Shown here: piece by piece, positions 1 through 43,029 of the stretch
How positions within the stretch are numbered: position 1 is the first letter of the stretch
Layout of the letters: each line of letters opens with the position of its first letter
DNA from: Escherichia coli
GTDB lineage: Bacteria > Pseudomonadota > Gammaproteobacteria > Enterobacterales > Enterobacteriaceae
Length of the DNA stretch: 43,029 bases
Strand: one strand, 5' to 3'
Assembly (NCBI GenBank): GCA_033901515.1
Contig: GCA_033901515.1_4984.1
The notes under the pieces: model-generated
Database searches by the model: none
Seen by the model: only the letters and a program-made list of their open reading frames with translations
Told to the model about the DNA's origin: nothing
Program-made: the position numbers and the translations under genes

Positions 1-77
1 AGTTCCCTAAAACCCTCCTACTCCTGTAACATCATTTCTTAATAGCTTTCGAATGAAAGTAAAGGTGAAGGGATAGC
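1..77. repeat. Terminal direct repeat, left copy (identical to 42953..43029)
   Basis: Bases 1-77 (agttccctaaaaccctcctactcctgtaacat...aaaggtgaagggatagc) are repeated exactly at 42953-43029; the match stops at the window edges. Confidence 0.9.
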
Positions 78-296
78 CAAAGAGATAGCGCCGGATAGCG
101 CTGGATAGTGGGAGTGCGCCCTAGTGGGGAGCGCGCAGCGTAGCATAGAATCGGCACAATGTAAAGCACTAGCGATAGCACCACGGCGCACTAGGCGGCC
201 CGCTATGGCCCACACTATGGCCCCACAATGCTGGCACTGGAAGCCCGCAATAGGCGCACAAAATAAGCAAGACGGAGCGCGTCCCCACGGCCCACC

Positions 297-329
297 TAGT
301 GCCTCCCTAGTGCCTCCCTAGTGCCCCTA
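297..329. repeat. Tandem 11-bp repeat (tagtgcctccc x2 plus a degenerate third unit)
   Basis: Direct reading of 297-329; non-coding terminal region. Confidence 0.8.
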
Positions 330-440
330 CAAGGAGCGCATAGCAATAGGCATAGGATAGCACCAGCGATAGCCATTAAGCCGCGCAGCGAGCTTCTGCG
401 GCCCTCCTGGTGCGCCCTAGGCGGCCATATAGACGTCCAG

Positions 441-464
441 CCATCTAGCCATCTAGCCATCCAG
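441..464. repeat. Tandem 9-bp repeat (ccatctagc x2.5)
   Basis: Direct reading of 441-464. Confidence 0.8.
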
Positions 465-470
465 ACGGCA

Positions 471-481
471 CCCCCCCCCCC
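471..481. repeat. Homopolymer C run of about 11 nt
   Basis: ggca-ccccccccccc-tcc at 467-484. Confidence 0.8.
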
Positions 482-602
482 TCCTTTATACGCTAGACAC
501 CCCCTATGGGGGCAATTGGGCGCGTTGAGGGTGAGGGAGGGCCTCGCGTGAGTTTAATAAATTTCAGGTCCAGGTATAGACGTGCACCCAGAGCCCCTAC
601 AG

Positions 603-643
603 GGATACCCATGGATACCCCAGTAGTTGCCTAGTAGTTGCCT
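603..643. repeat. Paired short direct repeats (ggataccc x2; agtagttgcct x2)
   Basis: Direct reading of 601-647, just downstream of the last gene on the minus strand. Confidence 0.7.
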
Positions 644-649
644 AGTGCT

Positions 650-2659
650 TTACGAGGTCTTCAATATACCAGCAGTACGCAGACTAGCCATGAGGTTGTT
701 CACAGCTACACTAGCTGCGTCTGTACCAGAGCTATTACTTACTGCTGCAGCAGCATTAGGGCCGATTGCAATGAATCCAGCAGGAGCATCAGAGGTGGGT
801 TTAGTAGTACTAGCACGAAGCTGCCCAGTGCTAGACATCCAAACGTAATAACCGTTAAGCCGAATGTAACCATCCCGGTAGTCTCCTCGGAATTCAATAC
901 CACCTTTCTGCACTGGACCAGCCCAGCCGGAACCTGCATCAATTGTACCACGAAGGCTGTTAGGTTCCATGAACGGATTCGTTACGTTGTTGCCCAGTTT
1001 AATGCTCGCACTAACAGTGCTACGGTCACAGCACCCATTCAGGATAACGAAGGAGTCCTGCTGCGCAATTTGCAGGGTGATGGCGCTACTGCTAGTACTA
1101 TCACTTTGAATGCTGATACGGTTGCCTGTTCCCAGGTTATAGATCTCCCCGGTAACTGGGTTGCGCGAGCCACCGCCAAGACGACCTGCAATATTAGCGC
1201 TTGCACCGGTACCTAAACCATCTGTGCGGATACTGAACACGGTACTATCACAGCCCAGAGCTGTGAAGCTCTTAACGTGGCAGTCCTTAACAGTACAGCG
1301 CACCAAATCCCGTAGCTCCATAGGCCAGCGCGGAGTAGTTACATCACACAGAGTAGTGCGGAAGCACCCTTGCAAGAACACCTGCGCTCCCACGATGTCC
1401 TTGAACATACTATCGGCAGCACCATAGAACCACACACCTCGTGTAACTGGGCTACGAGGCGCCTCACAAGTCACACCCTGCAGCTGCATGTCCCGGTTCC
1501 AGGAGTAGTACGGGGTATAAAAAGCATCTACGAACACAGCATAATCACCCTGGGTACCTGTAGCCACAGTGTTCGTAACGGTAAGGCCACGAATCTGTGC
1601 ACCTGGGCAGGACATAAACTTGATCGCGGCATTATCTGTAACCGCTACACTACCACCGGCTTTGATATCCTGGACACGCATACGCCCAAAACAGTAGCTG
1701 TGGTTGATCGTACTGGGCTCCTGTACACCGCGGGCGTAAATACCGGTACTAACCAGTCCGTAAGTAAAGGCATAGATTAGTCGATCAATCTCCATACCCC
1801 GGACTTCTGGGTACGCCGCCTGACGAATCTCTAGACGCTTAATTCGCCCACCACCGTGTACACTAGACCGCCCAATCCAGCCAGTCTTAACCAGCCAAGG
1901 GTTGATGTGTTCATAATACAGTGCCTGGTCTAGTACTAATGCAGTACTGCTTACACTCTCTACTCTCGCAAACTCCATGTACGCAGTGTGGGCCTCAACG
2001 GAATCAGTGCCAGAGATATTCTCAACACGAATTATATCGCCCGCTTTAAACATACCCTCGAAATTGCCAGGTATGCTGTAGGTCCCGGCACTGATTGTAT
2101 CTGACAGTTGCACAGCAGCTTCAAGTCTACGGAACACCGGAGAAGTATATGTGTACCTGGTGCCTGTAGCAATAGTTAGGGAACTACTGCTAGCAGCGGC
2201 TACAACTGCGAAATCCGTACCAATCGCGTTCCCACGCACAGCACTGCCGCCAATGGTATCGTCCAAACTGATAGCGATAACATCACCAGCTCTAAATCCT
2301 GAGAAGTCTCCGAGGAACTCTGTGGTGCCGACTGGAACATCCTCCCATCCTAGGGAGGTTGCTACAGAATAATCTGAGCTAAAGTGTTCACCCTGCAGCA
2401 CGAGCGTAAAGTCCAGAAATGCACCTGGCGCTACCTCTACGTCTACACCGTAATCCAGAGTGATCTTATCACTGGTGTAAGTGCCCTCAGAGAACTTACA
2501 AGGACAGTTGCGGGACTTTGCTGCAGCTAAAGCATCTATGATACACGCAGCGTTAGCACTAGAGGAATTATCAGGGTTATAGCCATACTGCTCTGGGGTA
2601 GTGAATCCTAAAGGATCCAGTACCGGTGCACCTGCTTTTACCATTTTAACTAAAGCCAT
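650..2659 (-). CDS. Second receptor-binding protein / tailspike (candidate depolymerase), terminal gene
   Basis: 669-aa ORF; ATG at 2657-2659 preceded by AAGGTGGGAG. Lacks the T7 gp17-like N-terminal anchor seen in the 6626..8950 ORF. Call rests on size and position after the lysis cassette. Confidence 0.55.
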   Translation of the reverse strand: MALVKMVKAGAPVLDPLGFTTPEQYGYNPDNSSSANAACIIDALAAAKSRNCPCKFSEGTYTSDKITLDYGVDVEVAPGAFLDFTLVLQGEHFSSDYSVATSLGWEDVPVGTTEFLGDFSGFRAGDVIAISLDDTIGGSAVRGNAIGTDFAVVAAASSSSLTIATGTRYTYTSPVFRRLEAAVQLSDTISAGTYSIPGNFEGMFKAGDIIRVENISGTDSVEAHTAYMEFARVESVSSTALVLDQALYYEHINPWLVKTGWIGRSSVHGGGRIKRLEIRQAAYPEVRGMEIDRLIYAFTYGLVSTGIYARGVQEPSTINHSYCFGRMRVQDIKAGGSVAVTDNAAIKFMSCPGAQIRGLTVTNTVATGTQGDYAVFVDAFYTPYYSWNRDMQLQGVTCEAPRSPVTRGVWFYGAADSMFKDIVGAQVFLQGCFRTTLCDVTTPRWPMELRDLVRCTVKDCHVKSFTALGCDSTVFSIRTDGLGTGASANIAGRLGGGSRNPVTGEIYNLGTGNRISIQSDSTSSSAITLQIAQQDSFVILNGCCDRSTVSASIKLGNNVTNPFMEPNSLRGTIDAGSGWAGPVQKGGIEFRGDYRDGYIRLNGYYVWMSSTGQLRASTTKPTSDAPAGFIAIGPNAAAAVSNSSGTDAASVAVNNLMASLRTAGILKTS

Positions 2660-3268
2660 TTAAGCTCCCACCTTATTGAGTGCAGCTACAGCTGCGTTAA
2701 CATCCTTGAACTGGTTCCCAATGGCCTTGCTCTGCCATTGCCTGCGTTCCCACAGACCCCAGCACACTCTATTGCGCTGTCCATTGATGTGCTGGGAGCA
2801 GTCGAAGGTCCAGCGATTACGGCCCTTGTATACCCAACCGGCCCCTGGGGACTTCTGTTGGTACTTGCTAATGTAGCGCCAGTCCAGTACAGCCTTTCCA
2901 GCCGCTACATAATCTAGGTTTTTGAGATGCCGCTTCACGGCACTGCCGTTGAAGCCTGCTACACCTACATTATAAATGAAGTCTACTGACCCAATTAGAG
3001 CCACGTCAGAGAGCTGCATAGGAAGCCCATCAAGGGCCCTTGCATGTGCCCCTGCTGATTCTATCAGTTGCTTCTGACAATCGCTCAGAGAGGCTCTCTG
3101 GCCCATTTTGACGCCTTTAGTCTCCCCATAGCAGATTGTAGGAATGCCTGCACTGTCTTTGTATGCTGTAAGGCTCAAACCTTCATTGTGTTGGACTACC
3201 TCAGTAATAGCTCCGCCGAGCATAGTAGCCCCGGCGAGTGCCGCTATAACCCTAGTCCTTAAACTCAT
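2660..3268 (-). CDS. SAR endolysin (GH24 / T4-lysozyme-type muramidase)
   Basis: 202 aa; N-terminal Gly/Ala-rich signal-anchor-release-type segment RVIAALAGATMLGGAIT; catalytic spacing E-x8-D-x5-T in HNEGLSLTAYKDSAGIPT. Confidence 0.8.
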   Translation of the reverse strand: MSLRTRVIAALAGATMLGGAITEVVQHNEGLSLTAYKDSAGIPTICYGETKGVKMGQRASLSDCQKQLIESAGAHARALDGLPMQLSDVALIGSVDFIYNVGVAGFNGSAVKRHLKNLDYVAAGKAVLDWRYISKYQQKSPGAGWVYKGRNRWTFDCSQHINGQRNRVCWGLWERRQWQSKAIGNQFKDVNAAVAALNKVGA

Positions 3269-3503
3269 ATTTAATCGCCCCCTTACGTGCGTGCTCTTCT
3301 AGGAGCTTGTATGTGCGTCGTTTATAATATGCATTCCACGCCAGGGTTAGCACTGCGCATACCGTCGCAGTGATAAAGCTGATAACACTCCAGTTCCAGC
3401 TCATTAACTCCGCCAACCAGCCTCCTGAGACTGTAGCACCAGTAACAGCCGCCCCTGCCCGGGTAGCGAGGTCTGCCCCAACTCCATCTCCCACTTTAAT
3501 CAT
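3252..3503 (-). CDS. Holin-like small membrane protein (possibly pinholin-type)
   Basis: 83 aa; hydrophobic segment WSVISFITATVCAVLTLAW plus a weakly hydrophobic Gly/Ala-rich N-terminal segment; basic C-terminus; overlaps the spanin stop and endolysin start. Confidence 0.55.
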   Translation of the reverse strand: MIKVGDGVGADLATRAGAAVTGATVSGGWLAELMSWNWSVISFITATVCAVLTLAWNAYYKRRTYKLLEEHARKGAIKYEFKD

Positions 3504-3900
3504 CCTGCTGACCCTTCTTCCTAAACAGCTTACGAATCACCAGAATGGTCACTAGGAAGACCAAAGGAATGCTGGCCCCTGCTAATCCGGCGAGGATAAG
3601 GCTGTAACTATCATTGTTAACCACTTGTAGGCGCTCTGCCTGGATTGTGCCGGTACTAATAGTCTGCACTTGCTTCTTGCTAGAAGTATCCAGGGTACCC
3701 ACGTTAGAATCCTGTACATCAGTTTTGTTGGTGGTGCTGGAGTCCACCTTATTATTTAACCCAAGCATCTGCTTAGTATTCTCAGCACCCACCTGTGCAG
3801 ATACTTCCGGCTTAGAACCAACTAAGCCGGTAAGTGCAGAGGTCGCTGAGCAACCAGTCAGAGTAGCCACGAGTAGTAACCCAGCGACCAGCTTACGCAT
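3496..3900 (-). CDS. Unimolecular spanin (u-spanin)
   Basis: 134 aa; N-terminal lipoprotein signal with lipobox LTGC (MRKLVAGLLLVATLTGC) and C-terminal TM helix LILAGLAGASIPLVFLVTILVI followed by RKLFRKK. Confidence 0.7.
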   Translation of the reverse strand: MRKLVAGLLLVATLTGCSATSALTGLVGSKPEVSAQVGAENTKQMLGLNNKVDSSTTNKTDVQDSNVGTLDTSSKKQVQTISTGTIQAERLQVVNNDSYSLILAGLAGASIPLVFLVTILVIRKLFRKKGQQDD

Positions 3901-4082
3901 TAGCTAGCAGCCTTCACAGCGGTAATAGCTGTTTCTAAGGCAGCAATCTTGGCGTCGAAGGCGGCACCAGTCTGGGCTACGTCCTGTGGTTGTGTAAGGA
4001 TAACATACAGATCCTTACCTAGAATATTCAGCTGACGCAGTAGCTCCTGCTGTTGTGCTTGAGTTGCCTTTGCAATTGCCAT
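3900..4082 (-). CDS. Hypothetical protein (60 aa, Ala/Gln-rich, predicted helical)
   Basis: ATG at 4080-4082 with RBS AAGGAG; tightly packed between neighbours. Confidence 0.45.
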   Translation of the reverse strand: MAIAKATQAQQQELLRQLNILGKDLYVILTQPQDVAQTGAAFDAKIAALETAITAVKAAS

Positions 4083-4093
4083 GTGTACTCTCC

Positions 4094-4468
4094 TTATTCT
4101 TCCGCATCAGTAGCGACTACGAACGCACTTTGCAGTGCAGTGAATGATGTATCAAATGCCGTACCAGAGCCTTCACCTAGTGGCATACCTGTACCCGTAA
4201 GGGCAACGTAGCCAGTCTTCGAGAGCTGCGATAGCATGCTGAATAGGCGCGCCTGCAACGTCCCATCAGCCTTAAAGGCTGTGCCGGCGCGGGTGGCCGT
4301 ATAACCCTGGGATTGCATGTACGTAAAGAACGTATTCAGTGTGTCCAGAGCCGCAGTGCCGACAAAACCCACGTTGTAATCCGGAGATACTTGCTTTTCC
4401 AGATTCTGGGCCTTACCCACAATCTCATACTGTACATCTACAGCTTTAGCCGCGATGATTGATGCCAT
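4094..4468 (-). CDS. Hypothetical protein (124 aa)
   Basis: ATG overlaps the large terminase stop (TAATG); no recognisable motif. Confidence 0.5.
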   Translation of the reverse strand: MASIIAAKAVDVQYEIVGKAQNLEKQVSPDYNVGFVGTAALDTLNTFFTYMQSQGYTATRAGTAFKADGTLQARLFSMLSQLSKTGYVALTGTGMPLGEGSGTAFDTSFTALQSAFVVATDAEE

Positions 4469-6324
4469 TATCTTCTTCCTCTATGTTGTTTACCTCTGCC
4501 CCGGTTCTGCAACCGAGCCGCTACACCGCGAAGTCCCTTAGACAATTTGCTCTGTGCCCAATCTAGCGGGTTCTCAATGAAGGCCAGGGCCATCTTCTCG
4601 GACTCACGCTCAGCTACTACTTTCTCGTCTTCTACCAGGTGCCCATTCAGCACTGCCACCATCATAGCGATGGCGTCTGCCCGGTCATCCTTCGCTAGAC
4701 TTCCCCGGTCGTACGTAATACCTGCGAGCTGTGCGAACGCAGAGTATAACCATCGACGGTCTCGGGAGTAGAGCATACAAGTCCCGATATCATCTTGAAT
4801 AGCACGCTCATGCACCACCAGGCGATGTCGTCGAGTTACAGGGCTGATTGTGTCAATAATACGACGCTCTTTCTGCGTGGTGTTGTTGATATCGCGTACA
4901 CCGATACCGGCAAGGCGACGCTCCCTCAGGCGGTTCAGAATCAACATGGACACAGTACCGTGCCCCATGTTGCTCTCCACCACCATGTCAGAGATATCCA
5001 ACTCTACGCACAAATCAATGAGCTTATCAATATTCTCAGTGCTTACGCCTCCTTGGAAACCCCCAACGGAGAATAAGTGAATGTATGAGTTTGCAGCCCC
5101 ACCAGCAGCGTAGGACACTTCATCCCCACCACAACCCGCTGGGTCCACCACTAGCACCTTATGCTGATACGGTAGATGCATATCCCCATAGAATGCCGGA
5201 GAGTACATCTGCTGACCCATAATCCCCTCATGCTCGTGCTGGTACAAGTACCGACGGTCTGCGATGTAGGAGAAGGTCTCAGGTGAGGAATCTAGGCTAC
5301 CGGAGTACACAAGCATATCCGACAACTTGATACGGGTGCGCATCTGGTCAGACAAGGTTGTGTCGAGCATGTACTGCAGCTGGAAGCCCTCTGGGCCGAA
5401 GTCCAGCTCCTTCTCAATCAGCGCATCCTCGTCATAGCGACCGGTGTCTGTGCTCTCACCTAGTGTCCCGTCTACTCCGAACCCGGTACGTTTATAACCC
5501 CGCTCAATGAGCTGCAGTATATAAGGAGCAAGTGTACTTCCATATCGTTCTTCCATTTCAACTGACGGGATGCGCCCAGGCCACACTCGGACCTCGAAAC
5601 CACGCCCCGGCAGGGTTTTATAGATACTGTCCTTGGTCTGCGGTGTACCCAGGTACAGCGTATCCCCATGCGTACAGATAGCTGCGAAGTCTTTTGAAAT
5701 CATCAGCAACTGCTCACGCTGGGTTTGTGTCAAACCATTCTTAGTAGTCTCGATATCGTCTGGAATCAAGAGGTCAGCACGCTTACCTTGCAGGGATGCA
5801 GTGATACCGACACAGGCGACACTAGCAGACTTATCCAGCGGTTTCAGATCACAGTTGACATCATAACCTTCGAATGAAGTACGGTCCCCTCGAGTAGGGT
5901 CCGCCTTCAAGTAGCACAGTAGCGGCCAGGTTTCCAGCATACGAATGATTAAGTTCGCAACGTCGGACGCCTGTTTCTCCGCACCAGATACTATCAGTAT
6001 ACGGCAGGATTGGTCCTGGATGAGCCGCCAGACAGCATACAGCGCAGCCAGTGTAGACTTAGCTTCACCACGCTGTGCGGCTACCATGCGCTTCCTGGGA
6101 CCCTTCTGCATATACTCTGCGATATCGGCTTGCATGTCCGTCAGCGTAAAGCCCAAGAAGCGCATACCTATATATGCGAACTCCCTAAAATTGCTGAGGG
6201 TAGCCGCCATCATCATGGCGATATCCTCGCGCTCCTCTTTGGGAATACTGCGCGGATTCGCACTATAACCAGTAAGTTTCTGGTTGAGCATGCGCAGTCT
6301 TCGCGCAGTCTTCGCCGATACCAT
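4468..6324 (-). CDS. Terminase large subunit (DNA maturase B)
   Basis: 618 aa; deviant Walker A-like AAQRGEAKST; size and position after the small terminase match T7 gp19. Confidence 0.8.
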   Translation of the reverse strand: MVSAKTARRLRMLNQKLTGYSANPRSIPKEEREDIAMMMAATLSNFREFAYIGMRFLGFTLTDMQADIAEYMQKGPRKRMVAAQRGEAKSTLAALYAVWRLIQDQSCRILIVSGAEKQASDVANLIIRMLETWPLLCYLKADPTRGDRTSFEGYDVNCDLKPLDKSASVACVGITASLQGKRADLLIPDDIETTKNGLTQTQREQLLMISKDFAAICTHGDTLYLGTPQTKDSIYKTLPGRGFEVRVWPGRIPSVEMEERYGSTLAPYILQLIERGYKRTGFGVDGTLGESTDTGRYDEDALIEKELDFGPEGFQLQYMLDTTLSDQMRTRIKLSDMLVYSGSLDSSPETFSYIADRRYLYQHEHEGIMGQQMYSPAFYGDMHLPYQHKVLVVDPAGCGGDEVSYAAGGAANSYIHLFSVGGFQGGVSTENIDKLIDLCVELDISDMVVESNMGHGTVSMLILNRLRERRLAGIGVRDINNTTQKERRIIDTISPVTRRHRLVVHERAIQDDIGTCMLYSRDRRWLYSAFAQLAGITYDRGSLAKDDRADAIAMMVAVLNGHLVEDEKVVAERESEKMALAFIENPLDWAQSKLSKGLRGVAARLQNRGRGKQHRGRR

Positions 6325-6626
6325 TAGACAATTCCTTCTAGTAAGTCCTCAGAGTCTGAATCACTAATCTTGTTTAAAATCTCTTTCTTACGCGCCTCTC
6401 TGCGCGCCGCTAGTTCGTCATCAAATTCGTCGCGAAGGTCCTGCATCTCCTCGGAATCTGCATCCGCGGTGATATCATTATCCTTCAAGAACTTAGCAAT
6501 GACTGATTTATCTGCGGCGGGGAGCGGCACCTCGTCTTTTTTGGACTGCTTGATTTCTTCAATCAAGGCCTCAGTGAACATGCGGTGCAGCTCCGAGAGG
6601 CGACTGCGTTTAGCCGCCCCTGCCAT
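6324..6626 (-). CDS. Terminase small subunit (DNA maturase A)
   Basis: Tool ORF starts at TTG 6641. I prefer ATG 6624-6626 (RBS GGGGGA, overlaps tail-fiber stop as TAATG), giving about 100 aa with an acidic C-terminus. Position as T7 gp18. Confidence 0.6.
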   Translation of the reverse strand: MAGAAKRSRLSELHRMFTEALIEEIKQSKKDEVPLPAADKSVIAKFLKDNDITADADSEEMQDLRDEFDDELAARREARKKEILNKISDSDSEDLLEGIV

Positions 6627-8950
6627 TATATAGTCCCCCAAGCTTGTCTGTATACAGCGTAATGCAACGCACTATTTAGTAGGGATGTATAGTCCCCCGC
6701 TACGAACGCCTGACTAGCCTCATCCCACTTACGTACCACAGAGTAAGATGCAGCAACGCTGTGAACTTTATAGTAAGCACCTCCTACTAAAATAAACTCC
6801 CCAGCACTTAGTCCGGACGATCCCAATGCTATAACCGTCTCGTTTGCAACTATGCTGTTATATAGAGAGTAGGCTGGACCCCAACCGCTATTGGATGGAA
6901 GGGTCCCTTCCCCGCGTACGAAATTATCCTCCCCTACTGTAGCGGAGTACATGCAGTATGGCGCCTCTGCCTTAAACCTATAGAACCGGGTATTGCCACT
7001 GGATGGGTACCCCCTAGGCGTAGTATTGTATGGGATGCCGTTTGTTTGCACTCCCCGATAATATTGGCGCTCCATATAAGAGTAAACACAGCCATTTGAG
7101 GTCTTAGGCACATACAGGAAGCACCTACCGATATTCTCGTGTGTGTTCCTGCCTATATGTACATAAATCATCCCCCCGGTAGTCGCAATAGAATCTATAC
7201 AGTTACTGAACATGTTTGAGTCAATGTTGCAGTAACCGACAGCGTTCTTCATCCGTACACCTTGGCTTGAGGTCGAGGACGCCCCAATAAATGTATTAGA
7301 TTTAACGTTGACTTGATACGCAGCTGTGTTTATACGGTTTAAGAATACCCCCGAGTTTGAAAACATTTCGAACCTGCAGCCTACTACGTCTGCGTTACCG
7401 CAAGACTCTAGAAACACCCCCACGGATACGTTGCGAGCCACTACTCCGCTGATTACTACACTATTCGCATAGCCTTGAGTAGTGGATGAGCCCTCATTCC
7501 CGAAGATATCTATAGCATTGTCCGTAATATTCTGTAGGATACAATCTGATATGACTGCACCATCTGGACGCTCACACTGTATTCCTATGTACCCAGTGTT
7601 AGTCACTACACAACCACGCACTGTCAGATTAGAGCACCCATAGGTGCCTGCACCTGCCCGCCTAAAGTAGAGGCCCCCGGAAGGACTACTAAGTACGCGC
7701 ACGCCTTCACACACCACGTTAGTGGAGTCGAGTATATTAACGCACGTAATACCAGTACCAGCATTCTGTGCAACGTTACCGTCGAAGGTTATATTTGAGA
7801 TTGTGACAGAATCCGCACTGCCGTCCCAGTTGGTCAATATAGCCCCAGAAGAAGTTCCGCCAACACCGCCATTCAGGGTTATAGTCCCCCCACCGGTGAG
7901 AGTCACCCCAGAGCGTATATTTAGGGCGGACCGACCAGCAGATAGCTCACCAGCAACCGCCAAACTGTTAGAGTTTAGGGATACACGGTAATGCCCGGTG
8001 GCTAGCACCGTAGTAGGACCTGAACCTCTAACAGCATTAATATGTGCAGCATCCAGGGCAGCCTGCAAAGCCATACGCCAATCCCCGGTACTATCCGCAT
8101 AGGCTTCTGGATAGATGAATGGTACTCCACCTAAGTAGTTAAATCCATTATCCGAACTTAGCAGCCCTAAAATACTTGCAACTGCACCTGTGTCAACATC
8201 GGTATCTACACCAATAGTCATATCTACTAAGGTGCCTGCTGGTACAGTTTCTGCGAACGTCACTGTGCCGTTACGGATACTATAAGAATAGCCCGCGGTC
8301 TGAGTTACTCCATTTAACCTAATCTTAGCCTTAGTAAATGGTACTCCTGGGGTAATGGTGTTCGTGTCAGCTGGCACTACAGTCCACCACGGGAAGCTAT
8401 TAGTGTTAGCATTGAAGAACGTCTGCTCTAGGTTGGTAGTGCGTATATCCAGAGCGTCATCTGCAGCTTTGCGAGCAGCTGCCTCTGCGTCAATACGCGC
8501 GTCCAGGCGAGCATCCCCGGCATCAACATACTGCTTATTAGCAGCGTCGCGTGCATCCACAGGGTCACCCAGGTTAGTGATGCGGTAACGGTGCATGTTA
8601 ATATCGCCATAGAAACCCTCGATAGAGCGCCCTTCAACCAGCTCTTGAGCCAGGTGCAGGAACTGCGTATTCTGGGTATCTACGTTACCTTCAATGAACG
8701 GGGCACCACTAGCAAATTCAATGTAGAGGTACTCTCGTGCAGTCTTACGAATAAGAAGCACCACTGTCTCTGCAGACAGTGGGGAGTTCAGACGAATGTT
8801 GGTGGAGCTGGTCCAAGTGAAGGCTGTAGTCTCAGAACCATCTAAGTAAACGTGAATATAAGATTTATCCAGGTACTCGATATCACACTGGATATCCCGA
8901 GTACCTGTAGGCTTTACCGACTCTTGCCAGCTGTATGCCATATTAATCAT
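6626..8950 (-). CDS. Tail fiber / tailspike with T7 gp17-like N-terminal anchor and beta-helix-like body
   Basis: 774 aa; N-terminus (DIEYLDKSYIHVYLDG ... HRYRITNLGDPVDARDAANKQYVD) resembles the T7 gp17 N-terminal tail-attachment domain from memory; remainder is Gly/Ser/Thr/Asn-rich repeats (NITFDGNVAQNAG ...). Confidence 0.75.
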   Translation of the reverse strand: MINMAYSWQESVKPTGTRDIQCDIEYLDKSYIHVYLDGSETTAFTWTSSTNIRLNSPLSAETVVLLIRKTAREYLYIEFASGAPFIEGNVDTQNTQFLHLAQELVEGRSIEGFYGDINMHRYRITNLGDPVDARDAANKQYVDAGDARLDARIDAEAAARKAADDALDIRTTNLEQTFFNANTNSFPWWTVVPADTNTITPGVPFTKAKIRLNGVTQTAGYSYSIRNGTVTFAETVPAGTLVDMTIGVDTDVDTGAVASILGLLSSDNGFNYLGGVPFIYPEAYADSTGDWRMALQAALDAAHINAVRGSGPTTVLATGHYRVSLNSNSLAVAGELSAGRSALNIRSGVTLTGGGTITLNGGVGGTSSGAILTNWDGSADSVTISNITFDGNVAQNAGTGITCVNILDSTNVVCEGVRVLSSPSGGLYFRRAGAGTYGCSNLTVRGCVVTNTGYIGIQCERPDGAVISDCILQNITDNAIDIFGNEGSSTTQGYANSVVISGVVARNVSVGVFLESCGNADVVGCRFEMFSNSGVFLNRINTAAYQVNVKSNTFIGASSTSSQGVRMKNAVGYCNIDSNMFSNCIDSIATTGGMIYVHIGRNTHENIGRCFLYVPKTSNGCVYSYMERQYYRGVQTNGIPYNTTPRGYPSSGNTRFYRFKAEAPYCMYSATVGEDNFVRGEGTLPSNSGWGPAYSLYNSIVANETVIALGSSGLSAGEFILVGGAYYKVHSVAASYSVVRKWDEASQAFVAGDYTSLLNSALHYAVYRQAWGTI

Positions 8951-11900
8951 CTCCGAAGTTATTGATGATAGCTCGCGTAGGTGCGAATTCCTGGATTAAC
9001 GGGACCTGTTTAGTGAAGGTCTGGATATCCATATCCCCAGTAGCCAGGGCTTGCACTGCACCCAGCAGACCAGTGACGTAACCCATAGATGCCAGAGAGT
9101 GGCGCGGTGAGTCCCCAGTGAAGATATCCTGCAGAAGCGAGATACCGCCAATGGCGCTCATACCCATAACTGACTCAGCGACAAGTTTCTGAGTATCGAC
9201 CTCTTTACCGTCCATACCGTGCTTAGCCATAGTTGCTAGAAGCATCAATGGGAACTGGTATGCCATGATGTGTGCAACCCCAATCCACCCAGCATCGTTC
9301 AGCTCTCGGCGCAGAATCTTGTTGGTGGCAGCCAGGGCGAAGCTCTGGTAGCCGACAATTACTTTGCCGATAGGGTTGAACTGGGCGAAGTGTGAGGTCT
9401 CACCGGTACGTACCTGCTGTACCAGGTAGTCCATCATACGCGTACCTACCACCTCAACTTGCATTTGCAGGTCCGGCTGGAACATAGCACCAGGGTTAGC
9501 CTTGTTGGCCGCGATAGCACGGTCCGCAACGTCGCGAGTAAGCCCGAAACGTTCCAGACGCTTAAACGCCTCAGCGTCCCCTTTGAACATCCGCTGGAGC
9601 TCGTCCGCTACAATACCTGAGTTAAGGTTAACCTGCAGTCGATGTACCATACTCATTCCGTTGATGTGACGCGCAGCCTGTCCAATGTTCTGGGTGACGT
9701 TAAACCATGAGGCTTGACGGGTCAGATCCAAGTTATCGTCTGCATAGGTATTCAACCAACGGAAGCGCATCTCCTTCTGAATACTACCACGTAGGATTGC
9801 ATCCAGACGACTAGCCATATCCGGAGTGCGAATAGCTACGGAACCTTCTTTAAACCAAGGCTGCTCACGCATACCACGCAGCACTCGGGACATACCAAAC
9901 TCTTTCAGCGCTAGGGCGATGTCAGTAAGCTGGTACAACCCGGAGTTCTTGAGCATGGTAGCGTTGGCCATGTTACCAGCTGCACGGAGCAGGTCCGGCA
10001 TTTGACCGGCATCGGCTGGTGCCCCACCTAAGATAAAGTCGATGGTGTCATTAACGGTCTTCTCCCACTTACCGGAATCAGCCAGAGCGTGCTTGGACTC
10101 ATTAATCATCGTCTCTAGTGTTTTTAGGTCAGAGACTCCGGCATAAGCCATACCTACACGACCTGACATTCGGTTAGTGTAACCGTGCATAACCTTAGCT
10201 ACATCAGTATCCATCAGATCCTGCATGCGCATAACCTGGCCATCTACGATGTACTCTTTGTCCATGTTGAAGCGGGTACGTTGACGGAGGTTCTTAGCAG
10301 GCGAGGTAGCACCGGATTCTCGGACATTACCTGCCAAGAAACTCTGGATTGCACTCTCGTCTACGCCAGCATTACGCATAACCATGACTACTTCGTCGTT
10401 ACCCATACCGTTGATGAGTTGCTTCCACATAGGACCAGAAGCCGAGGAGCGCCCGTTATAGATACCGTCAACCATCTCCTTAGCAACGCGCTGAACAACC
10501 TCAGGTTCCATAGACGGGTACACATCACGCAATGCCTGGCGGAATAAATCTCGGTAGTTATCCAGGGAGCGACCGTTCGCAATACCTTGGCGCATCTTAT
10601 CGTAGCTGTACTGGCGCGGGAAATAGTAGTCTGATTTAACCAGAGTACCGTCATCCACTAAACCGGCAGCGGTCATGTGATCATGCCACTTACTGGCCCA
10701 ACCAGAGTTGCGATACGCCTCAACAAGCGGAACTAAGTCAGAGTCCGGCAGAGGCACGGGGCGTCCGTTAACCTCAGCACTGTATGCAGAGTCCAGGTAA
10801 CGGCCTAAGCGGTCTTCCAAGTCAGCTCGTGCTGCTCTGAAGTTGCTACGATGGAAGAAGCGGTCCAGGAAACCTACACCCTTATCCTTGAGGGCACCGA
10901 GTATAGCGTCTTCAACTATACTAGCACTAGCATCCATTTCCAAGGTAAGGTTACGCTTAAAGTCCACCACAGACGGTTTACGACCGCCTACAGCAGTAGC
11001 ATCAGATACTAGTAAGCGTGCGAGGTCCTCACTACCCTCTGCGATGTTATCATACAAGGAGAACATAGTGGCGAGCTTACGCTTAGCAGTGTCCATCATA
11101 GCTTGGGCCTGCAAGGCCTCGTTCTTAACTGATGTACCTGCCAAGTCCTGGAAGGACTCACTCCTGAAGCTCTGAGCTTGGTCTGCGTAGTCCTTTGCGG
11201 TCCACTTGACAGCGTCCTCGTACGCGTCCAGAACATCCTCCAGAGCAGACCCCTTGGTGCGAACCCCTAGGGCGTTCATGATGTATTCACCAATCTGGCG
11301 AAGCATGCTTTTACCAGTAGGGGATTTAGTTCTAGAGAGGTACTCTACCCACTCAGGGCTGTCTCCCAGCCCGGCCAGCATTTCGTGCACATCACTTGCA
11401 TAATACTTGAATTTATCACTAAGAGTTGAATCTGCTGCTATTGCAGCGCGCACCTCTTCCAGCTTACTGGCAATTTCCGGATTCTGCTTAATAGCTCTGG
11501 TGGTGGCAGCGTGAATCAGTTCGTGCACTGCTACTCGGCTAGTGTCCGCATCCATAGCACGCAGAGCATCCCCGGCAGTAGTCCAGGTACTTCCGTTCGC
11601 TTTCTTAGGGGCACGTAAAGATACAAAACCCCTATCAGTTGTTGATGCTGGTGAAAACCCGTAGTGGCTACGGTTAGAAGAACCGGCCACCAGTTTAAAA
11701 TCAATGTCCTGTACTGCATCACCCAGGGTGTCCAGGATAGCCTTCTGACCTTTAGATAAGTGTTCAGAGGTCTTGAGGAAACGGACTACATCCTGCGCTT
11801 TCATGTTAACAGCGGCGGTGTTATTTCGGCGAACTTGGATAGGTTCATCCAGTACCTTAGTGAGGATTGTGTCTCCCTCTCCTACTCCTGTAACATTAGC

Positions 11901-12641
11901 ATCCCTCGCTGTACGAGTTGTGGGCGCGTCCGGGTCAAACATAGGCTCACGCCCAGTACGCGCCTTTGCTGCCGCTTTAGCAGCCTTAGACATGTCCCAG
12001 AGCTGGTCTAGTCCAGCTACACCTGCTACCAGAGCAGTGACTGCAGCAGACTGCCCCAACTGGTCCTGCGCATAGACAGCTGTACCTACATCCGCTGCAC
12101 GGATAGCAGTGCGTACTGCTAAGCCAGCACGACCAGCAACACCTGCTGCCGACATCGGGGCCAGGATAAATGGGGCGTCCCCAGCCAACGCACCAGCGAA
12201 CCCAGCTACGGTGTTATCAGACATCTGACGGTCACGGTCACGCTGTTCTAGCATAGCCTGAATGCGGTAATTATAATCATCCAGGGACACCGCCCCGTGC
12301 AAGTAATCAATCTCTTCCTGATTCGGAGTATAGAGCTTAGCACGGGAGTCAGTGCTTAGTTGCTTCTTAGCATCAAAACCCTGCTCTGGAATGAATGCCG
12401 GGGCAGAGGCTTTGCGGATAGCTGCAGCGATGGTGCTATTGCCCATACCAGAAGCAAAGCTCTCTGCAGCTGTAGTAGCAGGAGTCTTGGCCTGCGCTAG
12501 TAAGGAGGCACGCTCCAGTGCATTTAATCCGTCGTCACCGGCATCGTTCCAATCTATACGCGCAGGCGCAGGTTTAAGGGTTGTACCCTTAGCAGAATCC
12601 TTTTCCTGTGGATTCGGTTCTTGGTTCAGAAATTGAGCCAT
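8943..12641 (-). CDS. Internal virion (ejectosome) protein, gp16-like
   Basis: 1232 aa, largest ORF; position after the gp14/gp15-like ORFs as in T7; contains a zincin-like VAVHELIHAA motif. Confidence 0.7.
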   Translation of the reverse strand: MAQFLNQEPNPQEKDSAKGTTLKPAPARIDWNDAGDDGLNALERASLLAQAKTPATTAAESFASGMGNSTIAAAIRKASAPAFIPEQGFDAKKQLSTDSRAKLYTPNQEEIDYLHGAVSLDDYNYRIQAMLEQRDRDRQMSDNTVAGFAGALAGDAPFILAPMSAAGVAGRAGLAVRTAIRAADVGTAVYAQDQLGQSAAVTALVAGVAGLDQLWDMSKAAKAAAKARTGREPMFDPDAPTTRTARDANVTGVGEGDTILTKVLDEPIQVRRNNTAAVNMKAQDVVRFLKTSEHLSKGQKAILDTLGDAVQDIDFKLVAGSSNRSHYGFSPASTTDRGFVSLRAPKKANGSTWTTAGDALRAMDADTSRVAVHELIHAATTRAIKQNPEIASKLEEVRAAIAADSTLSDKFKYYASDVHEMLAGLGDSPEWVEYLSRTKSPTGKSMLRQIGEYIMNALGVRTKGSALEDVLDAYEDAVKWTAKDYADQAQSFRSESFQDLAGTSVKNEALQAQAMMDTAKRKLATMFSLYDNIAEGSEDLARLLVSDATAVGGRKPSVVDFKRNLTLEMDASASIVEDAILGALKDKGVGFLDRFFHRSNFRAARADLEDRLGRYLDSAYSAEVNGRPVPLPDSDLVPLVEAYRNSGWASKWHDHMTAAGLVDDGTLVKSDYYFPRQYSYDKMRQGIANGRSLDNYRDLFRQALRDVYPSMEPEVVQRVAKEMVDGIYNGRSSASGPMWKQLINGMGNDEVVMVMRNAGVDESAIQSFLAGNVRESGATSPAKNLRQRTRFNMDKEYIVDGQVMRMQDLMDTDVAKVMHGYTNRMSGRVGMAYAGVSDLKTLETMINESKHALADSGKWEKTVNDTIDFILGGAPADAGQMPDLLRAAGNMANATMLKNSGLYQLTDIALALKEFGMSRVLRGMREQPWFKEGSVAIRTPDMASRLDAILRGSIQKEMRFRWLNTYADDNLDLTRQASWFNVTQNIGQAARHINGMSMVHRLQVNLNSGIVADELQRMFKGDAEAFKRLERFGLTRDVADRAIAANKANPGAMFQPDLQMQVEVVGTRMMDYLVQQVRTGETSHFAQFNPIGKVIVGYQSFALAATNKILRRELNDAGWIGVAHIMAYQFPLMLLATMAKHGMDGKEVDTQKLVAESVMGMSAIGGISLLQDIFTGDSPRHSLASMGYVTGLLGAVQALATGDMDIQTFTKQVPLIQEFAPTRAIINNFGDD

Positions 12642-12670
12642 AAGATCTCCTAAAAGAATTTTGATAAGGG

Positions 12671-12688
12671 GAGGCCCCGAAGGGCCTC
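12671..12688 (-). other. Stable RNA hairpin, 7-bp GC-rich stem with UUCG tetraloop (minus-strand RNA)
   Basis: Plus gaggccccgaagggcctc; minus-strand RNA GAGGCCC-UUCG-GGGCCUC, between the gp15-like stop and the gp16-like start; no clean U-tract. Confidence 0.5.
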
Positions 12689-12690
12689 TA

Positions 12691-15375
12691 TTAGTGTGTC
12701 ACCTCGAACATCCAGTTTCGCAGTCCTTGCTCCAGGTATTTCTTACGCTTAGGCTGTGCCTGCTTGTAAGCTGGGGTATTCCGTAGCGCTTGCCAGGCCT
12801 TACCCTGAGCCTCGGATACAGGGTACTGGTACGCCCCTACAGGGGTCTTGGATGCCTTACGTACCTGTGCCACGGCCTCTGCTACAGGGCCAGAACTCCC
12901 GTTGCCACCATGATAGTTCAAGTCAACCATGACCTTCATAGCATCTGCAGAGGCATTCAAGCCCTGTCCGCGCAACTGTTTGTTCACGTTCGGGATGTAC
13001 TGCTGCTCCAGGGAGGATTTCAGAATACTAATACCGTCATCGATAGTGACCTTCTTCGGAACAGGCATACCGGAGTTGTTGTGCAGACCGAAGCCTACAC
13101 TACCGTTGCCTTTACCCTCTCGGAATCCCTCAAACTGCATGGTGTTGGCGAGAATCTCACTAAATAGCGATGGCTCTACACCTGCCCCGTTACGTCCATT
13201 GACCCGCGTACTTACAACCCTGCCGTTGTCATGATCGTAGAAGGTAACTGGACGGACACCTACTTGCTCACTGCCAATCTTTATCTCACCGGCCAGAGCT
13301 TTGTCATATGCATCTTGCGCAGCGGTTTGAACGTCACGCAGATTCACCGACATAGTCTGGAAGGTCCCCTTCTTGTCGAATATGGTGACAGTCATGTTCT
13401 GCGCTGAGTTACCCGCTGTGGCAGCCTGCACCACTACCCGTTCAAGGTTGCTAGGGTCAGTTAAGGCGTTGACCTGGCTCTGAATCTGCTGTTGCAGAGA
13501 CGCCTTGAACTGCTCCTGGTCTCCTCGATAATCCCCCATTAGGGATTGGATAGAAGTCCCAGCTGGCAGGTACACATGCCGAGGTGCCCCAGATATATCC
13601 AGCTCTAACTTGCGGGCTTGGATATTACCTTTGAGCATAGTGTTAATGTCATCAGGATCCTTACCAACCAGGGACTCTGGGTTGTGATTGTATACGTATC
13701 GGTACTCTTCCTCCATAGCGGCGCGCGCTTCCTGGCGCTGCGCGTCAGCTGTGCCGAATAAGCTGAACCAATTAGCAGTGTGACTCGGATCCACCATTTT
13801 GTCTGTGGGGTTGCTACTGATGTTGCTGTAGCGCCCGCTAGCCTTGTTATGGGCCTGGCGACGCAGGTCGTCCAGAATGGTGTTACTAGCGTTATTGGGG
13901 TTCTGTGCAACGGCCTTCTGAACCACCCCCTGCCACTCAGATGGGACTTCAGACAGCAGAGCCATCTTACCTAAGTCGGTACTGGTACTATATGCCTGGG
14001 CCCACAGGTTGATGCTATTGACATTCTCCTTGGACACCTGCCCACCCTCACCTAACTGGTCCAGTGTAGTGAGGGTGCGCGCCATATCCGAGGACATGCG
14101 CTTGTGTGCTTCATTGATGGCCCACGCATCTTTACTATTGCTACCATAAGCCAGTAGCTGCAAGTTCCCCTCTGGAGTGTCTGGGAAGTTTTTGAGTACC
14201 TGTGACCGGGCCTTATCCAAATCCCCTTTAAACATACCCGCTAAGGTGGATGTAGGAAGGTTTCCTGTGATGGCACTACGTAAAGCCTGTGTATCGGCAG
14301 TCTTCTCCCTAATAGTCTGAGCCTTGTTCCAGAACTCCATACTGGTGCCGGGGCTTAGTACATCCGTAGCAGATAGCTCAATCACGCGGTTGCGGATACG
14401 CTGCATCGTCTGCTCCTGCTCCTCTGGGGACTGCCCCTCCAGAGACTGAATTGCATCTGAGATTTCAAAGCGAGCCTGAGTCTCAATCTGAGTCCCAGCA
14501 CGCTTAAATTCCTGATACAAGGCAGCATTAACGTCTACAGAGTTAACACCAAGCTCTTTAGTTGCCATTTCCTGCAATTGGTTGATGATTAGAGGGTCCT
14601 GGGTCTGCTGCGCTACACTGACCAGATACTGCTTGGCTCGGTCCAACTTCTTGGACTTATCCAAGTGTTCAGCCGCTAATATACTGTCTAGTCCTGTCTT
14701 AATTGACATCTGTGCAGCAGCGCCCTGCCCAGCATCCAGGCGCTGATAGAACTCATCAACAGAGGAGCTGAGCCCACGGTCCAGTGCACGATCTGCTTGC
14801 GCTACCGCAAACTCTGCGCGACCCTTCTGGAAGGCCGTATAGTTCGCTAGGCTGGTTGCACGGAGCTGCTGTAGTACCGTTGTAGCAGACTGTTTTGACA
14901 TATCCGGAAGGTACATACCGAGCTTGTCAGACATAGCCTGGACATGCTCTTGCTCCTGCTGGTGGAATTCCTCATCAGTCAGTCCGGCCTCGGCTGCTTT
15001 CTTAGCGCGGGTGATACTATCCATACGCCACTTAGCTAGAGAATCGTAGGCCGCAGCAGATACATAACCATCCCGGTAGGCTTCTCGTACAAATAGATTC
15101 TGCTTCTGTACTGCCTCATCTTTAGAGGCCATTGCATCTACTGCACCCTGGGCATCCATAGCACCCCGCACAGTGGCTGCTGCTGCATTTTCTTTTACTG
15201 CTGCATCAAACCCTATACCGAAGTCCTGGACGAAGCCAGAGAGTGCTGCAAGGCGGTTTGCTTTGGACGTGTCTACTACTACATCCCCGACTGTAGAGGG
15301 CAAGTTAACCTCGTTGGCCTGCAATTGCACGCCGCCGATATTTAGACCCTGTCGGTTGGGTTGAATTACAGGCAT
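12691..15375 (-). CDS. Internal virion protein, gp15-like
   Basis: 894 aa; synteny and size only. Confidence 0.65.
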   Translation of the reverse strand: MPVIQPNRQGLNIGGVQLQANEVNLPSTVGDVVVDTSKANRLAALSGFVQDFGIGFDAAVKENAAAATVRGAMDAQGAVDAMASKDEAVQKQNLFVREAYRDGYVSAAAYDSLAKWRMDSITRAKKAAEAGLTDEEFHQQEQEHVQAMSDKLGMYLPDMSKQSATTVLQQLRATSLANYTAFQKGRAEFAVAQADRALDRGLSSSVDEFYQRLDAGQGAAAQMSIKTGLDSILAAEHLDKSKKLDRAKQYLVSVAQQTQDPLIINQLQEMATKELGVNSVDVNAALYQEFKRAGTQIETQARFEISDAIQSLEGQSPEEQEQTMQRIRNRVIELSATDVLSPGTSMEFWNKAQTIREKTADTQALRSAITGNLPTSTLAGMFKGDLDKARSQVLKNFPDTPEGNLQLLAYGSNSKDAWAINEAHKRMSSDMARTLTTLDQLGEGGQVSKENVNSINLWAQAYSTSTDLGKMALLSEVPSEWQGVVQKAVAQNPNNASNTILDDLRRQAHNKASGRYSNISSNPTDKMVDPSHTANWFSLFGTADAQRQEARAAMEEEYRYVYNHNPESLVGKDPDDINTMLKGNIQARKLELDISGAPRHVYLPAGTSIQSLMGDYRGDQEQFKASLQQQIQSQVNALTDPSNLERVVVQAATAGNSAQNMTVTIFDKKGTFQTMSVNLRDVQTAAQDAYDKALAGEIKIGSEQVGVRPVTFYDHDNGRVVSTRVNGRNGAGVEPSLFSEILANTMQFEGFREGKGNGSVGFGLHNNSGMPVPKKVTIDDGISILKSSLEQQYIPNVNKQLRGQGLNASADAMKVMVDLNYHGGNGSSGPVAEAVAQVRKASKTPVGAYQYPVSEAQGKAWQALRNTPAYKQAQPKRKKYLEQGLRNWMFEVTH

Positions 15376-15390
15376 TTACTTCCCCTTAGT

Positions 15391-15972
15391 TTACCAGGTG
15401 TGTACTTTGCTATTACCCTTGCTGCCCCATAGGTCATACAAGAACGAATTATCTGCTGCAGGCTCCGGGGTGGTGTCGGTACTATCGGGAGTGCTCTTGG
15501 ATAGTTCATTCCCTATGTATTGCCCGAGCAGTTGCCCACCAAAGCCCAAGGCAGCATTAAACATCTTGTCGTATCCGCTCTCCAGGTCCATATTGGCTAA
15601 TCCGCTATCCACGGCCTTATCCACCATCATTCGGTAGCCCTCTTCCTGAGTGGCCTGCTGGGACCTGATTCCAGATACCTGACGATCTGCTACTGTATTC
15701 ACGGTTGCTACGGCATCCTTAACAGATGCCCCCATAGTACCGGACGCAGCAGCTTGCAGATCTACCTGACTCCGTGCTTGCAGCTTCTGCTGTTGAACGT
15801 TGAACAGGGCAACCTCGGTCCGATCCCTGGACTGAGCACGTTGCAGCGCAATGTCATTTAACTGCTTCGCTGTCTGCTGAATTACTGCTTTGTTACGTGC
15901 TTTGGCAACCTCAATCTGCGCCCCAGCACCAAGCAGTTTAGAGCCTGCTAAGGCGGCGACTGCCCACCACAT
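15391..15972 (-). CDS. Internal virion protein, gp14-like
   Basis: 193 aa (T7 gp14 is 196 aa); hydrophobic N-terminus MWWAVAALAGSKLLGAGA; synteny. Confidence 0.6.
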   Translation of the reverse strand: MWWAVAALAGSKLLGAGAQIEVAKARNKAVIQQTAKQLNDIALQRAQSRDRTEVALFNVQQQKLQARSQVDLQAAASGTMGASVKDAVATVNTVADRQVSGIRSQQATQEEGYRMMVDKAVDSGLANMDLESGYDKMFNAALGFGGQLLGQYIGNELSKSTPDSTDTTPEPAADNSFLYDLWGSKGNSKVHTW

Positions 15973-15973
15973 A

Positions 15974-18352
15974 TTAAATCCTCCGTCTGCGTTGGTTGTA
16001 GCGCAAGATATAAGAGATATCCAGCACGTTAAGCTCCTGGGAGCCCTTAGTATATAAAGTGATTTCAGTAGTATCAGCGTTAGTGCGGCACGGTACTGTG
16101 ATGGTAGCCAAGTCCATACGCAAGGTCTGCCCCAGCGTCAGCTCCTTGGAGTTCATCAAGATACCTGTGAGTTCTCCACTCCAATCAACATCCCGGGGCG
16201 TATCCGTCACGTGCACATCAAAGTGTCCAGAGTTACGTACAGCTACATCCAGACGCAACAAACGCACATGCCCACTACCAACTAGCTTATCATTCTGATC
16301 CCGAAGTACTGGGGTAGTCAGAGTGAATGCGCTATTGTACCTGCGACCCAGGATATACTGCCCATCAGGAACACCCCGCACTACACTGAGCTGGTTTGTA
16401 CCAGCAATATCCTTGAGACCCACCTCAGTAGGCCCCATGGGGCTATTGGCTGGATACGTAAGGATTAAGTCCTCTTTGTATGTATCTGCCCAACCAACCG
16501 GACGCAGCACTGCGGGCACATCTAGCACCCCCCCGCTTACGGTAACTTGCGTCTGCAAGTCCGAGTACGCATCCGTATACTCACTGCCGAGGTTGTACCC
16601 CTCGCGGGGGTCCATAGCTAAAATTAGAAGTTTATTACCGAGACTTGGCCCTTGTAGGTACAGGAACACCTCATCTTCGAGCGCCTGCACGCTCAGGATA
16701 TTATACGGGAATGTCCACTGGTGCCAGGCTGCTTGCACCTTACCGCCATCCTGTCCACCCCACATGAACTCATATACCAGCAGATTCTTGCGCTGGCCAG
16801 ACATACGCACAAACGCCATATTAGTGACGCTGGAATTTTGCATCTGCAGTACCCGCCCAGGGATATACCGAGGGAGATGCACAGTCGCATCCTGCGTAGC
16901 ATATTGTGAGGCAGTGTACGGGGATGGGATAAGCTCTAAAATACCAGCATAGCTACTGTTGCGCTTATTCGGGTAAATCACAGTCTGTCCAGCCATTACT
17001 GGCACTACTCGGCTGTCGCATTCGTAGGTGCTAGTGATGCTAATACTGGCGTTAGTCGGAGTAAGCACTACTGACCCAGGCACTACAGCTTGCATGCTAT
17101 TTGCAAACAGAACCAGGTCTCGGTTGAATTGTATAGCTGTACGGTACACGGAATCCTGGGCAGATGCCGAGCTAATGCTGATACGGTCTGTATCCAGCAG
17201 CGAGGTTACGGTAGAGCGATAGAATCGCTGATACAACCCAGAGGCTGACATATCCACTACACTACCACTAAGCAGCACCAGACGGCCCTGGAATGCTGCT
17301 ATACCTGTAATGTAACCATTCTCAATAAACCCAGGATCCTGATTGTTTTCGTCGTTCCCAGCGAGACGCCCCTCCCATTCACGAGCAATGATATTATCAT
17401 CAGATGCCAGTTCCCGGGGCATGTTAGTAATTTTGGAGATGCTGCCGTAGGCCCCAACCTCAGACCAGGTGCGAGAATTGTAGTCGAACTGATACCACGC
17501 TGTCTCAGCTGAAGCTGTACCCACTTGGCACATCGTACCGTGAGCCTGTGCCGGTAGCTGTGCAGGTAGGTCCTGTTCTTGATGAACCCTACTCTGCCCA
17601 GATGCCATGGCGTAGGTGTCTCCAGCAGACGTACTAACTACGAGATTAGGCAGCCCGGATATATACATATACCCCTCGAAACGGCTTATACTTCCACCAG
17701 CCGCTATAATAGCCGAGCCTATGCCCTGACCATTAGGATCCCCGTCGACTAAGGCCTTAACTACATATGGTGCGGAAATCCACGTTGAAGATTCTTCGTG
17801 GCCTGCGTCAGGGGCATTGTAATAGCCTGATACGGAACCCCCTGTCCAGGATACAGTAACTTCCCAACGCTTCTGGAAAGCTACTGTCTTGATGTAGAAG
17901 AACCCCGTGGTGCTCGGGTCAATTTTACCAGCGTTATCCACGGTTGTATTCGGAGCCATTTCCGTATTCAGGATGTAGGTCAACCCAGCAATACTCGCAG
18001 TCTGGATAGAGGTCTGCCCTACCGTTGTTACGAAGTACGGATCGTTCCCGCTGTTTACAATAGATTTACCGTCCTTGGACAATAACCACCAATTACCGTT
18101 ACTGGTGTTAATCAGCAGGTGCCTACCATCAGCACCACGCTCAACGTATTCTGTATACAGGGAGTCTAGGTCCGGATTGTCAATACTACTCTCCCATACA
18201 ATCTCTGCTGGAGGTCGTCTACGTATTCCGGATACCGGGTCACTGAGCATGTTCAGTTGCGCCCCAAGTTGCCCGGGCTGGCGCTCTCTTGGAATCTGCT
18301 GAGACACACCCTGGAGCAGGCTCTGAATAGTACCTTCTAGTGATTGCGCCAT
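15974..18352 (-). CDS. Tail tubular protein B (gp12-like)
   Basis: 792 aa (T7 gp12 is 794 aa); follows the tail tubular A ORF. Confidence 0.75.
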   Translation of the reverse strand: MAQSLEGTIQSLLQGVSQQIPRERQPGQLGAQLNMLSDPVSGIRRRPPAEIVWESSIDNPDLDSLYTEYVERGADGRHLLINTSNGNWWLLSKDGKSIVNSGNDPYFVTTVGQTSIQTASIAGLTYILNTEMAPNTTVDNAGKIDPSTTGFFYIKTVAFQKRWEVTVSWTGGSVSGYYNAPDAGHEESSTWISAPYVVKALVDGDPNGQGIGSAIIAAGGSISRFEGYMYISGLPNLVVSTSAGDTYAMASGQSRVHQEQDLPAQLPAQAHGTMCQVGTASAETAWYQFDYNSRTWSEVGAYGSISKITNMPRELASDDNIIAREWEGRLAGNDENNQDPGFIENGYITGIAAFQGRLVLLSGSVVDMSASGLYQRFYRSTVTSLLDTDRISISSASAQDSVYRTAIQFNRDLVLFANSMQAVVPGSVVLTPTNASISITSTYECDSRVVPVMAGQTVIYPNKRNSSYAGILELIPSPYTASQYATQDATVHLPRYIPGRVLQMQNSSVTNMAFVRMSGQRKNLLVYEFMWGGQDGGKVQAAWHQWTFPYNILSVQALEDEVFLYLQGPSLGNKLLILAMDPREGYNLGSEYTDAYSDLQTQVTVSGGVLDVPAVLRPVGWADTYKEDLILTYPANSPMGPTEVGLKDIAGTNQLSVVRGVPDGQYILGRRYNSAFTLTTPVLRDQNDKLVGSGHVRLLRLDVAVRNSGHFDVHVTDTPRDVDWSGELTGILMNSKELTLGQTLRMDLATITVPCRTNADTTEITLYTKGSQELNVLDISYILRYNQRRRRI

Positions 18353-18361
18353 AATTCCCCC

Positions 18362-18922
18362 TTAAATCATAAAACGAGCACGACGAATCCGACGTGCGAA
18401 TCTGGTCTTGCTGGTGCTGTACTTCTGGTTACGCAGATGCTCTCGCAACACCAGGGACCTGTACCGCTCCGCCTCTGCAGCGTAGTTGGCGTAGTTGCCG
18501 TCACTGCCAAGGTCATTCAGGTACACCTGTGCAGCAGTGTAGTTTGCAATCCACATGGCGGCGTGCTCCGGAAGATCCTCAAAGTTGAGGTCCAGTACCA
18601 CCTTAATCTTAACGGGGGAATCAAAGTACTCATCCTGCTCAACCAGGTTGTAAAGATTTCCGTCACGTACGCCGTACTTATTGTCTGAACACGCATCGTA
18701 CACAGCCAATTGGTTCCACGGAATCTTAATAAAACCATCAGCAGTAGGGGTAACCTCTCGCTCAACTACGTTGAACCAATAGCCCGTACTAAGCAGTCCT
18801 CGGCGATTGCGCGCGAGCGCAGAACGTGCTAACCCCGCACTAGGGTTTGAAGTGTTGATATCCATAACGCGAGACTCCCCCAAGGCTTCCAGCGTCAAAT
18901 TAATGGCGTCTAACTCTCTCAT
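18362..18922 (-). CDS. Tail tubular protein A (gp11-like)
   Basis: Tool ORF starts at 19039 and would run through the terminator. I prefer ATG 18920-18922 (RBS GAGGA), giving 186 aa starting MRELDAINLTLEALGESRVMDI, similar to the T7 gp11 N-terminus. Confidence 0.7.
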   Translation of the reverse strand: MRELDAINLTLEALGESRVMDINTSNPSAGLARSALARNRRGLLSTGYWFNVVEREVTPTADGFIKIPWNQLAVYDACSDNKYGVRDGNLYNLVEQDEYFDSPVKIKVVLDLNFEDLPEHAAMWIANYTAAQVYLNDLGSDGNYANYAAEAERYRSLVLREHLRNQKYSTSKTRFARRIRRARFMI

Positions 18923-18966
18923 ATTTGTTCCTCTATTAAAGACCCCTAGGACCCTTAAGACAGGGA

Positions 18967-19003
18967 CAAAAAAAGCCCCCGGCACCCGAAGGCACCAGGG
19001 GCG
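18967..19003 (-). terminator. Rho-independent terminator downstream of the capsid region (T-phi-like position)
   Basis: Minus-strand RNA GCCCCUGGUGCC-UUCG-GGUGCCGGGGGC followed by UUUUUUU (plus A-run 18968-18974); about 12-bp stem with G-U wobbles and UUCG tetraloop. Confidence 0.7.
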
Positions 19004-19007
19004 CATA

Positions 19008-19205
19008 TTACTCTTTAGTTTCTGTACCTGCTGCTGCATCAGCTACTGCATCAACAGCTTTGCGGGTACGCTTAGTAGCTTTACGGCCAGATTCTACCGA
19101 ACCTACTTGAATGTGCTTCGCTACCTCAGAGGCGGCTTTTACCGCCTCACGTTGAGCAGCGTTGGCCTGGAGAGTCTCCAGACCGAACACGGCGATCACT
19201 GCCAT
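19008..19205 (-). CDS. Small hypothetical protein (65 aa) between capsid gene and terminator
   Basis: ATG 19203-19205 with RBS GGAGG; Ala/Lys-rich. Confidence 0.5.
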   Translation of the reverse strand: MAVIAVFGLETLQANAAQREAVKAASEVAKHIQVGSVESGRKATKRTRKAVDAVADAAAGTETKE

Positions 19206-19216
19206 TTAACCTCCAA

Positions 19217-20236
19217 TCAGACTTTAGTGGTGAAGGTGAACTTAGTCACTGCCGCTGTATCTGGACGACGCAGGCCGATGTTGTACATCGCGTAGCAGTC
19301 CAGAACGTTGTTGAACTCGCGCTGGTCATCCCAGATACGAGAAGTGAACGGCTTAGCCTCTACCGTCACCAGGGTCTTGGACTTGCTGAAAGTTACCATG
19401 CGGCACTTCGCATCATCAGCGGTAACGGTGTAAGCCGAACCCAGCGGGTGCGTACCAGCTTCGGTCGGGAACTCAGTGCACTCTACTACCGGCACACCAT
19501 TCATCTTCACAACTCGGCGATTCTTATAGCCATCGTCGTTAGTTGCGCCGAACTCAATATTCAACAGCTTCGGATGTTCCAGCAGGCGCGAGTAGGTATC
19601 AACGTCCACCAGAGTAATCATATCCATCAGCGGAGTCTTACGCTTAATGAGCTCATCAATACCGGCCTTGTGTGCCAGGTTGATGTTCATTGCGTTAGCT
19701 TCCATCTCCGCCTGGGTCAGCTGTTTATCCGGCGTACTGCCTGCTACCAGGATAGAGGCCCCGACTTCGATACCGTCGTTGAAGGCAGGTTTCAGGTGCG
19801 CAGGTGCAACCCAGGAACGACCCTTGATGAGCTGAATCAGGTGCGCCTGGTCGAACGTCTCCGCGAACTCAGAACCGTTGTTCTGACCCATCTCAGAGAG
19901 GAAGTCCGGACCTGTCCAGTCGTCTTGATAATCGATTGGGTTACGGATGTACAGCACGGTATCCACCACGATAATCATCTTATCGTTACGGACCGGGGTG
20001 CTGTCCAGCGCCTCACCAGAACGACGACCCTTCACCGCAGAGGTATTCAGGCGATCAATACGGTAGGTGTTAGAGCCGCTGATAGAACGCTGGCTGGATA
20101 GGCCCAGGAACAGTGCCTGATACTGGAAGCGGGTATCCACCTCATTCTGGTACACTTCCAGGTGAATATCGACGTCAGACGCCGCGCCACCCCAATGCGG
20201 ACGAGTGTCACCAGCTTTGTAAATAGTATCTGCCAT
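19217..20236 (-). CDS. Major capsid protein (gp10-like)
   Basis: 339 aa (T7 gp10A is 345 aa); RBS AAGGAAAG; lies between scaffold and terminator as in T7. Confidence 0.8.
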   Translation of the reverse strand: MADTIYKAGDTRPHWGGAASDVDIHLEVYQNEVDTRFQYQALFLGLSSQRSISGSNTYRIDRLNTSAVKGRRSGEALDSTPVRNDKMIIVVDTVLYIRNPIDYQDDWTGPDFLSEMGQNNGSEFAETFDQAHLIQLIKGRSWVAPAHLKPAFNDGIEVGASILVAGSTPDKQLTQAEMEANAMNINLAHKAGIDELIKRKTPLMDMITLVDVDTYSRLLEHPKLLNIEFGATNDDGYKNRRVVKMNGVPVVECTEFPTEAGTHPLGSAYTVTADDAKCRMVTFSKSKTLVTVEAKPFTSRIWDDQREFNNVLDCYAMYNIGLRRPDTAAVTKFTFTTKV

Positions 20237-20260
20237 ATATTACTTTCCTTTTAAATGATA

Positions 20261-21133
20261 TTAAAGACCTACGCGTTTACCAGCTTCGCGGCGTGCGAGT
20301 AAATCATGATAACGTTGACTAAACTGCTTGGATTCCAGGCTTCGGTTCCCAGCTTCCTGGCGCAGCTTAGCGTATTCTACTTTGAAGTCCGCAGCGGACA
20401 ATGCGTTGTTACCAGGGACCCCACGTACCAATGGGTTTGTGGTCTTAATAAGACCCATATCGCGGCAGTAACCTGCCACCAACTCTGCTGCCTGTTTAAG
20501 CTCACCAGAATCAGCCAGGACTCGTGCAGCCTTACGCAGGGGTTCTGGGGCCTTGGAATTAAACAGCTGCGCTGCTACCTCCCAATTCTCCTTACCGCCT
20601 ACCAAGTCATACGCTTCCTGTACAGCCTTAGTAGCCTGGCCCACCTGGTCTTCAAGGTACGCCTTAGCTAGCAGCTCTGCATATGCAGCATGCTCACCGA
20701 AGCGCTCTTTGATGAAGGCCGTATCGATTAGGTTAGGATCCTGATACTCCAGGGCCTTACCTAGTGCCCGCACCATATCCGAGTCAGTTAACCCAGAGAC
20801 TTGCTTCAACATGGCTACACCGGCATCAATTGTCGGGTTGCCTGTTTGGGCCAGCTCCTGGGGCTGCTCTTTGGTGCTATCGCCACCCTTGTCATTAAGG
20901 GCCGCTTTTAGGGCTTCGATATCCAGAGGAATCTGCGCTGGGGCTGCTGGTGGAACTACTGCAGATGCAGGGGAATCTGTGCCCTGTTGCTGCTGCGTAG
21001 AGATCTGTGCATCCTGCACGCCCTGATTATTGGGGACGTTCAGAGGCGCACCTAGGCCCGGAATCTTAGGGCCTCCTTGGTTCTCTACTTGGGTAGTTGT
21101 TACGTTAGTTTGAGTGGTTTCTACACCGTCCAT
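20261..21133 (-). CDS. Scaffolding protein (gp9-like)
   Basis: 290 aa; acidic, Gln/Ala-rich, low complexity; between portal and capsid. Confidence 0.65.
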   Translation of the reverse strand: MDGVETTQTNVTTTQVENQGGPKIPGLGAPLNVPNNQGVQDAQISTQQQQGTDSPASAVVPPAAPAQIPLDIEALKAALNDKGGDSTKEQPQELAQTGNPTIDAGVAMLKQVSGLTDSDMVRALGKALEYQDPNLIDTAFIKERFGEHAAYAELLAKAYLEDQVGQATKAVQEAYDLVGGKENWEVAAQLFNSKAPEPLRKAARVLADSGELKQAAELVAGYCRDMGLIKTTNPLVRGVPGNNALSAADFKVEYAKLRQEAGNRSLESKQFSQRYHDLLARREAGKRVGL

Positions 21134-21147
21134 TTATACCTCTGTTG

Positions 21148-22743
21148 TTAGCCCGGTAACAGGCCTAGTTGTTGTCCTGCTACGGTAGGATCCGCTGCCT
21201 GGAGATCTTGTACCTGAGACTGTGCTTGTGCTGCTGATGCCGCCGCTGCATTATCTTGAACTTGCTGCTTCTCTTGCAGTTGCTCTTCTGTGAGCATGAA
21301 CGGTCCACTTACAATACCGTATGCATCCAAGTACCAATCTACGCATGCATCCTCATTAAAGCGGGGAGTAAGCTGTTTGAGCACAGGAATAGCCAGCTGC
21401 ATAGCCTGGGTAGCTTCTAGCAGTTTATCTGCTGCTGCTGCTTTAGCTAGTGCTGCAGTACCTACCATCACGTTGATATCCACTACACCCTCGGTGAGGT
21501 ACACCTTGAACTTAGGATATGCCACGATAGTATACAGGTACGCGAGCTTACGCAGCCAGGAGTTGCTGAGGATGCTGAATCCACCACCCATAGCGTACTC
21601 TGCCTCTTTAGCATTCTGACGAATCTCATAAGCAGTTACACGCTCACCCTGTCGAGCATTGCCGGTGTACATAAACGCACGAGCCAGTTTCTGCTCAAGC
21701 ACCTGAATGTCGCTAGCAATCCACTGAATCTTTTGAGCTGCACCACCCTCGTAAGCTGTTACAGGGGACTTGGTGTTACCATTACTACCACCACCACCAA
21801 CCTGTACGGCCTCACCAGTCTCGGCTTGAGAGAACTCGTCCACATCCAGTCCAGAACTAGCATCGACCATAGGGATAAGGCGTGAAGCCTCAATCTCGTA
21901 GTTGGTCAACGCTTCGGTCAGCACAGACAGTCGCGCAAAGTCGCCCGCATAGTCTTCCACCAGACCGCGTCCGTAGTGTTCACCGTTAACCAGGTTCCAC
22001 ACCAATACGTTATACGGAAGTTCCAGCTCAGGGTAGGTGCTGCTCTCGCCTAGGCGACGGCCATCAACTTCTTGATACACCTCATAGCTTACTGCTTCTT
22101 CTCCATTTGGAAGGTGCTTAATCTTACGACAAGCGGCAGTGTAGATATCAATGTCGCTGTATGGGTCTCGACCATTGTAGTGTGCTTTTTGAATGTCTTC
22201 TGGGAGGTCCTGGATGCTGGCGCGCTCTTTGATAATGAGTCGCAGCACGTTCCCGCTACCATCCCTTCGAACGGTAAAGTTACGGACCGAGTAGATAATA
22301 GACTTCCCGGTTCTTTCATCGATGTACTCCAATGCGTTCCCGGTGATAAGCAGCAACTTCACAGCTTGAAGCTTAGCGGCATACCCATCCTTCTCGAATA
22401 CCTTCTGAGAGGCAGTATTCTCTACCTCGGATAAACGGGATTCTGCAGTGCTAGAACTTCCTAGGCTACTAATAAAGTTGTCAAGGGCTGCACTCTTAGA
22501 GAACCGGAAGAAGCTAGTGCCTTGTGGGAACAACGCCCCTACAATTTTAGTCGCTGCAGTATTGACTAGCTGAGCACCTGTACTCTGATAGTCTCGACTA
22601 AGCTGCATGCGTCGCCCATCAGTGTAAAGCTCTCGGGTAAAGATTGTAGGTAGCGTCCACTCAGCAAATTTCTCTGACGCATCCAGTACGCCAGCATCCT
22701 GATCCCCCAGGAACAGCTCTGCTAATGTCTTTTTATAGTCCAA
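21148..22743 (-). CDS. Portal / head-tail connector protein (gp8-like)
   Basis: 531 aa (T7 gp8 is 536 aa); apparent TTG start at 22741-22743 with strong RBS AAGGAGGAAG; no in-frame ATG in the first ~60 codons. Confidence 0.8.
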   Translation of the reverse strand: MDYKKTLAELFLGDQDAGVLDASEKFAEWTLPTIFTRELYTDGRRMQLSRDYQSTGAQLVNTAATKIVGALFPQGTSFFRFSKSAALDNFISSLGSSSTAESRLSEVENTASQKVFEKDGYAAKLQAVKLLLITGNALEYIDERTGKSIIYSVRNFTVRRDGSGNVLRLIIKERASIQDLPEDIQKAHYNGRDPYSDIDIYTAACRKIKHLPNGEEAVSYEVYQEVDGRRLGESSTYPELELPYNVLVWNLVNGEHYGRGLVEDYAGDFARLSVLTEALTNYEIEASRLIPMVDASSGLDVDEFSQAETGEAVQVGGGGSNGNTKSPVTAYEGGAAQKIQWIASDIQVLEQKLARAFMYTGNARQGERVTAYEIRQNAKEAEYAMGGGFSILSNSWLRKLAYLYTIVAYPKFKVYLTEGVVDINVMVGTAALAKAAAADKLLEATQAMQLAIPVLKQLTPRFNEDACVDWYLDAYGIVSGPFMLTEEQLQEKQQVQDNAAAASAAQAQSQVQDLQAADPTVAGQQLGLLPG

Positions 22744-22752
22744 GCTTCCTCC

Positions 22753-23016
22753 TTACAGACCCAGGGGATTGCTCTGCCCTGCCTGTCGCCGTTTCTTCTG
22801 CTCAGACGTAATTGCATCTGCAGATGCAGAGGCCGCGCCGGATGGGTCTACCTCTGCAATATTATCAGCTGCGCTGTTAGCCCCTAAGGCTGCCTGCTGT
22901 TTTGCTGCTTCAGCCTGCTGCTCAGCCATGCGCTGCTGTTGCTCTAATCCTTCATTATCAGTAAGGCCGAGCATATCCGTGGCCTTACCTAATAGTTTAC
23001 CTAATCCACCACTCAT
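22753..23016 (-). CDS. Hypothetical protein (87 aa, Gln/Ala-rich)
   Basis: ATG 23014-23016, RBS GAGG; overlaps upstream stop as ATGA. Confidence 0.5.
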   Translation of the reverse strand: MSGGLGKLLGKATDMLGLTDNEGLEQQQRMAEQQAEAAKQQAALGANSAADNIAEVDPSGAASASADAITSEQKKRRQAGQSNPLGL

Positions 23017-23453
23017 TTTGACCTCACTAAATGATAAGTTGTTTTATACGTGTTCGGAGATACCCCACGACTTATAGCTATACGTCCAGCTCGCAGGCAC
23101 TCAGCCAGTATGTGCAGCCCCTTCATAACTACAGTCATTGCTCCACTATTCCCCGGTTTCAGTACGAAGAAGTCTGTGAACAATACGGGTTCTGCATAAT
23201 GGCAGTCCTTTACAGCTTCTGGGTAGTAACTGACAGCACCAACTAAACCACCTTGGGAGTCATAGACTCCTAGTATATGCTGTTTACCTAGTATACTTTC
23301 CAGTACTCTACAGTAGTGTTGCTCCAGGGACAGGCCCCGACTAATGCCGTGGCCTAGTTCGTGCAGTTGCTTCACTGCGTCTGTAATATCGTCAGACTTA
23401 TGCAGAACCTTGAGAGTATAGTCGGAAGTTTTACTAGTGTGTTTTAACTTCAT
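23013..23453 (-). CDS. Hypothetical protein (146 aa), first gene after the RNAP block
   Basis: I prefer ATG 23451-23453 (MKLKHTSK...) preceded by GGAGTAGGA; the tool start at 23516 would overlap the upstream gene by 40 nt. Confidence 0.5.
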   Translation of the reverse strand: MKLKHTSKTSDYTLKVLHKSDDITDAVKQLHELGHGISRGLSLEQHYCRVLESILGKQHILGVYDSQGGLVGAVSYYPEAVKDCHYAEPVLFTDFFVLKPGNSGAMTVVMKGLHILAECLRAGRIAISRGVSPNTYKTTYHLVRSK

Positions 23454-23475
23454 TCCTACTCCTGTAACATTAAAT
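23454..23475 (-). promoter_or_regulatory. Conserved 17-bp motif also present in the terminal repeat; candidate phage promoter or end-related site
   Basis: Plus 23454-23470 tcctactcctgtaacat is identical to plus 16-32 and 42968-42984; minus strand reads ATGTTACAGGAGTAGGA immediately before the ATG at 23453. Confidence 0.4.
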
Positions 23476-23476
23476 T

Positions 23477-23815
23477 TTAGTAGGGTGCCCAAACCGGTAT
23501 ACCGGCCTTCCTGCACAGTTCAACCATACCGGCGGTGCCTCTTCCTCCAGGAAAGGCGACACAGTATTCTGGAAAGGCTAGGGATATCATAGCGGCGTTC
23601 CTGCGCATACCTGCAGATTTACCTTGTGCATCCCACAGGGCAGGCATACGCAGAACAAAAATACCAGATTCCAAGGCCCACCTATCTGCCAGTGCGTCAG
23701 CTCCCCTGGCATTCCCGTGTATCACTACAGATGGTTTGTTGGGTAGCATATCCATTGCGGTCTTTAGCGCTAAGTAGTCTGTGTAATCGCGCCCGCCTGT
23801 TACTAGTACTCGCAT
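23477..23815 (-). CDS. SLOG/LOG-like Rossmann-fold nucleotide-binding protein (DUF2493-like)
   Basis: 112 aa; VLVTGGRDYTDY, GNARGADALADRWA and FPGGRGTAGMVE resemble SLOG superfamily signatures (LOG PGGxGTxxE-like). From memory, not verified by search. Confidence 0.45.
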   Translation of the reverse strand: MRVLVTGGRDYTDYLALKTAMDMLPNKPSVVIHGNARGADALADRWALESGIFVLRMPALWDAQGKSAGMRRNAAMISLAFPEYCVAFPGGRGTAGMVELCRKAGIPVWAPY

Positions 23816-23824
23816 ACAATACTC

Positions 23825-26293
23825 TCAGCAGAAGAAGAACGGAGATTCTAGCACTTGCCGGATGTCCAGAGTACCAACCGCAGGCATATCCAGGTCCGTC
23901 AGGTCTGCCCCCGCTGCAGCAGCAGCTCTAGTAATATCTCCCAGAAGGTCGTGCTCCTCATACAGCTTCACAAACTGTTCGCGGATGTGTCGGTGCAGAG
24001 CATCAACATCGGATGCATGAGTAGCCAAGGAGTCGTGAATAGGCACAATATCAAGTCCCTCCGCCGCGCAGAGTACCATCATCAAGTGCGTACTATCCAG
24101 ACTGTGCACAAAGTTCGGAGCGATCCCAGAGGCTGCCTTGCGCTTATTACACGTTTTAAAATCACGGTTATGCACCAGTACAGCGGATAGGTTCATACAG
24201 TCAATACGGACACGTACCTCTTCCCTCTGAGAGTACCGGTTCATCACCAGCCCGCCCAGCGGGGTCTTCCACTGCAGGTGCTGGCTAGCAGGTACGCGCC
24301 TAGCTAGATTCTGCAGATACCCCATAGCTGCGGCAGCTGCCGGGTTAGCTTCCTCAATAGCGCTACGCATTCTAGGGGCAAGGTAGCAGGATAAGTTCCA
24401 GAGACTGTGCGTGTCTGTTCCTTCATACCCCTCTTCACAGGCCCCTGCAAAGATGTAGTCGCTGCAGCTGCGCACCGTGGCGCTGTAGAAGTAGGTCATG
24501 CTAGGACGCTTGGTCATGCTTCGCGTGATTTCGTTCTCTCTCCAGTATGTGCTCTGGATAACGAAATCCTCTTTGTCCAGGTCCAGTATCACCTTCTCGT
24601 CCGTACGGCGCTTCACGTCCATATACAGGTCCGCTTTCTTGTCGTTACCCTCCCAGTACAGGTTAGTCAGGCGCCCGCCTACAGGGTCTCTCAGGAGCGC
24701 TGAGAGGTGCTGACCACCTGAGTTTGTAGCATCCATAGCAACTGGGATTCGGCTAATATACTCTTCTGGGCATCCAGAACGTACCGCATTAACCAAGTCA
24801 ATAGCGGCTGCCAGGAAGCACCAAGGGCTGTCGGCGGAGGTAAAAGCAGGGCAATCAAAAGGAGAATCCGCGAGCTGCTCAATCTCTGCAAAGTTTGCAT
24901 CAACCCAAGCTGCACGGTCTTCGAATAGGGTTTTGTCATAACCAAAGCAGGTAGCGACGTGCACTTTAAGCCAGAATAACCCCCTCTCTCCCAGAGGTTT
25001 ACCTCGTCCGAATTCAAGAAGTGCCTTCTGCAAATCAGAACCTTGTGGGTGCAGAGAGGACTTGAAGTACAGCCGGTACCGCCAATCCACACAGGTTGGG
25101 AAGTACAAGGCTTTCTCATCTTTGAATTCCTCTGCCATCTCTAGCGTGGTCAATAGGCTACGTAGTTGCGACACACGTTTACGGTCGGCGCTGTACCATA
25201 AGGACATACGCGTCTTCCACTCTCCGAAGCGGTCGAGTTCCTCCTCGGTGTAATTCTCTTTTGGTACACCATCTAAGTACCACTCAGGTTTCGGCTCTGG
25301 CACTGAGCGCGGCATACCTACACCAATACCTAAGGCCCGTGCTTCTTGTACCAGTTCCAGTACTCGCTTATTAATGCGATAAGGAGTTTCCTGCGCCTTA
25401 TTAAGTGCCTTCTTGATACCGTCCGCAGACTTAAATGCTTCCGCTACTTCACGCAGTCTGGCGCGGTCAATGTGCGAGTTGTGGTACGTCCCACGGTTAT
25501 CGATTGGGGTGAGGTATCCACCATCCCACAGTGTAGTATGCGACACCGGCGGTACCAGCATCGGAGGCTTCATAGTTACAGTATCAGCAGATTCCACTAA
25601 CTGCTGAAATGCTTCCATAACATTATCTGCGGGATAGAGCATACTCAAGTTCCCGCTACCAGTCTTCCACTGGAACAGCCCTGTCTCAAACACTGCGGAA
25701 CACAGCAGACGTCCCACAGAAATATTCTGAGCGTTGGTCCAAGGCTCATGCCCATAGTGCACGTTCTCAGCGCTGGCGCGGAGCGTACGCAGAATGTGCG
25801 TAGGCGACTTAGTACGGCGCTCAGTGAGGTATTCATATACCCGGTCCATATACGCTGGGGCAACATTACGTAGCTGCAATGCCAGCAGCTCTGATTGTAC
25901 GTTCCTACCCAGTGCAGACATTACCGCCTGAGCAGTCTGGCGGCGACTAGCGGACTCGCCAGGGGCAACACTGAACGCCTCAAACATTGTGCACAGGCTC
26001 AGGGTAGTCAGGACATCCAAGGGAACTAAGCGCAAGAACCGGCGGTACTTTCCGCCAATACCTGGGGCTTTGGTGTTTCGCATTTCATCAATAGCTGTAG
26101 AGGCCACGTCATACGCAGAGGTGAGCATGCGCTGAGTCATTGGCAGGTTCATAATCCCGCCGTTCTGCAGAGCATCAGTAATTAACTTACGAGCACGCTC
26201 AATACCTCGAATTTTATAGGTCTCTTCAAGCTCCAGCTGGCGCTGCACCAGTGCTTCCTCTGGTACTACAACCGTATTCAGGGCGCTAATCAT
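23825..26293 (-). CDS. Single-subunit DNA-dependent RNA polymerase (T7 RNAP family)
   Basis: 822 aa; PVAMDATNSGGQHLSALLRD aligns with T7 RNAP [20 protein letters not shown] (catalytic Asp); IVPIHDSLATH aligns with T7 HDSFGT (second catalytic Asp); RBS AAGGAG. Confidence 0.9.
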   Translation of the reverse strand: MISALNTVVVPEEALVQRQLELEETYKIRGIERARKLITDALQNGGIMNLPMTQRMLTSAYDVASTAIDEMRNTKAPGIGGKYRRFLRLVPLDVLTTLSLCTMFEAFSVAPGESASRRQTAQAVMSALGRNVQSELLALQLRNVAPAYMDRVYEYLTERRTKSPTHILRTLRASAENVHYGHEPWTNAQNISVGRLLCSAVFETGLFQWKTGSGNLSMLYPADNVMEAFQQLVESADTVTMKPPMLVPPVSHTTLWDGGYLTPIDNRGTYHNSHIDRARLREVAEAFKSADGIKKALNKAQETPYRINKRVLELVQEARALGIGVGMPRSVPEPKPEWYLDGVPKENYTEEELDRFGEWKTRMSLWYSADRKRVSQLRSLLTTLEMAEEFKDEKALYFPTCVDWRYRLYFKSSLHPQGSDLQKALLEFGRGKPLGERGLFWLKVHVATCFGYDKTLFEDRAAWVDANFAEIEQLADSPFDCPAFTSADSPWCFLAAAIDLVNAVRSGCPEEYISRIPVAMDATNSGGQHLSALLRDPVGGRLTNLYWEGNDKKADLYMDVKRRTDEKVILDLDKEDFVIQSTYWRENEITRSMTKRPSMTYFYSATVRSCSDYIFAGACEEGYEGTDTHSLWNLSCYLAPRMRSAIEEANPAAAAAMGYLQNLARRVPASQHLQWKTPLGGLVMNRYSQREEVRVRIDCMNLSAVLVHNRDFKTCNKRKAASGIAPNFVHSLDSTHLMMVLCAAEGLDIVPIHDSLATHASDVDALHRHIREQFVKLYEEHDLLGDITRAAAAAGADLTDLDMPAVGTLDIRQVLESPFFFC

Positions 26294-26434
26294 AGGCGCT
26301 TAGTCTCCTTGGTTATGTCCGATATTTCTAACTACTGGTTTCGACTTACCCAGAGATTATACATCGCCAGGTAATCATTAGCGGAGCTTTCGTCGCCCCG
26401 CTCGATTGCTTCTTGCCACATCTTGTGGCACCAC

Positions 26435-26671
26435 TCACTCGGTGTCAATACACTCCCCCTTGTGCTGCTCATACAGCTCTAAGTACTTGTCAGATTTAGC
26501 AATATCCTGCTCTAGCTTATCCTTGTTACCAGCACGGAGTCTGTACTTGAGCCGATTTCCCAGACAGTACCCGTAGAATTGCTCTTGTGTCATGCTGCGG
26601 GCAATCACAGAAATAGCTTCCAAGTCCGGAAAGAATTGGTAGTGTTTAGGCGAATTTACTGCGTCACTCAT
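26435..26671 (-). CDS. DUF3310-like small phage protein
   Basis: 78 aa; SPKHY ... CLGNRLKYRLRAG matches my recollection of the DUF3310 pattern. Confidence 0.5.
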   Translation of the reverse strand: MSDAVNSPKHYQFFPDLEAISVIARSMTQEQFYGYCLGNRLKYRLRAGNKDKLEQDIAKSDKYLELYEQHKGECIDTE

Positions 26672-27090
26672 TTAATAGTCTCCCGCGCTTTACGTCGAGC
26701 TCTGGCCTTGCGTGCCTTGAGCTTCTGTGCCTGTGCCTGTTCTTCCGGCGTCTTATATGTATAGTATAGCATATCCGTCGGTTCCCGGTCTAGGTAGTCG
26801 GCAACCCTACGCAGAGATTCAGCAATAGCCCTAGAAGATTGCATGCTACCAACAATCCAGCGCCCAGCGGCAGATGCCACCTTGCCCTCCCCTCCATTGC
26901 ACGAGCGATGAAGAGCACCCCGAATACGCCCAGTAATATGACAGTGGTCAACGACAACAGAATCACCAGTCACCCCCTTGATCGTGAAGTCCAAAGGTTT
27001 ACCACAAAGGAGGCATATACCTCCCTGGTCTTTGGCAAGTTTAATAGCCACAGAACGAATCTGTGCCCGTGTAATCTTTCTCAAGGTCAC
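26668..27090 (-). CDS. Endonuclease VII (T4 gp49-like junction-resolving enzyme)
   Basis: 140 aa; CLLCGKPL ... DHCHITGRIRGALHRSCNGGEG parallels T4 endo VII CLICQREL ... DHDHELNG..VRGLLCNLCNAAEG; apparent GTG start. Confidence 0.75.
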   Translation of the reverse strand: MTLRKITRAQIRSVAIKLAKDQGGICLLCGKPLDFTIKGVTGDSVVVDHCHITGRIRGALHRSCNGGEGKVASAAGRWIVGSMQSSRAIAESLRRVADYLDREPTDMLYYTYKTPEEQAQAQKLKARKARARRKARETIK

Positions 27091-27284
27091 AGTTCAATCT
27101 CCCCAACTAAATCCAACATAGCATTGTCGTGAATGAGAGAATCCAAATGCTCAACTGTTCTTCGATGTGTTTTGGGTGCTCGTTCACGCAACGCGTCCAG
27201 AATAGTTTCCAGTTCATCATGTTTCCCCTCGTAGTATAACTCAATCGCCCGCAGGCTCATTTCCTTCGCAGACATCTTCGCCAT
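27087..27284 (-). CDS. Hypothetical protein (about 65 aa)
   Basis: I prefer ATG 27282-27284 (MAKMSAKEM...); overlaps the 3' end of the exonuclease gene by about 44 nt. Confidence 0.35.
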   Translation of the reverse strand: MAKMSAKEMSLRAIELYYEGKHDELETILDALRERAPKTHRRTVEHLDSLIHDNAMLDLVGEIEL

Positions 27285-28209
27285 TGTCTGGGTGCTCCTG
27301 TATCCACTGTATGTGCTGTTTATGGTACTCGTGCAGCGACTGCACCCAGTCACGTAGACTGGGAGTAGTCAACAGTGACATCAGATACTGATAGGCAGAA
27401 TCTGATTGGGAGCGCCGCAGGAACAGGCATTCAGCCTCTGCGAGTACATCTTGGTTGTTTCTAGCATAAGCCGCTACAACGAACTCTGCGGCGTCTTGCT
27501 CTGAGGTAATAGGGTAGATAGCATCAAAGGCTGTTCGCTTGCCACAGAGCTTCCCATCAAGCAAGGTGATACCTTTGACGTTATCGGCATCGTCTCCAGC
27601 TAGCATCTGCCACCAGAAGAACTTCAACCCATGCGCTCGTACTGGCATGGCCTGGGTGTCGTCCCACTCAATCCAGCCGAAGGGATCCTTCAGTGCAGGC
27701 CACACTGTACCGGTTGGAATATCAAATCTAGCCATGGGGCTGAGCCAGGAATCTTTATCCTGTGACATCAGAATACCACGTTCTCCGAAAGTGTATGAAT
27801 CCATTACGAACAAGTCATCCGCCTCGAAGAAGTCACTACTAACTACCTGGATACCTTGCTCATAGTACTGGTCTGGATTCTCAATTAAGTGCCGCTTCAA
27901 TGGCGCCTTTAGAGGTAGCTCCTGCCGATTAATGCGCTGCCCCTGGTAGGGCTTAGCCGTAGGGAGGTGCCATCGCAAGCACTTGGCGCATCCCGTAGGT
28001 GTTAGATACGCCACTGCTTCTGAGCAACCAACCAGGAACATATCCTCAAGCACTAGTTGATAGAAGCGGCGTATTGCGGTATCCAGACGTTTCACTGTAG
28101 CAGCGGCTTTGTACACGCAAAAGTCCGCGTCGTACAACAGAATCTTCCCAGCGTTCTGCGGAGCTAACTGCTCTGGGAGCTGGGACAAGTCAACCCCGTT
28201 GATAATCAT
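27241..28209 (-). CDS. 5'-3' exonuclease (T7 gp6 / FEN-like)
   Basis: 322 aa; KILLYDADFCVYKA vs T7 gp6 GILVMDGDWLVFQA; SQDKD vs SCDKD; GDDADN vs GDITDG; RBS GGGGG. Confidence 0.7.
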   Translation of the reverse strand: MIINGVDLSQLPEQLAPQNAGKILLYDADFCVYKAAATVKRLDTAIRRFYQLVLEDMFLVGCSEAVAYLTPTGCAKCLRWHLPTAKPYQGQRINRQELPLKAPLKRHLIENPDQYYEQGIQVVSSDFFEADDLFVMDSYTFGERGILMSQDKDSWLSPMARFDIPTGTVWPALKDPFGWIEWDDTQAMPVRAHGLKFFWWQMLAGDDADNVKGITLLDGKLCGKRTAFDAIYPITSEQDAAEFVVAAYARNNQDVLAEAECLFLRRSQSDSAYQYLMSLLTTPSLRDWVQSLHEYHKQHIQWIQEHPDNGEDVCEGNEPAGD

Positions 28210-28367
28210 CAGACCCCCGTAACCTTCCTGGCTAACTTACGCGCCCAGTCAATCCAATGCCCCGGCCACTTTGCTTCTGTGAGCTTCTCTCCAAGATAGC
28301 ACACGCCAGCCAGGGGAAGCAGGGGAAGAATTAGGACTATGTAAATAACCCAAGTCACATATCGCAT
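28209..28367 (-). CDS. Small membrane protein (52 aa), below the ORF-track threshold
   Basis: ATG 28365-28367 overlaps the upstream stop (TAATG), RBS GGAGGGG; stop TGA overlaps the exonuclease ATG; translation MRYVTWVIYIVLILPLLPLAGVCYLGEKLTEAKWPGHWIDWARKLARKVTGV has one TM helix and a basic tail. Confidence 0.45.
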   Translation of the reverse strand: MRYVTWVIYIVLILPLLPLAGVCYLGEKLTEAKWPGHWIDWARKLARKVTGV

Positions 28368-28741
28368 TATTTCCCCTCCAGCTCAGACAGCACCAGCACA
28401 GTGCCAAGCATGTCACCAATCACTTCTGGAGTACGCAGGCTCTGGTCTACGTCGTAGATACAGGAACCAATCTCTGCCAGGCCAACACTGAGTGTGCCGA
28501 CTACGCGGATAACCGCTAGATCGTCCCCCTTCAACTTGTCGGCATGTGCTGCCAGGTCGTTGTGCTCCTTGAAGGCAGTAGCGGCCAGCTCCAGGTCCAT
28601 ACCGTACAAGGCGGCCAGTTCGTCTAGGGCATCATAGATGTTGTCCAGACTAATATCGTGTATACCACACGCTGCTGCATCATACACTGCGGCACCAACC
28701 GTAATAGCCAGGTTCTTATATGCTTCTAATACTTTATCCAT
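28367..28741 (-). CDS. Hypothetical acidic protein (about 124 aa)
   Basis: I prefer ATG 28739-28741 (tool start is TTG 28744); RBS GAGGAG. Confidence 0.5.
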   Translation of the reverse strand: MDKVLEAYKNLAITVGAAVYDAAACGIHDISLDNIYDALDELAALYGMDLELAATAFKEHNDLAAHADKLKGDDLAVIRVVGTLSVGLAEIGSCIYDVDQSLRTPEVIGDMLGTVLVLSELEGK

Positions 28742-28760
28742 CAATTATATACTCCTCTAA

Positions 28761-28776
28761 GGCCCCAGGTGGGGCC
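28761..28776 (-). other. GC hairpin (GGCCCC-ACCU-GGGGCC on minus-strand RNA)
   Basis: Perfect 6-bp GC stem downstream of the 28800..29633 gene; no U-tract. Confidence 0.4.
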
Positions 28777-28799
28777 GTATTAGTTTAGGTTATGGTTGA

Positions 28800-29633
28800 T
28801 TAGGCTTGAGGTGCAGCGGGCGCTGCTGGCGCTACAGGAGCTACAGGGGCCGCTGGAGCCACTGGTGCAGCCGGGGCTGCCGGAGCTGCCGGAGCAGCAG
28901 GAGCAGCAGGGGCCGCTGGGGTCTGCATAGACTGAGGACTCGGAACCGAACCGGCATTCAGCATAATATCCAACGCACTGCCTGGGAAGTCAACAGCCTT
29001 GTACATGTCTTCCTGAATCCAGTTTTTACTCTTACCATCGTCCTTGGTACCTTCGATATATAAGCTATCCCAGGTTTCTTTGGTCGGATTGTTCCACAGG
29101 AACAGCTTAATCTCGGAGGCATCCAGAGCCGGCATCTTAATAGGCTCACCGGTGTTCGGGTCGAACTTCGGAATCGGACGGATTGCCGCGAGGTCTACAA
29201 TGTTAGACTTCTTAACTGCTGCGCTGGTGTGCTCATCTACTGGGAATACAAATGCTTGTCCCAGTCGCTGTGCAGCGTGTTTAATGCTGCCATCATAGTT
29301 GAGCTTGTCGAAGAATTTCTTGAAGCCCGCACGCTCAAAGTTGCTGATGGTCATCGGATACGGACGGATACGTTTCACCTCACCGTTAGGGCCATACACT
29401 ACAATCCCGATACGCACATTCGCTGCTGCAGGCTTACCAGTAGGCTTACCGCCCTTGGTCGGCAGGCGCTTACCAATTTCCACATACTCGGTGAAGTAGC
29501 CATAGTACTCACCCTTCGGCAGCAGTACATCCTCGTACGCACCGCCCTGGGCGGTCTCGGTCATATCAACTTCTTGTGTTTTAATCGCAGCAGCAACCAG
29601 GGAGTTCAGAGTGTCCAGTGCATTCATAGTCAT
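28800..29633 (-). CDS. Hypothetical protein with Pro/Ala-repeat C-terminal tail
   Basis: 277 aa; C-terminal about 45 aa is PAAPAAPAAPAAPAAPVAPAAPVAPVAPAAPAAPQA, encoded by imperfect 9-bp tandem repeats at about 28803-28920. Confidence 0.6.
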   Translation of the reverse strand: MTMNALDTLNSLVAAAIKTQEVDMTETAQGGAYEDVLLPKGEYYGYFTEYVEIGKRLPTKGGKPTGKPAAANVRIGIVVYGPNGEVKRIRPYPMTISNFERAGFKKFFDKLNYDGSIKHAAQRLGQAFVFPVDEHTSAAVKKSNIVDLAAIRPIPKFDPNTGEPIKMPALDASEIKLFLWNNPTKETWDSLYIEGTKDDGKSKNWIQEDMYKAVDFPGSALDIMLNAGSVPSPQSMQTPAAPAAPAAPAAPAAPAAPVAPAAPVAPVAPAAPAAPQA

Positions 29634-29684
29634 ATAATTATGTCCTCGTTTAGTTTAAATAAAATTTATGTGCAGATGCAGGGC

Positions 29685-30665
29685 TTAACGGTTACGTCCA
29701 ACCCACCTGCCGGAATCATCGAGCAGCATCGGAATTAACTGCGGACAACCCTCTGTGATTACCAGTACGCCTAGGATTGGTTTCTTACGGGTCAGCCTAC
29801 CGTATGCAAAGGCCATACTCTTACGGTCAATCAAACACCCCGCGTATGCGCCGAAATACAACGCTGTAGAAGATGCTGCATATTGCACTTCGAATCTGCC
29901 ATGCTCATGCCCCAAGACCAAAGAAGTGCGCTCATGCGATGCATTAAGCATGAAGTCACCAGATACCTGATGCTGGAAGCGGACCGGTCCGAGCGGTGTA
30001 TTGAGCACCCAAGCATCGGCCCACGACCAGGACGGGGCACCGTGCTCAGGGAACAAGATATCGCGGTACTTCTTAATAAATTGCACCGGCAAACCGTGAG
30101 CCTTGGCGCGACGATATACCAGACTCCCGTGATTGGAATCGCAAACCAATAGATTCGGGAAGAGTTCATGCAGTTGCTCCAGTACTAACTTAGCCTTCTC
30201 CAGTTCCACCCCAGCACTATCTAGGTTAGGATCAGAGTCATGAAAGCTGATGGCATGTCCGTCAGTCTCATCACCTACCTGTACCACCATGTCCGGACAA
30301 TATTCATCCCGCACACTTTTCAGGAAGTCCATGGCATCTACGTGAGTATAAGGAGCATGCAAATCACCCACAACAAGAATACGGTGACAGGTACTAGGAA
30401 CGCTAGTATTTCCAATGTCGTCGGTTGGGCTCGGCTGAATAAGCTTACGAGCTTCCTGTAAACCACGGTTAGCATTCGCTTTACTCCCCTTGTTGTCCAT
30501 GAAGATGCTGCGCCAGTAACGCACAAGCTGGCGGGACACGATTACGTCTCCCTTGCGAAATTTGTTATTGTACGCAATAGCTGCATCAGTGTTATTGAGG
30601 AAGCTACCAAGAATTTGTTGGTGCTCTTCTTTGGTCCACAGTTTGATTAGACTAACACTTGCCAT
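29685..30665 (-). CDS. Calcineurin-like metallophosphoesterase
   Basis: 326 aa; VVGDLHAPYTH (D-x-H), VVQVGDETDGHA (GDxxD), VCDSNHGS (NH) in the canonical order of the family. Confidence 0.7.
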   Translation of the reverse strand: MASVSLIKLWTKEEHQQILGSFLNNTDAAIAYNNKFRKGDVIVSRQLVRYWRSIFMDNKGSKANANRGLQEARKLIQPSPTDDIGNTSVPSTCHRILVVGDLHAPYTHVDAMDFLKSVRDEYCPDMVVQVGDETDGHAISFHDSDPNLDSAGVELEKAKLVLEQLHELFPNLLVCDSNHGSLVYRRAKAHGLPVQFIKKYRDILFPEHGAPSWSWADAWVLNTPLGPVRFQHQVSGDFMLNASHERTSLVLGHEHGRFEVQYAASSTALYFGAYAGCLIDRKSMAFAYGRLTRKKPILGVLVITEGCPQLIPMLLDDSGRWVGRNR

Positions 30666-30667
30666 TA

Positions 30668-31096
30668 TTAGGCCTCCTTAATAATTTGACTGACGCGAGA
30701 TTGTACTACACCGTATTTCGCAGCAAGCACGTACTGATTAGCGTGTTTAGAACGAGGAACATACTCCCGGCGAATCTGCTCTACAGTAGACTTGGAAATC
30801 TTATGAGCTTCTCGGCCCCTATCTACCTTATCTTGCATGTTGTCTGCCCTGCTGCCCACCAGAAGATGCTCGGGATTAATACAACGGGGATTGTCACATG
30901 AGTGTCTAATCACCTGCCCGTCTATATCCGCATAGGTTATACCGTGGTGGCGGACGTAAACCACTCGATGATATAGGCGCATCTTTCCGTCACGTTTAAC
31001 TAACGCATACCCTCCTTTTAGAAGGCTCCGGCTTTTGCCGTGGTCTATACATTCTGACACTGCATGCCTCTCTTGTGTTGTTCCTACTCGTATCAC
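30668..31096 (-). CDS. HNH endonuclease (free-standing, homing-type)
   Basis: GGYALVKRDGKMRLYHRVVYVRHHG ... VIRHSCDNPRCINPEHLLVGSRADN is an HNH_3-like pattern, with a C-terminal HTH-like segment. Start uncertain: GTG 31096 or GTG 31060 (RBS GAGAGG). Confidence 0.75.
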   Translation of the reverse strand: MIRVGTTQERHAVSECIDHGKSRSLLKGGYALVKRDGKMRLYHRVVYVRHHGITYADIDGQVIRHSCDNPRCINPEHLLVGSRADNMQDKVDRGREAHKISKSTVEQIRREYVPRSKHANQYVLAAKYGVVQSRVSQIIKEA

Positions 31097-31223
31097 ATTA
31101 ATTCTCGGTAAATCACGGAATCAAGCCAGAGTCAACAAATAATTTTATTTAATTATCTACTTGACCCTGGTTAATTCTCATGTTACCCTAACCCCCCTAC
31201 ACCACCCAAGGGTCCACCTATCA

Positions 31224-31445
31224 TTACTCCACTATAAGTTTGTACTCCCCGGAGAAGAAGGTAATACCGTCCCCAGGCTTCTCTGAGTTATTATCTGGAT
31301 TGATTAATTCCACCTCCCAGAGTTCAGGGTCATAAGATATCACTCGATGCTGAGTGCCTGGTGCAAAGTAGTCACGATGTCTGGGCTCTAATGGTTCCGG
31401 CCCAAGTCCTAGTATTTCCACAATACTGCCTGGTTTAATAGTCAT
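31224..31445 (-). CDS. Hypothetical protein (73 aa)
   Basis: ATG overlaps the DNA polymerase stop (ATGA). Confidence 0.5.
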   Translation of the reverse strand: MTIKPGSIVEILGLGPEPLEPRHRDYFAPGTQHRVISYDPELWEVELINPDNNSEKPGDGITFFSGEYKLIVE

Positions 31446-33832
31446 TCTACTTTCTCCTTACTGTACATACTCATACCCATTTCAGCTTCCGCCGGGAACG
31501 GGACCTCACCAATGATGCCGTAGTTAGGCCAGAGCTGGTGGATACGCTTAGGTGCATCCTCCATACACTGCTTAACCAACAGGCTCGCCTCTCTGCCTAC
31601 TTCCGGATTAGCACTATCCAGATACAATGCATCGTGCACGTTCGTAATCAAGCACACCTGATTATCAAACCAATCACGTGCCAGCATTGCACGCAGAACC
31701 ATACCAGCTGCTACCGCCATCAGGAAGAACGCCTCGCCCTGACACCAGTAGTTAGCCATCTCGGTTTCCTTGTAGTCCATTACCTTCTGCTTACGCTGCC
31801 CAGGGACGACCTCCTTCCATTGCTCCTTCTGGCGGAAGCTGTAGCGTGCTCCTGCTGGACTAGTCCAGGTGCCGATGCGGTAGATGCGATAACTGCCATC
31901 ATCCGCTTGCTCCCGGTACATACGCCCCGCTGCCCCAGTGCGCTCTACCTCTTCCTTGACAACAGCGCGGAAGCCAATTGTTTGCGGGAACAGCGCAGCC
32001 TCGTTGTCCAAGAAAGCCTGTGCGAATTCCACCGTACATCCAGCAGCAAACGCAATCCCCTTAGCCGTAGCGCCATACTGGGCTGCAAAACTAGGAGCCT
32101 TAATACCTGTACGCATTGCCTTCCAAACCGGATGCAGCTCATGCTTCTTGTTGTGGCAGCGATCATATACTTCTTCATATGGTAATTTCTCACGGAAAGC
32201 TAGGCGGTAACAGTGCATATCGGTACCTGCCTGCAGCAACCCTAGTAGCTTAGTGTCTCCGGTGTGTACGCAGGACATGACCACTTCCAGCGCCGAGTAG
32301 TCAACTTCAGTGATGCGTCCGTTATCGCCGAATCGGCTGGTGAATACCTGCTTCACCTTGGATTTAGCCACCCCATCCCCATCCTCATCCGGGCGGGGTA
32401 GGTTCTGCAGGTTCGGGTTAGAACTGCTAAGGCGCCCAGTTACAGTGGCGCTGGTATTCAAACGGTGATGGATAATACCTGAACCGTCTTCTCGTTCTGG
32501 GATTACGTATTGCAGCATCCCCTTGCGCTCTTTGACACGTCCCTCAGAATCAAGAACCTCCCTTAAGTAGTAAGTTCCGGTGTCCTTCTCCAGAGCACCC
32601 AGCTCGTTCACCAATCGACAGAACTCAAATCCATGACGTGCTAAGGCTTCCATTGCATCTGTGCTGGTGCTGTAGACTGGTGTCCCATCCTGCAGGCACC
32701 GGGCTTGCCTGAACTCTCCACGCTCAGCATACTTCTCTCGAAGTACTTCAGGGAGTTCTTGGATGTTAACCAGGCCCGGACAGAAGTAAAGGTCGTCCTC
32801 CCACTTAAGTTTCTCCTCCTCTGTATCCATACGGAATACTTTGGGAAGTCCCTTGTTCTTACCGGACTTGTATAGCGCTCTCGGATACGTCCACTCCGGC
32901 TGCCAGTCGGACACATCAATGTACTGTACAGTTCCGTTGACGTCTGCTAAGTAGGCGTCGTACTTAACGTACTGCGGAGGGTCATAAGGAACCTTCTTGC
33001 GGTACTTGATAGGTCCACCGTATACCAGTGCAGACATATGAAAGTCCGAGCCGAAGTTGAAATCCAGTGTCTCCGGCAAGTCCTTCGGTATGTACTGCTG
33101 CAGCTCCTGTTTAATCTCCAGGATACGCTGCTCCTGCTCCTCTTGGTTCTTGCGAGCAATAGGCATATTCACGAACAGACCAAACCATTCACAGTATGCC
33201 CAAGCCAGCAGCGCGTCCATGCGTTCCCACACGTACTGCATCTGATTACGCTGGGCGAACGTAGCGCACTGGCCGTAGAAGCACAGGGCTGTGTTCGGGA
33301 TATCCCCGTTAACTAGGTAGTCGTGCAGCAGCACCGGGTCAATCTGGGAGGTTAACACGCCCTGCTCCCAGAGAATCTTAACCCCATCTACTTTGTGCGT
33401 ACCACCATACTTAGGAGCCGTCTCGTCCAGTGACGGATACATGCTCTGAAAGTCCGAGGCGATGTATTCCCCGTGCATTGTGCAGAACACCCTGCCGCCG
33501 CGCTTGAGGAAGGCTTCGAACTGTTGTCTCTGGTACGTGAGGAACCAGGAGATTTCGTAGGCGGCATTGTGCGCAACAATAAGCCAGCAGTCCTCCGGGA
33601 TATTGAGCCATCCCGCAGGTCCTCCTGCACTGTTCGCACGAATAAAGTCCTCTCGGGACTCGTAGCGTACTGCCTGTGTAATACCCACAGTTGTTGTTCC
33701 GTCTGCCTGCGTCGTATCAATGCGCCACGCTGACTCCACAACGTAGTTATCCGGGCAGTACGGGCTTGCTTTAGAGCCGTAATATTCATGGTTCTCTGTC
33801 TCTAAGTCAATGTGCATTATACTGGTTGTCAT
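31442..33832 (-). CDS. DNA polymerase, family A (T7 gp5-like) with 3'-5' exonuclease domain
   Basis: 796 aa; Exo I HIDLETEN; motif B RTGIKAPSFAAQYG; motif C ITNVHDALYLD; RBS GGAGGT. Confidence 0.9.
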   Translation of the reverse strand: MTTSIMHIDLETENHEYYGSKASPYCPDNYVVESAWRIDTTQADGTTTVGITQAVRYESREDFIRANSAGGPAGWLNIPEDCWLIVAHNAAYEISWFLTYQRQQFEAFLKRGGRVFCTMHGEYIASDFQSMYPSLDETAPKYGGTHKVDGVKILWEQGVLTSQIDPVLLHDYLVNGDIPNTALCFYGQCATFAQRNQMQYVWERMDALLAWAYCEWFGLFVNMPIARKNQEEQEQRILEIKQELQQYIPKDLPETLDFNFGSDFHMSALVYGGPIKYRKKVPYDPPQYVKYDAYLADVNGTVQYIDVSDWQPEWTYPRALYKSGKNKGLPKVFRMDTEEEKLKWEDDLYFCPGLVNIQELPEVLREKYAERGEFRQARCLQDGTPVYSTSTDAMEALARHGFEFCRLVNELGALEKDTGTYYLREVLDSEGRVKERKGMLQYVIPEREDGSGIIHHRLNTSATVTGRLSSSNPNLQNLPRPDEDGDGVAKSKVKQVFTSRFGDNGRITEVDYSALEVVMSCVHTGDTKLLGLLQAGTDMHCYRLAFREKLPYEEVYDRCHNKKHELHPVWKAMRTGIKAPSFAAQYGATAKGIAFAAGCTVEFAQAFLDNEAALFPQTIGFRAVVKEEVERTGAAGRMYREQADDGSYRIYRIGTWTSPAGARYSFRQKEQWKEVVPGQRKQKVMDYKETEMANYWCQGEAFFLMAVAAGMVLRAMLARDWFDNQVCLITNVHDALYLDSANPEVGREASLLVKQCMEDAPKRIHQLWPNYGIIGEVPFPAEAEMGMSMYSKEKVE

Positions 33833-33860
33833 ACTACTTATACCTCCTACACTGTGTACC

Positions 33861-33890
33861 TACATAGCGCCCTCTAGGAAGGCGCTAGGG
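33861..33890 (-). promoter_or_regulatory. Conserved hairpin element C, upstream of the DNA polymerase
   Basis: Plus tacatagcgccctctaggaaggcgctaggg; inverted repeat tagcgcc / ggcgcta; shares the CATAGCGCCC ... GCGCTA vocabulary with the elements at 41011 and 41805. Confidence 0.45.
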
Positions 33891-33893
33891 AAG

Positions 33894-34229
33894 TCACTTG
33901 ATTGGTGGAATATCAATAGACTCTAGCAGCGGCTGCTGCAGTAGGTAAGTGTTATACTCCTGTATCGCCTGCACCGCCAAGTCCCGCAGTCGCAACGCTT
34001 TGTTTACGTCCCAATCAGTACGAGAGAACACTGCACTGGGGGATACTAGGGAGAATGCCTCTGGGTTAAAGTGAAAGGTAGGTTCCTTTGATTCGACCAG
34101 CTGTATCATCGCCTCGCTTGCGTTACGAACGGTGTATACACCACCCCTATCCACACCGGTACGGTAAGCTGTCTCACGGGCTATGTCAGCATCTCGCCGT
34201 ACTTTATCACCAATTTTAAAATTACACAT
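33894..34229 (-). CDS. Hypothetical protein (about 111 aa) with N-terminal K(I/V)GDKV ... YTV module
   Basis: I prefer ATG 34227-34229 (MCNFKIGDKV..., RBS GAGGGG); shares an N-terminal module with the 36480..36968 protein. Confidence 0.5.
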   Translation of the reverse strand: MCNFKIGDKVRRDADIARETAYRTGVDRGGVYTVRNASEAMIQLVESKEPTFHFNPEAFSLVSPSAVFSRTDWDVNKALRLRDLAVQAIQEYNTYLLQQPLLESIDIPPIK

Positions 34230-35502
34230 TAATCTGCCCCTCATTAAATCGGCATCTACCTGGGTCGAATGCTACCTCGAATTGCAGTAGCGACTCCTTA
34301 CCTGATAGCGCCATCTTGTTCTTAGGTGTACTGATACCGCGGATGTTTTGCATGTGCGGCTGCTCGTTCCTGTCCAAGCACCCCATCATAATTGCCAAGT
34401 CCAAAGCACCTTGTACGCCAATCTTACTCTGCTTCATTGCCGTGAGCGGCGGAAACAGTAGGTTGTAACCTTCGAGTGAAAGCTGCATAGTACCGATAAC
34501 TGCACAATCGTTCTCGCACCCCAGGATACGTAGCTCCTGCCACTTCGCCTCTAGATTCTGGTGTTCACTCTCCATAGTACCGCCACGGATATTAGCCACC
34601 ATGTCTATGATTATTACCGCCGGGCGCATCTCTTCCATGAGCGTAGAGATTTGAGCCATAGTAAGAGAGTGTGCCGCCTTGATACGAATACGGTCGGCCC
34701 TGCCTACTTTCTCCAGATAGGCTGGCACAAACTCTTGCCTACTGTGCCTGTCCTTAATCTCAGCCAGAGTCCAATGCAGCGCCGCTTGATATACCCTCGG
34801 CACTGTACGCGTCGCCGGGCCTTCGTTAACCAACCACAGAATCGGGCGGTCCCCGTATACTTCAGGTTGTTGCTGCATCTGCTTAGCAAAGTCCACGGCA
34901 ATAGCAGCGAGTAGACTAGTTTTACCAGAATCAACAGGGGCAGCAACGGCGATGCAATCACCGCCGCGAAGCCCACGAATGCTATTAGACAGTTGCTCAA
35001 ACACACCCAGTTTAAGTCCGCCACTTTCATCAGTCGCGGCAAGTATTTCATCAACACTTCCGCTCTCCCATTCCAGTAGCGAATCATGAACAGCAGCACC
35101 ATCACCGTACTTGCGCTGGAGGTGTTTCATCTCCAGCAGATAATCAACCTCCTCGCCGTCTTGGTAGCGCTGCGTTAGCGCCGCCACCTCCCCGCTGTAT
35201 GCTAACTCATTCAGTGTCTGAACAATCCCCACCACAGAATCCTGTGGCACGGCTTGTACTCCCCGCATAAGCTCGTCCATAATCACCCGCTCTTCACGGG
35301 ATAGATGTCCAGCACGGAGGTTGAGCATACTCTGCATCGCATCCCACTGCACCTCCTGGTGCTCCGGGTACGTATTCCAGTACAACCCCACCCAGTCCAG
35401 TAGGTTCGAGGTGTCCGGCGCTAGCATGGACTTGGGTATCTGCTCTCGCAGTCGGTTCCAGACCTTCTGCGTGCACATCGCCTTAACTACTATTAGGTCC
35501 AA
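34222..35502 (-). CDS. DnaB-like replicative DNA helicase
   Basis: 426 aa; Walker A AAPVDSGKTSLL; apparent TTG start with RBS GGAGG. Confidence 0.75.
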   Translation of the reverse strand: MDLIVVKAMCTQKVWNRLREQIPKSMLAPDTSNLLDWVGLYWNTYPEHQEVQWDAMQSMLNLRAGHLSREERVIMDELMRGVQAVPQDSVVGIVQTLNELAYSGEVAALTQRYQDGEEVDYLLEMKHLQRKYGDGAAVHDSLLEWESGSVDEILAATDESGGLKLGVFEQLSNSIRGLRGGDCIAVAAPVDSGKTSLLAAIAVDFAKQMQQQPEVYGDRPILWLVNEGPATRTVPRVYQAALHWTLAEIKDRHSRQEFVPAYLEKVGRADRIRIKAAHSLTMAQISTLMEEMRPAVIIIDMVANIRGGTMESEHQNLEAKWQELRILGCENDCAVIGTMQLSLEGYNLLFPPLTAMKQSKIGVQGALDLAIMMGCLDRNEQPHMQNIRGISTPKNKMALSGKESLLQFEVAFDPGRCRFNEGQINV

Positions 35503-36284
35503 GTTAATGCCTCCAGTATCTCTTTGATTTCTGCGTCCTTAGGATCCGCAGCGAAGTGGTGTTCTCGGCACTGCATGAACGGGCGCAGTGCTCGGCGTGC
35601 TGCTGCTACCCCAGCATGCCCCGCTGGGTCGTTGTCCAACATTAGAATCACTTCAGGGCGATTCTGAATCAGCCAGGCCCTTAACTGCGTGGGCAAGCGT
35701 GTACCCAGCATAGCTATAGCCTGCACGTTCAACGCACTGTAGCTCGTAACTGCGTGCTGTATCTTCAGGGCTGAGAGTAAGTCCTCTGTGAGCACGACCT
35801 TTAGAGGAGCGCCCGCAGCTACACCCGGTGCTACGGCAGGTCCCACGGCAGCGAAGGGTATTGGCTGGCCGTACATTACCCACTTCGGTTGCTGTCGGGC
35901 ATGAACAGCACGGCCCAGTACAGCACCCCCGACACGGAATATTATCCGCTGTTTCTCTTTGCTCCATTCTGCATCCCCCACCATTTCAGGCATGATTCCT
36001 TTTGAAGCAAGGAATCCGTAAATAAAACTCTGCGTTTCCGCAGGCGCTTGGCTAATGCAAATTGCATCTGCAGGTGCAGAGGGCTGCACCCTCGGCTCTT
36101 CCTGTAACTGTATGCGCTGGTACTGCTTGCGCTCCTTGCCTACCTGTTTGCAGCGGTGGCAATAGTATTCCCAGGCATCCGGGTTATTGTAGAGCACCCC
36201 GGCGGCGTCCCTGCCGCAGCACCGAAAGCGTGCCCTCTGCCCCACGGCCAGGCGCTTGCACGCTCTAAGCCAGGGCTGGTCCAT
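35493..36284 (-). CDS. DNA primase (zinc-ribbon plus TOPRIM)
   Basis: 263 aa; N-terminal Cys cluster FRCCGRD ... YYCHRCKQ; TOPRIM-like VVLTEDLLSALK and ILMLDNDPAGHAG. Confidence 0.7.
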   Translation of the reverse strand: MDQPWLRACKRLAVGQRARFRCCGRDAAGVLYNNPDAWEYYCHRCKQVGKERKQYQRIQLQEEPRVQPSAPADAICISQAPAETQSFIYGFLASKGIMPEMVGDAEWSKEKQRIIFRVGGAVLGRAVHARQQPKWVMYGQPIPFAAVGPAVAPGVAAGAPLKVVLTEDLLSALKIQHAVTSYSALNVQAIAMLGTRLPTQLRAWLIQNRPEVILMLDNDPAGHAGVAAARRALRPFMQCREHHFAADPKDAEIKEILEALTWT

Positions 36285-36463
36285 TACTTAATCTCAATGC
36301 TATTAGCGTATGCTATGTCATCCCATAAGATTTCTTCTTCGGGCACATCCACCATCCGCCCATCTTCCAGACGGTATATGTCGCCATCCTATACCTTTAT
36401 AGCCCAAAAACTGCGTGATCCCCAAGTGAACGGAATACCAACCACAATGCTCTTAGGTGGCAT
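36284..36463 (-). pseudogene. Short ORF interrupted by a single in-frame TAG (possible pseudogene, recoding or error)
   Basis: Minus-strand frame MPPKSIVVGIPFTWGSRSFWAIKV-TAG-DGDIYRLEDGRMVDVPEEEILWDDIAYANSIEIK, terminating as TAATG on the primase start; TAG is plus cta at 36389-36391. Confidence 0.3.
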
Positions 36464-36479
36464 TTTGTACGTGATAATT

Positions 36480-36968
36480 TTATGCATTTGCTTTCTCCTT
36501 ACGTTTGATATCCATAGCCATGCGACGAAGATCGTGTGCCAGTTGCAGGGCTGCGTCGGGACTCATATTAATACCGATCTCCTGCTCTGCCCGGGGGCTG
36601 TTCTTTCTAGGAACTATTCCGATGTAGAGTAGGTTCTCATCAGTAAAACTACATCTATCTAGGACTAACCGCTGGTCATTGCCACGGTTGCGCTTGGAGT
36701 TCATGTAGGCTACGCTATCCGGAACTGGCGGCAGCTCGTCGTCCGGCTCTTGGTACAGCTCAAAGTCTTCAGCACGCCAGGGGGTGGGGTCACAATAACG
36801 CTGCATACCGTCAAGCTGCAACCAGTCACCACTAGCACTAATGTTTGTTACAGTATAATAATCCTTGACGCCTTGGTTATGTCGCAAGAGTGTCATAAAC
36901 CCGGTACCTGCTGCGCCTACTGCTACTACTTTATCACCAACTTTAAACTTAGATTTAAACTTAGACAT
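36480..36968 (-). CDS. Hypothetical protein (about 162 aa) with N-terminal K(I/V)GDKV ... YTV module
   Basis: I prefer ATG 36966-36968 (MSKFKSKFKVGDKVV..., RBS GGAGGG); the tool start is TTG 36974. Confidence 0.5.
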   Translation of the reverse strand: MSKFKSKFKVGDKVVAVGAAGTGFMTLLRHNQGVKDYYTVTNISASGDWLQLDGMQRYCDPTPWRAEDFELYQEPDDELPPVPDSVAYMNSKRNRGNDQRLVLDRCSFTDENLLYIGIVPRKNSPRAEQEIGINMSPDAALQLAHDLRRMAMDIKRKEKANA

Positions 36969-36970
36969 AA

Positions 36971-38005
36971 TCAACCCTCCACAATATTCTCGTATCCACC
37001 CCAGTCTTCTACAACTCGGGTGCCTAGTTCAATCAGTTCTTCTTTGAAGCCATAATCAGAATACACCATGATGTATTCCGCCGCCCTTGCCGGGTTATCC
37101 AACACCCAACTAATCAGTTGCTGCTTAGAAAGCTGTGACACCTCCTTGAATGCTGCCAGTAAATGCGGGTCTTCCGCACAGGGAACATCTAGTGACATAT
37201 CAAAAGAATACGCAGGGGCAGATAACCACGCATCTGGTTCCACTACCTTTGGATCCCGCTCAATCGGTAGGTACTTGAACGTGTCTGCTTGCAGTACGCG
37301 CTCAAGTACTTGTCCAAGAATATTCAAGTCCAGTACCTCATCCGGGGTGTGCTCGTGCATGTACCCTACGCCTACGTTGGTGCACTCAGGAATGATGCCA
37401 ACGAACTCGGCCGAGTCAGTGTATACCCCTTTCTGTAAGTGCGCCTCCGTTCGTCCTAGTCGGGCCGCGAGTTCCTTTGCGAACGTATCAGAGCAGCAAC
37501 GCTGGTATCGTTGATGCGTAATGATGCCATCACCTCGGCGGTCAAAGCTAATCATTGCCTTGACCCCAGTCCAGAAGCCAGTATCGTCCTTGGCTGATGC
37601 TCTGCTGCCCTCGCAGCCTACTTCTTCATCCACGAAGAAGCAGTAGCGTCCGTGCACCCCACGCTTAATCATCTCCAGCATCAGGTAGATACCAGCGCCA
37701 CAGTCTGCACCTAGACAATCCGCTGCTTGTGGGTTGCGCAGGAACATGACGCCCTTGTTAGTAATTGCAATGTCCGGCGCAGCACTGCCTGGCCGAGCCA
37801 CCGTATCAAGGTGTGATGTAAATGCTACATCACTCTGTTCAGAGTTTCCGATTAGCACAAAGTAGTTACCGTGCGCATCCCTTACATAGTGTTCTGCACC
37901 AGCAAGAGCGCTACTAAGTAGCGGCTCAAACCATTTGGTACTGCCCCAGCTAGGTCGGTGCGTTGTTAAGATCTTTGTCAGTAGTTTCAAGTCGATACCA
38001 TACAT
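36971..38005 (-). CDS. Putative metallopeptidase, clan MH (M20/M28/M42-like)
   Basis: 344 aa; ordered candidate metal/catalytic residues SHLDTV, ADCGAG, FVDEEVGCEG, FDRRGDG, HEHTPDE. Confidence 0.55.
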   Translation of the reverse strand: MYGIDLKLLTKILTTHRPSWGSTKWFEPLLSSALAGAEHYVRDAHGNYFVLIGNSEQSDVAFTSHLDTVARPGSAAPDIAITNKGVMFLRNPQAADCLGADCGAGIYLMLEMIKRGVHGRYCFFVDEEVGCEGSRASAKDDTGFWTGVKAMISFDRRGDGIITHQRYQRCCSDTFAKELAARLGRTEAHLQKGVYTDSAEFVGIIPECTNVGVGYMHEHTPDEVLDLNILGQVLERVLQADTFKYLPIERDPKVVEPDAWLSAPAYSFDMSLDVPCAEDPHLLAAFKEVSQLSKQQLISWVLDNPARAAEYIMVYSDYGFKEELIELGTRVVEDWGGYENIVEG

Positions 38006-39714
38006 TAAGCTGCCTCCTGTTCTGTTTTAGCTTCTTTGTCTTCTTCGGCTTCTTCAGCCTCATCGTTGCCGAGGTATGGCTCATCCAGCACCGACGCAGC
38101 ATACTCCGTGAGGATTATACCGTGCACTGGATGGCTTTCTGTGTGGATGCTCAGAACATCATACCCTTGTGCGTACTGCATCGGCTCTTCATCATGCACT
38201 GCACCCTCTACAGCACAATCTGCTGCGTCATCATTAAGTACCCAGGAATTATGGTAGTCTGACCATGAGCAATTCCATGATGGGTACACTACGCTGCGGC
38301 CCACTACCTGTACGTAAGTATCACCGATACAGTGCGGGCATACATAACCACCGTCACAAGCTACGTACATGTCATCCTCGTCGAAACGTCCCCCGCACTC
38401 GATGCAATCGCAGCGACCGTCATCAATCCAAATGTACCCATCAGCGTCCTGTGCTTCATAGTCATAGCAGTCGCAGATAACGAACGCGTTATCCCCCTTT
38501 TCATCCACGCCATCTTGATTCCCGTCTAAGTACGGCATAAGCACGGCACCCTCATTCTCTGGGAGCGGAATACGCGCCAGTAGTGCGCCATCTAAGCAGT
38601 CCGTATCGCGCTCGTACCCATTAGCACGTAGAATGGCGTCCGCAGCATCCCCATATGCACGGACATATTCATTGGTTTCGATGTTAACGATAGCACGGGC
38701 GTGTACTTTAAAGTCATCACCAAAAAGTTCCCCAGTATACTGGATGAACAGGCGCAGATTATTGTCCGGCAAGCCGTGACTAGTCGTGGCATATACACGC
38801 ACCGGGCTAGCCTCGAAGTCGTATCCAGTCATGCAGCTACTAGGGCCGTTCTCGTATGCGTAGTACCACTCCCGCTCGGTCTTACAAAGATATGTAGTAG
38901 GCTCCACGTTCATAGCTTTGAGGTCTTCAATACATTCCCGGAAGTCTACACCGCTTCCGTAATAATTAGCGAGCCACTTGCCTGCCCGCATCTCTACACA
39001 GCGATACTCAGTAACAGCGGCGTAGTCTTTGTGTAATCGCGGCTGCCCCAGCATTACTACAGGCTCACCGTTGCGGAAGCCGAAACCTAGTGGGATTGCA
39101 AATCTAGACACCACGAACCCGTGCAACTGCATAAGCAAGGTTGCTGCCCAGTAATCCCCATCATACACACTGTACCCACGAAGGTATTTGGCCCGGAGGG
39201 AGTGAGTAGGTGTTAGCATCATCTCTTCGAACAACTCTATAGCCTGTTTGTGCACCTTGTATCCGGTAAAGTATTGGACCGCTTCTACTACACGTTCTGT
39301 AACTACGTCAGGGCCATCATAGAAGGTTCTGCTAGATAAACCGAATGCTTGGTCGCAGGTACCTGCACAGTCAAAGAGCTTATGCAGGAGAGTGTCACTA
39401 ATATCAACCGTGCCCAGCGGCCCAACATACCCACCCAAATCCTCTCCTGCAGCTGTAAAGTTGCCGAGTGCTACAAGATGCCCCGGCAGCACCCTTGACA
39501 ACATATAAAAGCCATACAAAAGCGCACGGGTTTTGTTACTTTGCACGCGCGCACGGCCTTGAGTTGATAGGTAGGGAAGCTGGCACCAGTAATCCCCGGA
39601 AGAGTACATACTATCCTTCAGTGGAAGAGCATTGGCCCCTTCTGGAAATTTGATGGTCCAACTCTCATAGGCAGGTACTTTTACGTCTACAGTTACTTTA
39701 TTAGTCTCTTGCAT
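38005..39714 (-). CDS. Large early protein of unknown function, Cys-rich C-terminal region and acidic tail
   Basis: Tool ORF 38005..40008 (667 aa) overlaps the 39761..40105 ORF by 248 nt. I prefer internal ATG 39712-39714 (RBS GGAGA), about 569 aa. C-terminus has CDCYDYEAQDADGYIWIDDGRCDCIECGG ... CDGGYVCPHC and ends EEAEEDKEAKTEQEAA. Confidence 0.55.
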   Translation of the reverse strand: MQETNKVTVDVKVPAYESWTIKFPEGANALPLKDSMYSSGDYWCQLPYLSTQGRARVQSNKTRALLYGFYMLSRVLPGHLVALGNFTAAGEDLGGYVGPLGTVDISDTLLHKLFDCAGTCDQAFGLSSRTFYDGPDVVTERVVEAVQYFTGYKVHKQAIELFEEMMLTPTHSLRAKYLRGYSVYDGDYWAATLLMQLHGFVVSRFAIPLGFGFRNGEPVVMLGQPRLHKDYAAVTEYRCVEMRAGKWLANYYGSGVDFRECIEDLKAMNVEPTTYLCKTEREWYYAYENGPSSCMTGYDFEASPVRVYATTSHGLPDNNLRLFIQYTGELFGDDFKVHARAIVNIETNEYVRAYGDAADAILRANGYERDTDCLDGALLARIPLPENEGAVLMPYLDGNQDGVDEKGDNAFVICDCYDYEAQDADGYIWIDDGRCDCIECGGRFDEDDMYVACDGGYVCPHCIGDTYVQVVGRSVVYPSWNCSWSDYHNSWVLNDDAADCAVEGAVHDEEPMQYAQGYDVLSIHTESHPVHGIILTEYAASVLDEPYLGNDEAEEAEEDKEAKTEQEAA

Positions 39715-39760
39715 TTTCTTTGTCTCCGGTGTTAGTAGTATCTCATCATACCTTAAAAGT

Positions 39761-40105
39761 TCAGCGTGCATACCACGCAGAGAGTTGTCGCTGCTTGTAG
39801 TAGGAGCGGATGGCTCTTCTAAATTGCGTGTAAGCTCCGCGATACCCATACTTCCGTAGCGCTGCAACCACATCAAATGCGATATGCTCTTGCAGTTTCC
39901 GCGCGGCAGGTTCAGTATACTCCCGGTAAGCTCTGAGCACAGTGCCAACACCCTCTCTTCTAACGCGGAGTAGTCTACGTTCAACGGGTACAATTCCTTT
40001 GAGTTCATTAGGTACCTCTTTGAATATTTCCCACGGGCACCCGCACTTGCCCTGCGTTTCTAGCAAGCGCCAGCACAGTAGCGCTGTTTCGTCTACTGTG
40101 AGCAT
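39761..40105 (-). CDS. Hypothetical early protein (114 aa, basic)
   Basis: ATG 40103-40105, RBS AAGGA; abuts the next gene. Confidence 0.45.
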   Translation of the reverse strand: MLTVDETALLCWRLLETQGKCGCPWEIFKEVPNELKGIVPVERRLLRVRREGVGTVLRAYREYTEPAARKLQEHIAFDVVAALRKYGYRGAYTQFRRAIRSYYKQRQLSAWYAR

Positions 40106-40107
40106 AT

Positions 40108-40311
40108 TTAATCCTTGAATACTACGTTGCGGGCCACGAGTGTGCTATTGTCGCTGGATACTATACCGCCAACTGTGTGGCTTGACTGCAACCACCGCTG
40201 CAGGGGATTGCTATAGTGTTCAGCGTGCTCGTGCAGCGTACCATACAGCGGCACCCGGTACAGTAACCCGTTCGGGCGCTTGTACAAGTCATACTCAACT
40301 AGTTCATTCAT
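40108..40311 (-). CDS. Hypothetical early protein (67 aa)
   Basis: ATG 40309-40311; packed between neighbours. Confidence 0.4.
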   Translation of the reverse strand: MNELVEYDLYKRPNGLLYRVPLYGTLHEHAEHYSNPLQRWLQSSHTVGGIVSSDNSTLVARNVVFKD

Positions 40312-40487
40312 ACTACACCTCGCACATTAAAACGGTGACAGTAACCGCGCAGGGTCATACCCAGCCGCTTTGCTTGTTTCTCATAGTGCTGGCGCAGCGC
40401 TGCTTTTGCGCTGTATTCACGCGCCAGTCCGTCGATTGTTGGTTGCTGCTTACGCATCAGCAGCACCTCTGGATTCTTTCCGTACAT
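40308..40487 (-). CDS. Hypothetical early protein (about 59 aa)
   Basis: I prefer ATG 40485-40487 (RBS GAGGTGGG) over the tool GTG at 40493. Confidence 0.4.
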   Translation of the reverse strand: MYGKNPEVLLMRKQQPTIDGLAREYSAKAALRQHYEKQAKRLGMTLRGYCHRFNVRGVV

Positions 40488-40506
40488 ACCCACCTCAATA
40501 CTTACC

Positions 40507-40770
40507 TCAGATACCGTTGTTGCTTACACCGTCCACGGTCAGAGTTACAGCGATGTTGGGTTCTTGCTCTCGCACCGCCTTAAGTAGGCGAATACCCAAC
40601 GCCTTGTAACCGCCCTCTGGATTTTCAAAGAGGTCATACTCAGGGCGTGGTTGCTGCTCTTGGTGCTGCCCTTGTTGGACGTGTACAGTGCAATAAGGCA
40701 CTGGGTTATTCACGTCGTTGCCTAGCACCAGCATGGCGCTGGTAACAATGATATTGACAACACTAGTCAT
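40507..40770 (-). CDS. Hypothetical early protein (87 aa)
   Basis: ATG 40768-40770, RBS GGAGA. Confidence 0.45.
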   Translation of the reverse strand: MTSVVNIIVTSAMLVLGNDVNNPVPYCTVHVQQGQHQEQQPRPEYDLFENPEGGYKALGIRLLKAVREQEPNIAVTLTVDGVSNNGI

Positions 40771-40984
40771 AAAGTTGTCTCCAGTCGGTAATAATACCGA
40801 GATTCACGGCATCCAGCAAAGTACGCGCCGCTGCTTCGGTATAGGTGTCTACGAGATCTAAAGGGAATTCCTGATTGGTGTCGCGGTCAGAGAATATCAT
40901 CACAGTATAGTTATACTCTGCGTGCACTTGATTGCACCATAAGGGCCAGAGTATATCCCCCGGATAGATTAGCTTTGCTTTCAT
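40763..40984 (-). CDS. Hypothetical early protein (73 aa)
   Basis: ATG 40982-40984, RBS GAGG; element A lies about 30 nt upstream. Confidence 0.45.
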   Translation of the reverse strand: MKAKLIYPGDILWPLWCNQVHAEYNYTVMIFSDRDTNQEFPLDLVDTYTEAAARTLLDAVNLGIITDWRQLYD

Positions 40985-41010
40985 TTGAAACCTCGTTGTT
41001 AACGGTATTC

Positions 41011-41037
41011 ACATAGCGCCCCGCAGGACGCTATAGG
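41011..41037 (-). promoter_or_regulatory. Conserved hairpin element A
   Basis: Plus acatagcgccccgcaggacgctatagg; minus-strand RNA CCUAUAGCG-UCCUGCGGGG-CGCUAUGUG forms a stem of about 9 bp. Confidence 0.45.
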
Positions 41038-41172
41038 CTTACCATTATACGTATTCTCCCAATCCCTCATAGTGCCACCTGTTATGGCGGCCCCGGGTTG
41101 GCACATCAAAGGCGTCAGAGTCGTTAGCTGCCGGAATCAATGCCCACCACTTGATAGCTTGAATCTTATAAA

Positions 41173-41748
41173 TCATGCCGCTACCTTCAAAGTTGCATCC
41201 AGCACAGCGCGTACATCCACGCCCTGACTGATAAGCATAGATACCAAATCAGAGTCGCTCACCCCAGTTTCTTTAGCCTTCTTGATAGCGTTTTTAACGC
41301 GCCCCAGCGCTTGCAGGCGCACTGCATCGGCATCAAGGGCATCATTCTTCACTTGTTCCGCTTCAGCAGCGTACAGGGCCATACAAGCGCTGTAGAAGCT
41401 GGCAACAATCTCTTCCCGGCCTTGCTTGTCAGCTTGTTTATAATCCAGACGCACGGCGTCCAGTTCAATGCCCAGCTTTTCAGCCGATGCATAGCACTTT
41501 TTAGCGTGGAATGCGTACTTGCCGGATTCCTTGTTGAACTTGATAGGCAGCAGTGTACGCAGCACCATATCGAAATCAGCGGCATCACTGCGCTGCATAT
41601 CCGTCGCCCAAGAAACGTTGCTACTAATCAGGCCGTGGAACAGAGCGCTGATAGTAATATTGCGTTTTGCTTCCACCACGTCGCCCAGCGCCTTGCGAAT
41701 GCTGCCAGCAGCGGTTAATTTGAATACTTTACCAGTTGAACGAGTCAT
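41173..41748 (-). CDS. Hypothetical early protein (191 aa)
   Basis: ATG 41746-41748, RBS AAGAGGTG; no recognisable motif. Confidence 0.55.
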   Translation of the reverse strand: MTRSTGKVFKLTAAGSIRKALGDVVEAKRNITISALFHGLISSNVSWATDMQRSDAADFDMVLRTLLPIKFNKESGKYAFHAKKCYASAEKLGIELDAVRLDYKQADKQGREEIVASFYSACMALYAAEAEQVKNDALDADAVRLQALGRVKNAIKKAKETGVSDSDLVSMLISQGVDVRAVLDATLKVAA

Positions 41749-41804
41749 GATGCACCTCTTTGATTGGTTGTTTACTTAATGATTTACTTAAAAACGAATT
41801 ACTT

Positions 41805-41836
41805 CACATAGCACCCCCCATAGGATGCTATAGGCT
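41805..41836 (-). promoter_or_regulatory. Conserved hairpin element B
   Basis: Plus cacatagcaccccccataggatgctataggctg; minus-strand RNA CCUAUAGCA-UCCUAUGGGGGG-UGCUAUGUG; followed towards the gene by a direct repeat TAAGTAAA x2. Confidence 0.45.
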
Positions 41837-41840
41837 GTAA

Positions 41841-42056
41841 TTAGCGTCCGAACTGCCCAGCAGTATACCAGCCTTGTGGCGCTCTGCTACTACCTTTTGT
41901 TTTGGTTTTACCGCGTACATTCGTGCTGAATGTAGCGGATTGCTTCATCCGCATATACCCAGCACGATTCAGCGCATCCCGGCGTTTTCTCAATTCAGGA
42001 CCGGATAACTTCTCCAGCCCAGCAAATTGTTGCGCTAACTTCTCACGATATTTCAT
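41841..42056 (-). CDS. First early gene, small basic protein (about 71 aa)
   Basis: I prefer ATG 42054-42056 with strong RBS GAGGAGG (the tool start is TTG 42071, inside the RBS); Arg/Lys-rich. Confidence 0.45.
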   Translation of the reverse strand: MKYREKLAQQFAGLEKLSGPELRKRRDALNRAGYMRMKQSATFSTNVRGKTKTKGSSRAPQGWYTAGQFGR

Positions 42057-42324
42057 TGCGTACCTCCTCAAAGTTAATGGTTAACGCCCTAACAGAATCC
42101 AGTAGGACGCTAACTTTTAACCTTGTTACCCACTGCACAACCGTGGAACCTGTGGTTCAGGTCTCGGCGCTATTCTTTTAAGGGGCAGCGCCTCAGCGCC
42201 CCAGCCGTTTGTCATCTCGGCCCTTGATGTTACTTCTTTACTGCACTGATTATCTAGGATTGGTCGTCATCGTACCAGTCAAGGTACTGGGCCTCCCCGC
42301 AAACCAGCTTACTACTTTGTTCGC

Positions 42325-42360
42325 TATCTAAGTTACTAGGTGAATCAGAACTTGTCAAGC
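42325..42360 (-). promoter_or_regulatory. Candidate sigma70-type early promoter
   Basis: Minus strand TTGACA (plus 42353-42358), 17-nt spacer, TAACTT (plus 42330-42335). Confidence 0.25.
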
Positions 42361-42474
42361 GTTACTTCTTACTTTTAAGCCGTCCGGTTTGCGTGTCCGG
42401 TCACCTGTAGCGGCTTGCTACGTGGAAGTGTCCTATTTAACGGCCTGTCTTCAACTATCCTGCCGTACTGCTGG

Positions 42475-42510
42475 GATTCAATCTAACTTATGTTCTTCGC
42501 GGTGTCAACT
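42475..42510 (-). promoter_or_regulatory. Candidate sigma70-type early promoter
   Basis: Minus strand TTGACA (plus 42503-42508), 17-nt spacer, TAGATT (plus 42480-42485). Confidence 0.25.
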
Positions 42511-42724
42511 CTTTTTATTGAGTATCTAACCCTTCACACTATTTAGCTTTAATCCGGCGGAGTCTCCCGACTCTACCCCGTTCAGCACCTCAGCGCCTCC
42601 CGGTGATTGAACTATAACGCCAACAAACCAAAAGAAGCAAGTAATTTTTTAATGCTTTTTGCAATTATTTATCTCTAAGAGCAAAAAGAGTAAGCAGGGC
42701 AAATACTTAGACCATGCTTCTATT

Positions 42725-42787
42725 CTAGGGATAGCACTAGGGATAGCGCTATACAGCCAATGCTAACCAATACTAGCCAATGCTAAC
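42725..42787. repeat. Short direct repeats near the genome end (tagggatagc x2; agccaatgctaac x2)
   Basis: Direct reading of 42721-42790; GATAGC-type words also recur at 71-112 and 172-178. Confidence 0.7.
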
Positions 42788-42904
42788 TAATACCATCTAG
42801 CACTGCATAGAGCAGCACGCAGTGACGTAACGTAAGTGAAGTCACGGAGTGATGCGGTGACTATGTAGGTAATGCTTACTCCCTACGGTCGTAACATAGG
42901 GCAT

Positions 42905-42934
42905 TACTAGTGAATACTAGTGAATACTAGTGAA
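42905..42934. repeat. Tandem 10-bp repeat (tactagtgaa x3) abutting the terminal repeat
   Basis: Direct reading of 42905-42934, followed by degenerate tagtagtaagtagtatgt. Confidence 0.85.
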
Positions 42935-42952
42935 TAGTAGTAAGTAGTATGT

Positions 42953-43029
42953 AGTTCCCTAAAACCCTCCTACTCCTGTAACATCATTTCTTAATAGCTT
43001 TCGAATGAAAGTAAAGGTGAAGGGATAGC
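42953..43029. repeat. Terminal direct repeat, right copy
   Basis: Exact 77-bp copy of 1..77. Confidence 0.9.

What the first reader, a model, noticed from the sequence alone, without database searches (positions are those of the whole stretch)
28800..29633. Protein with a long Pro/Ala repeat tail encoded by tandem DNA repeats
The last ~45 residues are nearly pure (P-A-A/V) repeats, encoded by imperfect 9-bp tandem repeats. The composition resembles flexible Ala/Pro linkers such as those between lipoyl domains, but here it is C-terminal. By position the gene could be the ssDNA-binding protein of the replication module, with the PA tail replacing the acidic tail of T7 gp2.5; that is speculative. 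The repeat is a likely site of length variation.
Basis: partly seen in the sequence, partly recalled or inferred. Interest (0 to 1): 0.45.

Follow-up and report, generated by a model that had tools for sequence, protein, structure and literature searches.

The report
Probable phage SSB with proline-alanine tail
A conserved "hypothetical" gene of KP34/phiKMV-type phages most likely encodes their unrecognised single-stranded-DNA-binding protein, and in this lineage it ends in 13 proline-x-alanine units instead of the usual acidic docking tip.

Summary
Window 28800-29633 (minus strand) encodes a 277-aa protein whose residues 239-277 are 13 in-register P-x-A tripeptides (117 nt).

The 9-nt DNA periodicity is only what the peptide repeat imposes, because synonymous positions are randomised. 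Six sequenced close relatives carry 12-15 units, so the tail does vary in whole units.

The window is a Drulisvirus (KP34-like Autographiviridae) genome read in reverse. The gene lies between the DNA polymerase and the 5'-3' exonuclease.

It belongs to PHROG 862 (unknown function) and is a syntenic homolog of Pseudomonas phage LUZ19 Gp21. Gp21 is a highly abundant late-early/middle protein of unknown function.

Distant family members end in the bacterial SSB docking tip (Caulobacter phage Cd1: ...DDIPF; others DDDIPF), sometimes after a Pro-rich linker. No other SSB was found in the window.

Best reading (about 0.6): this is the phage SSB. The P-x-A tail corresponds to the disordered linker, and the acidic tip has been lost. 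It is not a T7 gp2.5 relative. ssDNA binding is untested.

The parts
28800..29633 (-). Complete CDS, 277 aa plus stop. Member of PHROG 862 and the LUZ19 Gp21 family.
   Evidence: ORF call. PHROG 862 E=1e-81. 36% identity to LUZ19 Gp21, E=6e-42.
29517..29633 (-). N-terminal segment, residues 1-39: a helix at 5-19, then the conserved D-M-T-E...G-G motif (D23 invariant; G30 and G31 at least 90% conserved). Model confidence is low here.
   Evidence: Alignment A1. AlphaFold secondary structure and pLDDT.
29193..29516 (-). Predicted OB-fold core, about residues 40-147, with strands at 41-56, 70-80 and 86-89, helices at 103-111 and 120-123, and strands at 127-136 and 142-146.
28947..29192 (-). Family-specific C-terminal subdomain, about residues 148-229. 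It carries the most conserved motif of the family, (K/R)-L-F-L-W-x-x-P-T-K-E-T-W-D-S-L...S-K-N-x-x-Q-E...G-S-x-L (F178, W188, G218, S219 invariant in A1; W188, Q207, G218, S219 invariant in A2).
   Evidence: Alignments A1 and A2. Model pLDDT 88-95.
28920..28946 (-). Pro/Ser-rich spacer, about residues 230-238 (SVPSPQSMQT region), between the last helix and the repeat.
   Evidence: Translation. pLDDT below 50.
28803..28919 (-). (P-x-A)x13 tail, residues 239-277, as 13 units of 9 nt with randomised synonymous positions. Unit number varies between relatives.
29634..29684 (-). Conserved 51-nt leader, nearly identical in 7 Drulisviruses, with GAGGA at 29643-29647 and unique within the window. A possible expression signal of unknown type.
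   Evidence: LUZ19 has an annotated phage promoter directly upstream of gp21.
28761..28776 (-). All-GC hairpin GGCCCC-N4-GGGGCC, 24 nt after the stop codon. The stem is invariant and the loop varies in 7 relatives. Only UU follows it on the coding strand, so it is more likely an mRNA 3' stabiliser or phage-RNAP pause than a classical intrinsic terminator.
   Evidence: Rhizobium phage Palo has an annotated terminator at the same position after its homolog.

Best explanation

Proposed working (inferred). An OB-fold core (about residues 40-147), buttressed by a family-specific subdomain (148-229), coats ssDNA at the phage replication fork and on the recombination intermediates made by the exonuclease and endonuclease VII encoded just downstream. 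The protein is made in stoichiometric, very high amounts.

The tail (inferred). The C-terminal (P-x-A)13 segment is the counterpart of the intrinsically disordered linker of bacterial-type SSBs. With Pro at every third residue it would favour an extended polyproline-II-like conformation, up to about 12 nm if fully extended. That would project from the nucleoprotein filament as a spacer or bristle, and perhaps as a multivalent PxxP surface.

Loss of the tip (part shown, part inferred). Unlike distant relatives that end in the host-SSB docking tip (DDIPF or DDDIPF), this lineage has no acidic tip. It therefore presumably does not plug into the host SSB interactome and must contact the phage replisome in another way.

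Shown here: the sequence anatomy, the unit-number polymorphism, the synteny, the predicted fold, and the tip motifs in relatives. Inferred: ssDNA binding, the tail conformation, and the tail's role.

For: 2. Tail logic. Relatives with the same core end in SSB-Ct-like tips. Caulobacter phage Cd1 ends ...DPLDDIPF. P0181, P0240 and P0263 end DDDIPF, P0161 DDDIPW and P0208 DDDIPY. In all, 16 of 261 sequences, spread over 7 of 17 core clusters, have such tips. P0181 has a Pro-rich linker followed by DDDIPF. Core plus disordered linker plus acidic tip is the defining SSB architecture (PMC7145534).

3. Context. The order DNA polymerase, this gene, 5'-3' exonuclease, endonuclease VII is conserved in Klebsiella, Pseudomonas, Aeromonas, Rhizobium, Agrobacterium and Caulobacter phages; in Kosakonia phage Kc261 the order DNA polymerase, this gene, exonuclease is also conserved.

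4. No alternative SSB. None is annotated in a function-annotated relative across the genome outside the late structural region. Local tblastn of E. coli SSB, T7 gp2.5 and N4 SSB against the window gave nothing below E=0.5.

5. Abundance. [quoted passage not shown]

6. Independent annotation. Two GenBank records (PP889493, PV067733) already label the homolog 'single strand DNA binding protein'.
Against: - No experiment shows ssDNA binding for any family member.
- No sequence-level link to any known SSB family was found. No member matched a Pfam SSB or DUF669 model, and all matches were weak and scattered (88 members scanned at E<=1). hhalign gave 0.15% to T7 gp2.5 and 0.4% to an N4-SSB family profile. 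There were no PDB sequence hits.
- The only curated family that relatives touch, NF046043, is named 'replication initiation protein'. The window protein itself does not reach it at E<=0.1.
- Expression of LUZ19 Gp21 in P. aeruginosa arrested growth and lowered transcription and translation by 20-25%, while host DNA synthesis was unaffected. That is not what a fork-poisoning foreign SSB would obviously do.
- This protein lacks the acidic tip that makes the comparative argument strong for Cd1-type members.
Confidence: 0.62

Rival explanations
1. An OB-fold recombination or replication-initiation factor rather than a general SSB. It could be an annealing or mediator protein that works with the downstream 5'-3' exonuclease and endonuclease VII, in the way T7 gp2.5 anneals, or lambda Beta pairs with Exo, or it could be an origin or primosome-loading factor.
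For: The gene lies immediately upstream of the exonuclease in LUZ19, Aeromonas phage Bolek and Caulobacter phage Cd1, and a few small ORFs upstream in the window. 73 of 88 diverse members match NCBIfam NF046043, 'phage replication initiation protein, NGO0469 family', best E=4e-17. The extra conserved subdomain 148-229 has no counterpart in simple SSBs.
Against: The NGO0469 name traces back to weak BLAST hits only (26% identity over 109 aa to a nanovirus Rep; 'probably the primase') in Piekarowicz 2007, so it carries no functional weight. SSB-Ct tips in relatives are a hallmark of SSBs. The phage would still lack an SSB. The two roles are not exclusive, since T7 gp2.5 performs both (annotation).
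Confidence: 0.17
2. Primarily a host-takeover protein that inhibits host gene expression, with the Pro-rich tail as the effector or interaction surface.
For: Single-copy expression of LUZ19 Gp21 causes immediate growth arrest and a 20-25% drop in transcription and translation, with DNA replication unaffected (PMC3604761). N4 SSB is a precedent for a phage SSB that also acts on host RNA polymerase (reference listed).
Against: The gene is a core gene at a fixed position inside the DNA-metabolism module in 924 phage records infecting very different hosts, whereas host-takeover genes are usually lineage-specific early genes. The tail sequence and tip vary widely while the OB core is conserved. Toxicity of an over-produced nucleic-acid binder is non-specific evidence.
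Confidence: 0.1
3. The database labels are correct: Fe-S oxidoreductase, herpesvirus-like large tegument protein, virion structural protein, or DNA polymerase.
For: These labels are attached to homologs in GenBank records.
Against: The protein contains no cysteine (sequence), so it cannot ligate an Fe-S cluster. 'Large tegument protein' reflects low-complexity Pro/Ala matches, as does the only PDB sequence hit, AKAP14, which aligns to the tail only. The gene lies in the middle (DNA-metabolism) region, not the structural region. There is no polymerase or oxidoreductase domain.
Confidence: 0.02

Closest known systems
Pseudomonas phage LUZ19 Gp21 / phiKMV gp21 (PHROG 862; NCBI PHA02030)
   Same: Homologous (36% identity, E=6e-42). 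Same position after the DNA polymerase and before the exonuclease. Same three-part build, with a long Pro/Ala/Val/Gln-rich tail of about 95 aa.
   Different: The LUZ19 tail is longer, less regular and richer in Val and Gln. The Drulisvirus tail is a near-perfect (P-x-A)13. The function of Gp21 was left open in the only experimental study.
Bacterial-type SSB (E. coli SSB; plasmid pCF10 PrgE)
   Different: No sequence similarity to Pfam SSB. An extra 80-residue subdomain. The linker is Pro/Ala rather than Gly/Gln/Pro. This protein has no acidic tip. Oligomeric state is unknown.
T7 gp2.5
   Same: Role analogue: the SSB of an Autographiviridae replication module, with an OB fold and a functionally important C-terminal tail. 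T7's tail ends ...EEADEDGDF.
N4 SSB / DUF669 group (predicted divergent OB-fold SSBs, Kazlauskas et al. 2016)
   Same: Foldseek links the model to DUF669 proteins at E about 1e-5. Same line of argument: OB-like fold, tails, and no other SSB in the genome.
   Different: No Pfam DUF669 hit in 88 members. hhalign against an N4-SSB family profile gave 0.4%.
NCBIfam NF046043, 'phage replication initiation protein, NGO0469 family'
   Same: The OB-core region of relatives aligns to it: Cd1 residues 28-152, E=3.8e-14; 73 of 88 members match.
   Different: All scores reported (Cd1 52.6 bits, LUZ19 Gp21 19.5 bits) are below the curated cutoff of 75 bits, and the window protein does not match at E<=0.1. 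The model is 171 positions long, so it has no room for this family's C-terminal subdomain and tail; only its positions 2-125 were aligned in relatives. The family name has no experimental basis.
Ala/Pro-rich inter-domain linkers of 2-oxo-acid dehydrogenase E2 chains
   Same: Composition. A weak tail-only hit to the 2-oxoglutarate dehydrogenase E1/E2 protein 8p5t (E=1.3). Expected extended, semi-rigid behaviour (established knowledge).
   Different: Those linkers join folded domains. This segment is C-terminal, strictly periodic (Pro every third residue), and variable in unit number.

Membership tests
PHROG 862 / LUZ19 Gp21 family | Significant full-length profile match | tested here: met
   E=1e-81 over residues 3-271. 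All 88 diverse members also fall in PHROG 862.
PHROG 862 / LUZ19 Gp21 family | Position after the DNA polymerase and before the 5'-3' exonuclease in a phiKMV-type module | tested here: met
   Window gene map. Relatives.
Bacterial-type SSB (Pfam PF00436 architecture) | OB-fold ssDNA-binding domain | tested here: met
Bacterial-type SSB (Pfam PF00436 architecture) | Sequence match to the SSB family model | tested here: not met
   No Pfam SSB hit for the protein or for 88 relatives at E<=1.
Bacterial-type SSB (Pfam PF00436 architecture) | Disordered C-terminal linker | tested here: met
   Residues 230-277 are low complexity with block pLDDT 47-67.
Bacterial-type SSB (Pfam PF00436 architecture) | Acidic C-terminal tip (DDDIPF type) | tested here: not met
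   The window protein ends ...PAAPAAPQA. The feature is met only in distant relatives (Cd1, P0181, P0240 and others).
Bacterial-type SSB (Pfam PF00436 architecture) | Binds ssDNA cooperatively | not testable with these tools
   Needs purified protein.
T7 gp2.5-like SSB | Sequence or profile similarity to gp2.5 | tested here: not met
   hhalign probability 0.15%. tblastn of gp2.5 against the window gave a best E of 0.58.
T7 gp2.5-like SSB | Acidic tail with C-terminal aromatic residue | tested here: not met
   The tail contains no Asp, Glu or aromatic residues.
N4 SSB / DUF669 | Match to Pfam DUF669 or to an N4-SSB family profile | tested here: not met
N4 SSB / DUF669 | Structural similarity to DUF669 models | tested here: inconclusive
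   Foldseek-BFVD E=1.1e-5 and 1.2e-4, but TM-scores of only 0.29-0.50.
NCBIfam NF046043 (NGO0469 family) | Score at or above the curated cutoff (75 bits) | tested here: not met
   Window protein: no hit at E<=0.1. Cd1 homolog 52.6 bits, LUZ19 Gp21 19.5 bits. 73 of 88 relatives match at E<=0.01; the two scores reported are below the cutoff.

The most novel reading that the evidence does not exclude
The (P-x-A)n tail is a distinct kind of SSB C-terminal module. It would be a rigid polyproline-II rod made of overlapping PxxP motifs that has replaced the acidic SSB-Ct tip. It would drive SSB-SSB cooperativity or condensation into a phage replication compartment, and insulate the phage fork from the host's SSB-interacting proteins. 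Unit number (12-15 in the six relatives examined) would act as a tunable length. The family as a whole would then show three interchangeable replisome-docking solutions on one OB core: acidic tip, D-x-L-A-x-L-G-L tip, and PxxP rod.
Probability: 0.2. Interest if true: 0.65.

Novelty: new variant of a known kind. Interest (0 to 1): 0.45.

Why it matters
phiKMV-type phages (Drulisvirus, Phikmvvirus, Friunavirus and others) are among the phages most used therapeutically against Klebsiella, Pseudomonas and Acinetobacter. Homologs of this gene are labelled 'hypothetical', or given misleading names, in nearly all of the phage records listed from the 924 that carry one.

Assigning the SSB would complete the replication module of these phages. 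It would correct labels such as 'Fe-S oxidoreductase' and 'large tegument protein'. It would also explain why LUZ19 Gp21 is so abundant.

The family is a natural experiment on what SSB tails do. One conserved core carries either the host-type acidic tip, a different LGL tip, or a tipless periodic Pro-Ala rod. That makes the disputed roles of SSB linkers (cooperativity, PxxP contacts, condensation) testable by tail swaps in a small phage.

Tried and rejected
- Pfam scan of the protein and of 88 diverse relatives: no family.
- PDB sequence searches with the single protein and with two profiles: only low-complexity or chance hits.
- hhalign of the family profile against T7 gp2.5 and N4 SSB single sequences, and against a 42-sequence N4-SSB family profile built for the purpose: no signal.
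- Foldseek against the PDB: nothing significant, though SSBs rank first.
- Search for the conserved upstream leader as a repeated phage promoter: it is unique in the window.
- The sigma-70 and intrinsic-terminator scans gave only background-level hits.
- Literature searches for an experimentally defined SSB in Drulisvirus, phiKMV or LUZ19 found none. Supplementary tables of Kazlauskas 2016 were not available.
- The idea of recent DNA-level repeat homogenisation was rejected by the codon-shuffle test.
- The 'Fe-S oxidoreductase' label was rejected because the protein has no cysteine.

Full report
1. THE OBSERVATION

The finding's coordinates are exactly one ORF on the minus strand, 28800..29633, ATG start, 277 aa. 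A GAGGA ribosome-binding site lies 9 nt upstream of the ATG.

Residues 239-277 are 13 in-register tripeptides: PAA x9, PVA x3, PQA x1. They are encoded by 13 x 9 nt at 28803-28919. Tandem Repeats Finder detects period 9 (77% matches) and period 27 there.

One refinement concerns the DNA. The 9-nt units are 68% identical over all pairs and 73% identical for adjacent pairs. That is what the peptide repeat alone would give with random synonymous codons (nulls 0.68-0.70). All four Ala codons and all four Pro codons are used. This is a protein-level repeat with drifted third positions, not a recently homogenised DNA satellite.

2. WHAT THE WINDOW IS

The gene matches 223 phage records at 80-95% nucleotide identity, almost all of them Klebsiella or Escherichia Drulisvirus (KP34-like Autographiviridae). 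The window is such a genome in reverse orientation.

On the minus strand the order is:
- primase (35493-36284)
- DnaB-like helicase (34222-35502)
- DNA polymerase (31442-33832)
- HNH endonuclease (30668-31096)
- metallophosphoesterase (29685-30665)
- this gene
- two small ORFs
- 5'-3' exonuclease (27241-28209)
- endonuclease VII (26668-27090)
- phage RNA polymerase (23825-26293)

.

GenBank labels for the homolog are inconsistent. Most say 'hypothetical'. Others say 'Fe-S oxidoreductase', 'large tegument protein', 'structural protein' or 'DNA polymerase', and a few records say 'single strand DNA binding protein'.

The protein has no cysteine, which excludes an Fe-S protein. The tegument label is a low-complexity artefact. 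The same artefact produces the only PDB sequence hit, AKAP14, which aligns to the tail only.

3. THE FAMILY

The protein belongs to PHROG 862, of unknown function (E=1e-81). It has no Pfam family, and neither do 88 diverse relatives.

tblastn with residues 1-238 finds the core in 924 phage records: Klebsiella 235, Pseudomonas 178, Acinetobacter 164, Pectobacterium 55, Vibrio 47, plus Ralstonia, Stenotrophomonas, Rhizobium, Xanthomonas, Caulobacter and others. This is the phiKMV supergroup.

A profile search of 1.84 billion cluster representatives gives 500 hits at E<=1e-30.

Synteny (DNA polymerase, this gene, exonuclease, endonuclease VII) holds in LUZ19, Aeromonas phage Bolek, Rhizobium phage Palo, Agrobacterium phage Atu_ph03 and Caulobacter phage Cd1; in Kosakonia phage Kc261 the order DNA polymerase, this gene, exonuclease holds.

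LUZ19 Gp21 is a direct homolog (36% identity, E=6e-42). Lavigne et al. [quoted passage not shown] It was conserved but of unknown function. Expressed alone it was growth-arresting, with 20-25% less transcription and translation and unchanged DNA synthesis.

No later paper in the searchable library assigns it a function.

4. STRUCTURE

A 40-sequence alignment gave an AlphaFold model with mean pLDDT 82.8. Blocks from residue 41 to 220 are mostly above 90.

The element order matches the canonical OB fold:
- strand 41-56
- strand 70-80
- strand 86-89
- helix 103-111 (plus 120-123)
- strand 127-136
- strand 142-146

This is followed by an ordered subdomain at 148-229 and a low-confidence tail.

Foldseek-PDB ranks SsbB, PriB, SSB and mitochondrial SSB first, but none is significant.

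Foldseek-BFVD finds family members first. It then finds Xp10 p37L, many uncharacterised phage proteins, two DUF669 proteins (E about 1e-5 and 1e-4) and one annotated SSB. Kazlauskas et al. 2016 linked DUF669 to the N4 SSB and argued that it is a divergent OB-fold SSB family.

At the sequence level I could not confirm any of these links.

The one curated model that relatives touch is NCBIfam NF046043, 'replication initiation protein, NGO0469 family'. 73 of 88 members match it, with best E=4e-17, and the scores reported are below the curated cutoff. The name derives from weak BLAST hits in a 2007 prophage survey.

5. THE TAILS ARE THE MOST INFORMATIVE COMPARATIVE EVIDENCE

All intact close and mid-distance homologs have Pro/Ala/Val-rich tails of about 35 to more than 100 residues. 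They show strong period-3 proline: P(Pro at i+3 | Pro at i) = 0.54 against a background of 0.27.

More distant members with the same core end differently.
- 16 of 261 sequences, spread over 7 of 17 core clusters, end in the bacterial SSB docking tip. Caulobacter phage Cd1 ends ...DPLDDIPF. Metagenomic members end DDDIPF, DDDIPW, DDDIPY, SDVPF or DELPF.
- 27 sequences, 26 of them in one cluster (alphaproteobacterial phages Palo and Atu_ph03), end in D-x-L-A-x-L-G-L.
- A few carry both motifs.

P0181 has a Pro-rich linker followed by DDDIPF. OB core plus disordered linker plus acidic tip is the defining build of SSBs, and the tip recruits partner proteins (PMC7145534 and PMC10164576 abstracts).

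The (P-x-A)13 segment here therefore corresponds to the linker. The window's core cluster (74 sequences: 64 PxxP-type, none acidic, none LGL) has lost the tip.

6. LENGTH VARIATION

In six sequenced relatives the tail starts at the same residue (239) and ends with the same PAAPQA. It contains 12, 13, 13, 14, 15 and 15 units, against 13 in the window. One unit in VLCpiA1a carries a P-to-L change.

Full-length megablast matches are 825, 834, 843 or 852 bp, always in steps of 9.

Position 1 is Pro in all but one unit (the P-to-L change above), and position 3 is Ala in nearly all, with occasional Thr. Position 2 is A, V, T, S, Q or G.

It occurs in whole peptide units under protein-level constraint.

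7. MECHANISM

Best-supported reading, about 0.6: this is the phage SSB.

The inferred steps are as follows.
- The OB core coats ssDNA at the fork and on recombination intermediates.
- Pro at every third residue matches the three-residue turn of a polyproline-II helix (established knowledge). The tail is therefore probably an extended, fairly stiff projection of up to about 12 nm.
- It offers 12 overlapping PxxP motifs. Whether these contact OB folds, as proposed and disputed for E. coli SSB, is unknown.
- Lacking the acidic tip, the protein should not engage host SSB partners.

Evidence against this reading is listed in the structured fields. The main points are that no binding assay exists, the fold scores are moderate, and the LUZ19 Gp21 expression phenotype affected transcription and translation rather than replication.

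Rivals:
- a recombination or initiation factor using the same fold (about 0.17, and not exclusive of SSB function);
- a host-takeover protein (about 0.1);
- the literal database labels (about 0.02).

8. NOVELTY AND VERDICT

The gene itself is a well-sampled core gene, and a few automated annotations already call it an SSB. It is not a new object.

What appears new is the reasoned assignment: the fold, the SSB-Ct tips in relatives, and the absence of another SSB. Also new is the picture of one OB core carrying three alternative C-terminal solutions, of which the Drulisvirus (P-x-A)n rod without an acidic tip is an unusual SSB variant.

I rate it a new variant of a known kind, with moderate interest.

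Noticed in passing
Relatives: L008:3983-4873 (Rhizobium phage Palo), L009:3938-4810 (Agrobacterium phage Atu_ph03); proteins P0221-P0267: A second conserved C-terminal tip, D-x-L-A-x-L-G-L (Palo DDPLADLGL, Atu_ph03 ADDLAEIGL). It occurs in 27 of 261 family members, nearly all in one core cluster. A few proteins carry it just before an acidic DE[IV]P[FYL] tip (P0232, P0243, P0237). Its partner is unknown. From memory it resembles the C-terminal clamp-binding hexapeptide QLVLGL of E. coli Pol IV; this was not tested.
   Followed up: partly
window 28761-28776: An all-GC hairpin GGCCCC-N4-GGGGCC lies 24 nt after the stop codon. The stem is invariant and the loop varies in 7 Drulisviruses, and the RBS of the next gene follows immediately. 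It is the only such hairpin in the window. Palo has an annotated terminator at the same place.
   Followed up: partly
window 29634-29684: The 51-nt leader upstream of the gene is nearly identical across 7 relatives and unique in the window. LUZ19 has an annotated phage promoter at the equivalent place. The promoter type was not identified.
   Followed up: partly
window 29634-29700 compared with L001:8785-8949: Most of the relatives examined carry a 54-aa ORF between the phosphoesterase gene and this gene. In the window the phosphoesterase stop codon sits where that ORF ends, so the small ORF appears to be deleted.
   Followed up: partly
window 30668-31096: An HNH homing-type endonuclease gene lies between the DNA polymerase and the phosphoesterase. 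In relative PP889493 an HNH gene sits upstream of the polymerase instead, so this looks like a mobile insertion.
   Followed up: no
P0070 (Klebsiella virus 2019KP1 KP1_19) and P0031: These homologs read out of frame within or before the Pro-Ala tract (for example ...APAAPATLLLRQHRQHRLRQ...). This is either sequencing or assembly error, or real frameshifts in the GC-rich repeat.
   Followed up: no
window 28796-29063, plus strand: Plus-strand ORFs of 44 and 85 aa overlap the repeat. They are by-products of the GC-rich periodic codons, not genes.
   Followed up: no
window 84-646 and 42725-42955: Clusters of short tandem repeats (periods 7-20) lie at both ends of the window. They may be genome-end features of this linear phage genome.
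   Followed up: no
NCBIfam NF046043: The curated name 'phage replication initiation protein, NGO0469 family' rests on weak 2007 BLAST hits. The model aligns to the OB core of this probable SSB family, so the name may be misleading.
   Followed up: partly

What the first reader, a model, noticed from the sequence alone, without database searches (positions are those of the whole stretch)
33861..33890. Conserved hairpin element upstream of the DNA polymerase, related to two early-region elements
Element C shares the CATAGCGCCC ... GCGCTA vocabulary with the elements at 41011-41037 and 41805-41836 and forms a 7-bp stem (UAGCGCC/GGCGCUA) with a loop containing UCCU. A possible half-site AGGACGCTA also lies at 42104-42112, about 50 nt upstream of the first early gene. 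None matches sigma70 -35/-10 hexamers, so these are more likely RNA processing sites (comparable to RNase III sites between T7 early genes) or operator sites for a phage or host factor.
Basis: partly seen in the sequence, partly recalled or inferred. Interest (0 to 1): 0.45.

Follow-up and report, generated by a model that had tools for sequence, protein, structure and literature searches.

The report
Conserved RNase III-like RNA hairpins between genes
The flagged hairpin is one of four related, about 45-57-nt two-part RNA hairpins between genes of a KP34-like Klebsiella/E. coli phage; they are built like the RNase III cutting sites of phage T7 and most likely mark where the host enzyme cuts long phage mRNAs, which is an ordinary job but would settle what a motif once mis-called a "phage promoter" does.

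Summary
The window is a complete Drulisvirus (KP34-like) genome with all genes on the minus strand. Each has a variable lower stem, a small internal loop with a C x U mismatch, a 10-bp or longer sequence-conserved upper stem, and a short loop in A-C.

All 96 unique copies from 77 related genomes fold better as sense RNA. The stems show compensatory changes. Each element sits between a stop codon and the next ribosome-binding site.

T7 RNase III sites fold into the same design. Element C carries the published E. coli RNase III determinants in register, including the required U.G pair.

A and B were published in 2015 as a "putative phage promoter"; in 2019 KP34 RNA polymerase was shown not to use them.

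Best explanation (about 0.6): host RNase III processing signals. No cleavage data exist. A T7-site model does not detect them, so they work like T7 sites but are not sequence members. This is a new member of a known kind, of modest interest.

The parts
33854..33897 (-). Element C (the finding), a two-part hairpin. Lower stem GUGACUU (33897..33891) pairs with AGGUaCAC (33861..33854). Internal loop: C, a lone C-G pair, then a C x U mismatch. The 10-bp upper stem is 33887..33878 with 33874..33865, and the loop is 33877..33875. The stop codon UGA of the upstream ORF (33896..33894) lies in the 5' arm. The Shine-Dalgarno AGGAGG of the DNA polymerase gene follows at 33848..33843.
   Evidence: Folds at -23.6 kcal/mol on the sense strand against -18.2 on the antisense strand. 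Present in 243 phage records. Base-pair table of 36 unique copies. Flanking genes vary.
40999..41048 (-). Element A. Lower stem AUAAUGGUA/UACCGUUAA; internal loop AG/AA plus a lone C-G pair plus a C x U mismatch; upper stem UAUAGCGUCC/GGGCGCUAUG; tetraloop UGCG. The stop codon UAA (41047..41045) of a 43-aa ORF lies in the 5' arm.
   Evidence: Covariance model R1 gives 69 bits, E 4e-18. Fold -27.7 kcal/mol, z -4.8. ORF. Published as a 'putative phage promoter' (PMC4411677).
41794..41845 (-). Element B. Lower stem AAUUAC/GUAAUU; the same internal loop as A; upper stem UAUAGCAUCC/GGGUGCUAUG, where the G-C pair of A is replaced by A-U. The stop codon UAA (41843..41841) of the first early gene lies in the 5' arm.
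   Evidence: R1 gives 61.3 bits. Fold. Covariation.
42069..42125 (-). Lower stem CAAGGUUAA/UUAACUUUG; 2x2 internal loop; upper stem GUUAGCGUCCUA.../...UAGGGCGUUAAC; a longer loop. It lies just upstream of the Shine-Dalgarno sequence of the first early gene.
   Evidence: R1 gives 14.3 bits, E 0.16. Eleven unique variants in relatives, with compensatory changes; L019 and L020 have an almost perfect stem of about 23 bp.
33862..33864 (-). 3' side of the internal loop of element C (U G U). The predicted RNase III cut is between 33862 and 33861. The corresponding predictions are 41009|41008 for A and 41804|41803 for B.
   Evidence: Inference only. It transfers the 2-nt 3'-overhang geometry of T7 R1.1 (PMC1540722), using the shared C x U mismatch as the reference point.
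31442..33832 (-). DNA polymerase gene, immediately downstream of element C in this genome.
   Evidence: ORF. It recovers polymerase-encoding loci in 77 related contigs.
42480..42508 (-). Sigma-70-type early promoter (TTGACA-17-TAGATT) upstream of elements D, B and A. It supplies transcripts that run through them.
   Evidence: The same sequence is listed as the host promoter in PMC4411677 and is annotated in KP34.
42968..42986 (-). A true KP34-type phage RNA polymerase promoter (TGATGTTACAGGAGTA). Further copies are at 23472..23454 and 11898..11880. It is unrelated in sequence to the hairpin elements.
   Evidence: Repeat families D3 and D5. Promoter defined experimentally in PMC6834552.

Best explanation
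Elements C, A, B and D are structured RNA signals in the long sense-strand early and middle transcripts of the phage. They most likely serve as processing sites for host RNase III.

Each element folds into a two-part hairpin totalling about 20 bp. RNase III would bind the 10-bp upper stem and cut in the 3' side of the small internal loop, as it does at T7 R1.1. The cut would separate the upstream message, which keeps the hairpin as a protective 3' end, from the downstream message, whose ribosome-binding site starts a few nucleotides later.

Shown here: the RNA structure, its sense-strand specificity, its covariation, its placement between genes, and its match to the T7-site design and to RNase III determinants. 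Inferred: that RNase III is the enzyme, the position of the cut, and the effect on mRNA stability or translation.
For: 1. Structure. All three elements fold into the two-part hairpin, and they are more stable on the sense strand: -23.6, -27.7 and -22.3 kcal/mol against -18.2, -16.1 and -14.3. The same holds for 96 of 96 unique copies from 77 relatives, with means of -22.6 and -16.5. With DNA energy parameters the hairpins are weak, at -8 to -10 kcal/mol.

2. Covariation. On 46 A/B sequences, 90.8% of cells are paired, against 25-43% when the partners are slid. Eleven pairs change on both sides. Lower-stem sequences differ completely between copies yet stay complementary. Two U.G wobble pairs are near-invariant; on the other strand they would be A.C mismatches.

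3. Placement. Every element lies between a stop codon, which sits inside the 5' arm, and the next Shine-Dalgarno sequence, whatever the flanking genes are.

4. Same design as T7 sites. Sites R0.3, R0.5, R1, R1.1, R4.7 and R18.5 fold as a variable lower stem, a 4/5-nt internal loop, a conserved upper stem of about 10 bp and a 3-5-nt loop.

5. Determinants (PMC1540722). The C x U mismatch next to the upper stem is present in 91 of 91 copies, the same juxtaposition as the pyrimidine pair the paper reports at pb4 of R1.1. Base pair 2 is A-U in all copies, so there is no G/C antideterminant at pb2. Base pair 8 is U.G in 53 of 55 A/B copies and 36 of 36 C copies; this is db2, which the paper calls stringently required. 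Element C also has G-C at pb1 and U-A at db1.

6. Interchangeability. Pectobacterium phage Khlen (L063) and an Erwinia phage Zoomie-like contig (L075) carry a KP34-type element and a T7-consensus-type element in different intergenic gaps of one early region.

7. Two-part hairpins are enriched on the sense strand in 19 distant relatives, 37 against 5.

8. The elements are not promoters or terminators.
Against: - There is no experimental cleavage or RNA-end data for any Drulisvirus in the papers searched.
- A model built from T7 sites scores A at only 14.3 bits (E 0.89) and C at 10.1 bits (E 9). Sequence relationship to T7 sites is therefore not shown.
- Elements A and B deviate from the canonical pb1 (U-A instead of G-C) and db1 (C-G instead of U-A). 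In the minimal substrate, all distal-box substitutions that were examined weakened binding (PMC1540722).
- The upper stem and internal loop are conserved in sequence across genera with about 55% polymerase identity. As far as I recall, RNase III does not need that much sequence conservation, so a second, sequence-specific partner may be involved.
- Some phages tolerate a broken lower stem, for example L021 A and the L010 B/A hybrid.
- The T7 site coordinates used come from my memory of Dunn and Studier 1983. They are supported by the folds and by the model recovering a site at R6.5, which was not used to build it.
Confidence: 0.6

Rival explanations
1. The hairpins are RNA-level binding sites for some other partner. 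Candidates are a phage early protein acting as a translational operator or antiterminator, another ribonuclease, or no protein at all (a passive stabiliser that blocks 3' exonucleases). RNase III cutting would not be the main function.
For: The upper stem, the internal loop AGCC/UGAA and the flanking bases are almost invariant, even in Pectobacterium phages with about 55% polymerase identity. That is more sequence constraint than double-stranded RNA recognition alone would explain. The UNCG-type tetraloops (UACG, UGCG) make very stable hairpins. The position just upstream of Shine-Dalgarno sequences would suit translational control.
Against: No candidate binding protein was identified; the flanking early proteins match only PHROG families of unknown function. 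The variable lower stem together with a fixed 10-bp upper stem and the U.G at base pair 8 fits RNase III determinants specifically (PMC1540722). T7 sites show comparable unexplained sequence conservation.
Confidence: 0.2
2. The elements act at the DNA level. They could be a palindromic operator for a dimeric DNA-binding protein, a replication or priming signal, a site of single-strand nicks as suggested in 2015, or an extruded hairpin promoter like those of phage N4.
For: The core is an imperfect palindrome. PMC4411677 raised localized nicks as a possibility. The 2019 in vitro test used a linear PCR fragment, which would not reveal a promoter that depends on supercoiling or single-stranded DNA. 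The repeats do recombine: L010 and L047 carry a B/A hybrid.
Against: Two conserved wobble positions are mismatches on the other strand and in duplex symmetry. The lower stems covary in sequence, which a fixed protein operator would not need. As single-stranded DNA the hairpins are weak. An N4-type promoter hairpin forms on the template strand, which is the less stable strand here. The elements always have the orientation and position of a unit between two genes.
Confidence: 0.08
3. The elements are promoters for the phage RNA polymerase (the 2015 proposal) or for host RNA polymerase.
For: They are the longest repeated intergenic motif in the early region. This was the basis of the original prediction (PMC4411677).
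Against: KP34 RNA polymerase produced no RNA from a fragment carrying the motif. Its real promoter is T(A/G)ATGTTACAGGAGTA (PMC6834552), which is present elsewhere in the window. No sigma-70-like hexamer pair overlaps the elements.
Confidence: 0.03

Closest known systems
RNase III processing signals of phage T7 (R0.3, R0.5, R1, R1.1, R1.3, R4.7, R18.5)
   Same: Both lie between genes on the sense strand of long transcripts. Both have a variable lower stem, a small internal loop with a C x U juxtaposition and a possible lone C-G pair, a sequence-conserved upper stem of about 10 bp, and a 3-5-nt loop. Both have several copies in the early region, including one ahead of the first gene (D here, R0.3 in T7). 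Element C shares 6 of 10 upper-stem base pairs with R1.1, including the proximal-box and distal-box positions (PMC1540722).
   Different: The conserved sequences differ: UAUAGCRUCC/GGGYGCUAUG and AGCC/UGAA here, against AAGGUCRCU/AGUGGCCUU and ACUC/UAUGA in T7. A covariance model of T7 sites does not detect the elements significantly. Cleavage has not been shown. In these phages the early and middle regions are thought to be transcribed by host polymerase, because the phage polymerase gene lies late in that region.
'Putative phage promoter' motif AGCCTATAGCGTCCTACGGGGCGCTATGTGAA of Kp34likevirus (Eriksson et al. 2015, PMC4411677)
   Same: Elements A and B of this window are this motif, at the same two early-region positions.
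   Different: The 2015 paper treated it as a linear DNA motif with two copies. Here it is shown to be the centre of a longer covarying RNA hairpin. Two more family members were found: C in 243 phage records and D. The motif also occurs outside Drulisvirus. The promoter reading was refuted in vitro (PMC6834552).
Minimal E. coli RNase III substrate microR1.1 and its proximal, middle and distal boxes (Pertzev and Nicholson 2006, PMC1540722)
   Same: There is an 11-bp distance from the cut to the loop. pb4 is weak or non-canonical, pb2 is A-U, and db2 is U.G with the U on the 5' strand. All are found in register in elements A, B and C. Element C also has the canonical pb1 G-C and db1 U-A.
   Different: A and B have U-A at pb1 and C-G at db1, and all have U.G or U-A where pb3 prefers A-U. 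Reactivity cannot be predicted from these rules alone.
Lambda nut/boxB and other antitermination or operator hairpins
   Same: They are small conserved RNA hairpins downstream of early promoters that are read by a protein.
   Different: boxB is a 5-bp stem with a purine-rich pentaloop next to a boxA sequence. Nothing comparable is present, and no N-like protein was identified. This comparison rests on my own knowledge and was not tested.
Phage N4 virion RNA polymerase hairpin promoters
   Same: A T7-family polymerase recognises a short DNA hairpin with conserved stem and loop bases.
   Different: The N4 hairpins have a 5-7-bp stem and a 3-nt loop on the template strand. Here the structure is longer, has two parts, and is more stable on the sense strand.

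Membership tests
T7-type RNase III processing signal | Lies between genes on the transcribed sense strand of a polycistronic message | tested here: met
   All four elements lie between a stop codon and the next Shine-Dalgarno sequence on the coding strand.
T7-type RNase III processing signal | Two-part hairpin of about 20 bp: lower stem, small internal loop, upper stem of about 10 bp, short loop | tested here: met
   Folds, with covariation. T7 sites folded the same way.
T7-type RNase III processing signal | Proximal-box and distal-box determinants of E. coli RNase III in register (pb2 A-U/U-A, pb1 G-C, db2 U.G, db1 U-A, no G/C at pb4) | tested here: inconclusive
   Element C meets pb4, pb2, pb1, db2 and db1. 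A and B meet pb4, pb2 and db2 but not pb1 or db1 (against PMC1540722).
T7-type RNase III processing signal | Sequence and structure similarity to T7 sites, scored with a covariance model built from 7 T7 sites | tested here: not met
   R2 scores A at 14.3 bits (E 0.89) and C at 10.1 bits (E 9). The same model finds T7 R6.5, which was not used to build it, at 43.5 bits, and sites in L075, L063 and L062.
T7-type RNase III processing signal | Site-specific cleavage by RNase III in vivo or in vitro | not testable with these tools
   No data were found in the papers searched.
KP34-type phage RNA polymerase promoter | Match to T(A/G)ATGTTACAGGAGTA and transcription by KP34 RNA polymerase | tested here: not met
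   The sequence is unrelated; the true promoters are at 42986..42968, 23472..23454 and 11898..11880. A fragment carrying the motif was inactive in vitro (PMC6834552).
Sigma-70 promoter | -35 and -10 hexamers with 16-18 nt spacing | tested here: not met
   No site overlaps any element in the scan of 33000-43029.
Intrinsic (rho-independent) terminator | G+C-rich hairpin followed by a run of U | tested here: not met
   No terminator-like site was found at the elements. The tails read UGUAGGUAC and UGUGAAUAC.
Any Rfam family | Score at or above the family's gathering threshold | tested here: not met
   There were no matches in the whole window.
N4-type hairpin promoter | Stable short hairpin on the template DNA strand | tested here: not met
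   With RNA parameters the template (+) strand is much less stable. With DNA parameters both strands fold weakly: A, B and D are weaker on the + strand and C is about equal on the two strands.

The most novel reading that the evidence does not exclude
The near-invariant upper stem and internal loop are shared by Klebsiella, E. coli, Pectobacterium and Erwinia phages of different genera. They could be the recognition site of a still unidentified, conserved phage-encoded RNA-binding protein, or a specialised mode of host factor recruitment. Such a factor would coordinate early and middle gene expression, for example by antitermination, timed translational control, or gating of RNase III cutting. 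On this reading the resemblance to RNase III substrates would be only part of the story.
Probability: 0.12. Interest if true: 0.65.

Novelty: new member of a known kind. Interest (0 to 1): 0.36.

Why it matters
Drulisvirus phages are among the most commonly isolated Klebsiella therapy candidates, and KP34 RNA polymerase is being developed for RNA manufacture. Even so, their early and middle gene regulation is essentially unmapped. The one conserved regulatory motif noted in the genus has had no function since its promoter assignment failed in 2019.

Reading it as an RNase III-type processing signal gives a concrete, cheap test: map RNA ends in wild-type and rnc-deficient hosts, and cut the transcripts in vitro. 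It also marks natural boundaries between expression units, which is useful for phage engineering.

It further suggests that T7-style mRNA processing is general across distant Autographiviridae, with sequence families that have diverged and are interchangeable.

Tried and rejected
- A strict structural descriptor (perfect 10-bp upper stem plus a perfect 6-bp lower stem) found A and B plus two other sense-strand hairpins in the window. It missed C because of the bulge in its lower stem, and it found only 3 of 10 T7 sites. Loosened, it fell to noise: 9 hits against a mean of 4.1 in shuffles. I use it only for the sense/antisense contrast.
- Model R1, built from A and B, does not find C because the conserved sequence sits 2 nt out of register relative to the structure.
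- MAFFT aligned C to A/B by sequence rather than by structure, so C was analysed separately.
- The scan of bacterial genomes for the motif returned hits in unrelated taxa at roughly the number expected by chance for that pattern length. It says nothing about host copies.
- The in vivo RNase III scoring matrix of Altuvia et al. could not be applied, because its supplementary table is not held.
- Literature searches for Drulisvirus transcript mapping, or for an RNase III proposal for KP34-like phages, found nothing.
- Rfam has no matching family.
- The promoter, terminator and N4-type hairpin promoter readings were considered and rejected; see the membership tests.

Full report
**What the window is.** All long ORFs are on the minus strand. 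Bases 1-77 repeat at 42953-43029. A 5-kb query around the polymerase matches 256 phage records, mostly Klebsiella phages and one record named Drulisvirus, at 80-95% identity. The window is therefore a complete KP34-like (Drulisvirus, Autographiviridae) genome shown in reverse orientation. Everything below is read on the minus (sense) strand.

**Checking the observation.** The shared motif is real.

The 'half-site' at 42104-42112 is one arm of a fourth hairpin, D, at 42069-42125. D is conserved upstream of the first early gene in relatives, with compensatory changes, and in L019 and L020 it forms an almost perfect stem of about 23 bp.

**What was already known.** Elements A and B are the motif AGCCTATAGCGTCCTACGGGGCGCTATGTGAA. 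Eriksson et al. 2015 listed it as a 'putative phage promoter', two copies per genome, and mentioned nick sites as an alternative (PMC4411677). Lu et al. 2019 found that KP34 RNA polymerase makes no RNA from a fragment carrying this motif. They showed that the real promoter is T(A/G)ATGTTACAGGAGTA (PMC6834552). That promoter is present in the window at 42986..42968 (repeated at 34..16), 23472..23454 and 11898..11880. I found no later proposal for the motif's function, and the KP34 reference record does not annotate it.

**Anatomy.** I fetched 77 related loci through the DNA polymerase, with identities from 95% down to 53%, and collected 96 unique copies.

Elements A and B have this layout:
- a lower stem of 6-9 bp whose sequence varies;
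- a 2x2 internal loop, AG opposite AA;
- a lone C-G pair;
- a C x U mismatch;
- a 10-bp upper stem, UAUAGCRUCC/GGGYGCUAUG;
- a tetraloop, most often UACG, UAUG or UGCG.

Element C has a lower stem with one bulge, then C x U, C-G, C x U, a 10-bp upper stem and a triloop.

All 96 copies are more stable on the sense strand, with means of -22.6 and -16.5 kcal/mol. With DNA energy parameters the structures are weak.

On a gap-free alignment of 46 A/B copies, 90.8% of cells are paired, against 25-43% when the partners are slid. Eleven pairs change on both sides, and the lower-stem pairs switch between wholly different sequences in different copies. Much of this covariation is between paralogous copies, so the number of independent events is small. 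Within-ortholog compensatory changes do exist, for example L007 with AAUUAC/GUAAUU changed to AGUUAC/GUAACU.

Two U.G pairs are near-invariant. They would be mismatches on the other strand.

**Context.** Each element fills a short gap between genes. The stop codon of the upstream ORF lies inside the 5' arm of the lower stem: UGA at 33896..33894 for C, UAA at 41047..41045 for A, and UAA at 41843..41841 for B. A Shine-Dalgarno sequence follows a few to a few dozen nucleotides downstream.

Element C is present in 243 phage records, but its neighbours change. In KP34 the upstream gene is the helicase, while here it is an extra 116-aa ORF. Downstream, the polymerase follows directly here, while elsewhere one to three small ORFs or an HNH endonuclease gene come first. 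The element is therefore a self-contained unit and not a feature of the polymerase gene. Copy number varies from 2 to 4 among the A/B type. L010 and L047 carry a B/A hybrid left by recombination between copies.

**Comparison with T7.** I folded the T7 RNase III sites. Their coordinates came from my memory of Dunn and Studier 1983, because the RefSeq record omits them. Sites R0.3, R0.5, R1, R1.1, R4.7 and R18.5 all show the same layout:
- a variable lower stem;
- an internal loop, ACUC opposite UAUGA;
- a conserved upper stem of 9-10 bp, AAGGUCRCU./.AGUGGCCUU;
- a 3-5-nt loop.

R1.3 folds as an almost continuous stem. This is the design seen here.

Pertzev and Nicholson 2006 (PMC1540722) define the E. 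coli RNase III determinants on the R1.1 upper stem:
- pb4, next to the cut, is a U-C pair in R1.1, and G-C or C-G there blocks catalysis;
- pb3 is A-U;
- pb2 is A-U or U-A, and G-C or C-G there blocks binding;
- pb1 is G-C;
- db2 is U.G, described as stringently required;
- db1 is U-A.

The paper also reports that 11 bp between the cut and the loop is the minimum for significant reactivity.

I counted upper-stem base pairs from the internal loop. R1.1 reads AU AU GC GC UG CG AU UG UA CG. Element C reads UA AU GC CG GC CG CG UG UA CG and has a C x U mismatch next to base pair 1. So pb4, pb2, pb1, db2 and db1 are all canonical in element C, in all or nearly all of 36 unique copies. Elements A and B read UG AU UA AU GC CG (GC or AU) UG CG CG, with the same C x U mismatch. 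They satisfy pb4, pb2 and db2 (U.G in 53 of 55 copies) but not pb1 or db1.

The conserved sequence of C is shifted by 2 nt relative to A and B, yet the U.G pair stays at base pair 8 in both, and in D as well. That points to selection on its distance from the internal loop.

I transferred the 2-nt 3'-overhang geometry from R1.1 (U40 A41 U42^G43). This predicts cuts at 33862|33861 for C, 41009|41008 for A and 41804|41803 for B. These positions are inference only.

**Membership versus mechanism.** A covariance model built from seven T7 sites recovers T7 R6.5, which was not used to build it, at 43.5 bits. It scores element A at only 14.3 bits (E 0.89) and element C at 10.1 bits (E 9). The elements are therefore not sequence members of the T7 family, and the claim is that they work like it.

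The same model does find T7-consensus-like sites in the early regions of more distant relatives: L075, which is close to Erwinia phage Zoomie (31.6 bits), L063, which is Pectobacterium phage Khlen (24.5 bits), and L062. L063 and L075 also carry a KP34-type element in another intergenic gap of the same early region. The two sequence families thus occupy equivalent positions in one genome.

In relatives with about 70% polymerase identity, a two-part hairpin of unrelated sequence sits about 0.2-1.3 kb upstream of the polymerase start, and in L040 and L074 it lies in a gap between genes. Across 19 distant loci such hairpins number 37 on the sense strand and 5 on the antisense strand.

**Rivals.**
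- A different RNA-binding partner, or a purely stabilising role, remains possible. The strong sequence conservation across genera favours this somewhat.
- DNA-level roles are disfavoured by the wobble pairs, by the covarying lower stems and by the weak DNA folds.
- Promoter roles are excluded by published experiment and by the scans.
- Rfam holds nothing similar.

**Verdict.** It is a new sequence family of a long-known kind of signal. It resolves a small open question, the function of the 'Kp34likevirus promoter' motif. Interest is modest.

Noticed in passing
window 1-77 and 42953-43029: The two ends of the window are identical, so the window is a whole linear genome with part of its direct terminal repeat on both ends. 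KP34 has a 216-bp repeat.
   Followed up: partly
window 42690-42950: The non-coding left-end region (in phage orientation) is full of short direct repeats: TAGGGATAGCAC/TAGGGATAGCGC, CCAATGCTAAC twice, and TAGTGAATAC three times. It also contains a two-part hairpin at 42802..42761. These resemble the repeat arrays near the ends of T7-like genomes.
   Followed up: no
window 31082-31169 (minus strand): An A+T-rich two-part hairpin (31169..31127) is followed by a degenerate copy of the phage promoter, TAATGTGATACGAGTA (31100..31082; 4 mismatches to the 16-nt promoter). It lies just upstream of an HNH endonuclease gene (30668..31096) and looks like a mobile cassette carrying its own weak promoter.
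   Followed up: partly
window 11880-11898 (minus strand): A perfect KP34 strong promoter, TAATGTTACAGGAGTA, lies inside the 1232-aa virion protein ORF (8943..12641). This resembles the second strong promoter that Lu et al. report at nt 33721-33736 of KP34.
   Followed up: no
window 28801-28919: A repeat with a 9-nt period lies at the 3' end of the 277-aa ORF (28800..29633) and encodes an Ala/Pro-rich tail. Its length and sequence vary between relatives (seen in the output).
   Followed up: no
L010 1259-1278 and L047: These contigs have a single hybrid element with the 5' flank of B and the 3' flank of A. The 191-aa early gene between them has been deleted by recombination between the repeats, and the hybrid's lower stem no longer pairs.
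   Followed up: partly
L048 3122-3172 and L057 3252-3302: A subgroup of Drulisvirus contigs, with polymerase 78-86% identical to the window's, keeps element C. It has only the 5' half of element B, fused to unrelated sequence, and no intact A or B copy within 10 kb upstream of the polymerase.
   Followed up: no
L045 3580-3626, L063 969-1013, L075 2900-2945: Several distant relatives share a conserved lower stem, GCGUGAUU/AAUCAUGC, with different upper stems. This is the reverse of the T7 and KP34 pattern, where the upper stem is conserved and the lower stem varies.
   Followed up: no
window 33894-34244 (minus strand): This 116-aa ORF (PHROG 19629, unknown function) lies between the helicase gene and element C. 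KP34 has no such ORF; there the helicase gene ends directly at the element. The element's 5' arm, with its in-frame stop codon, is kept in both arrangements.
   Followed up: partly

Follow-up and report, generated by a model that had tools for sequence, protein, structure and literature searches.

Gene organization and genomic context

The window, by which we mean the entire 43,029-nucleotide stretch of DNA that was analyzed, is the complete genome of a Drulisvirus phage (KP34-like Autographiviridae). Its genes are arranged as in a phiKMV/KP34-type podovirus, seen here as the reverse complement: small early open reading frames (ORFs) are followed by genes for a 667-aa protein, the peptidase, a Toprim primase, a DnaB-like helicase and a DNA polymerase. 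The two ends of the window (positions 1-77 and 42953-43029) are identical over 77 nt, leaving 42952 unique bases, and resemble the k-mer overlap that remains when a complete phage genome is assembled as a circle. The peptidase coding sequence, as defined by the ORF list and direct reading, occupies positions 36971..38005 on the minus strand and extends from an ATG start codon through 344 codons to a TGA stop codon (36971-36973). A ribosome-binding site (AGGAGG, 38013..38018, minus strand), also identified by direct reading, is located 7 nt 5' of the ATG and thus still within the 3' end of the gene upstream. The peptidase gene had been described as overlapping this large upstream ORF by 1 nt, and the overlap is real, because the TAA stop codon of the 667-aa ORF (38005-38007) and the peptidase ATG (38003-38005) share base 38005 within a TAATG junction. 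The downstream gene begins with an ATG at position 36968, 2 nt past the peptidase TGA, and is preceded by a GGAGG sequence within the last peptidase codons.

In megablast searches, matches to the gene with a nucleotide identity of 80-90% were obtained in Shigella phage SFN6B, Klebsiella phage Kpn13 and Escherichia phage Minorna, as well as in more than 200 other Drulisvirus records; no copy was found in complete E. coli genomes. In phage KPV811 (KY000081/NC_047787) the match is split into two pieces that span 1480 bp, as compared to 1035 bp in the window, and in other GenBank relatives (PP197160, PP889474) an HNH endonuclease is annotated under or beside the peptidase match. Taken together, the split match and these annotations suggest that homing endonucleases have inserted at the peptidase locus.

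Two candidate transcription signals precede the gene. A sequence scan located a sigma-70-like host promoter (TTGACA-17-TAGATT, 42480..42508, minus strand) near the left end of the genome, which agrees in both hexamers and in their spacing with the host promoter described for the KP34 group, TTGACACCGCGAAG(A/G)ACATAAGCTAGATT (PMC4411677). In addition, the 32-nt KP34-group motif AGCCTATAGCGTCCTACGGGGCGCTATGTGAA, previously proposed to be a phage promoter or a nick site (PMC4411677), is present with one mismatch at positions 41008..41039 on the minus strand, approximately 1 kb upstream of the 667-aa and peptidase genes. It occurs as a single copy in the window and was matched in none of 100 shuffles; KP34 relatives carry two copies. 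From the 32-nt motif to the primase gene the genes are packed or overlapping and no convincing terminator is found, so co-transcription of the peptidase gene with the 667-aa gene, as originally proposed, is plausible from the sequence.

Distribution and prior annotation of the peptidase family

The assignment of this gene as a peptidase is already known as annotation, since it corresponds to KP34 gp11 and belongs to PHROG 4191. KP34 gp11 was listed as a 'putative peptidase' in 2015, among the genes conserved throughout the KP34-like genus (PMC4411677), and PhiM1_10, a conserved gene of the PhiM1-like phages, was assigned to IPR007484 (M28) in 2018 (PMC6115819). Both proteins (PHROG 4191; pVOG VOG5332) are orthologues of the window peptidase and show no substantive difference from it. 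The PHROG 4191 'peptidase' profile is matched over essentially its full length (E=8e-144, residues 4-343 aligned to profile positions 3-342 of 342), and the gene occupies the position upstream of the primase gene that is expected of this family. More than 200 GenBank phages label the gene "peptidase" or "M28", using names that include 'peptidase', 'peptidase family M28' and 'Zn-dependent exopeptidase superfamily protein'. At the protein level, it is 96% identical to the 'putative peptidase' of Shigella phage SFN6B and 82-96% identical to annotated Drulisvirus peptidases. Full-text literature searches turned up no work on the function, biochemistry or genetics of the gene, and a literature search for its homologue in Thermus phage P23-45 (gp56) found no mention of that protein.

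Homologues were recovered from 369 GenBank phage records, 591 IMG/VR stretches and 711 database proteins, and they occur in podovirus-type phages, large phage contigs (150-476 kb) and Thermus phages. The gene order near the primase gene is alike in Minorna, VP93 and Clickz. On large contigs (about 100-200 kb), the homologues lie among genes for PhoH, AdoMet decarboxylase, Dam, NUDIX and CoaE proteins. One 150-kb viral contig (IMGVR_UViG_3300042878_001826) carries two separate copies of the peptidase family (loci L041 and L065).

The protein has the fold and catalytic residues of clan MH enzymes

The original prediction held that the protein is a co-catalytic metallopeptidase of the clan MH type, and sequence profiles, structural modeling and residue conservation all support this assignment. 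The Pfam Peptidase_M28 profile (PF04389) scores 23.4 bits, just above its gathering cut-off of 21.3. The M42 profile (PF05343, 12.3 bits) falls below its cut-off of 23.2, and TIGR01883 reaches 17.7 bits as compared to a cut-off of 274. When homologues were scanned individually with Pfam (E<0.01), M28 was matched in 38 of 50, M20 (PF01546) in 7 and M42 in 3. The sole match of a phmmer search against PDB sequences is the PepT-like protein 3gb0. A profile constructed from the 50 homologues retrieves the same structure from the PDB (E=1.7e-14), along with 3rza (6.7e-14), followed by M42 TET1 and PepD-type M20 enzymes. The best matches in these searches are peptidases. An AlphaFold2 model calculated from the 50-homologue alignment has a mean pLDDT of 84.7, with residues 1-245 mostly exceeding 90 per 10-residue block, and it exhibits the alpha/beta catalytic-domain fold of clan MH; a Foldseek search of the PDB with this model returned clan MH enzymes only, at a probability of 1.00. 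Fold matches in BFVD are viral proteins named 'putative peptidase', 'Peptidase M28' and 'putative aminopeptidase'. Among the BFVD entries, A0A6M5CDE3 is a 534-aa viral protein that shares 83% identity with the peptidase across 347 alignment columns, and may be a fusion or read-through with a neighboring gene. A PADLOC search for a defense or anti-defense assignment of the peptidase gave no match. A role as a prohead or virion protease or as a lysis enzyme was considered and ruled out, as the gene is replication-proximal, the protein contains no signal peptide or transmembrane segment, and the clan is one of exopeptidases.

The protein contains the ordered residues H65-x-D67, D101, E127-E128, D155 and H219, which had been taken to fit zinc peptidases. 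The residues are as described, but the bare pattern by itself is weak evidence: a loose regular expression, tested against 20000 shuffles of the protein and against the ORFs of at least 150 aa in the window, matched 1422 of the shuffles (7%) and 2 of the 36 ORFs. When the motifs are given their local context ([ST]HxD[TS], GAD, DEExG), none of the 20000 shuffles is matched. Conservation was assessed in an alignment of 50 homologues whose identity to the query extends down to 34% and whose mean column identity is 27%. H65, D67, D101, E127, E128, D155 and H219 are invariant in all 50 sequences and are among 29 invariant columns, which also include R156, Q165, S172, T196, D197, T209, N210, Y215 and E223; C170, C171 and C208 are nearly invariant.

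The invariant residues follow the clan MH ligand order of His, Asp (bridging), Glu, Asp/Glu and His, and four of the five putative ligands align to motifs of 3gb0. All of the codons given below are on the minus strand. H65 and D67 (H65-L-D67 within SHLDT, 37805..37813), the predicted first metal ligand and its supporting Asp, align to FTSHMDTV in 3gb0. The predicted bridging ligand D101 (LGAD, 37703..37705) is positioned at the start of a helix formed by residues 100-114 and aligns to LGADDKAG. E127 and E128 (VDEEVG, 37622..37627), which align to VGEESG, are the putative general base and a putative metal ligand, respectively; as in other clan MH enzymes, the catalytic Glu directly precedes the ligand Glu and is accompanied by the Asp of the HxD motif. 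The candidate fourth ligand, D155 (SFDRRG, 37541..37543), is assigned from its position in the model, where it lies at the end of the strand formed by residues 150-157, and it falls inside the Pfam M28 match (residues 53-186). Finally, H219 (GYMHEHTPDE, 37349..37351), the candidate fifth ligand, aligns to VGYEEIHTTNE. In the 50-homologue profile alignment, the SHxDT, LGADD, EExG and VGY..HTxxE motifs are in register with the PepT-like structures.

A lid-less enzyme with an M20-like core

The model comprises three segments, all of which are encoded on the minus strand. Residues 1-245 (37271..38005) form the clan MH catalytic domain, a mixed beta-sheet and helix structure in which most 10-residue blocks have pLDDT values above 90. 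They are joined by a low-confidence linker (residues 246-279, 37169..37270), with pLDDT below 50 for residues 260-275, to a C-terminal helical domain (residues 280-344, 36974..37168) that contains five predicted helices and has 10-residue block means of 49-79. The C-terminal domain is kept in Drulisvirus-like relatives, whereas distant homologues have other, unrelated tails instead.

The intervals between the ligands distinguish the protein from two of the families to which it is related. In M20 enzymes, a lid/dimerization domain of approximately 110 residues is inserted between the fourth ligand and the last His, which are about 180 residues apart, whereas in M42 enzymes a PDZ-like domain of approximately 100 residues separates the HxD motif from the bridging Asp, with a spacing of about 110. 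The corresponding ligand intervals in the window protein are 36, 27, 27 and 64 residues, and over the 50 homologues the last three are 27, 25-27 (35 in one sequence) and 64-71. As the interval from the fourth to the last ligand (D155 to H219 in the window protein) never exceeds 71 residues, none of the homologues contains a lid; likewise, the interval of 36 residues from H65 to D101 indicates that the M42 insertion is absent. These features identify the protein as an MH enzyme with a single domain and no lid, whose catalytic core is most like M20B and whose architecture is most like M28. It differs from the PepT-like M20B tripeptidases (3gb0 from Bacillus cereus and 3rza from Staphylococcus aureus; TIGR01883) in that it is without their lid/dimerization domain, has a short hairpin at the lid position (Q165, the near-invariant C170-C171, and S172), and contains the extra C-terminal helical domain. 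In its single-domain, lid-less architecture and its H, D, E, D, H ligand order it resembles the M28 aminopeptidases of Vibrio/Aeromonas and Streptomyces, a family to which it can be assigned only tentatively, while it differs from the M42 TET aminopeptidases (PhTET1 2cf4, 1ylo) by being without the PDZ-like insertion.

The peptidase gene is paired with a gene for a large protein

The gene directly upstream (38005..40008, minus strand) encodes the 667-aa protein (phrog_6980), in which homologue and profile searches define a conserved core at residues ~340-620. This core contains an invariant S-C-M, two Tyr, an Arg and an Asp, as well as a CxxC...CxxC zinc-ribbon-like motif. A profile of this partner protein searched against 1.84 billion representative proteins identified 1092 clusters sharing the core (E<=1e-3), and the protein matches PHROGs 6980 and 13313, both listed as 'unknown function'; no relatives of the family were found among Pfam, NCBIfam, PADLOC or PDB profiles, and a mixed-alignment homologue search for distant partners returned only close relatives among the matches listed. 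Its AlphaFold2 model, based on 30 homologues of 58-92% identity, is of low confidence (mean pLDDT 48, with core residues 355-530 below 50). The start of the 667-aa ORF deserves comment. Its first 98 codons (39712-40008, minus strand) overlap a 114-aa ORF in another frame (39761..40105) and the residues that they encode are modeled at a pLDDT of ~30. In the databases, many homologues have lengths of 562-589 aa or begin to align only at ~Met99. A separate GGAGA precedes this Met codon, and the true start of the partner may be Met99 (ATG, 39712-39714).

At its C-terminus (38008-38070, minus strand), the partner has an acidic tail that ends in ...EQEAA. Of 135 full-length partner representatives, clustered at no more than 50% identity, 65 terminate in Ala-Ala-COOH, in most cases following an acidic tail that shows no other conservation. 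This ending resembles the ssrA degron, for whose recognition by ClpX the terminal Ala-Ala is the key feature. The idea that the peptidase acts on this terminus is unsupported, as the ending does not track with an adjacent peptidase gene; among peptidase-adjacent partners, it is found only in Drulisvirus, Clickz and one further locus (L064).

The pairing extends well beyond Drulisvirus. In its C-terminal half, the 667-aa protein has homologues in gp6 of Vibrio phage VP93 (BLASTP 6e-40) and gp41 of Pectobacterium phage Clickz (3e-9), the genes for which are located directly upstream of the respective peptidase genes. We surveyed 79 IMG/VR loci containing peptidase relatives by searching their ORFs with a broadened partner profile. 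On contigs of 70 kb or less outside Drulisvirus, where the peptidases are 35-45% identical to that of the window, the partner is co-oriented and directly upstream in 21 of the 33 informative loci and lies within a few kb in 5 more. On contigs larger than 70 kb it is directly upstream in 0 of 12 loci, with one weak match nearby, and no partner is found within 5 kb on either side of the gene for the P23-45 homologue gp56. Since the homologues on large contigs and in P23-45 have no adjacent partner, the enzyme does not depend on it. Searching IMG/VR with the partner alignment (A2) retrieved Drulisvirus, VP93-like and Phimunavirus loci only, and single distant partner proteins retrieved no loci. 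The pair is located just ahead of the replication genes both in the named phages and in a 59-kb contig, where it is followed by genes for an integrase, ThyX, a primase-helicase and a family A DNA polymerase.

The gene downstream of the peptidase (36480..36968, minus strand) encodes a 162-aa protein (phrog_4317) that is conserved at this position in Drulisvirus and Phimunavirus. It matches Clickz gp39 (E=8e-23) and has a narrower distribution. The FKVGDKV motif at the N-terminus of this protein recurs at the start of the ORF at 33894..34244.

Discussion

We conclude that the gene probably encodes a soluble, cytoplasmic two-metal hydrolase of clan MH, most likely an exopeptidase. No 19-residue segment of the protein exceeds a Kyte-Doolittle score of 1.14 and no hydrophobic segment is present, and it should therefore be soluble and cytoplasmic. 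In the mechanism that we envision, H65, D101 (as the bridging ligand), E128, D155 and H219 would hold two metal ions (Zn, Co or Mn), with D67 orienting and supporting H65. E127 would act as the general base that deprotonates the metal-bridging water molecule, and the activated water would then attack a terminal peptide or amide bond. Because both the M20 lid and the M42 insertion are absent, the active site is expected to be open, as it is in the M28 aminopeptidases. Judging from the sequence and the model, we consider exopeptidase activity at an open active site to be the most probable, as the closest relatives are tripeptidases, dipeptidases and aminopeptidases; such an enzyme would act on the N-termini of peptides or proteins. 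It would be produced from the tightly packed gene block that leads into the primase, helicase and DNA polymerase genes, and in small podovirus-type phages it would be made together with the conserved large upstream protein. The helical domain at the C-terminus, which is variable, is a candidate module for targeting or for binding a partner.

An alternative, which we regard as possible but tentative, is that the peptidase functions as part of a cassette, in which it processes or activates the large partner, or acts jointly with it on a host target during takeover or replication; in Drulisvirus and Phimunavirus, the cassette would also include the downstream 162-aa protein. The conserved arrangement argues for this possibility, as the partner domain is encoded immediately upstream and in the same orientation in Drulisvirus, in the Maculvirus VP93 and in the Phimunavirus Clickz, as well as in nearly two-thirds of the informative and diverse small-phage loci from IMG/VR, while the start and stop codons of the two genes overlap and the downstream protein is conserved with Clickz gp39. 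However, the arrangement is absent from the 12 loci on larger contigs and from the 5-kb flanks of the P23-45 gene, the frequent Ala-Ala C-terminus of the partner does not follow peptidase adjacency, and synteny alone can mirror shared timing rather than shared function.

It is also conceivable, although somewhat unlikely, that the protein is an MH-clan amidohydrolase whose substrate is not the terminus of a peptide or protein but a small compound that is either acylated or non-peptidic. Candidates would include amino acids with an N-acyl or N-succinyl group, conjugates of the gamma-glutamyl or folate type, and peptidoglycan precursors. Deacylases of clan MH score nearly as high as peptidases in our searches, but the best sequence and fold matches are peptidases (the PepT-like 3gb0 and 3rza, PepD and M42 TET). 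Moreover, in M20 deacylases the lid provides substrate-binding and oxyanion residues, and this lid is absent in the window enzyme. That the protein is a catalytically dead scaffold, or that the motif arose by chance in a non-functional ORF, is highly improbable and is effectively refuted by conservation: although the bare pattern is readily met in shuffled sequences, the catalytic and ligand residues are invariant in homologues that have otherwise diverged widely, the fold matches are strong, and the gene has a ribosome-binding site and hundreds of conserved orthologues.

As a sequence call, the peptidase adds little, since it is so labeled in hundreds of records and in two genus-defining papers. 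What is added here is its lid-less M20-like anatomy, the invariance of its catalytic set across a large phage-wide family, and its pairing with an uncharacterized large protein. The exopeptidase that we favor is encoded by a core gene of Drulisvirus, which includes therapeutic phages of Klebsiella and E. coli. Assigning it a role, for instance in trimming host proteins, timing degradation or deacylating metabolites, would close a gap in the early-to-middle program of phiKMV/KP34-type phages. Its tight and widely conserved pairing with the large protein also offers an experimental route into that uncharacterized family. The stronger proposal that the peptidase supplies the enzymatic half of a cassette of T7-supergroup podoviruses that has not been described before, with the large upstream protein as the other half, is speculative and, in our estimation, unlikely; nevertheless, the cassette is a reasonable experimental lead. 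If the proposal is true, the two proteins would cooperate on a host target, or act upon one another, at the switch from takeover to replication, for example in timed proteolytic control.

Follow-up and report, generated by a model that had tools for sequence, protein, structure and literature searches.

Repeated hairpins in the early operon of a KP34-like phage genome as candidate RNase III processing sites

The window, that is, the whole 43,029-nt stretch of DNA analyzed in this study, is a KP34-like Drulisvirus genome. On its minus strand, a 191-aa early gene is flanked by two elements, designated A and B (Table 1). A pattern search of the window with CCTATAGCRTCC-N(2-12)-GCTATGTGA matched at the cores of A and B only, and no match was obtained in 100 shuffles, which bore out the original prediction of two near-identical minus-strand elements. 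The ends first assigned to them were essentially right, but were off by up to 2 nt. With the covariance model R1, the minus strand of the window likewise yielded two full copies and no more (69.9 and 62.1 bits), and the best score on the plus strand was only 14 bits. The hairpins of A and B lie 6–7 nt after a stop codon, and their cores are located 25 and 56 nt from the next start codon, respectively, in agreement with the spacing of 25–75 nt upstream of early start codons that had been claimed. In the flanking proteins, Pfam and PHROG searches revealed no known domain hinting at a phage-encoded binding partner. The direct repeat TAAGTAAA described after B does exist, but it does not belong to the element: it lacks conservation, being present once or not at all in relatives, and its doubling is therefore a window-specific duplication. 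Similarly, A and B do form a local pair around one gene, but this view had overlooked a lower stem, a diverged third copy, and a wider family, which are described below. The window also contains a sigma-70-like promoter upstream of the early operon and four exact copies of the KP34 RNA polymerase promoter; the copies at 19-34 and 42971-42986 fall within a 77-nt sequence repeated identically at the two ends of the window.

Table 1. Positions of the two elements and of related or neighboring features in the window
Feature	Position	Strand	Basis and remarks
Element A, conserved core CCUAUAGCGUCCUGCGGGGCGCUAUGUGA	41009-41037	-	Exact pattern match; same sequence as the 'putative phage promoter' reported for Kp34-like viruses (PMC4411677)
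Element B, conserved core CCUAUAGCAUCCUAUGGGGGGUGCUAUGUGA	41804-41834	-	Exact pattern match
Element A, complete 61-nt hairpin	40993-41053	-	Model R1, 69.9 bits, E 3e-18; fold; top match of model R2
Element B, complete hairpin	41788-41850	-	Model R1, 62.1 bits, E 8e-16; fold
191-aa early gene between B and A	41173-41748	-	ORF list; PHROG of unknown function (phrog_5277); no Pfam match
Direct repeat TAAGTAAA x2, downstream of B	41783-41790 and 41771-41778	-	Sequence
Predicted RNase III scissile bond of A, after ...GCUAUGUGA	41008/41009	-	Putative; 24-nt leader to ATG at 40984
Predicted RNase III scissile bond of B	41803/41804	-	Putative; 55-nt leader to ATG at 41748
Diverged third hairpin, built like A and B, CC UAGCGCCUUC CUA GAGGGCGCUA UG	33849-33903	-	Model R2, 10.8 bits
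Tentative T7-like hairpin, CUUAAGGGUCC UAG GGGGUCUUUAAU	18918-18975	-	Model R2, 15.1 bits, E 0.3
Sigma-70-like early promoter TTGACA-17-TAGATT, upstream of the early operon	42480-42508	-	Promoter scan; equals 'host promoter' in PMC4411677 Table 3
Exact copy of the KP34 RNA polymerase strong promoter TGATGTTACAGGAGTA	42971-42986	-	Pattern search; promoter defined in PMC6834552
Other exact copies of TGATGTTACAGGAGTA	19-34, 11883-11898, 23457-23472	-	Pattern search

The flanks of both cores pair with each other to form a lower stem of 6–9 bp, and the whole hairpin has a length of 61–63 nt. In element A, the lower stem (UAAUGGUA/UACCGUUA) is followed by an AG/AA internal loop, a C-G pair, a C.U mismatch, and a 10-bp upper stem capped by a UGCG tetraloop. 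Element B contains the lower stem AAUUAC/GUAAUU, the same internal loop, A:U and U.G at base pairs 7-8 of the upper stem, and a loop of 4–6 nt. A stem of about 9 bp (8 pairs plus a G-U) with a G-rich loop had been proposed, and this description has to be corrected, as the upper stems of A and B have 10 bp including two G.U pairs (U19.G42 and U26.G35, numbered by alignment columns) and the loops are those given above. The stem difference between A (G:C) and B (A:U) is compensatory. The folding energies were -26.5 kcal/mol for A (z -5.15) and -22.3 kcal/mol for B (z -3.45). Every canonical copy has R.A and C.U mismatches on either side of the lone C-G pair, and a lower stem of 8–9 bp, the 2x2 or 1x1 loop, the C-G pair, the C.U mismatch, and the 10-bp stem add up to 22 positions, corresponding to about two helical turns. 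The stems covary across copies, whereas the loop ranges from 3 to 9 nt in length and varies freely in sequence (UACG, UGCG, UAUG, CUGA, UUAG, UUCG, UCCG, ACA, and others).

Covariation was quantified in a gapless alignment (A1) of 40 distinct copies of the 29-nt-core class, which was anchored on the invariant core alone. Paired cells accounted for 91.1% in A1 and for 24.6–44.1% in slid registers. Both sides were changed in 12 of the 13 variable pairs, and the covariation score of 0.495, compared with at most 0.141 in slid registers, was reached by none of 500 shuffles. Covariation in related phages, which had been named as a check of the original prediction, is thus strong. The alignment contained 100 G.U cells; U19.G42 was invariant, and U26.G35, whose columns were free in the collection search, was found in 39 of the 40 copies. 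On the opposite strand, these two conserved pairs would be A.C mismatches, and pairing would fall to 78.6%. Judging from this alignment, the structure is under selection as sense-strand RNA.

The core was present in Drulisvirus, the Vectrevirus phages K1-5 and K1E, Bonnellvirus J8-65, and Pectobacterium and Dickeya podophages, and also in P22, mEp043, and other lambdoid phages and prophages. The element is accordingly found in Drulisvirus relatives and in further phage families, although absence from related genomes had been considered as an outcome speaking against it. All copies found were located between genes of an early operon that is read by the host polymerase, in the sense orientation. 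Since the same core occurs in unrelated phages, always in this position and orientation, a common host factor is implied. That the core does not vary between families is in part an artefact, because the collection scans demanded the exact core. The copies of P22 and the lambdoid phages sit in the pL operon and represent a variant with an 11-bp upper stem, in which A:U/U.G is located at base pairs 9-10, 2 bp higher, so that the register and the predicted cut would shift. In phage lambda, the core was not found; the 3′ flank alone is shared, and a different hairpin is present at the homologous site between ral and ea10. Prophages carrying the lambdoid variant were detected in 89 out of 5426 complete E. 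coli genomes, with no K-12 strain among 40 of the matches listed, and published RNase III cleavage maps of E. coli K-12 are probably not usable for this element. A scan of 596 Gb of bacterial genomes, for which about a thousand chance matches are expected, was uninformative as to host range: one of the 120 loci listed was a real element, and the remaining loci were chance matches or a coding motif (AYSSV.HMGYV-type). Rfam searches of the window region and of the K1-5, P22, J8-65, and mEp043 loci yielded only chance-level snoRNA and miRNA matches.

The design of the element was compared with that of the T7 RNase III site R1.1, whose reactivity epitopes were described by Pertzev & Nicholson 2006 (PMC1540722), who also reported that RNase III substrates need a quasi-continuous helix of about two turns (~20–22 bp). 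The element is in register with these epitopes in the proximal box, the middle positions, and the distal box. At proximal-box position 4, C18.U43 of the element corresponds to C7.U32 of R1.1, C.U being the cleavable state at this position, and binding is blocked by G/C pairs at proximal-box position 2, where the element has A20:U41 (PMC1540722); both pairs were invariant in 40/40 copies, in columns fixed by the search pattern. The middle positions are G:C followed by C:G, and in R1.1 the change of U12:G27 to GC raises reactivity (PMC1540722). U26.G35 lies at distal-box position 2, at the same distance from the proximal box as in R1.1, where U.G is stringently required (PMC1540722). Two more base pairs and a tetraloop follow above the distal box, as in R1.1. 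The stretch from the conserved C18 to A45 is 28 nt long, which is the size of the R1.1 upper stem-loop product, and the internal loop and mismatches present at the predicted target site fit a T7-type site, in which such features limit cutting so that a 3′ hairpin remains. The distal box has the canonical A:U/U.G in B and G:C/U.G in A. The G:C pair in place of A:U at distal-box position 1 of A is a point against RNase III processing, given that the reactivity of the minimal substrate uR1.1 fell by a factor of at least 5 with every distal-box substitution (PMC1540722). The T7 site R0.5 itself does not have a canonical distal box, and the distal-box rules are therefore not absolute.

The model R2, which was built solely from the five T7 early RNase III sites, gave its best match in the 43-kb window at element A (18.8 bits, E 0.028), and element B fell below the threshold of E<=10 in the same search. 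At its exact position, the element was also matched by R2 in K1-5 (18.1 bits), SU503 (13.9 and 11.3 bits), J8-65 (12.4 bits), P22 (10.2 bits), and mEp043 (9.4 bits). Taken individually, these matches are weak. T7-type matches were present in almost all early intergenic gaps of K1-5 and J8-65, with the element occupying one slot of the series. Conversely, the best match of the element model in T7 bases 1-8000 was the RNase III site R0.3. Sense-strand covariation, the T7-site architecture with its key base pairs, and recovery by the T7-only model support RNA processing, one of the three options raised in the original prediction alongside a regulator binding site and a non-canonical promoter, and we consider it reasonably likely that A and B, as well as a diverged third copy, are RNase III processing sites that punctuate the early mRNA in the manner of the T7 early sites R0.3 to R1.3. 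This reading assumes that Klebsiella RNase III behaves like the E. coli enzyme; a literature search for Drulisvirus transcriptomes and for SP6/K1-5 RNase III sites retrieved nothing relevant.

Two further hairpins in the window resemble the element. The diverged third copy is intergenic, between a 116-aa ORF and the downstream DNA polymerase A gene (Pfam DNA_pol_A match), has U.G at base pair 8 and a folding energy of -24.9 kcal/mol (z -2.15), and is kept in five other Drulisvirus loci with a varying loop. The hairpin at 18918-18975 has the same architecture and U.G at base pair 8, with an unexceptional 86-nt fold energy (z +0.46), and its assignment is tentative. Just before it, there is another hairpin with a U-run (UUCGGGUGCCGGGGGCUUUUUUU), similar to the capsid-gene terminator of Kp34-like phages, the sequence of which is given in PMC4411677 Table 3.

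Alternatively, the element might be a promoter of the phage single-subunit RNA polymerase, perhaps one that needs supercoiling or an extruded DNA hairpin, as known for the phage N4 virion RNA polymerase. Its CTATAG, which resembles positions -5 to +1 of the T7 and SP6 promoters, is in line with this possibility. The motif was named 'putative phage promoter' of Kp34-like viruses, with the consensus AGCCTATAGCGTCCTACGGGGCGCTATGTGAA, by Eriksson et al. 2015 (PMC4411677), and in the literature searched its sequence was found in the two Kp34 papers only. In 2019, however, purified KP34 RNA polymerase was reported to make no RNA from the motif region in vitro (PMC6834552), a test performed with a linear PCR template, which leaves a need for supercoiling conceivable. 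The real promoter of this polymerase, T(A/G)ATGTTACAGGAGTA (PMC6834552; corroborated in PMC11880802), is unrelated to the motif, and its four exact copies in the window are all located away from A and B. In addition, P22 and lambdoid phages carry the element, as do SP6-like and T7-like phages with RNA polymerases of other specificity, and the covariation reaches into flanks that a promoter would not need. P22 and lambdoid phages are, to our knowledge, temperate and encode no phage RNA polymerase, and no such gene was present in the annotated P22 and lambdoid stretches examined. A phage promoter, another option of the original prediction, was rejected because of the failure in vitro, the true promoters elsewhere, and the presence of the element in phages without the polymerase; the promoter reading of the motif is largely refuted, and a form dependent on supercoiling or extrusion is very improbable. 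The palindromic sequence could also suit a site acting at the DNA level, such as the operator of a dimeric protein, a cruciform, or a strand-specific nick, and Eriksson et al. 2015 (PMC4411677) had raised nick sites as an alternative, drawing on phiKMV-like phages as an analogy. A DNA-level site is nevertheless highly unlikely, as the compensatory changes restore pairing and not a fixed protein-contact sequence, the conserved G.U pairs do not pair on the other strand, the loop length is variable, and the orientation always follows transcription; a nick function of the phiKMV type is unlikely because the element is found in lambdoid prophages. The location of a stable, GC-containing hairpin shortly past a stop codon would be compatible with an intrinsic terminator or attenuator subdividing the early operon. 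However, no U-tract follows either copy, the post-stem sequences being GUGAAUACCG (A) and GUGAAGUAAU (B), the terminator scan detected nothing at A or B, and a lower stem and an internal loop are not terminator features; an intrinsic terminator was thus rejected and is exceedingly improbable. An antitermination hairpin of the lambda nut/boxB type was rejected as well, since there is no conserved N-contacted loop in an element whose loop varies freely while its stems covary.

A structured RNA could act other than by RNase III cleavage, for example as a 3′ stabilizer hairpin produced by other nucleases, a non-cleaving site for RNase III or a different dsRNA-binding protein, or the operator of a host RNA-binding protein recognizing the conserved RCC...GUGA non-Watson-Crick module. 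The well-supported RNA structure and strand specificity would be explained in this case too; the core is conserved beyond the known needs of RNase III, which leaves room for another factor; E. coli RNase III can bind without cutting at certain motifs (PMC1540722); and the T7 model gives low scores to element B and the lambdoid copies. Such a role is set against the register-exact match of the proximal box, middle positions, and distal box, including the cleavable C.U at position 4, the recovery of the element in five lineages by the T7-only model, the variable loop sequence, and the fact that no other factor is suggested by any of the data, and we regard it as rather unlikely. The element may instead be mainly a recombination module, its ~30-nt core at cassette boundaries driving the gain, loss, and exchange of early genes within and between phages, a role also put forward for the promoter-stem-loop (PeSL) cassettes known from T4-type phages, and any role at the RNA level being secondary. 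This would account for a locus (L038) in which a single copy combines a B-type 5′ flank with an A-type 3′ flank and the 191-aa cassette is missing, a locus (L110) with three copies, the variable gene content between and beside the copies (SU503 has two extra genes), and the sharing of the core by unrelated phage families. It leaves unexplained why both stems show compensatory changes, why the G.U pairs are conserved, why there is a strand bias, and why the flanks of each copy pair with each other, and K1-5, J8-65, and P22 retain the element as a single copy; a mainly recombinational function is distinctly unlikely. A combined function, although rather unlikely, can be suggested tentatively: the 29-nt core may be a portable 'punctuation' module, serving as a processing signal for RNase III or another host factor and also as a recombination hotspot at which early-gene cassettes are acquired, lost, and swapped within and between unrelated phage families of enterobacteria, namely Autographiviridae and lambdoid/P22-like phages.

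In the proposed mechanism, a polycistronic early/middle minus-strand transcript would be produced from the sigma-70-like promoter, perhaps joined later by the phage promoter at 42986-42971, and the hairpins A and B and the diverged third copy would be processed by host RNase III. Each element would fold into the lower stem, the small internal loop with R.A, C-G, and C.U, the 10-bp upper stem, and the tetraloop, spanning about 22 positions, and RNase III would bind via the proximal- and distal-box pairs of the upper stem. The cut would be made on the 3′ side of the internal loop, directly after ...GCUAUGUGA, as predicted when the proximal and distal boxes of R1.1 and its 28-nt product geometry are projected onto the alignment A1. 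The upstream mRNA would thereby retain a stable 3′ hairpin shielding it against 3′ exonucleases, and the downstream mRNA would be freed with a short leader, 24 nt long for A and 55 nt long for B. We infer that RNase III would bind and cut A and B, at this exact bond, with effects on mRNA stability or translation.

This reading, if true, would provide a function for a motif left without one after its failure as a promoter in vitro. It would also add to the T7-style RNase III sites a second class with a sequence of its own, which is absent from Rfam and common to virulent podophages and temperate lambdoid phages of Enterobacterales. Such a class would help to annotate phage genomes and to understand the separation and stabilization of early mRNAs, and moving or removing the hairpins could alter early expression in engineered Klebsiella or E. 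coli therapeutic phages and in KP34 RNA polymerase systems. The RNase III prediction is specific down to one phosphodiester bond and individual base pairs.

As for known systems, the 'putative phage promoter' of Kp34-like phages (PMC4411677) has the same sequence and the same two syntenic positions as A and B; that annotation was based on motif discovery alone, and the hairpin, the lower stem, and the covariation are not described there. The motif is the most conspicuous repeat of KP34-like genomes and is still annotated as a promoter in GenBank records. The T7 early RNase III sites (R0.3, R0.5, R1, R1.1, and R1.3) are likewise intercistronic in an early operon transcribed by the host polymerase, and share with the element the lower stem, the internal loop, the upper stem of about 10 bp with a tetraloop, the length of about two turns, the C.U beside the upper stem, the A:U at proximal-box position 2, the U.G at distal-box position 2, and the 28 nt between two potential scissile bonds. 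The model of each family finds the sites of the other, and CAUC-UGCG-GGUG is common to R1 and the B-type copies. The core, however, is different (CCUAUAGC...GCUAUGUGA in the element and CUCAAGGUC...GGCCUUUAUGAUU in T7), the internal loop of the element is smaller and more symmetric, and its loops are mostly UNCG-like and not GNRA. Cleavage has been demonstrated for the T7 sites and is predicted for the element, which also occurs in temperate lambdoid phages. The lambda RNase III sites in the N leader and sib are RNase III-sensitive hairpins in lambdoid early-left transcripts; they differ from the element in sequence and position, although both are found in transcripts of the lambdoid pL operon. 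The PeSL of T4-type phages are repeated intergenic promoter-stem-loops that border variable early-gene cassettes and are able to recombine. The recombinant copy of L038 fits this pattern, whereas the element, unlike the PeSL, has no associated promoter and is under selection for its own structure.

The original prediction of two near-identical hairpins, elements A and B, was borne out, and only their coordinates and stem length needed slight correction. The joint pattern of A and B was found at two sites only in the window, both on the minus strand, and at none in 100 shuffles. The elements bracket two ORFs of 191 and 43 aa. Each element starts 6-7 nt after a stop codon, and the next start codon lies 25 nt (A) or 56 nt (B) from the core end. 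The direct repeat described after B, TAAGTAAA x2 (41771-41790, minus strand), is present in the sequence as a window-specific duplication that is not kept in relatives, which have one copy or none. AAGUAA in this repeat resembles the 3' strand of the B lower stem (AAGUAAUU), and the likeness could allow an alternative pairing.

Hairpin elements, related features, and occurrences in phages (T7 model, built from five T7 early RNase III sites only; lower stem, paired flanks outside the core)
Feature	Sequence	Position or location	Strand	Basis
Element A core	CCUAUAGCGUCCUGCGGGGCGCUAUGUGA	41009-41037	minus	pattern search
Element B core	CCUAUAGCAUCCUAUGGGGGGUGCUAUGUGA	41804-41834	minus	pattern search
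Predicted RNase III scissile bond, A		between 41009 and 41008	minus	R1.1 mapping
Predicted RNase III scissile bond, B		between 41804 and 41803	minus	R1.1 mapping
Third, diverged copy	CC-UAGCGCCUUC-CUA-GAGGGCGCUA-UG	33849-33903	minus	T7 model
Tentative T7-like hairpin, U.G at base pair 8	CUUAAGGGUCC-UAG-GGGGUCUUUAAU	18918-18975	minus	T7 model, second-best match, 15.1 bits
Lower stem, window A	AAUGGUA/UACCGUU
Lower stem, most A copies	UAGUAGCA/UGCAACUA
Lower stem, B	AAUUAC/GUAAUU
Lower stems, other phages	AGUAAAUA/UAUUUACU; GUGAUG/CAUCAU
K1-5 T7-type hairpins		1499-1558, 2024-2090, 3226-3289, 8368-8436		T7 model
J8-65 T7-type hairpins		2521-2584, 2918-2980, 3247-3308, 3601-3664		T7 model
Element, Drulisvirus (KP34-like)		two early intergenic gaps on either side of 191-aa gene
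Element, Vectrevirus K1E/K1-5 (SP6-like)		between early genes 5 and 6, upstream of RNA polymerase gene
Element, Bonnellvirus J8-65 and relatives		before gp02, annotated SAMase in sister records
Element, Pectobacterium/Dickeya podophages Phoria, Gaspode, PP16, PPWS1		early region
Element, P22 (lambdoid)		pL operon, between orf87 and gene 17
Element, mEp043 (lambdoid)		pL operon, between gp45 and gp44
Element, ST160 and UAB_Phi20		present

The sequence of the window, in reverse orientation, is that of a KP34-like phage (Drulisvirus, Autographiviridae); the genome is nearly complete and about 90% identical to Escherichia phages EC22.5-2 and Minorna. Its first and last 77 nt (1-77 and 42953-43029) are identical and represent either part of a direct terminal repeat or an assembly overlap. 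In the early/middle region, on the minus strand, a 344-aa protein (36971-38005) matched Peptidase_M28 (E 5.5e-5), and a 667-aa protein (38005-40008) without a Pfam domain belonged to phrog_6980, of unknown function.

Copies were collected from IMG/VR by a scan in which the two conserved arms were required and the spacer was left free. Among the many copies returned, the inner stems differed yet paired (AUCC/GGGU, GUCC/GGGC, CUACC/GUGGG, CUGCC/GUGGG, AGAUU/AGUCU, UGAUU/AGUCA, and others), and the flanks outside the core were paired and covarying. In the common fold, a lower stem of 6-9 bp is followed upwards by an R.A mismatch (in Drulisvirus, a 2x2 AG/AA loop), a single C-G pair, and a C.U mismatch; above these, a tetraloop caps an upper stem of 10 bp. 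The fold energies of A (40993-41053) and B (41788-41850) were -26.5 kcal/mol (z -5.15) and -22.3 kcal/mol (z -3.45), respectively. Forty distinct copies were aligned without gaps; because the invariant core was the sole anchor, the alignment was not fitted to the structure. Standard pairs filled 91.1% of cells in the proposed register versus 24.6-44.1% in slid registers, 12 of 13 variable pairs were changed on both sides versus 4-9, and the covariation score was 0.495 versus at most 0.141, a value reached by none of 500 shuffles. The paired cells included 100 G.U, with U19.G42 (alignment columns) invariant and U26.G35 in 39 of 40 copies, so that pairing of the complementary strand would be only 78.6%. 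In the window, a covariance model built from the 40 copies matched in full at exactly two sites, each of them on the minus strand (69.9 and 62.1 bits); the plus strand gave no more than a partial match (14 bits). The G.U pairs and the minus-only full matches therefore point to the sense-strand RNA as the selected object, and the element is very probably a sense-strand RNA structure under selection. Rfam contained no family for it.

In E. coli prophages, the element was found in 89 of 5426 complete genomes. In the annotated contexts (Drulisvirus, K1-5, J8-65, P22, and mEp043), it lies between genes of an early operon that host RNA polymerase transcribes, and always on the sense strand. According to the annotations, these phages share no polymerase and their downstream genes vary by lineage, which makes a host factor the natural candidate for the reader of the element. 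The Drulisvirus genes downstream of the element have no known domains. Lambda lacks the core; an unrelated hairpin, GUGUAUUCAUU-CCAAC-GAGUGAAUACAC, occupies its place in the ral/ea10 gap (about 34000-34035, minus strand), and 29 nt of the 3' flank of the lambdoid element are kept identically (33983-34011). The slot is conserved there, and its occupant is replaced.

The syntenic sequences in SU503 and SU552A are annotated as "promoter, discovered using MEME". Eriksson et al. 2015 (PMC4411677) described the motif (consensus AGCCTATAGCGTCCTACGGGGCGCTATGTGAA), present twice per genome in five genomes, as a "putative phage promoter", with nick sites as an alternative idea. Purified KP34 RNA polymerase produced no RNA from a template with the motif region (Lu et al. 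2019, PMC6834552). The true strong promoter of this polymerase is T(A/G)ATGTTACAGGAGTA (PMC6834552). Four exact copies of this 16-mer were found in the window, all on the minus strand (19-34, 11883-11898, 23457-23472, and 42971-42986), with one at each end because the 77-nt block is repeated. A 2025 study reported four KP34 promoters per genome and considered the older "standard" KP34 promoters wrong (PMC11880802). In the searchable literature, the motif sequence appeared in the Kp34 papers of 2015 and 2019 only. The A/B finding is real, and the published record has it as a mis-assigned "promoter"; the motif was therefore known, and its sole published functional assignment is refuted.

Recombination between element copies does occur, judging from two loci. 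In IMGVR_UViG_3300045988_020859, a single copy at about 9143 is flanked 5' by B-type and 3' by A-type sequence, a hybrid in which the lower stem is lost. The 191-aa cassette is missing as well, and the locus looks like the product of a deletion through recombination between A and B. The Drulisvirus contig L110 carries three copies (6810, 6898, and 7854), the extra one with its own matching lower stem, GGUUAAU/AUUAACC. Such recombination may be incidental, or it may be a second role of the element. In SU503, the stretch between B and A contains two additional small genes, and a very stable T7-type hairpin lies between these genes (1873-1936, minus strand; T7 model 23.4 bits, -29 kcal/mol, z -5.9), as if the inserted cassettes brought their own candidate processing hairpin. 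An additional reader may lie behind the very strong conservation of the core, the seeming invariance of which is inflated by the exact-core search.

The T7 model contains no element copies and was meant as an objective test. Across the whole window, it scored element A highest (18.8 bits, E 0.028) and placed its boundaries identically, and B was not matched at E<=10. It also matched the element in K1-5 (18.1 bits), SU503 (A 13.9, B 11.3 bits), J8-65 (12.4 bits), P22 (10.2 bits), and mEp043 (9.4 bits). All these scores, that of A included, are modest. Reciprocally, the best match of the element model in T7 bases 1-8000 was the genuine site R0.3. In K1-5 and J8-65, the T7 model found T7-type hairpins in almost all the remaining early intergenic gaps, so the element is one member of a series of these sites; none of these hairpins is annotated in the two records. 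The third copy in the window, which separates a 116-aa ORF from the DNA polymerase A gene, has the C.U / C-G / mismatch junction of A and B and U.G at base pair 8, and is kept in five other Drulisvirus loci with only the loop changed. It had escaped both the original prediction and the 2015 paper. For the tentative hairpin, the fold energy of the 86-nt stretch was unexceptional; directly upstream, a hairpin with a U-run resembles the published capsid-gene terminator (PMC4411677).

The T7 early sites have the same overall plan as the element, which maps in register on the R1.1 epitopes in the uR1.1 numbering of Pertzev & Nicholson 2006 (PMC1540722, the source of all rules below). In the proximal box, position 4, a weak pair beside the scissile bond, is C7.U32 in R1.1 and C18.U43 in the element; position 3, with no stated rule, is A8:U31 and U19.G42; and position 2, where G/C pairs block binding, is A9:U30 and A20:U41, respectively. 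The middle pairs are U12:G27 and C13:G26 versus G23:C38 and C24:G37; in R1.1, changing U12:G27 to GC increased reactivity, and C13:G26 was retained. At distal box position 1, canonically A:U, R1.1 has A14:U25, B has A:U, and A has a non-canonical G:C. Position 2, with a "Stringent requirement" for U.G, is U15.G24 and U26.G35. Above the distal box, both have 2 bp and a tetraloop, with no stated rule. The A:U/U.G pair lies 2 bp higher in the lambdoid variant, and T7 R0.5 itself lacks a canonical distal box. The upper stem-loop released by R1.1[WC] is 28 nt, as is C18-A45 of the element; therefore, the predicted scissile bond, after GUGA, coincides with the end of the conserved core. RNase III is, with moderate confidence, the predicted reader. 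From sequence comparison, the element is best explained as a T7-type RNase III processing site with a distinct sequence of its own, found in several families of enterobacterial phages.
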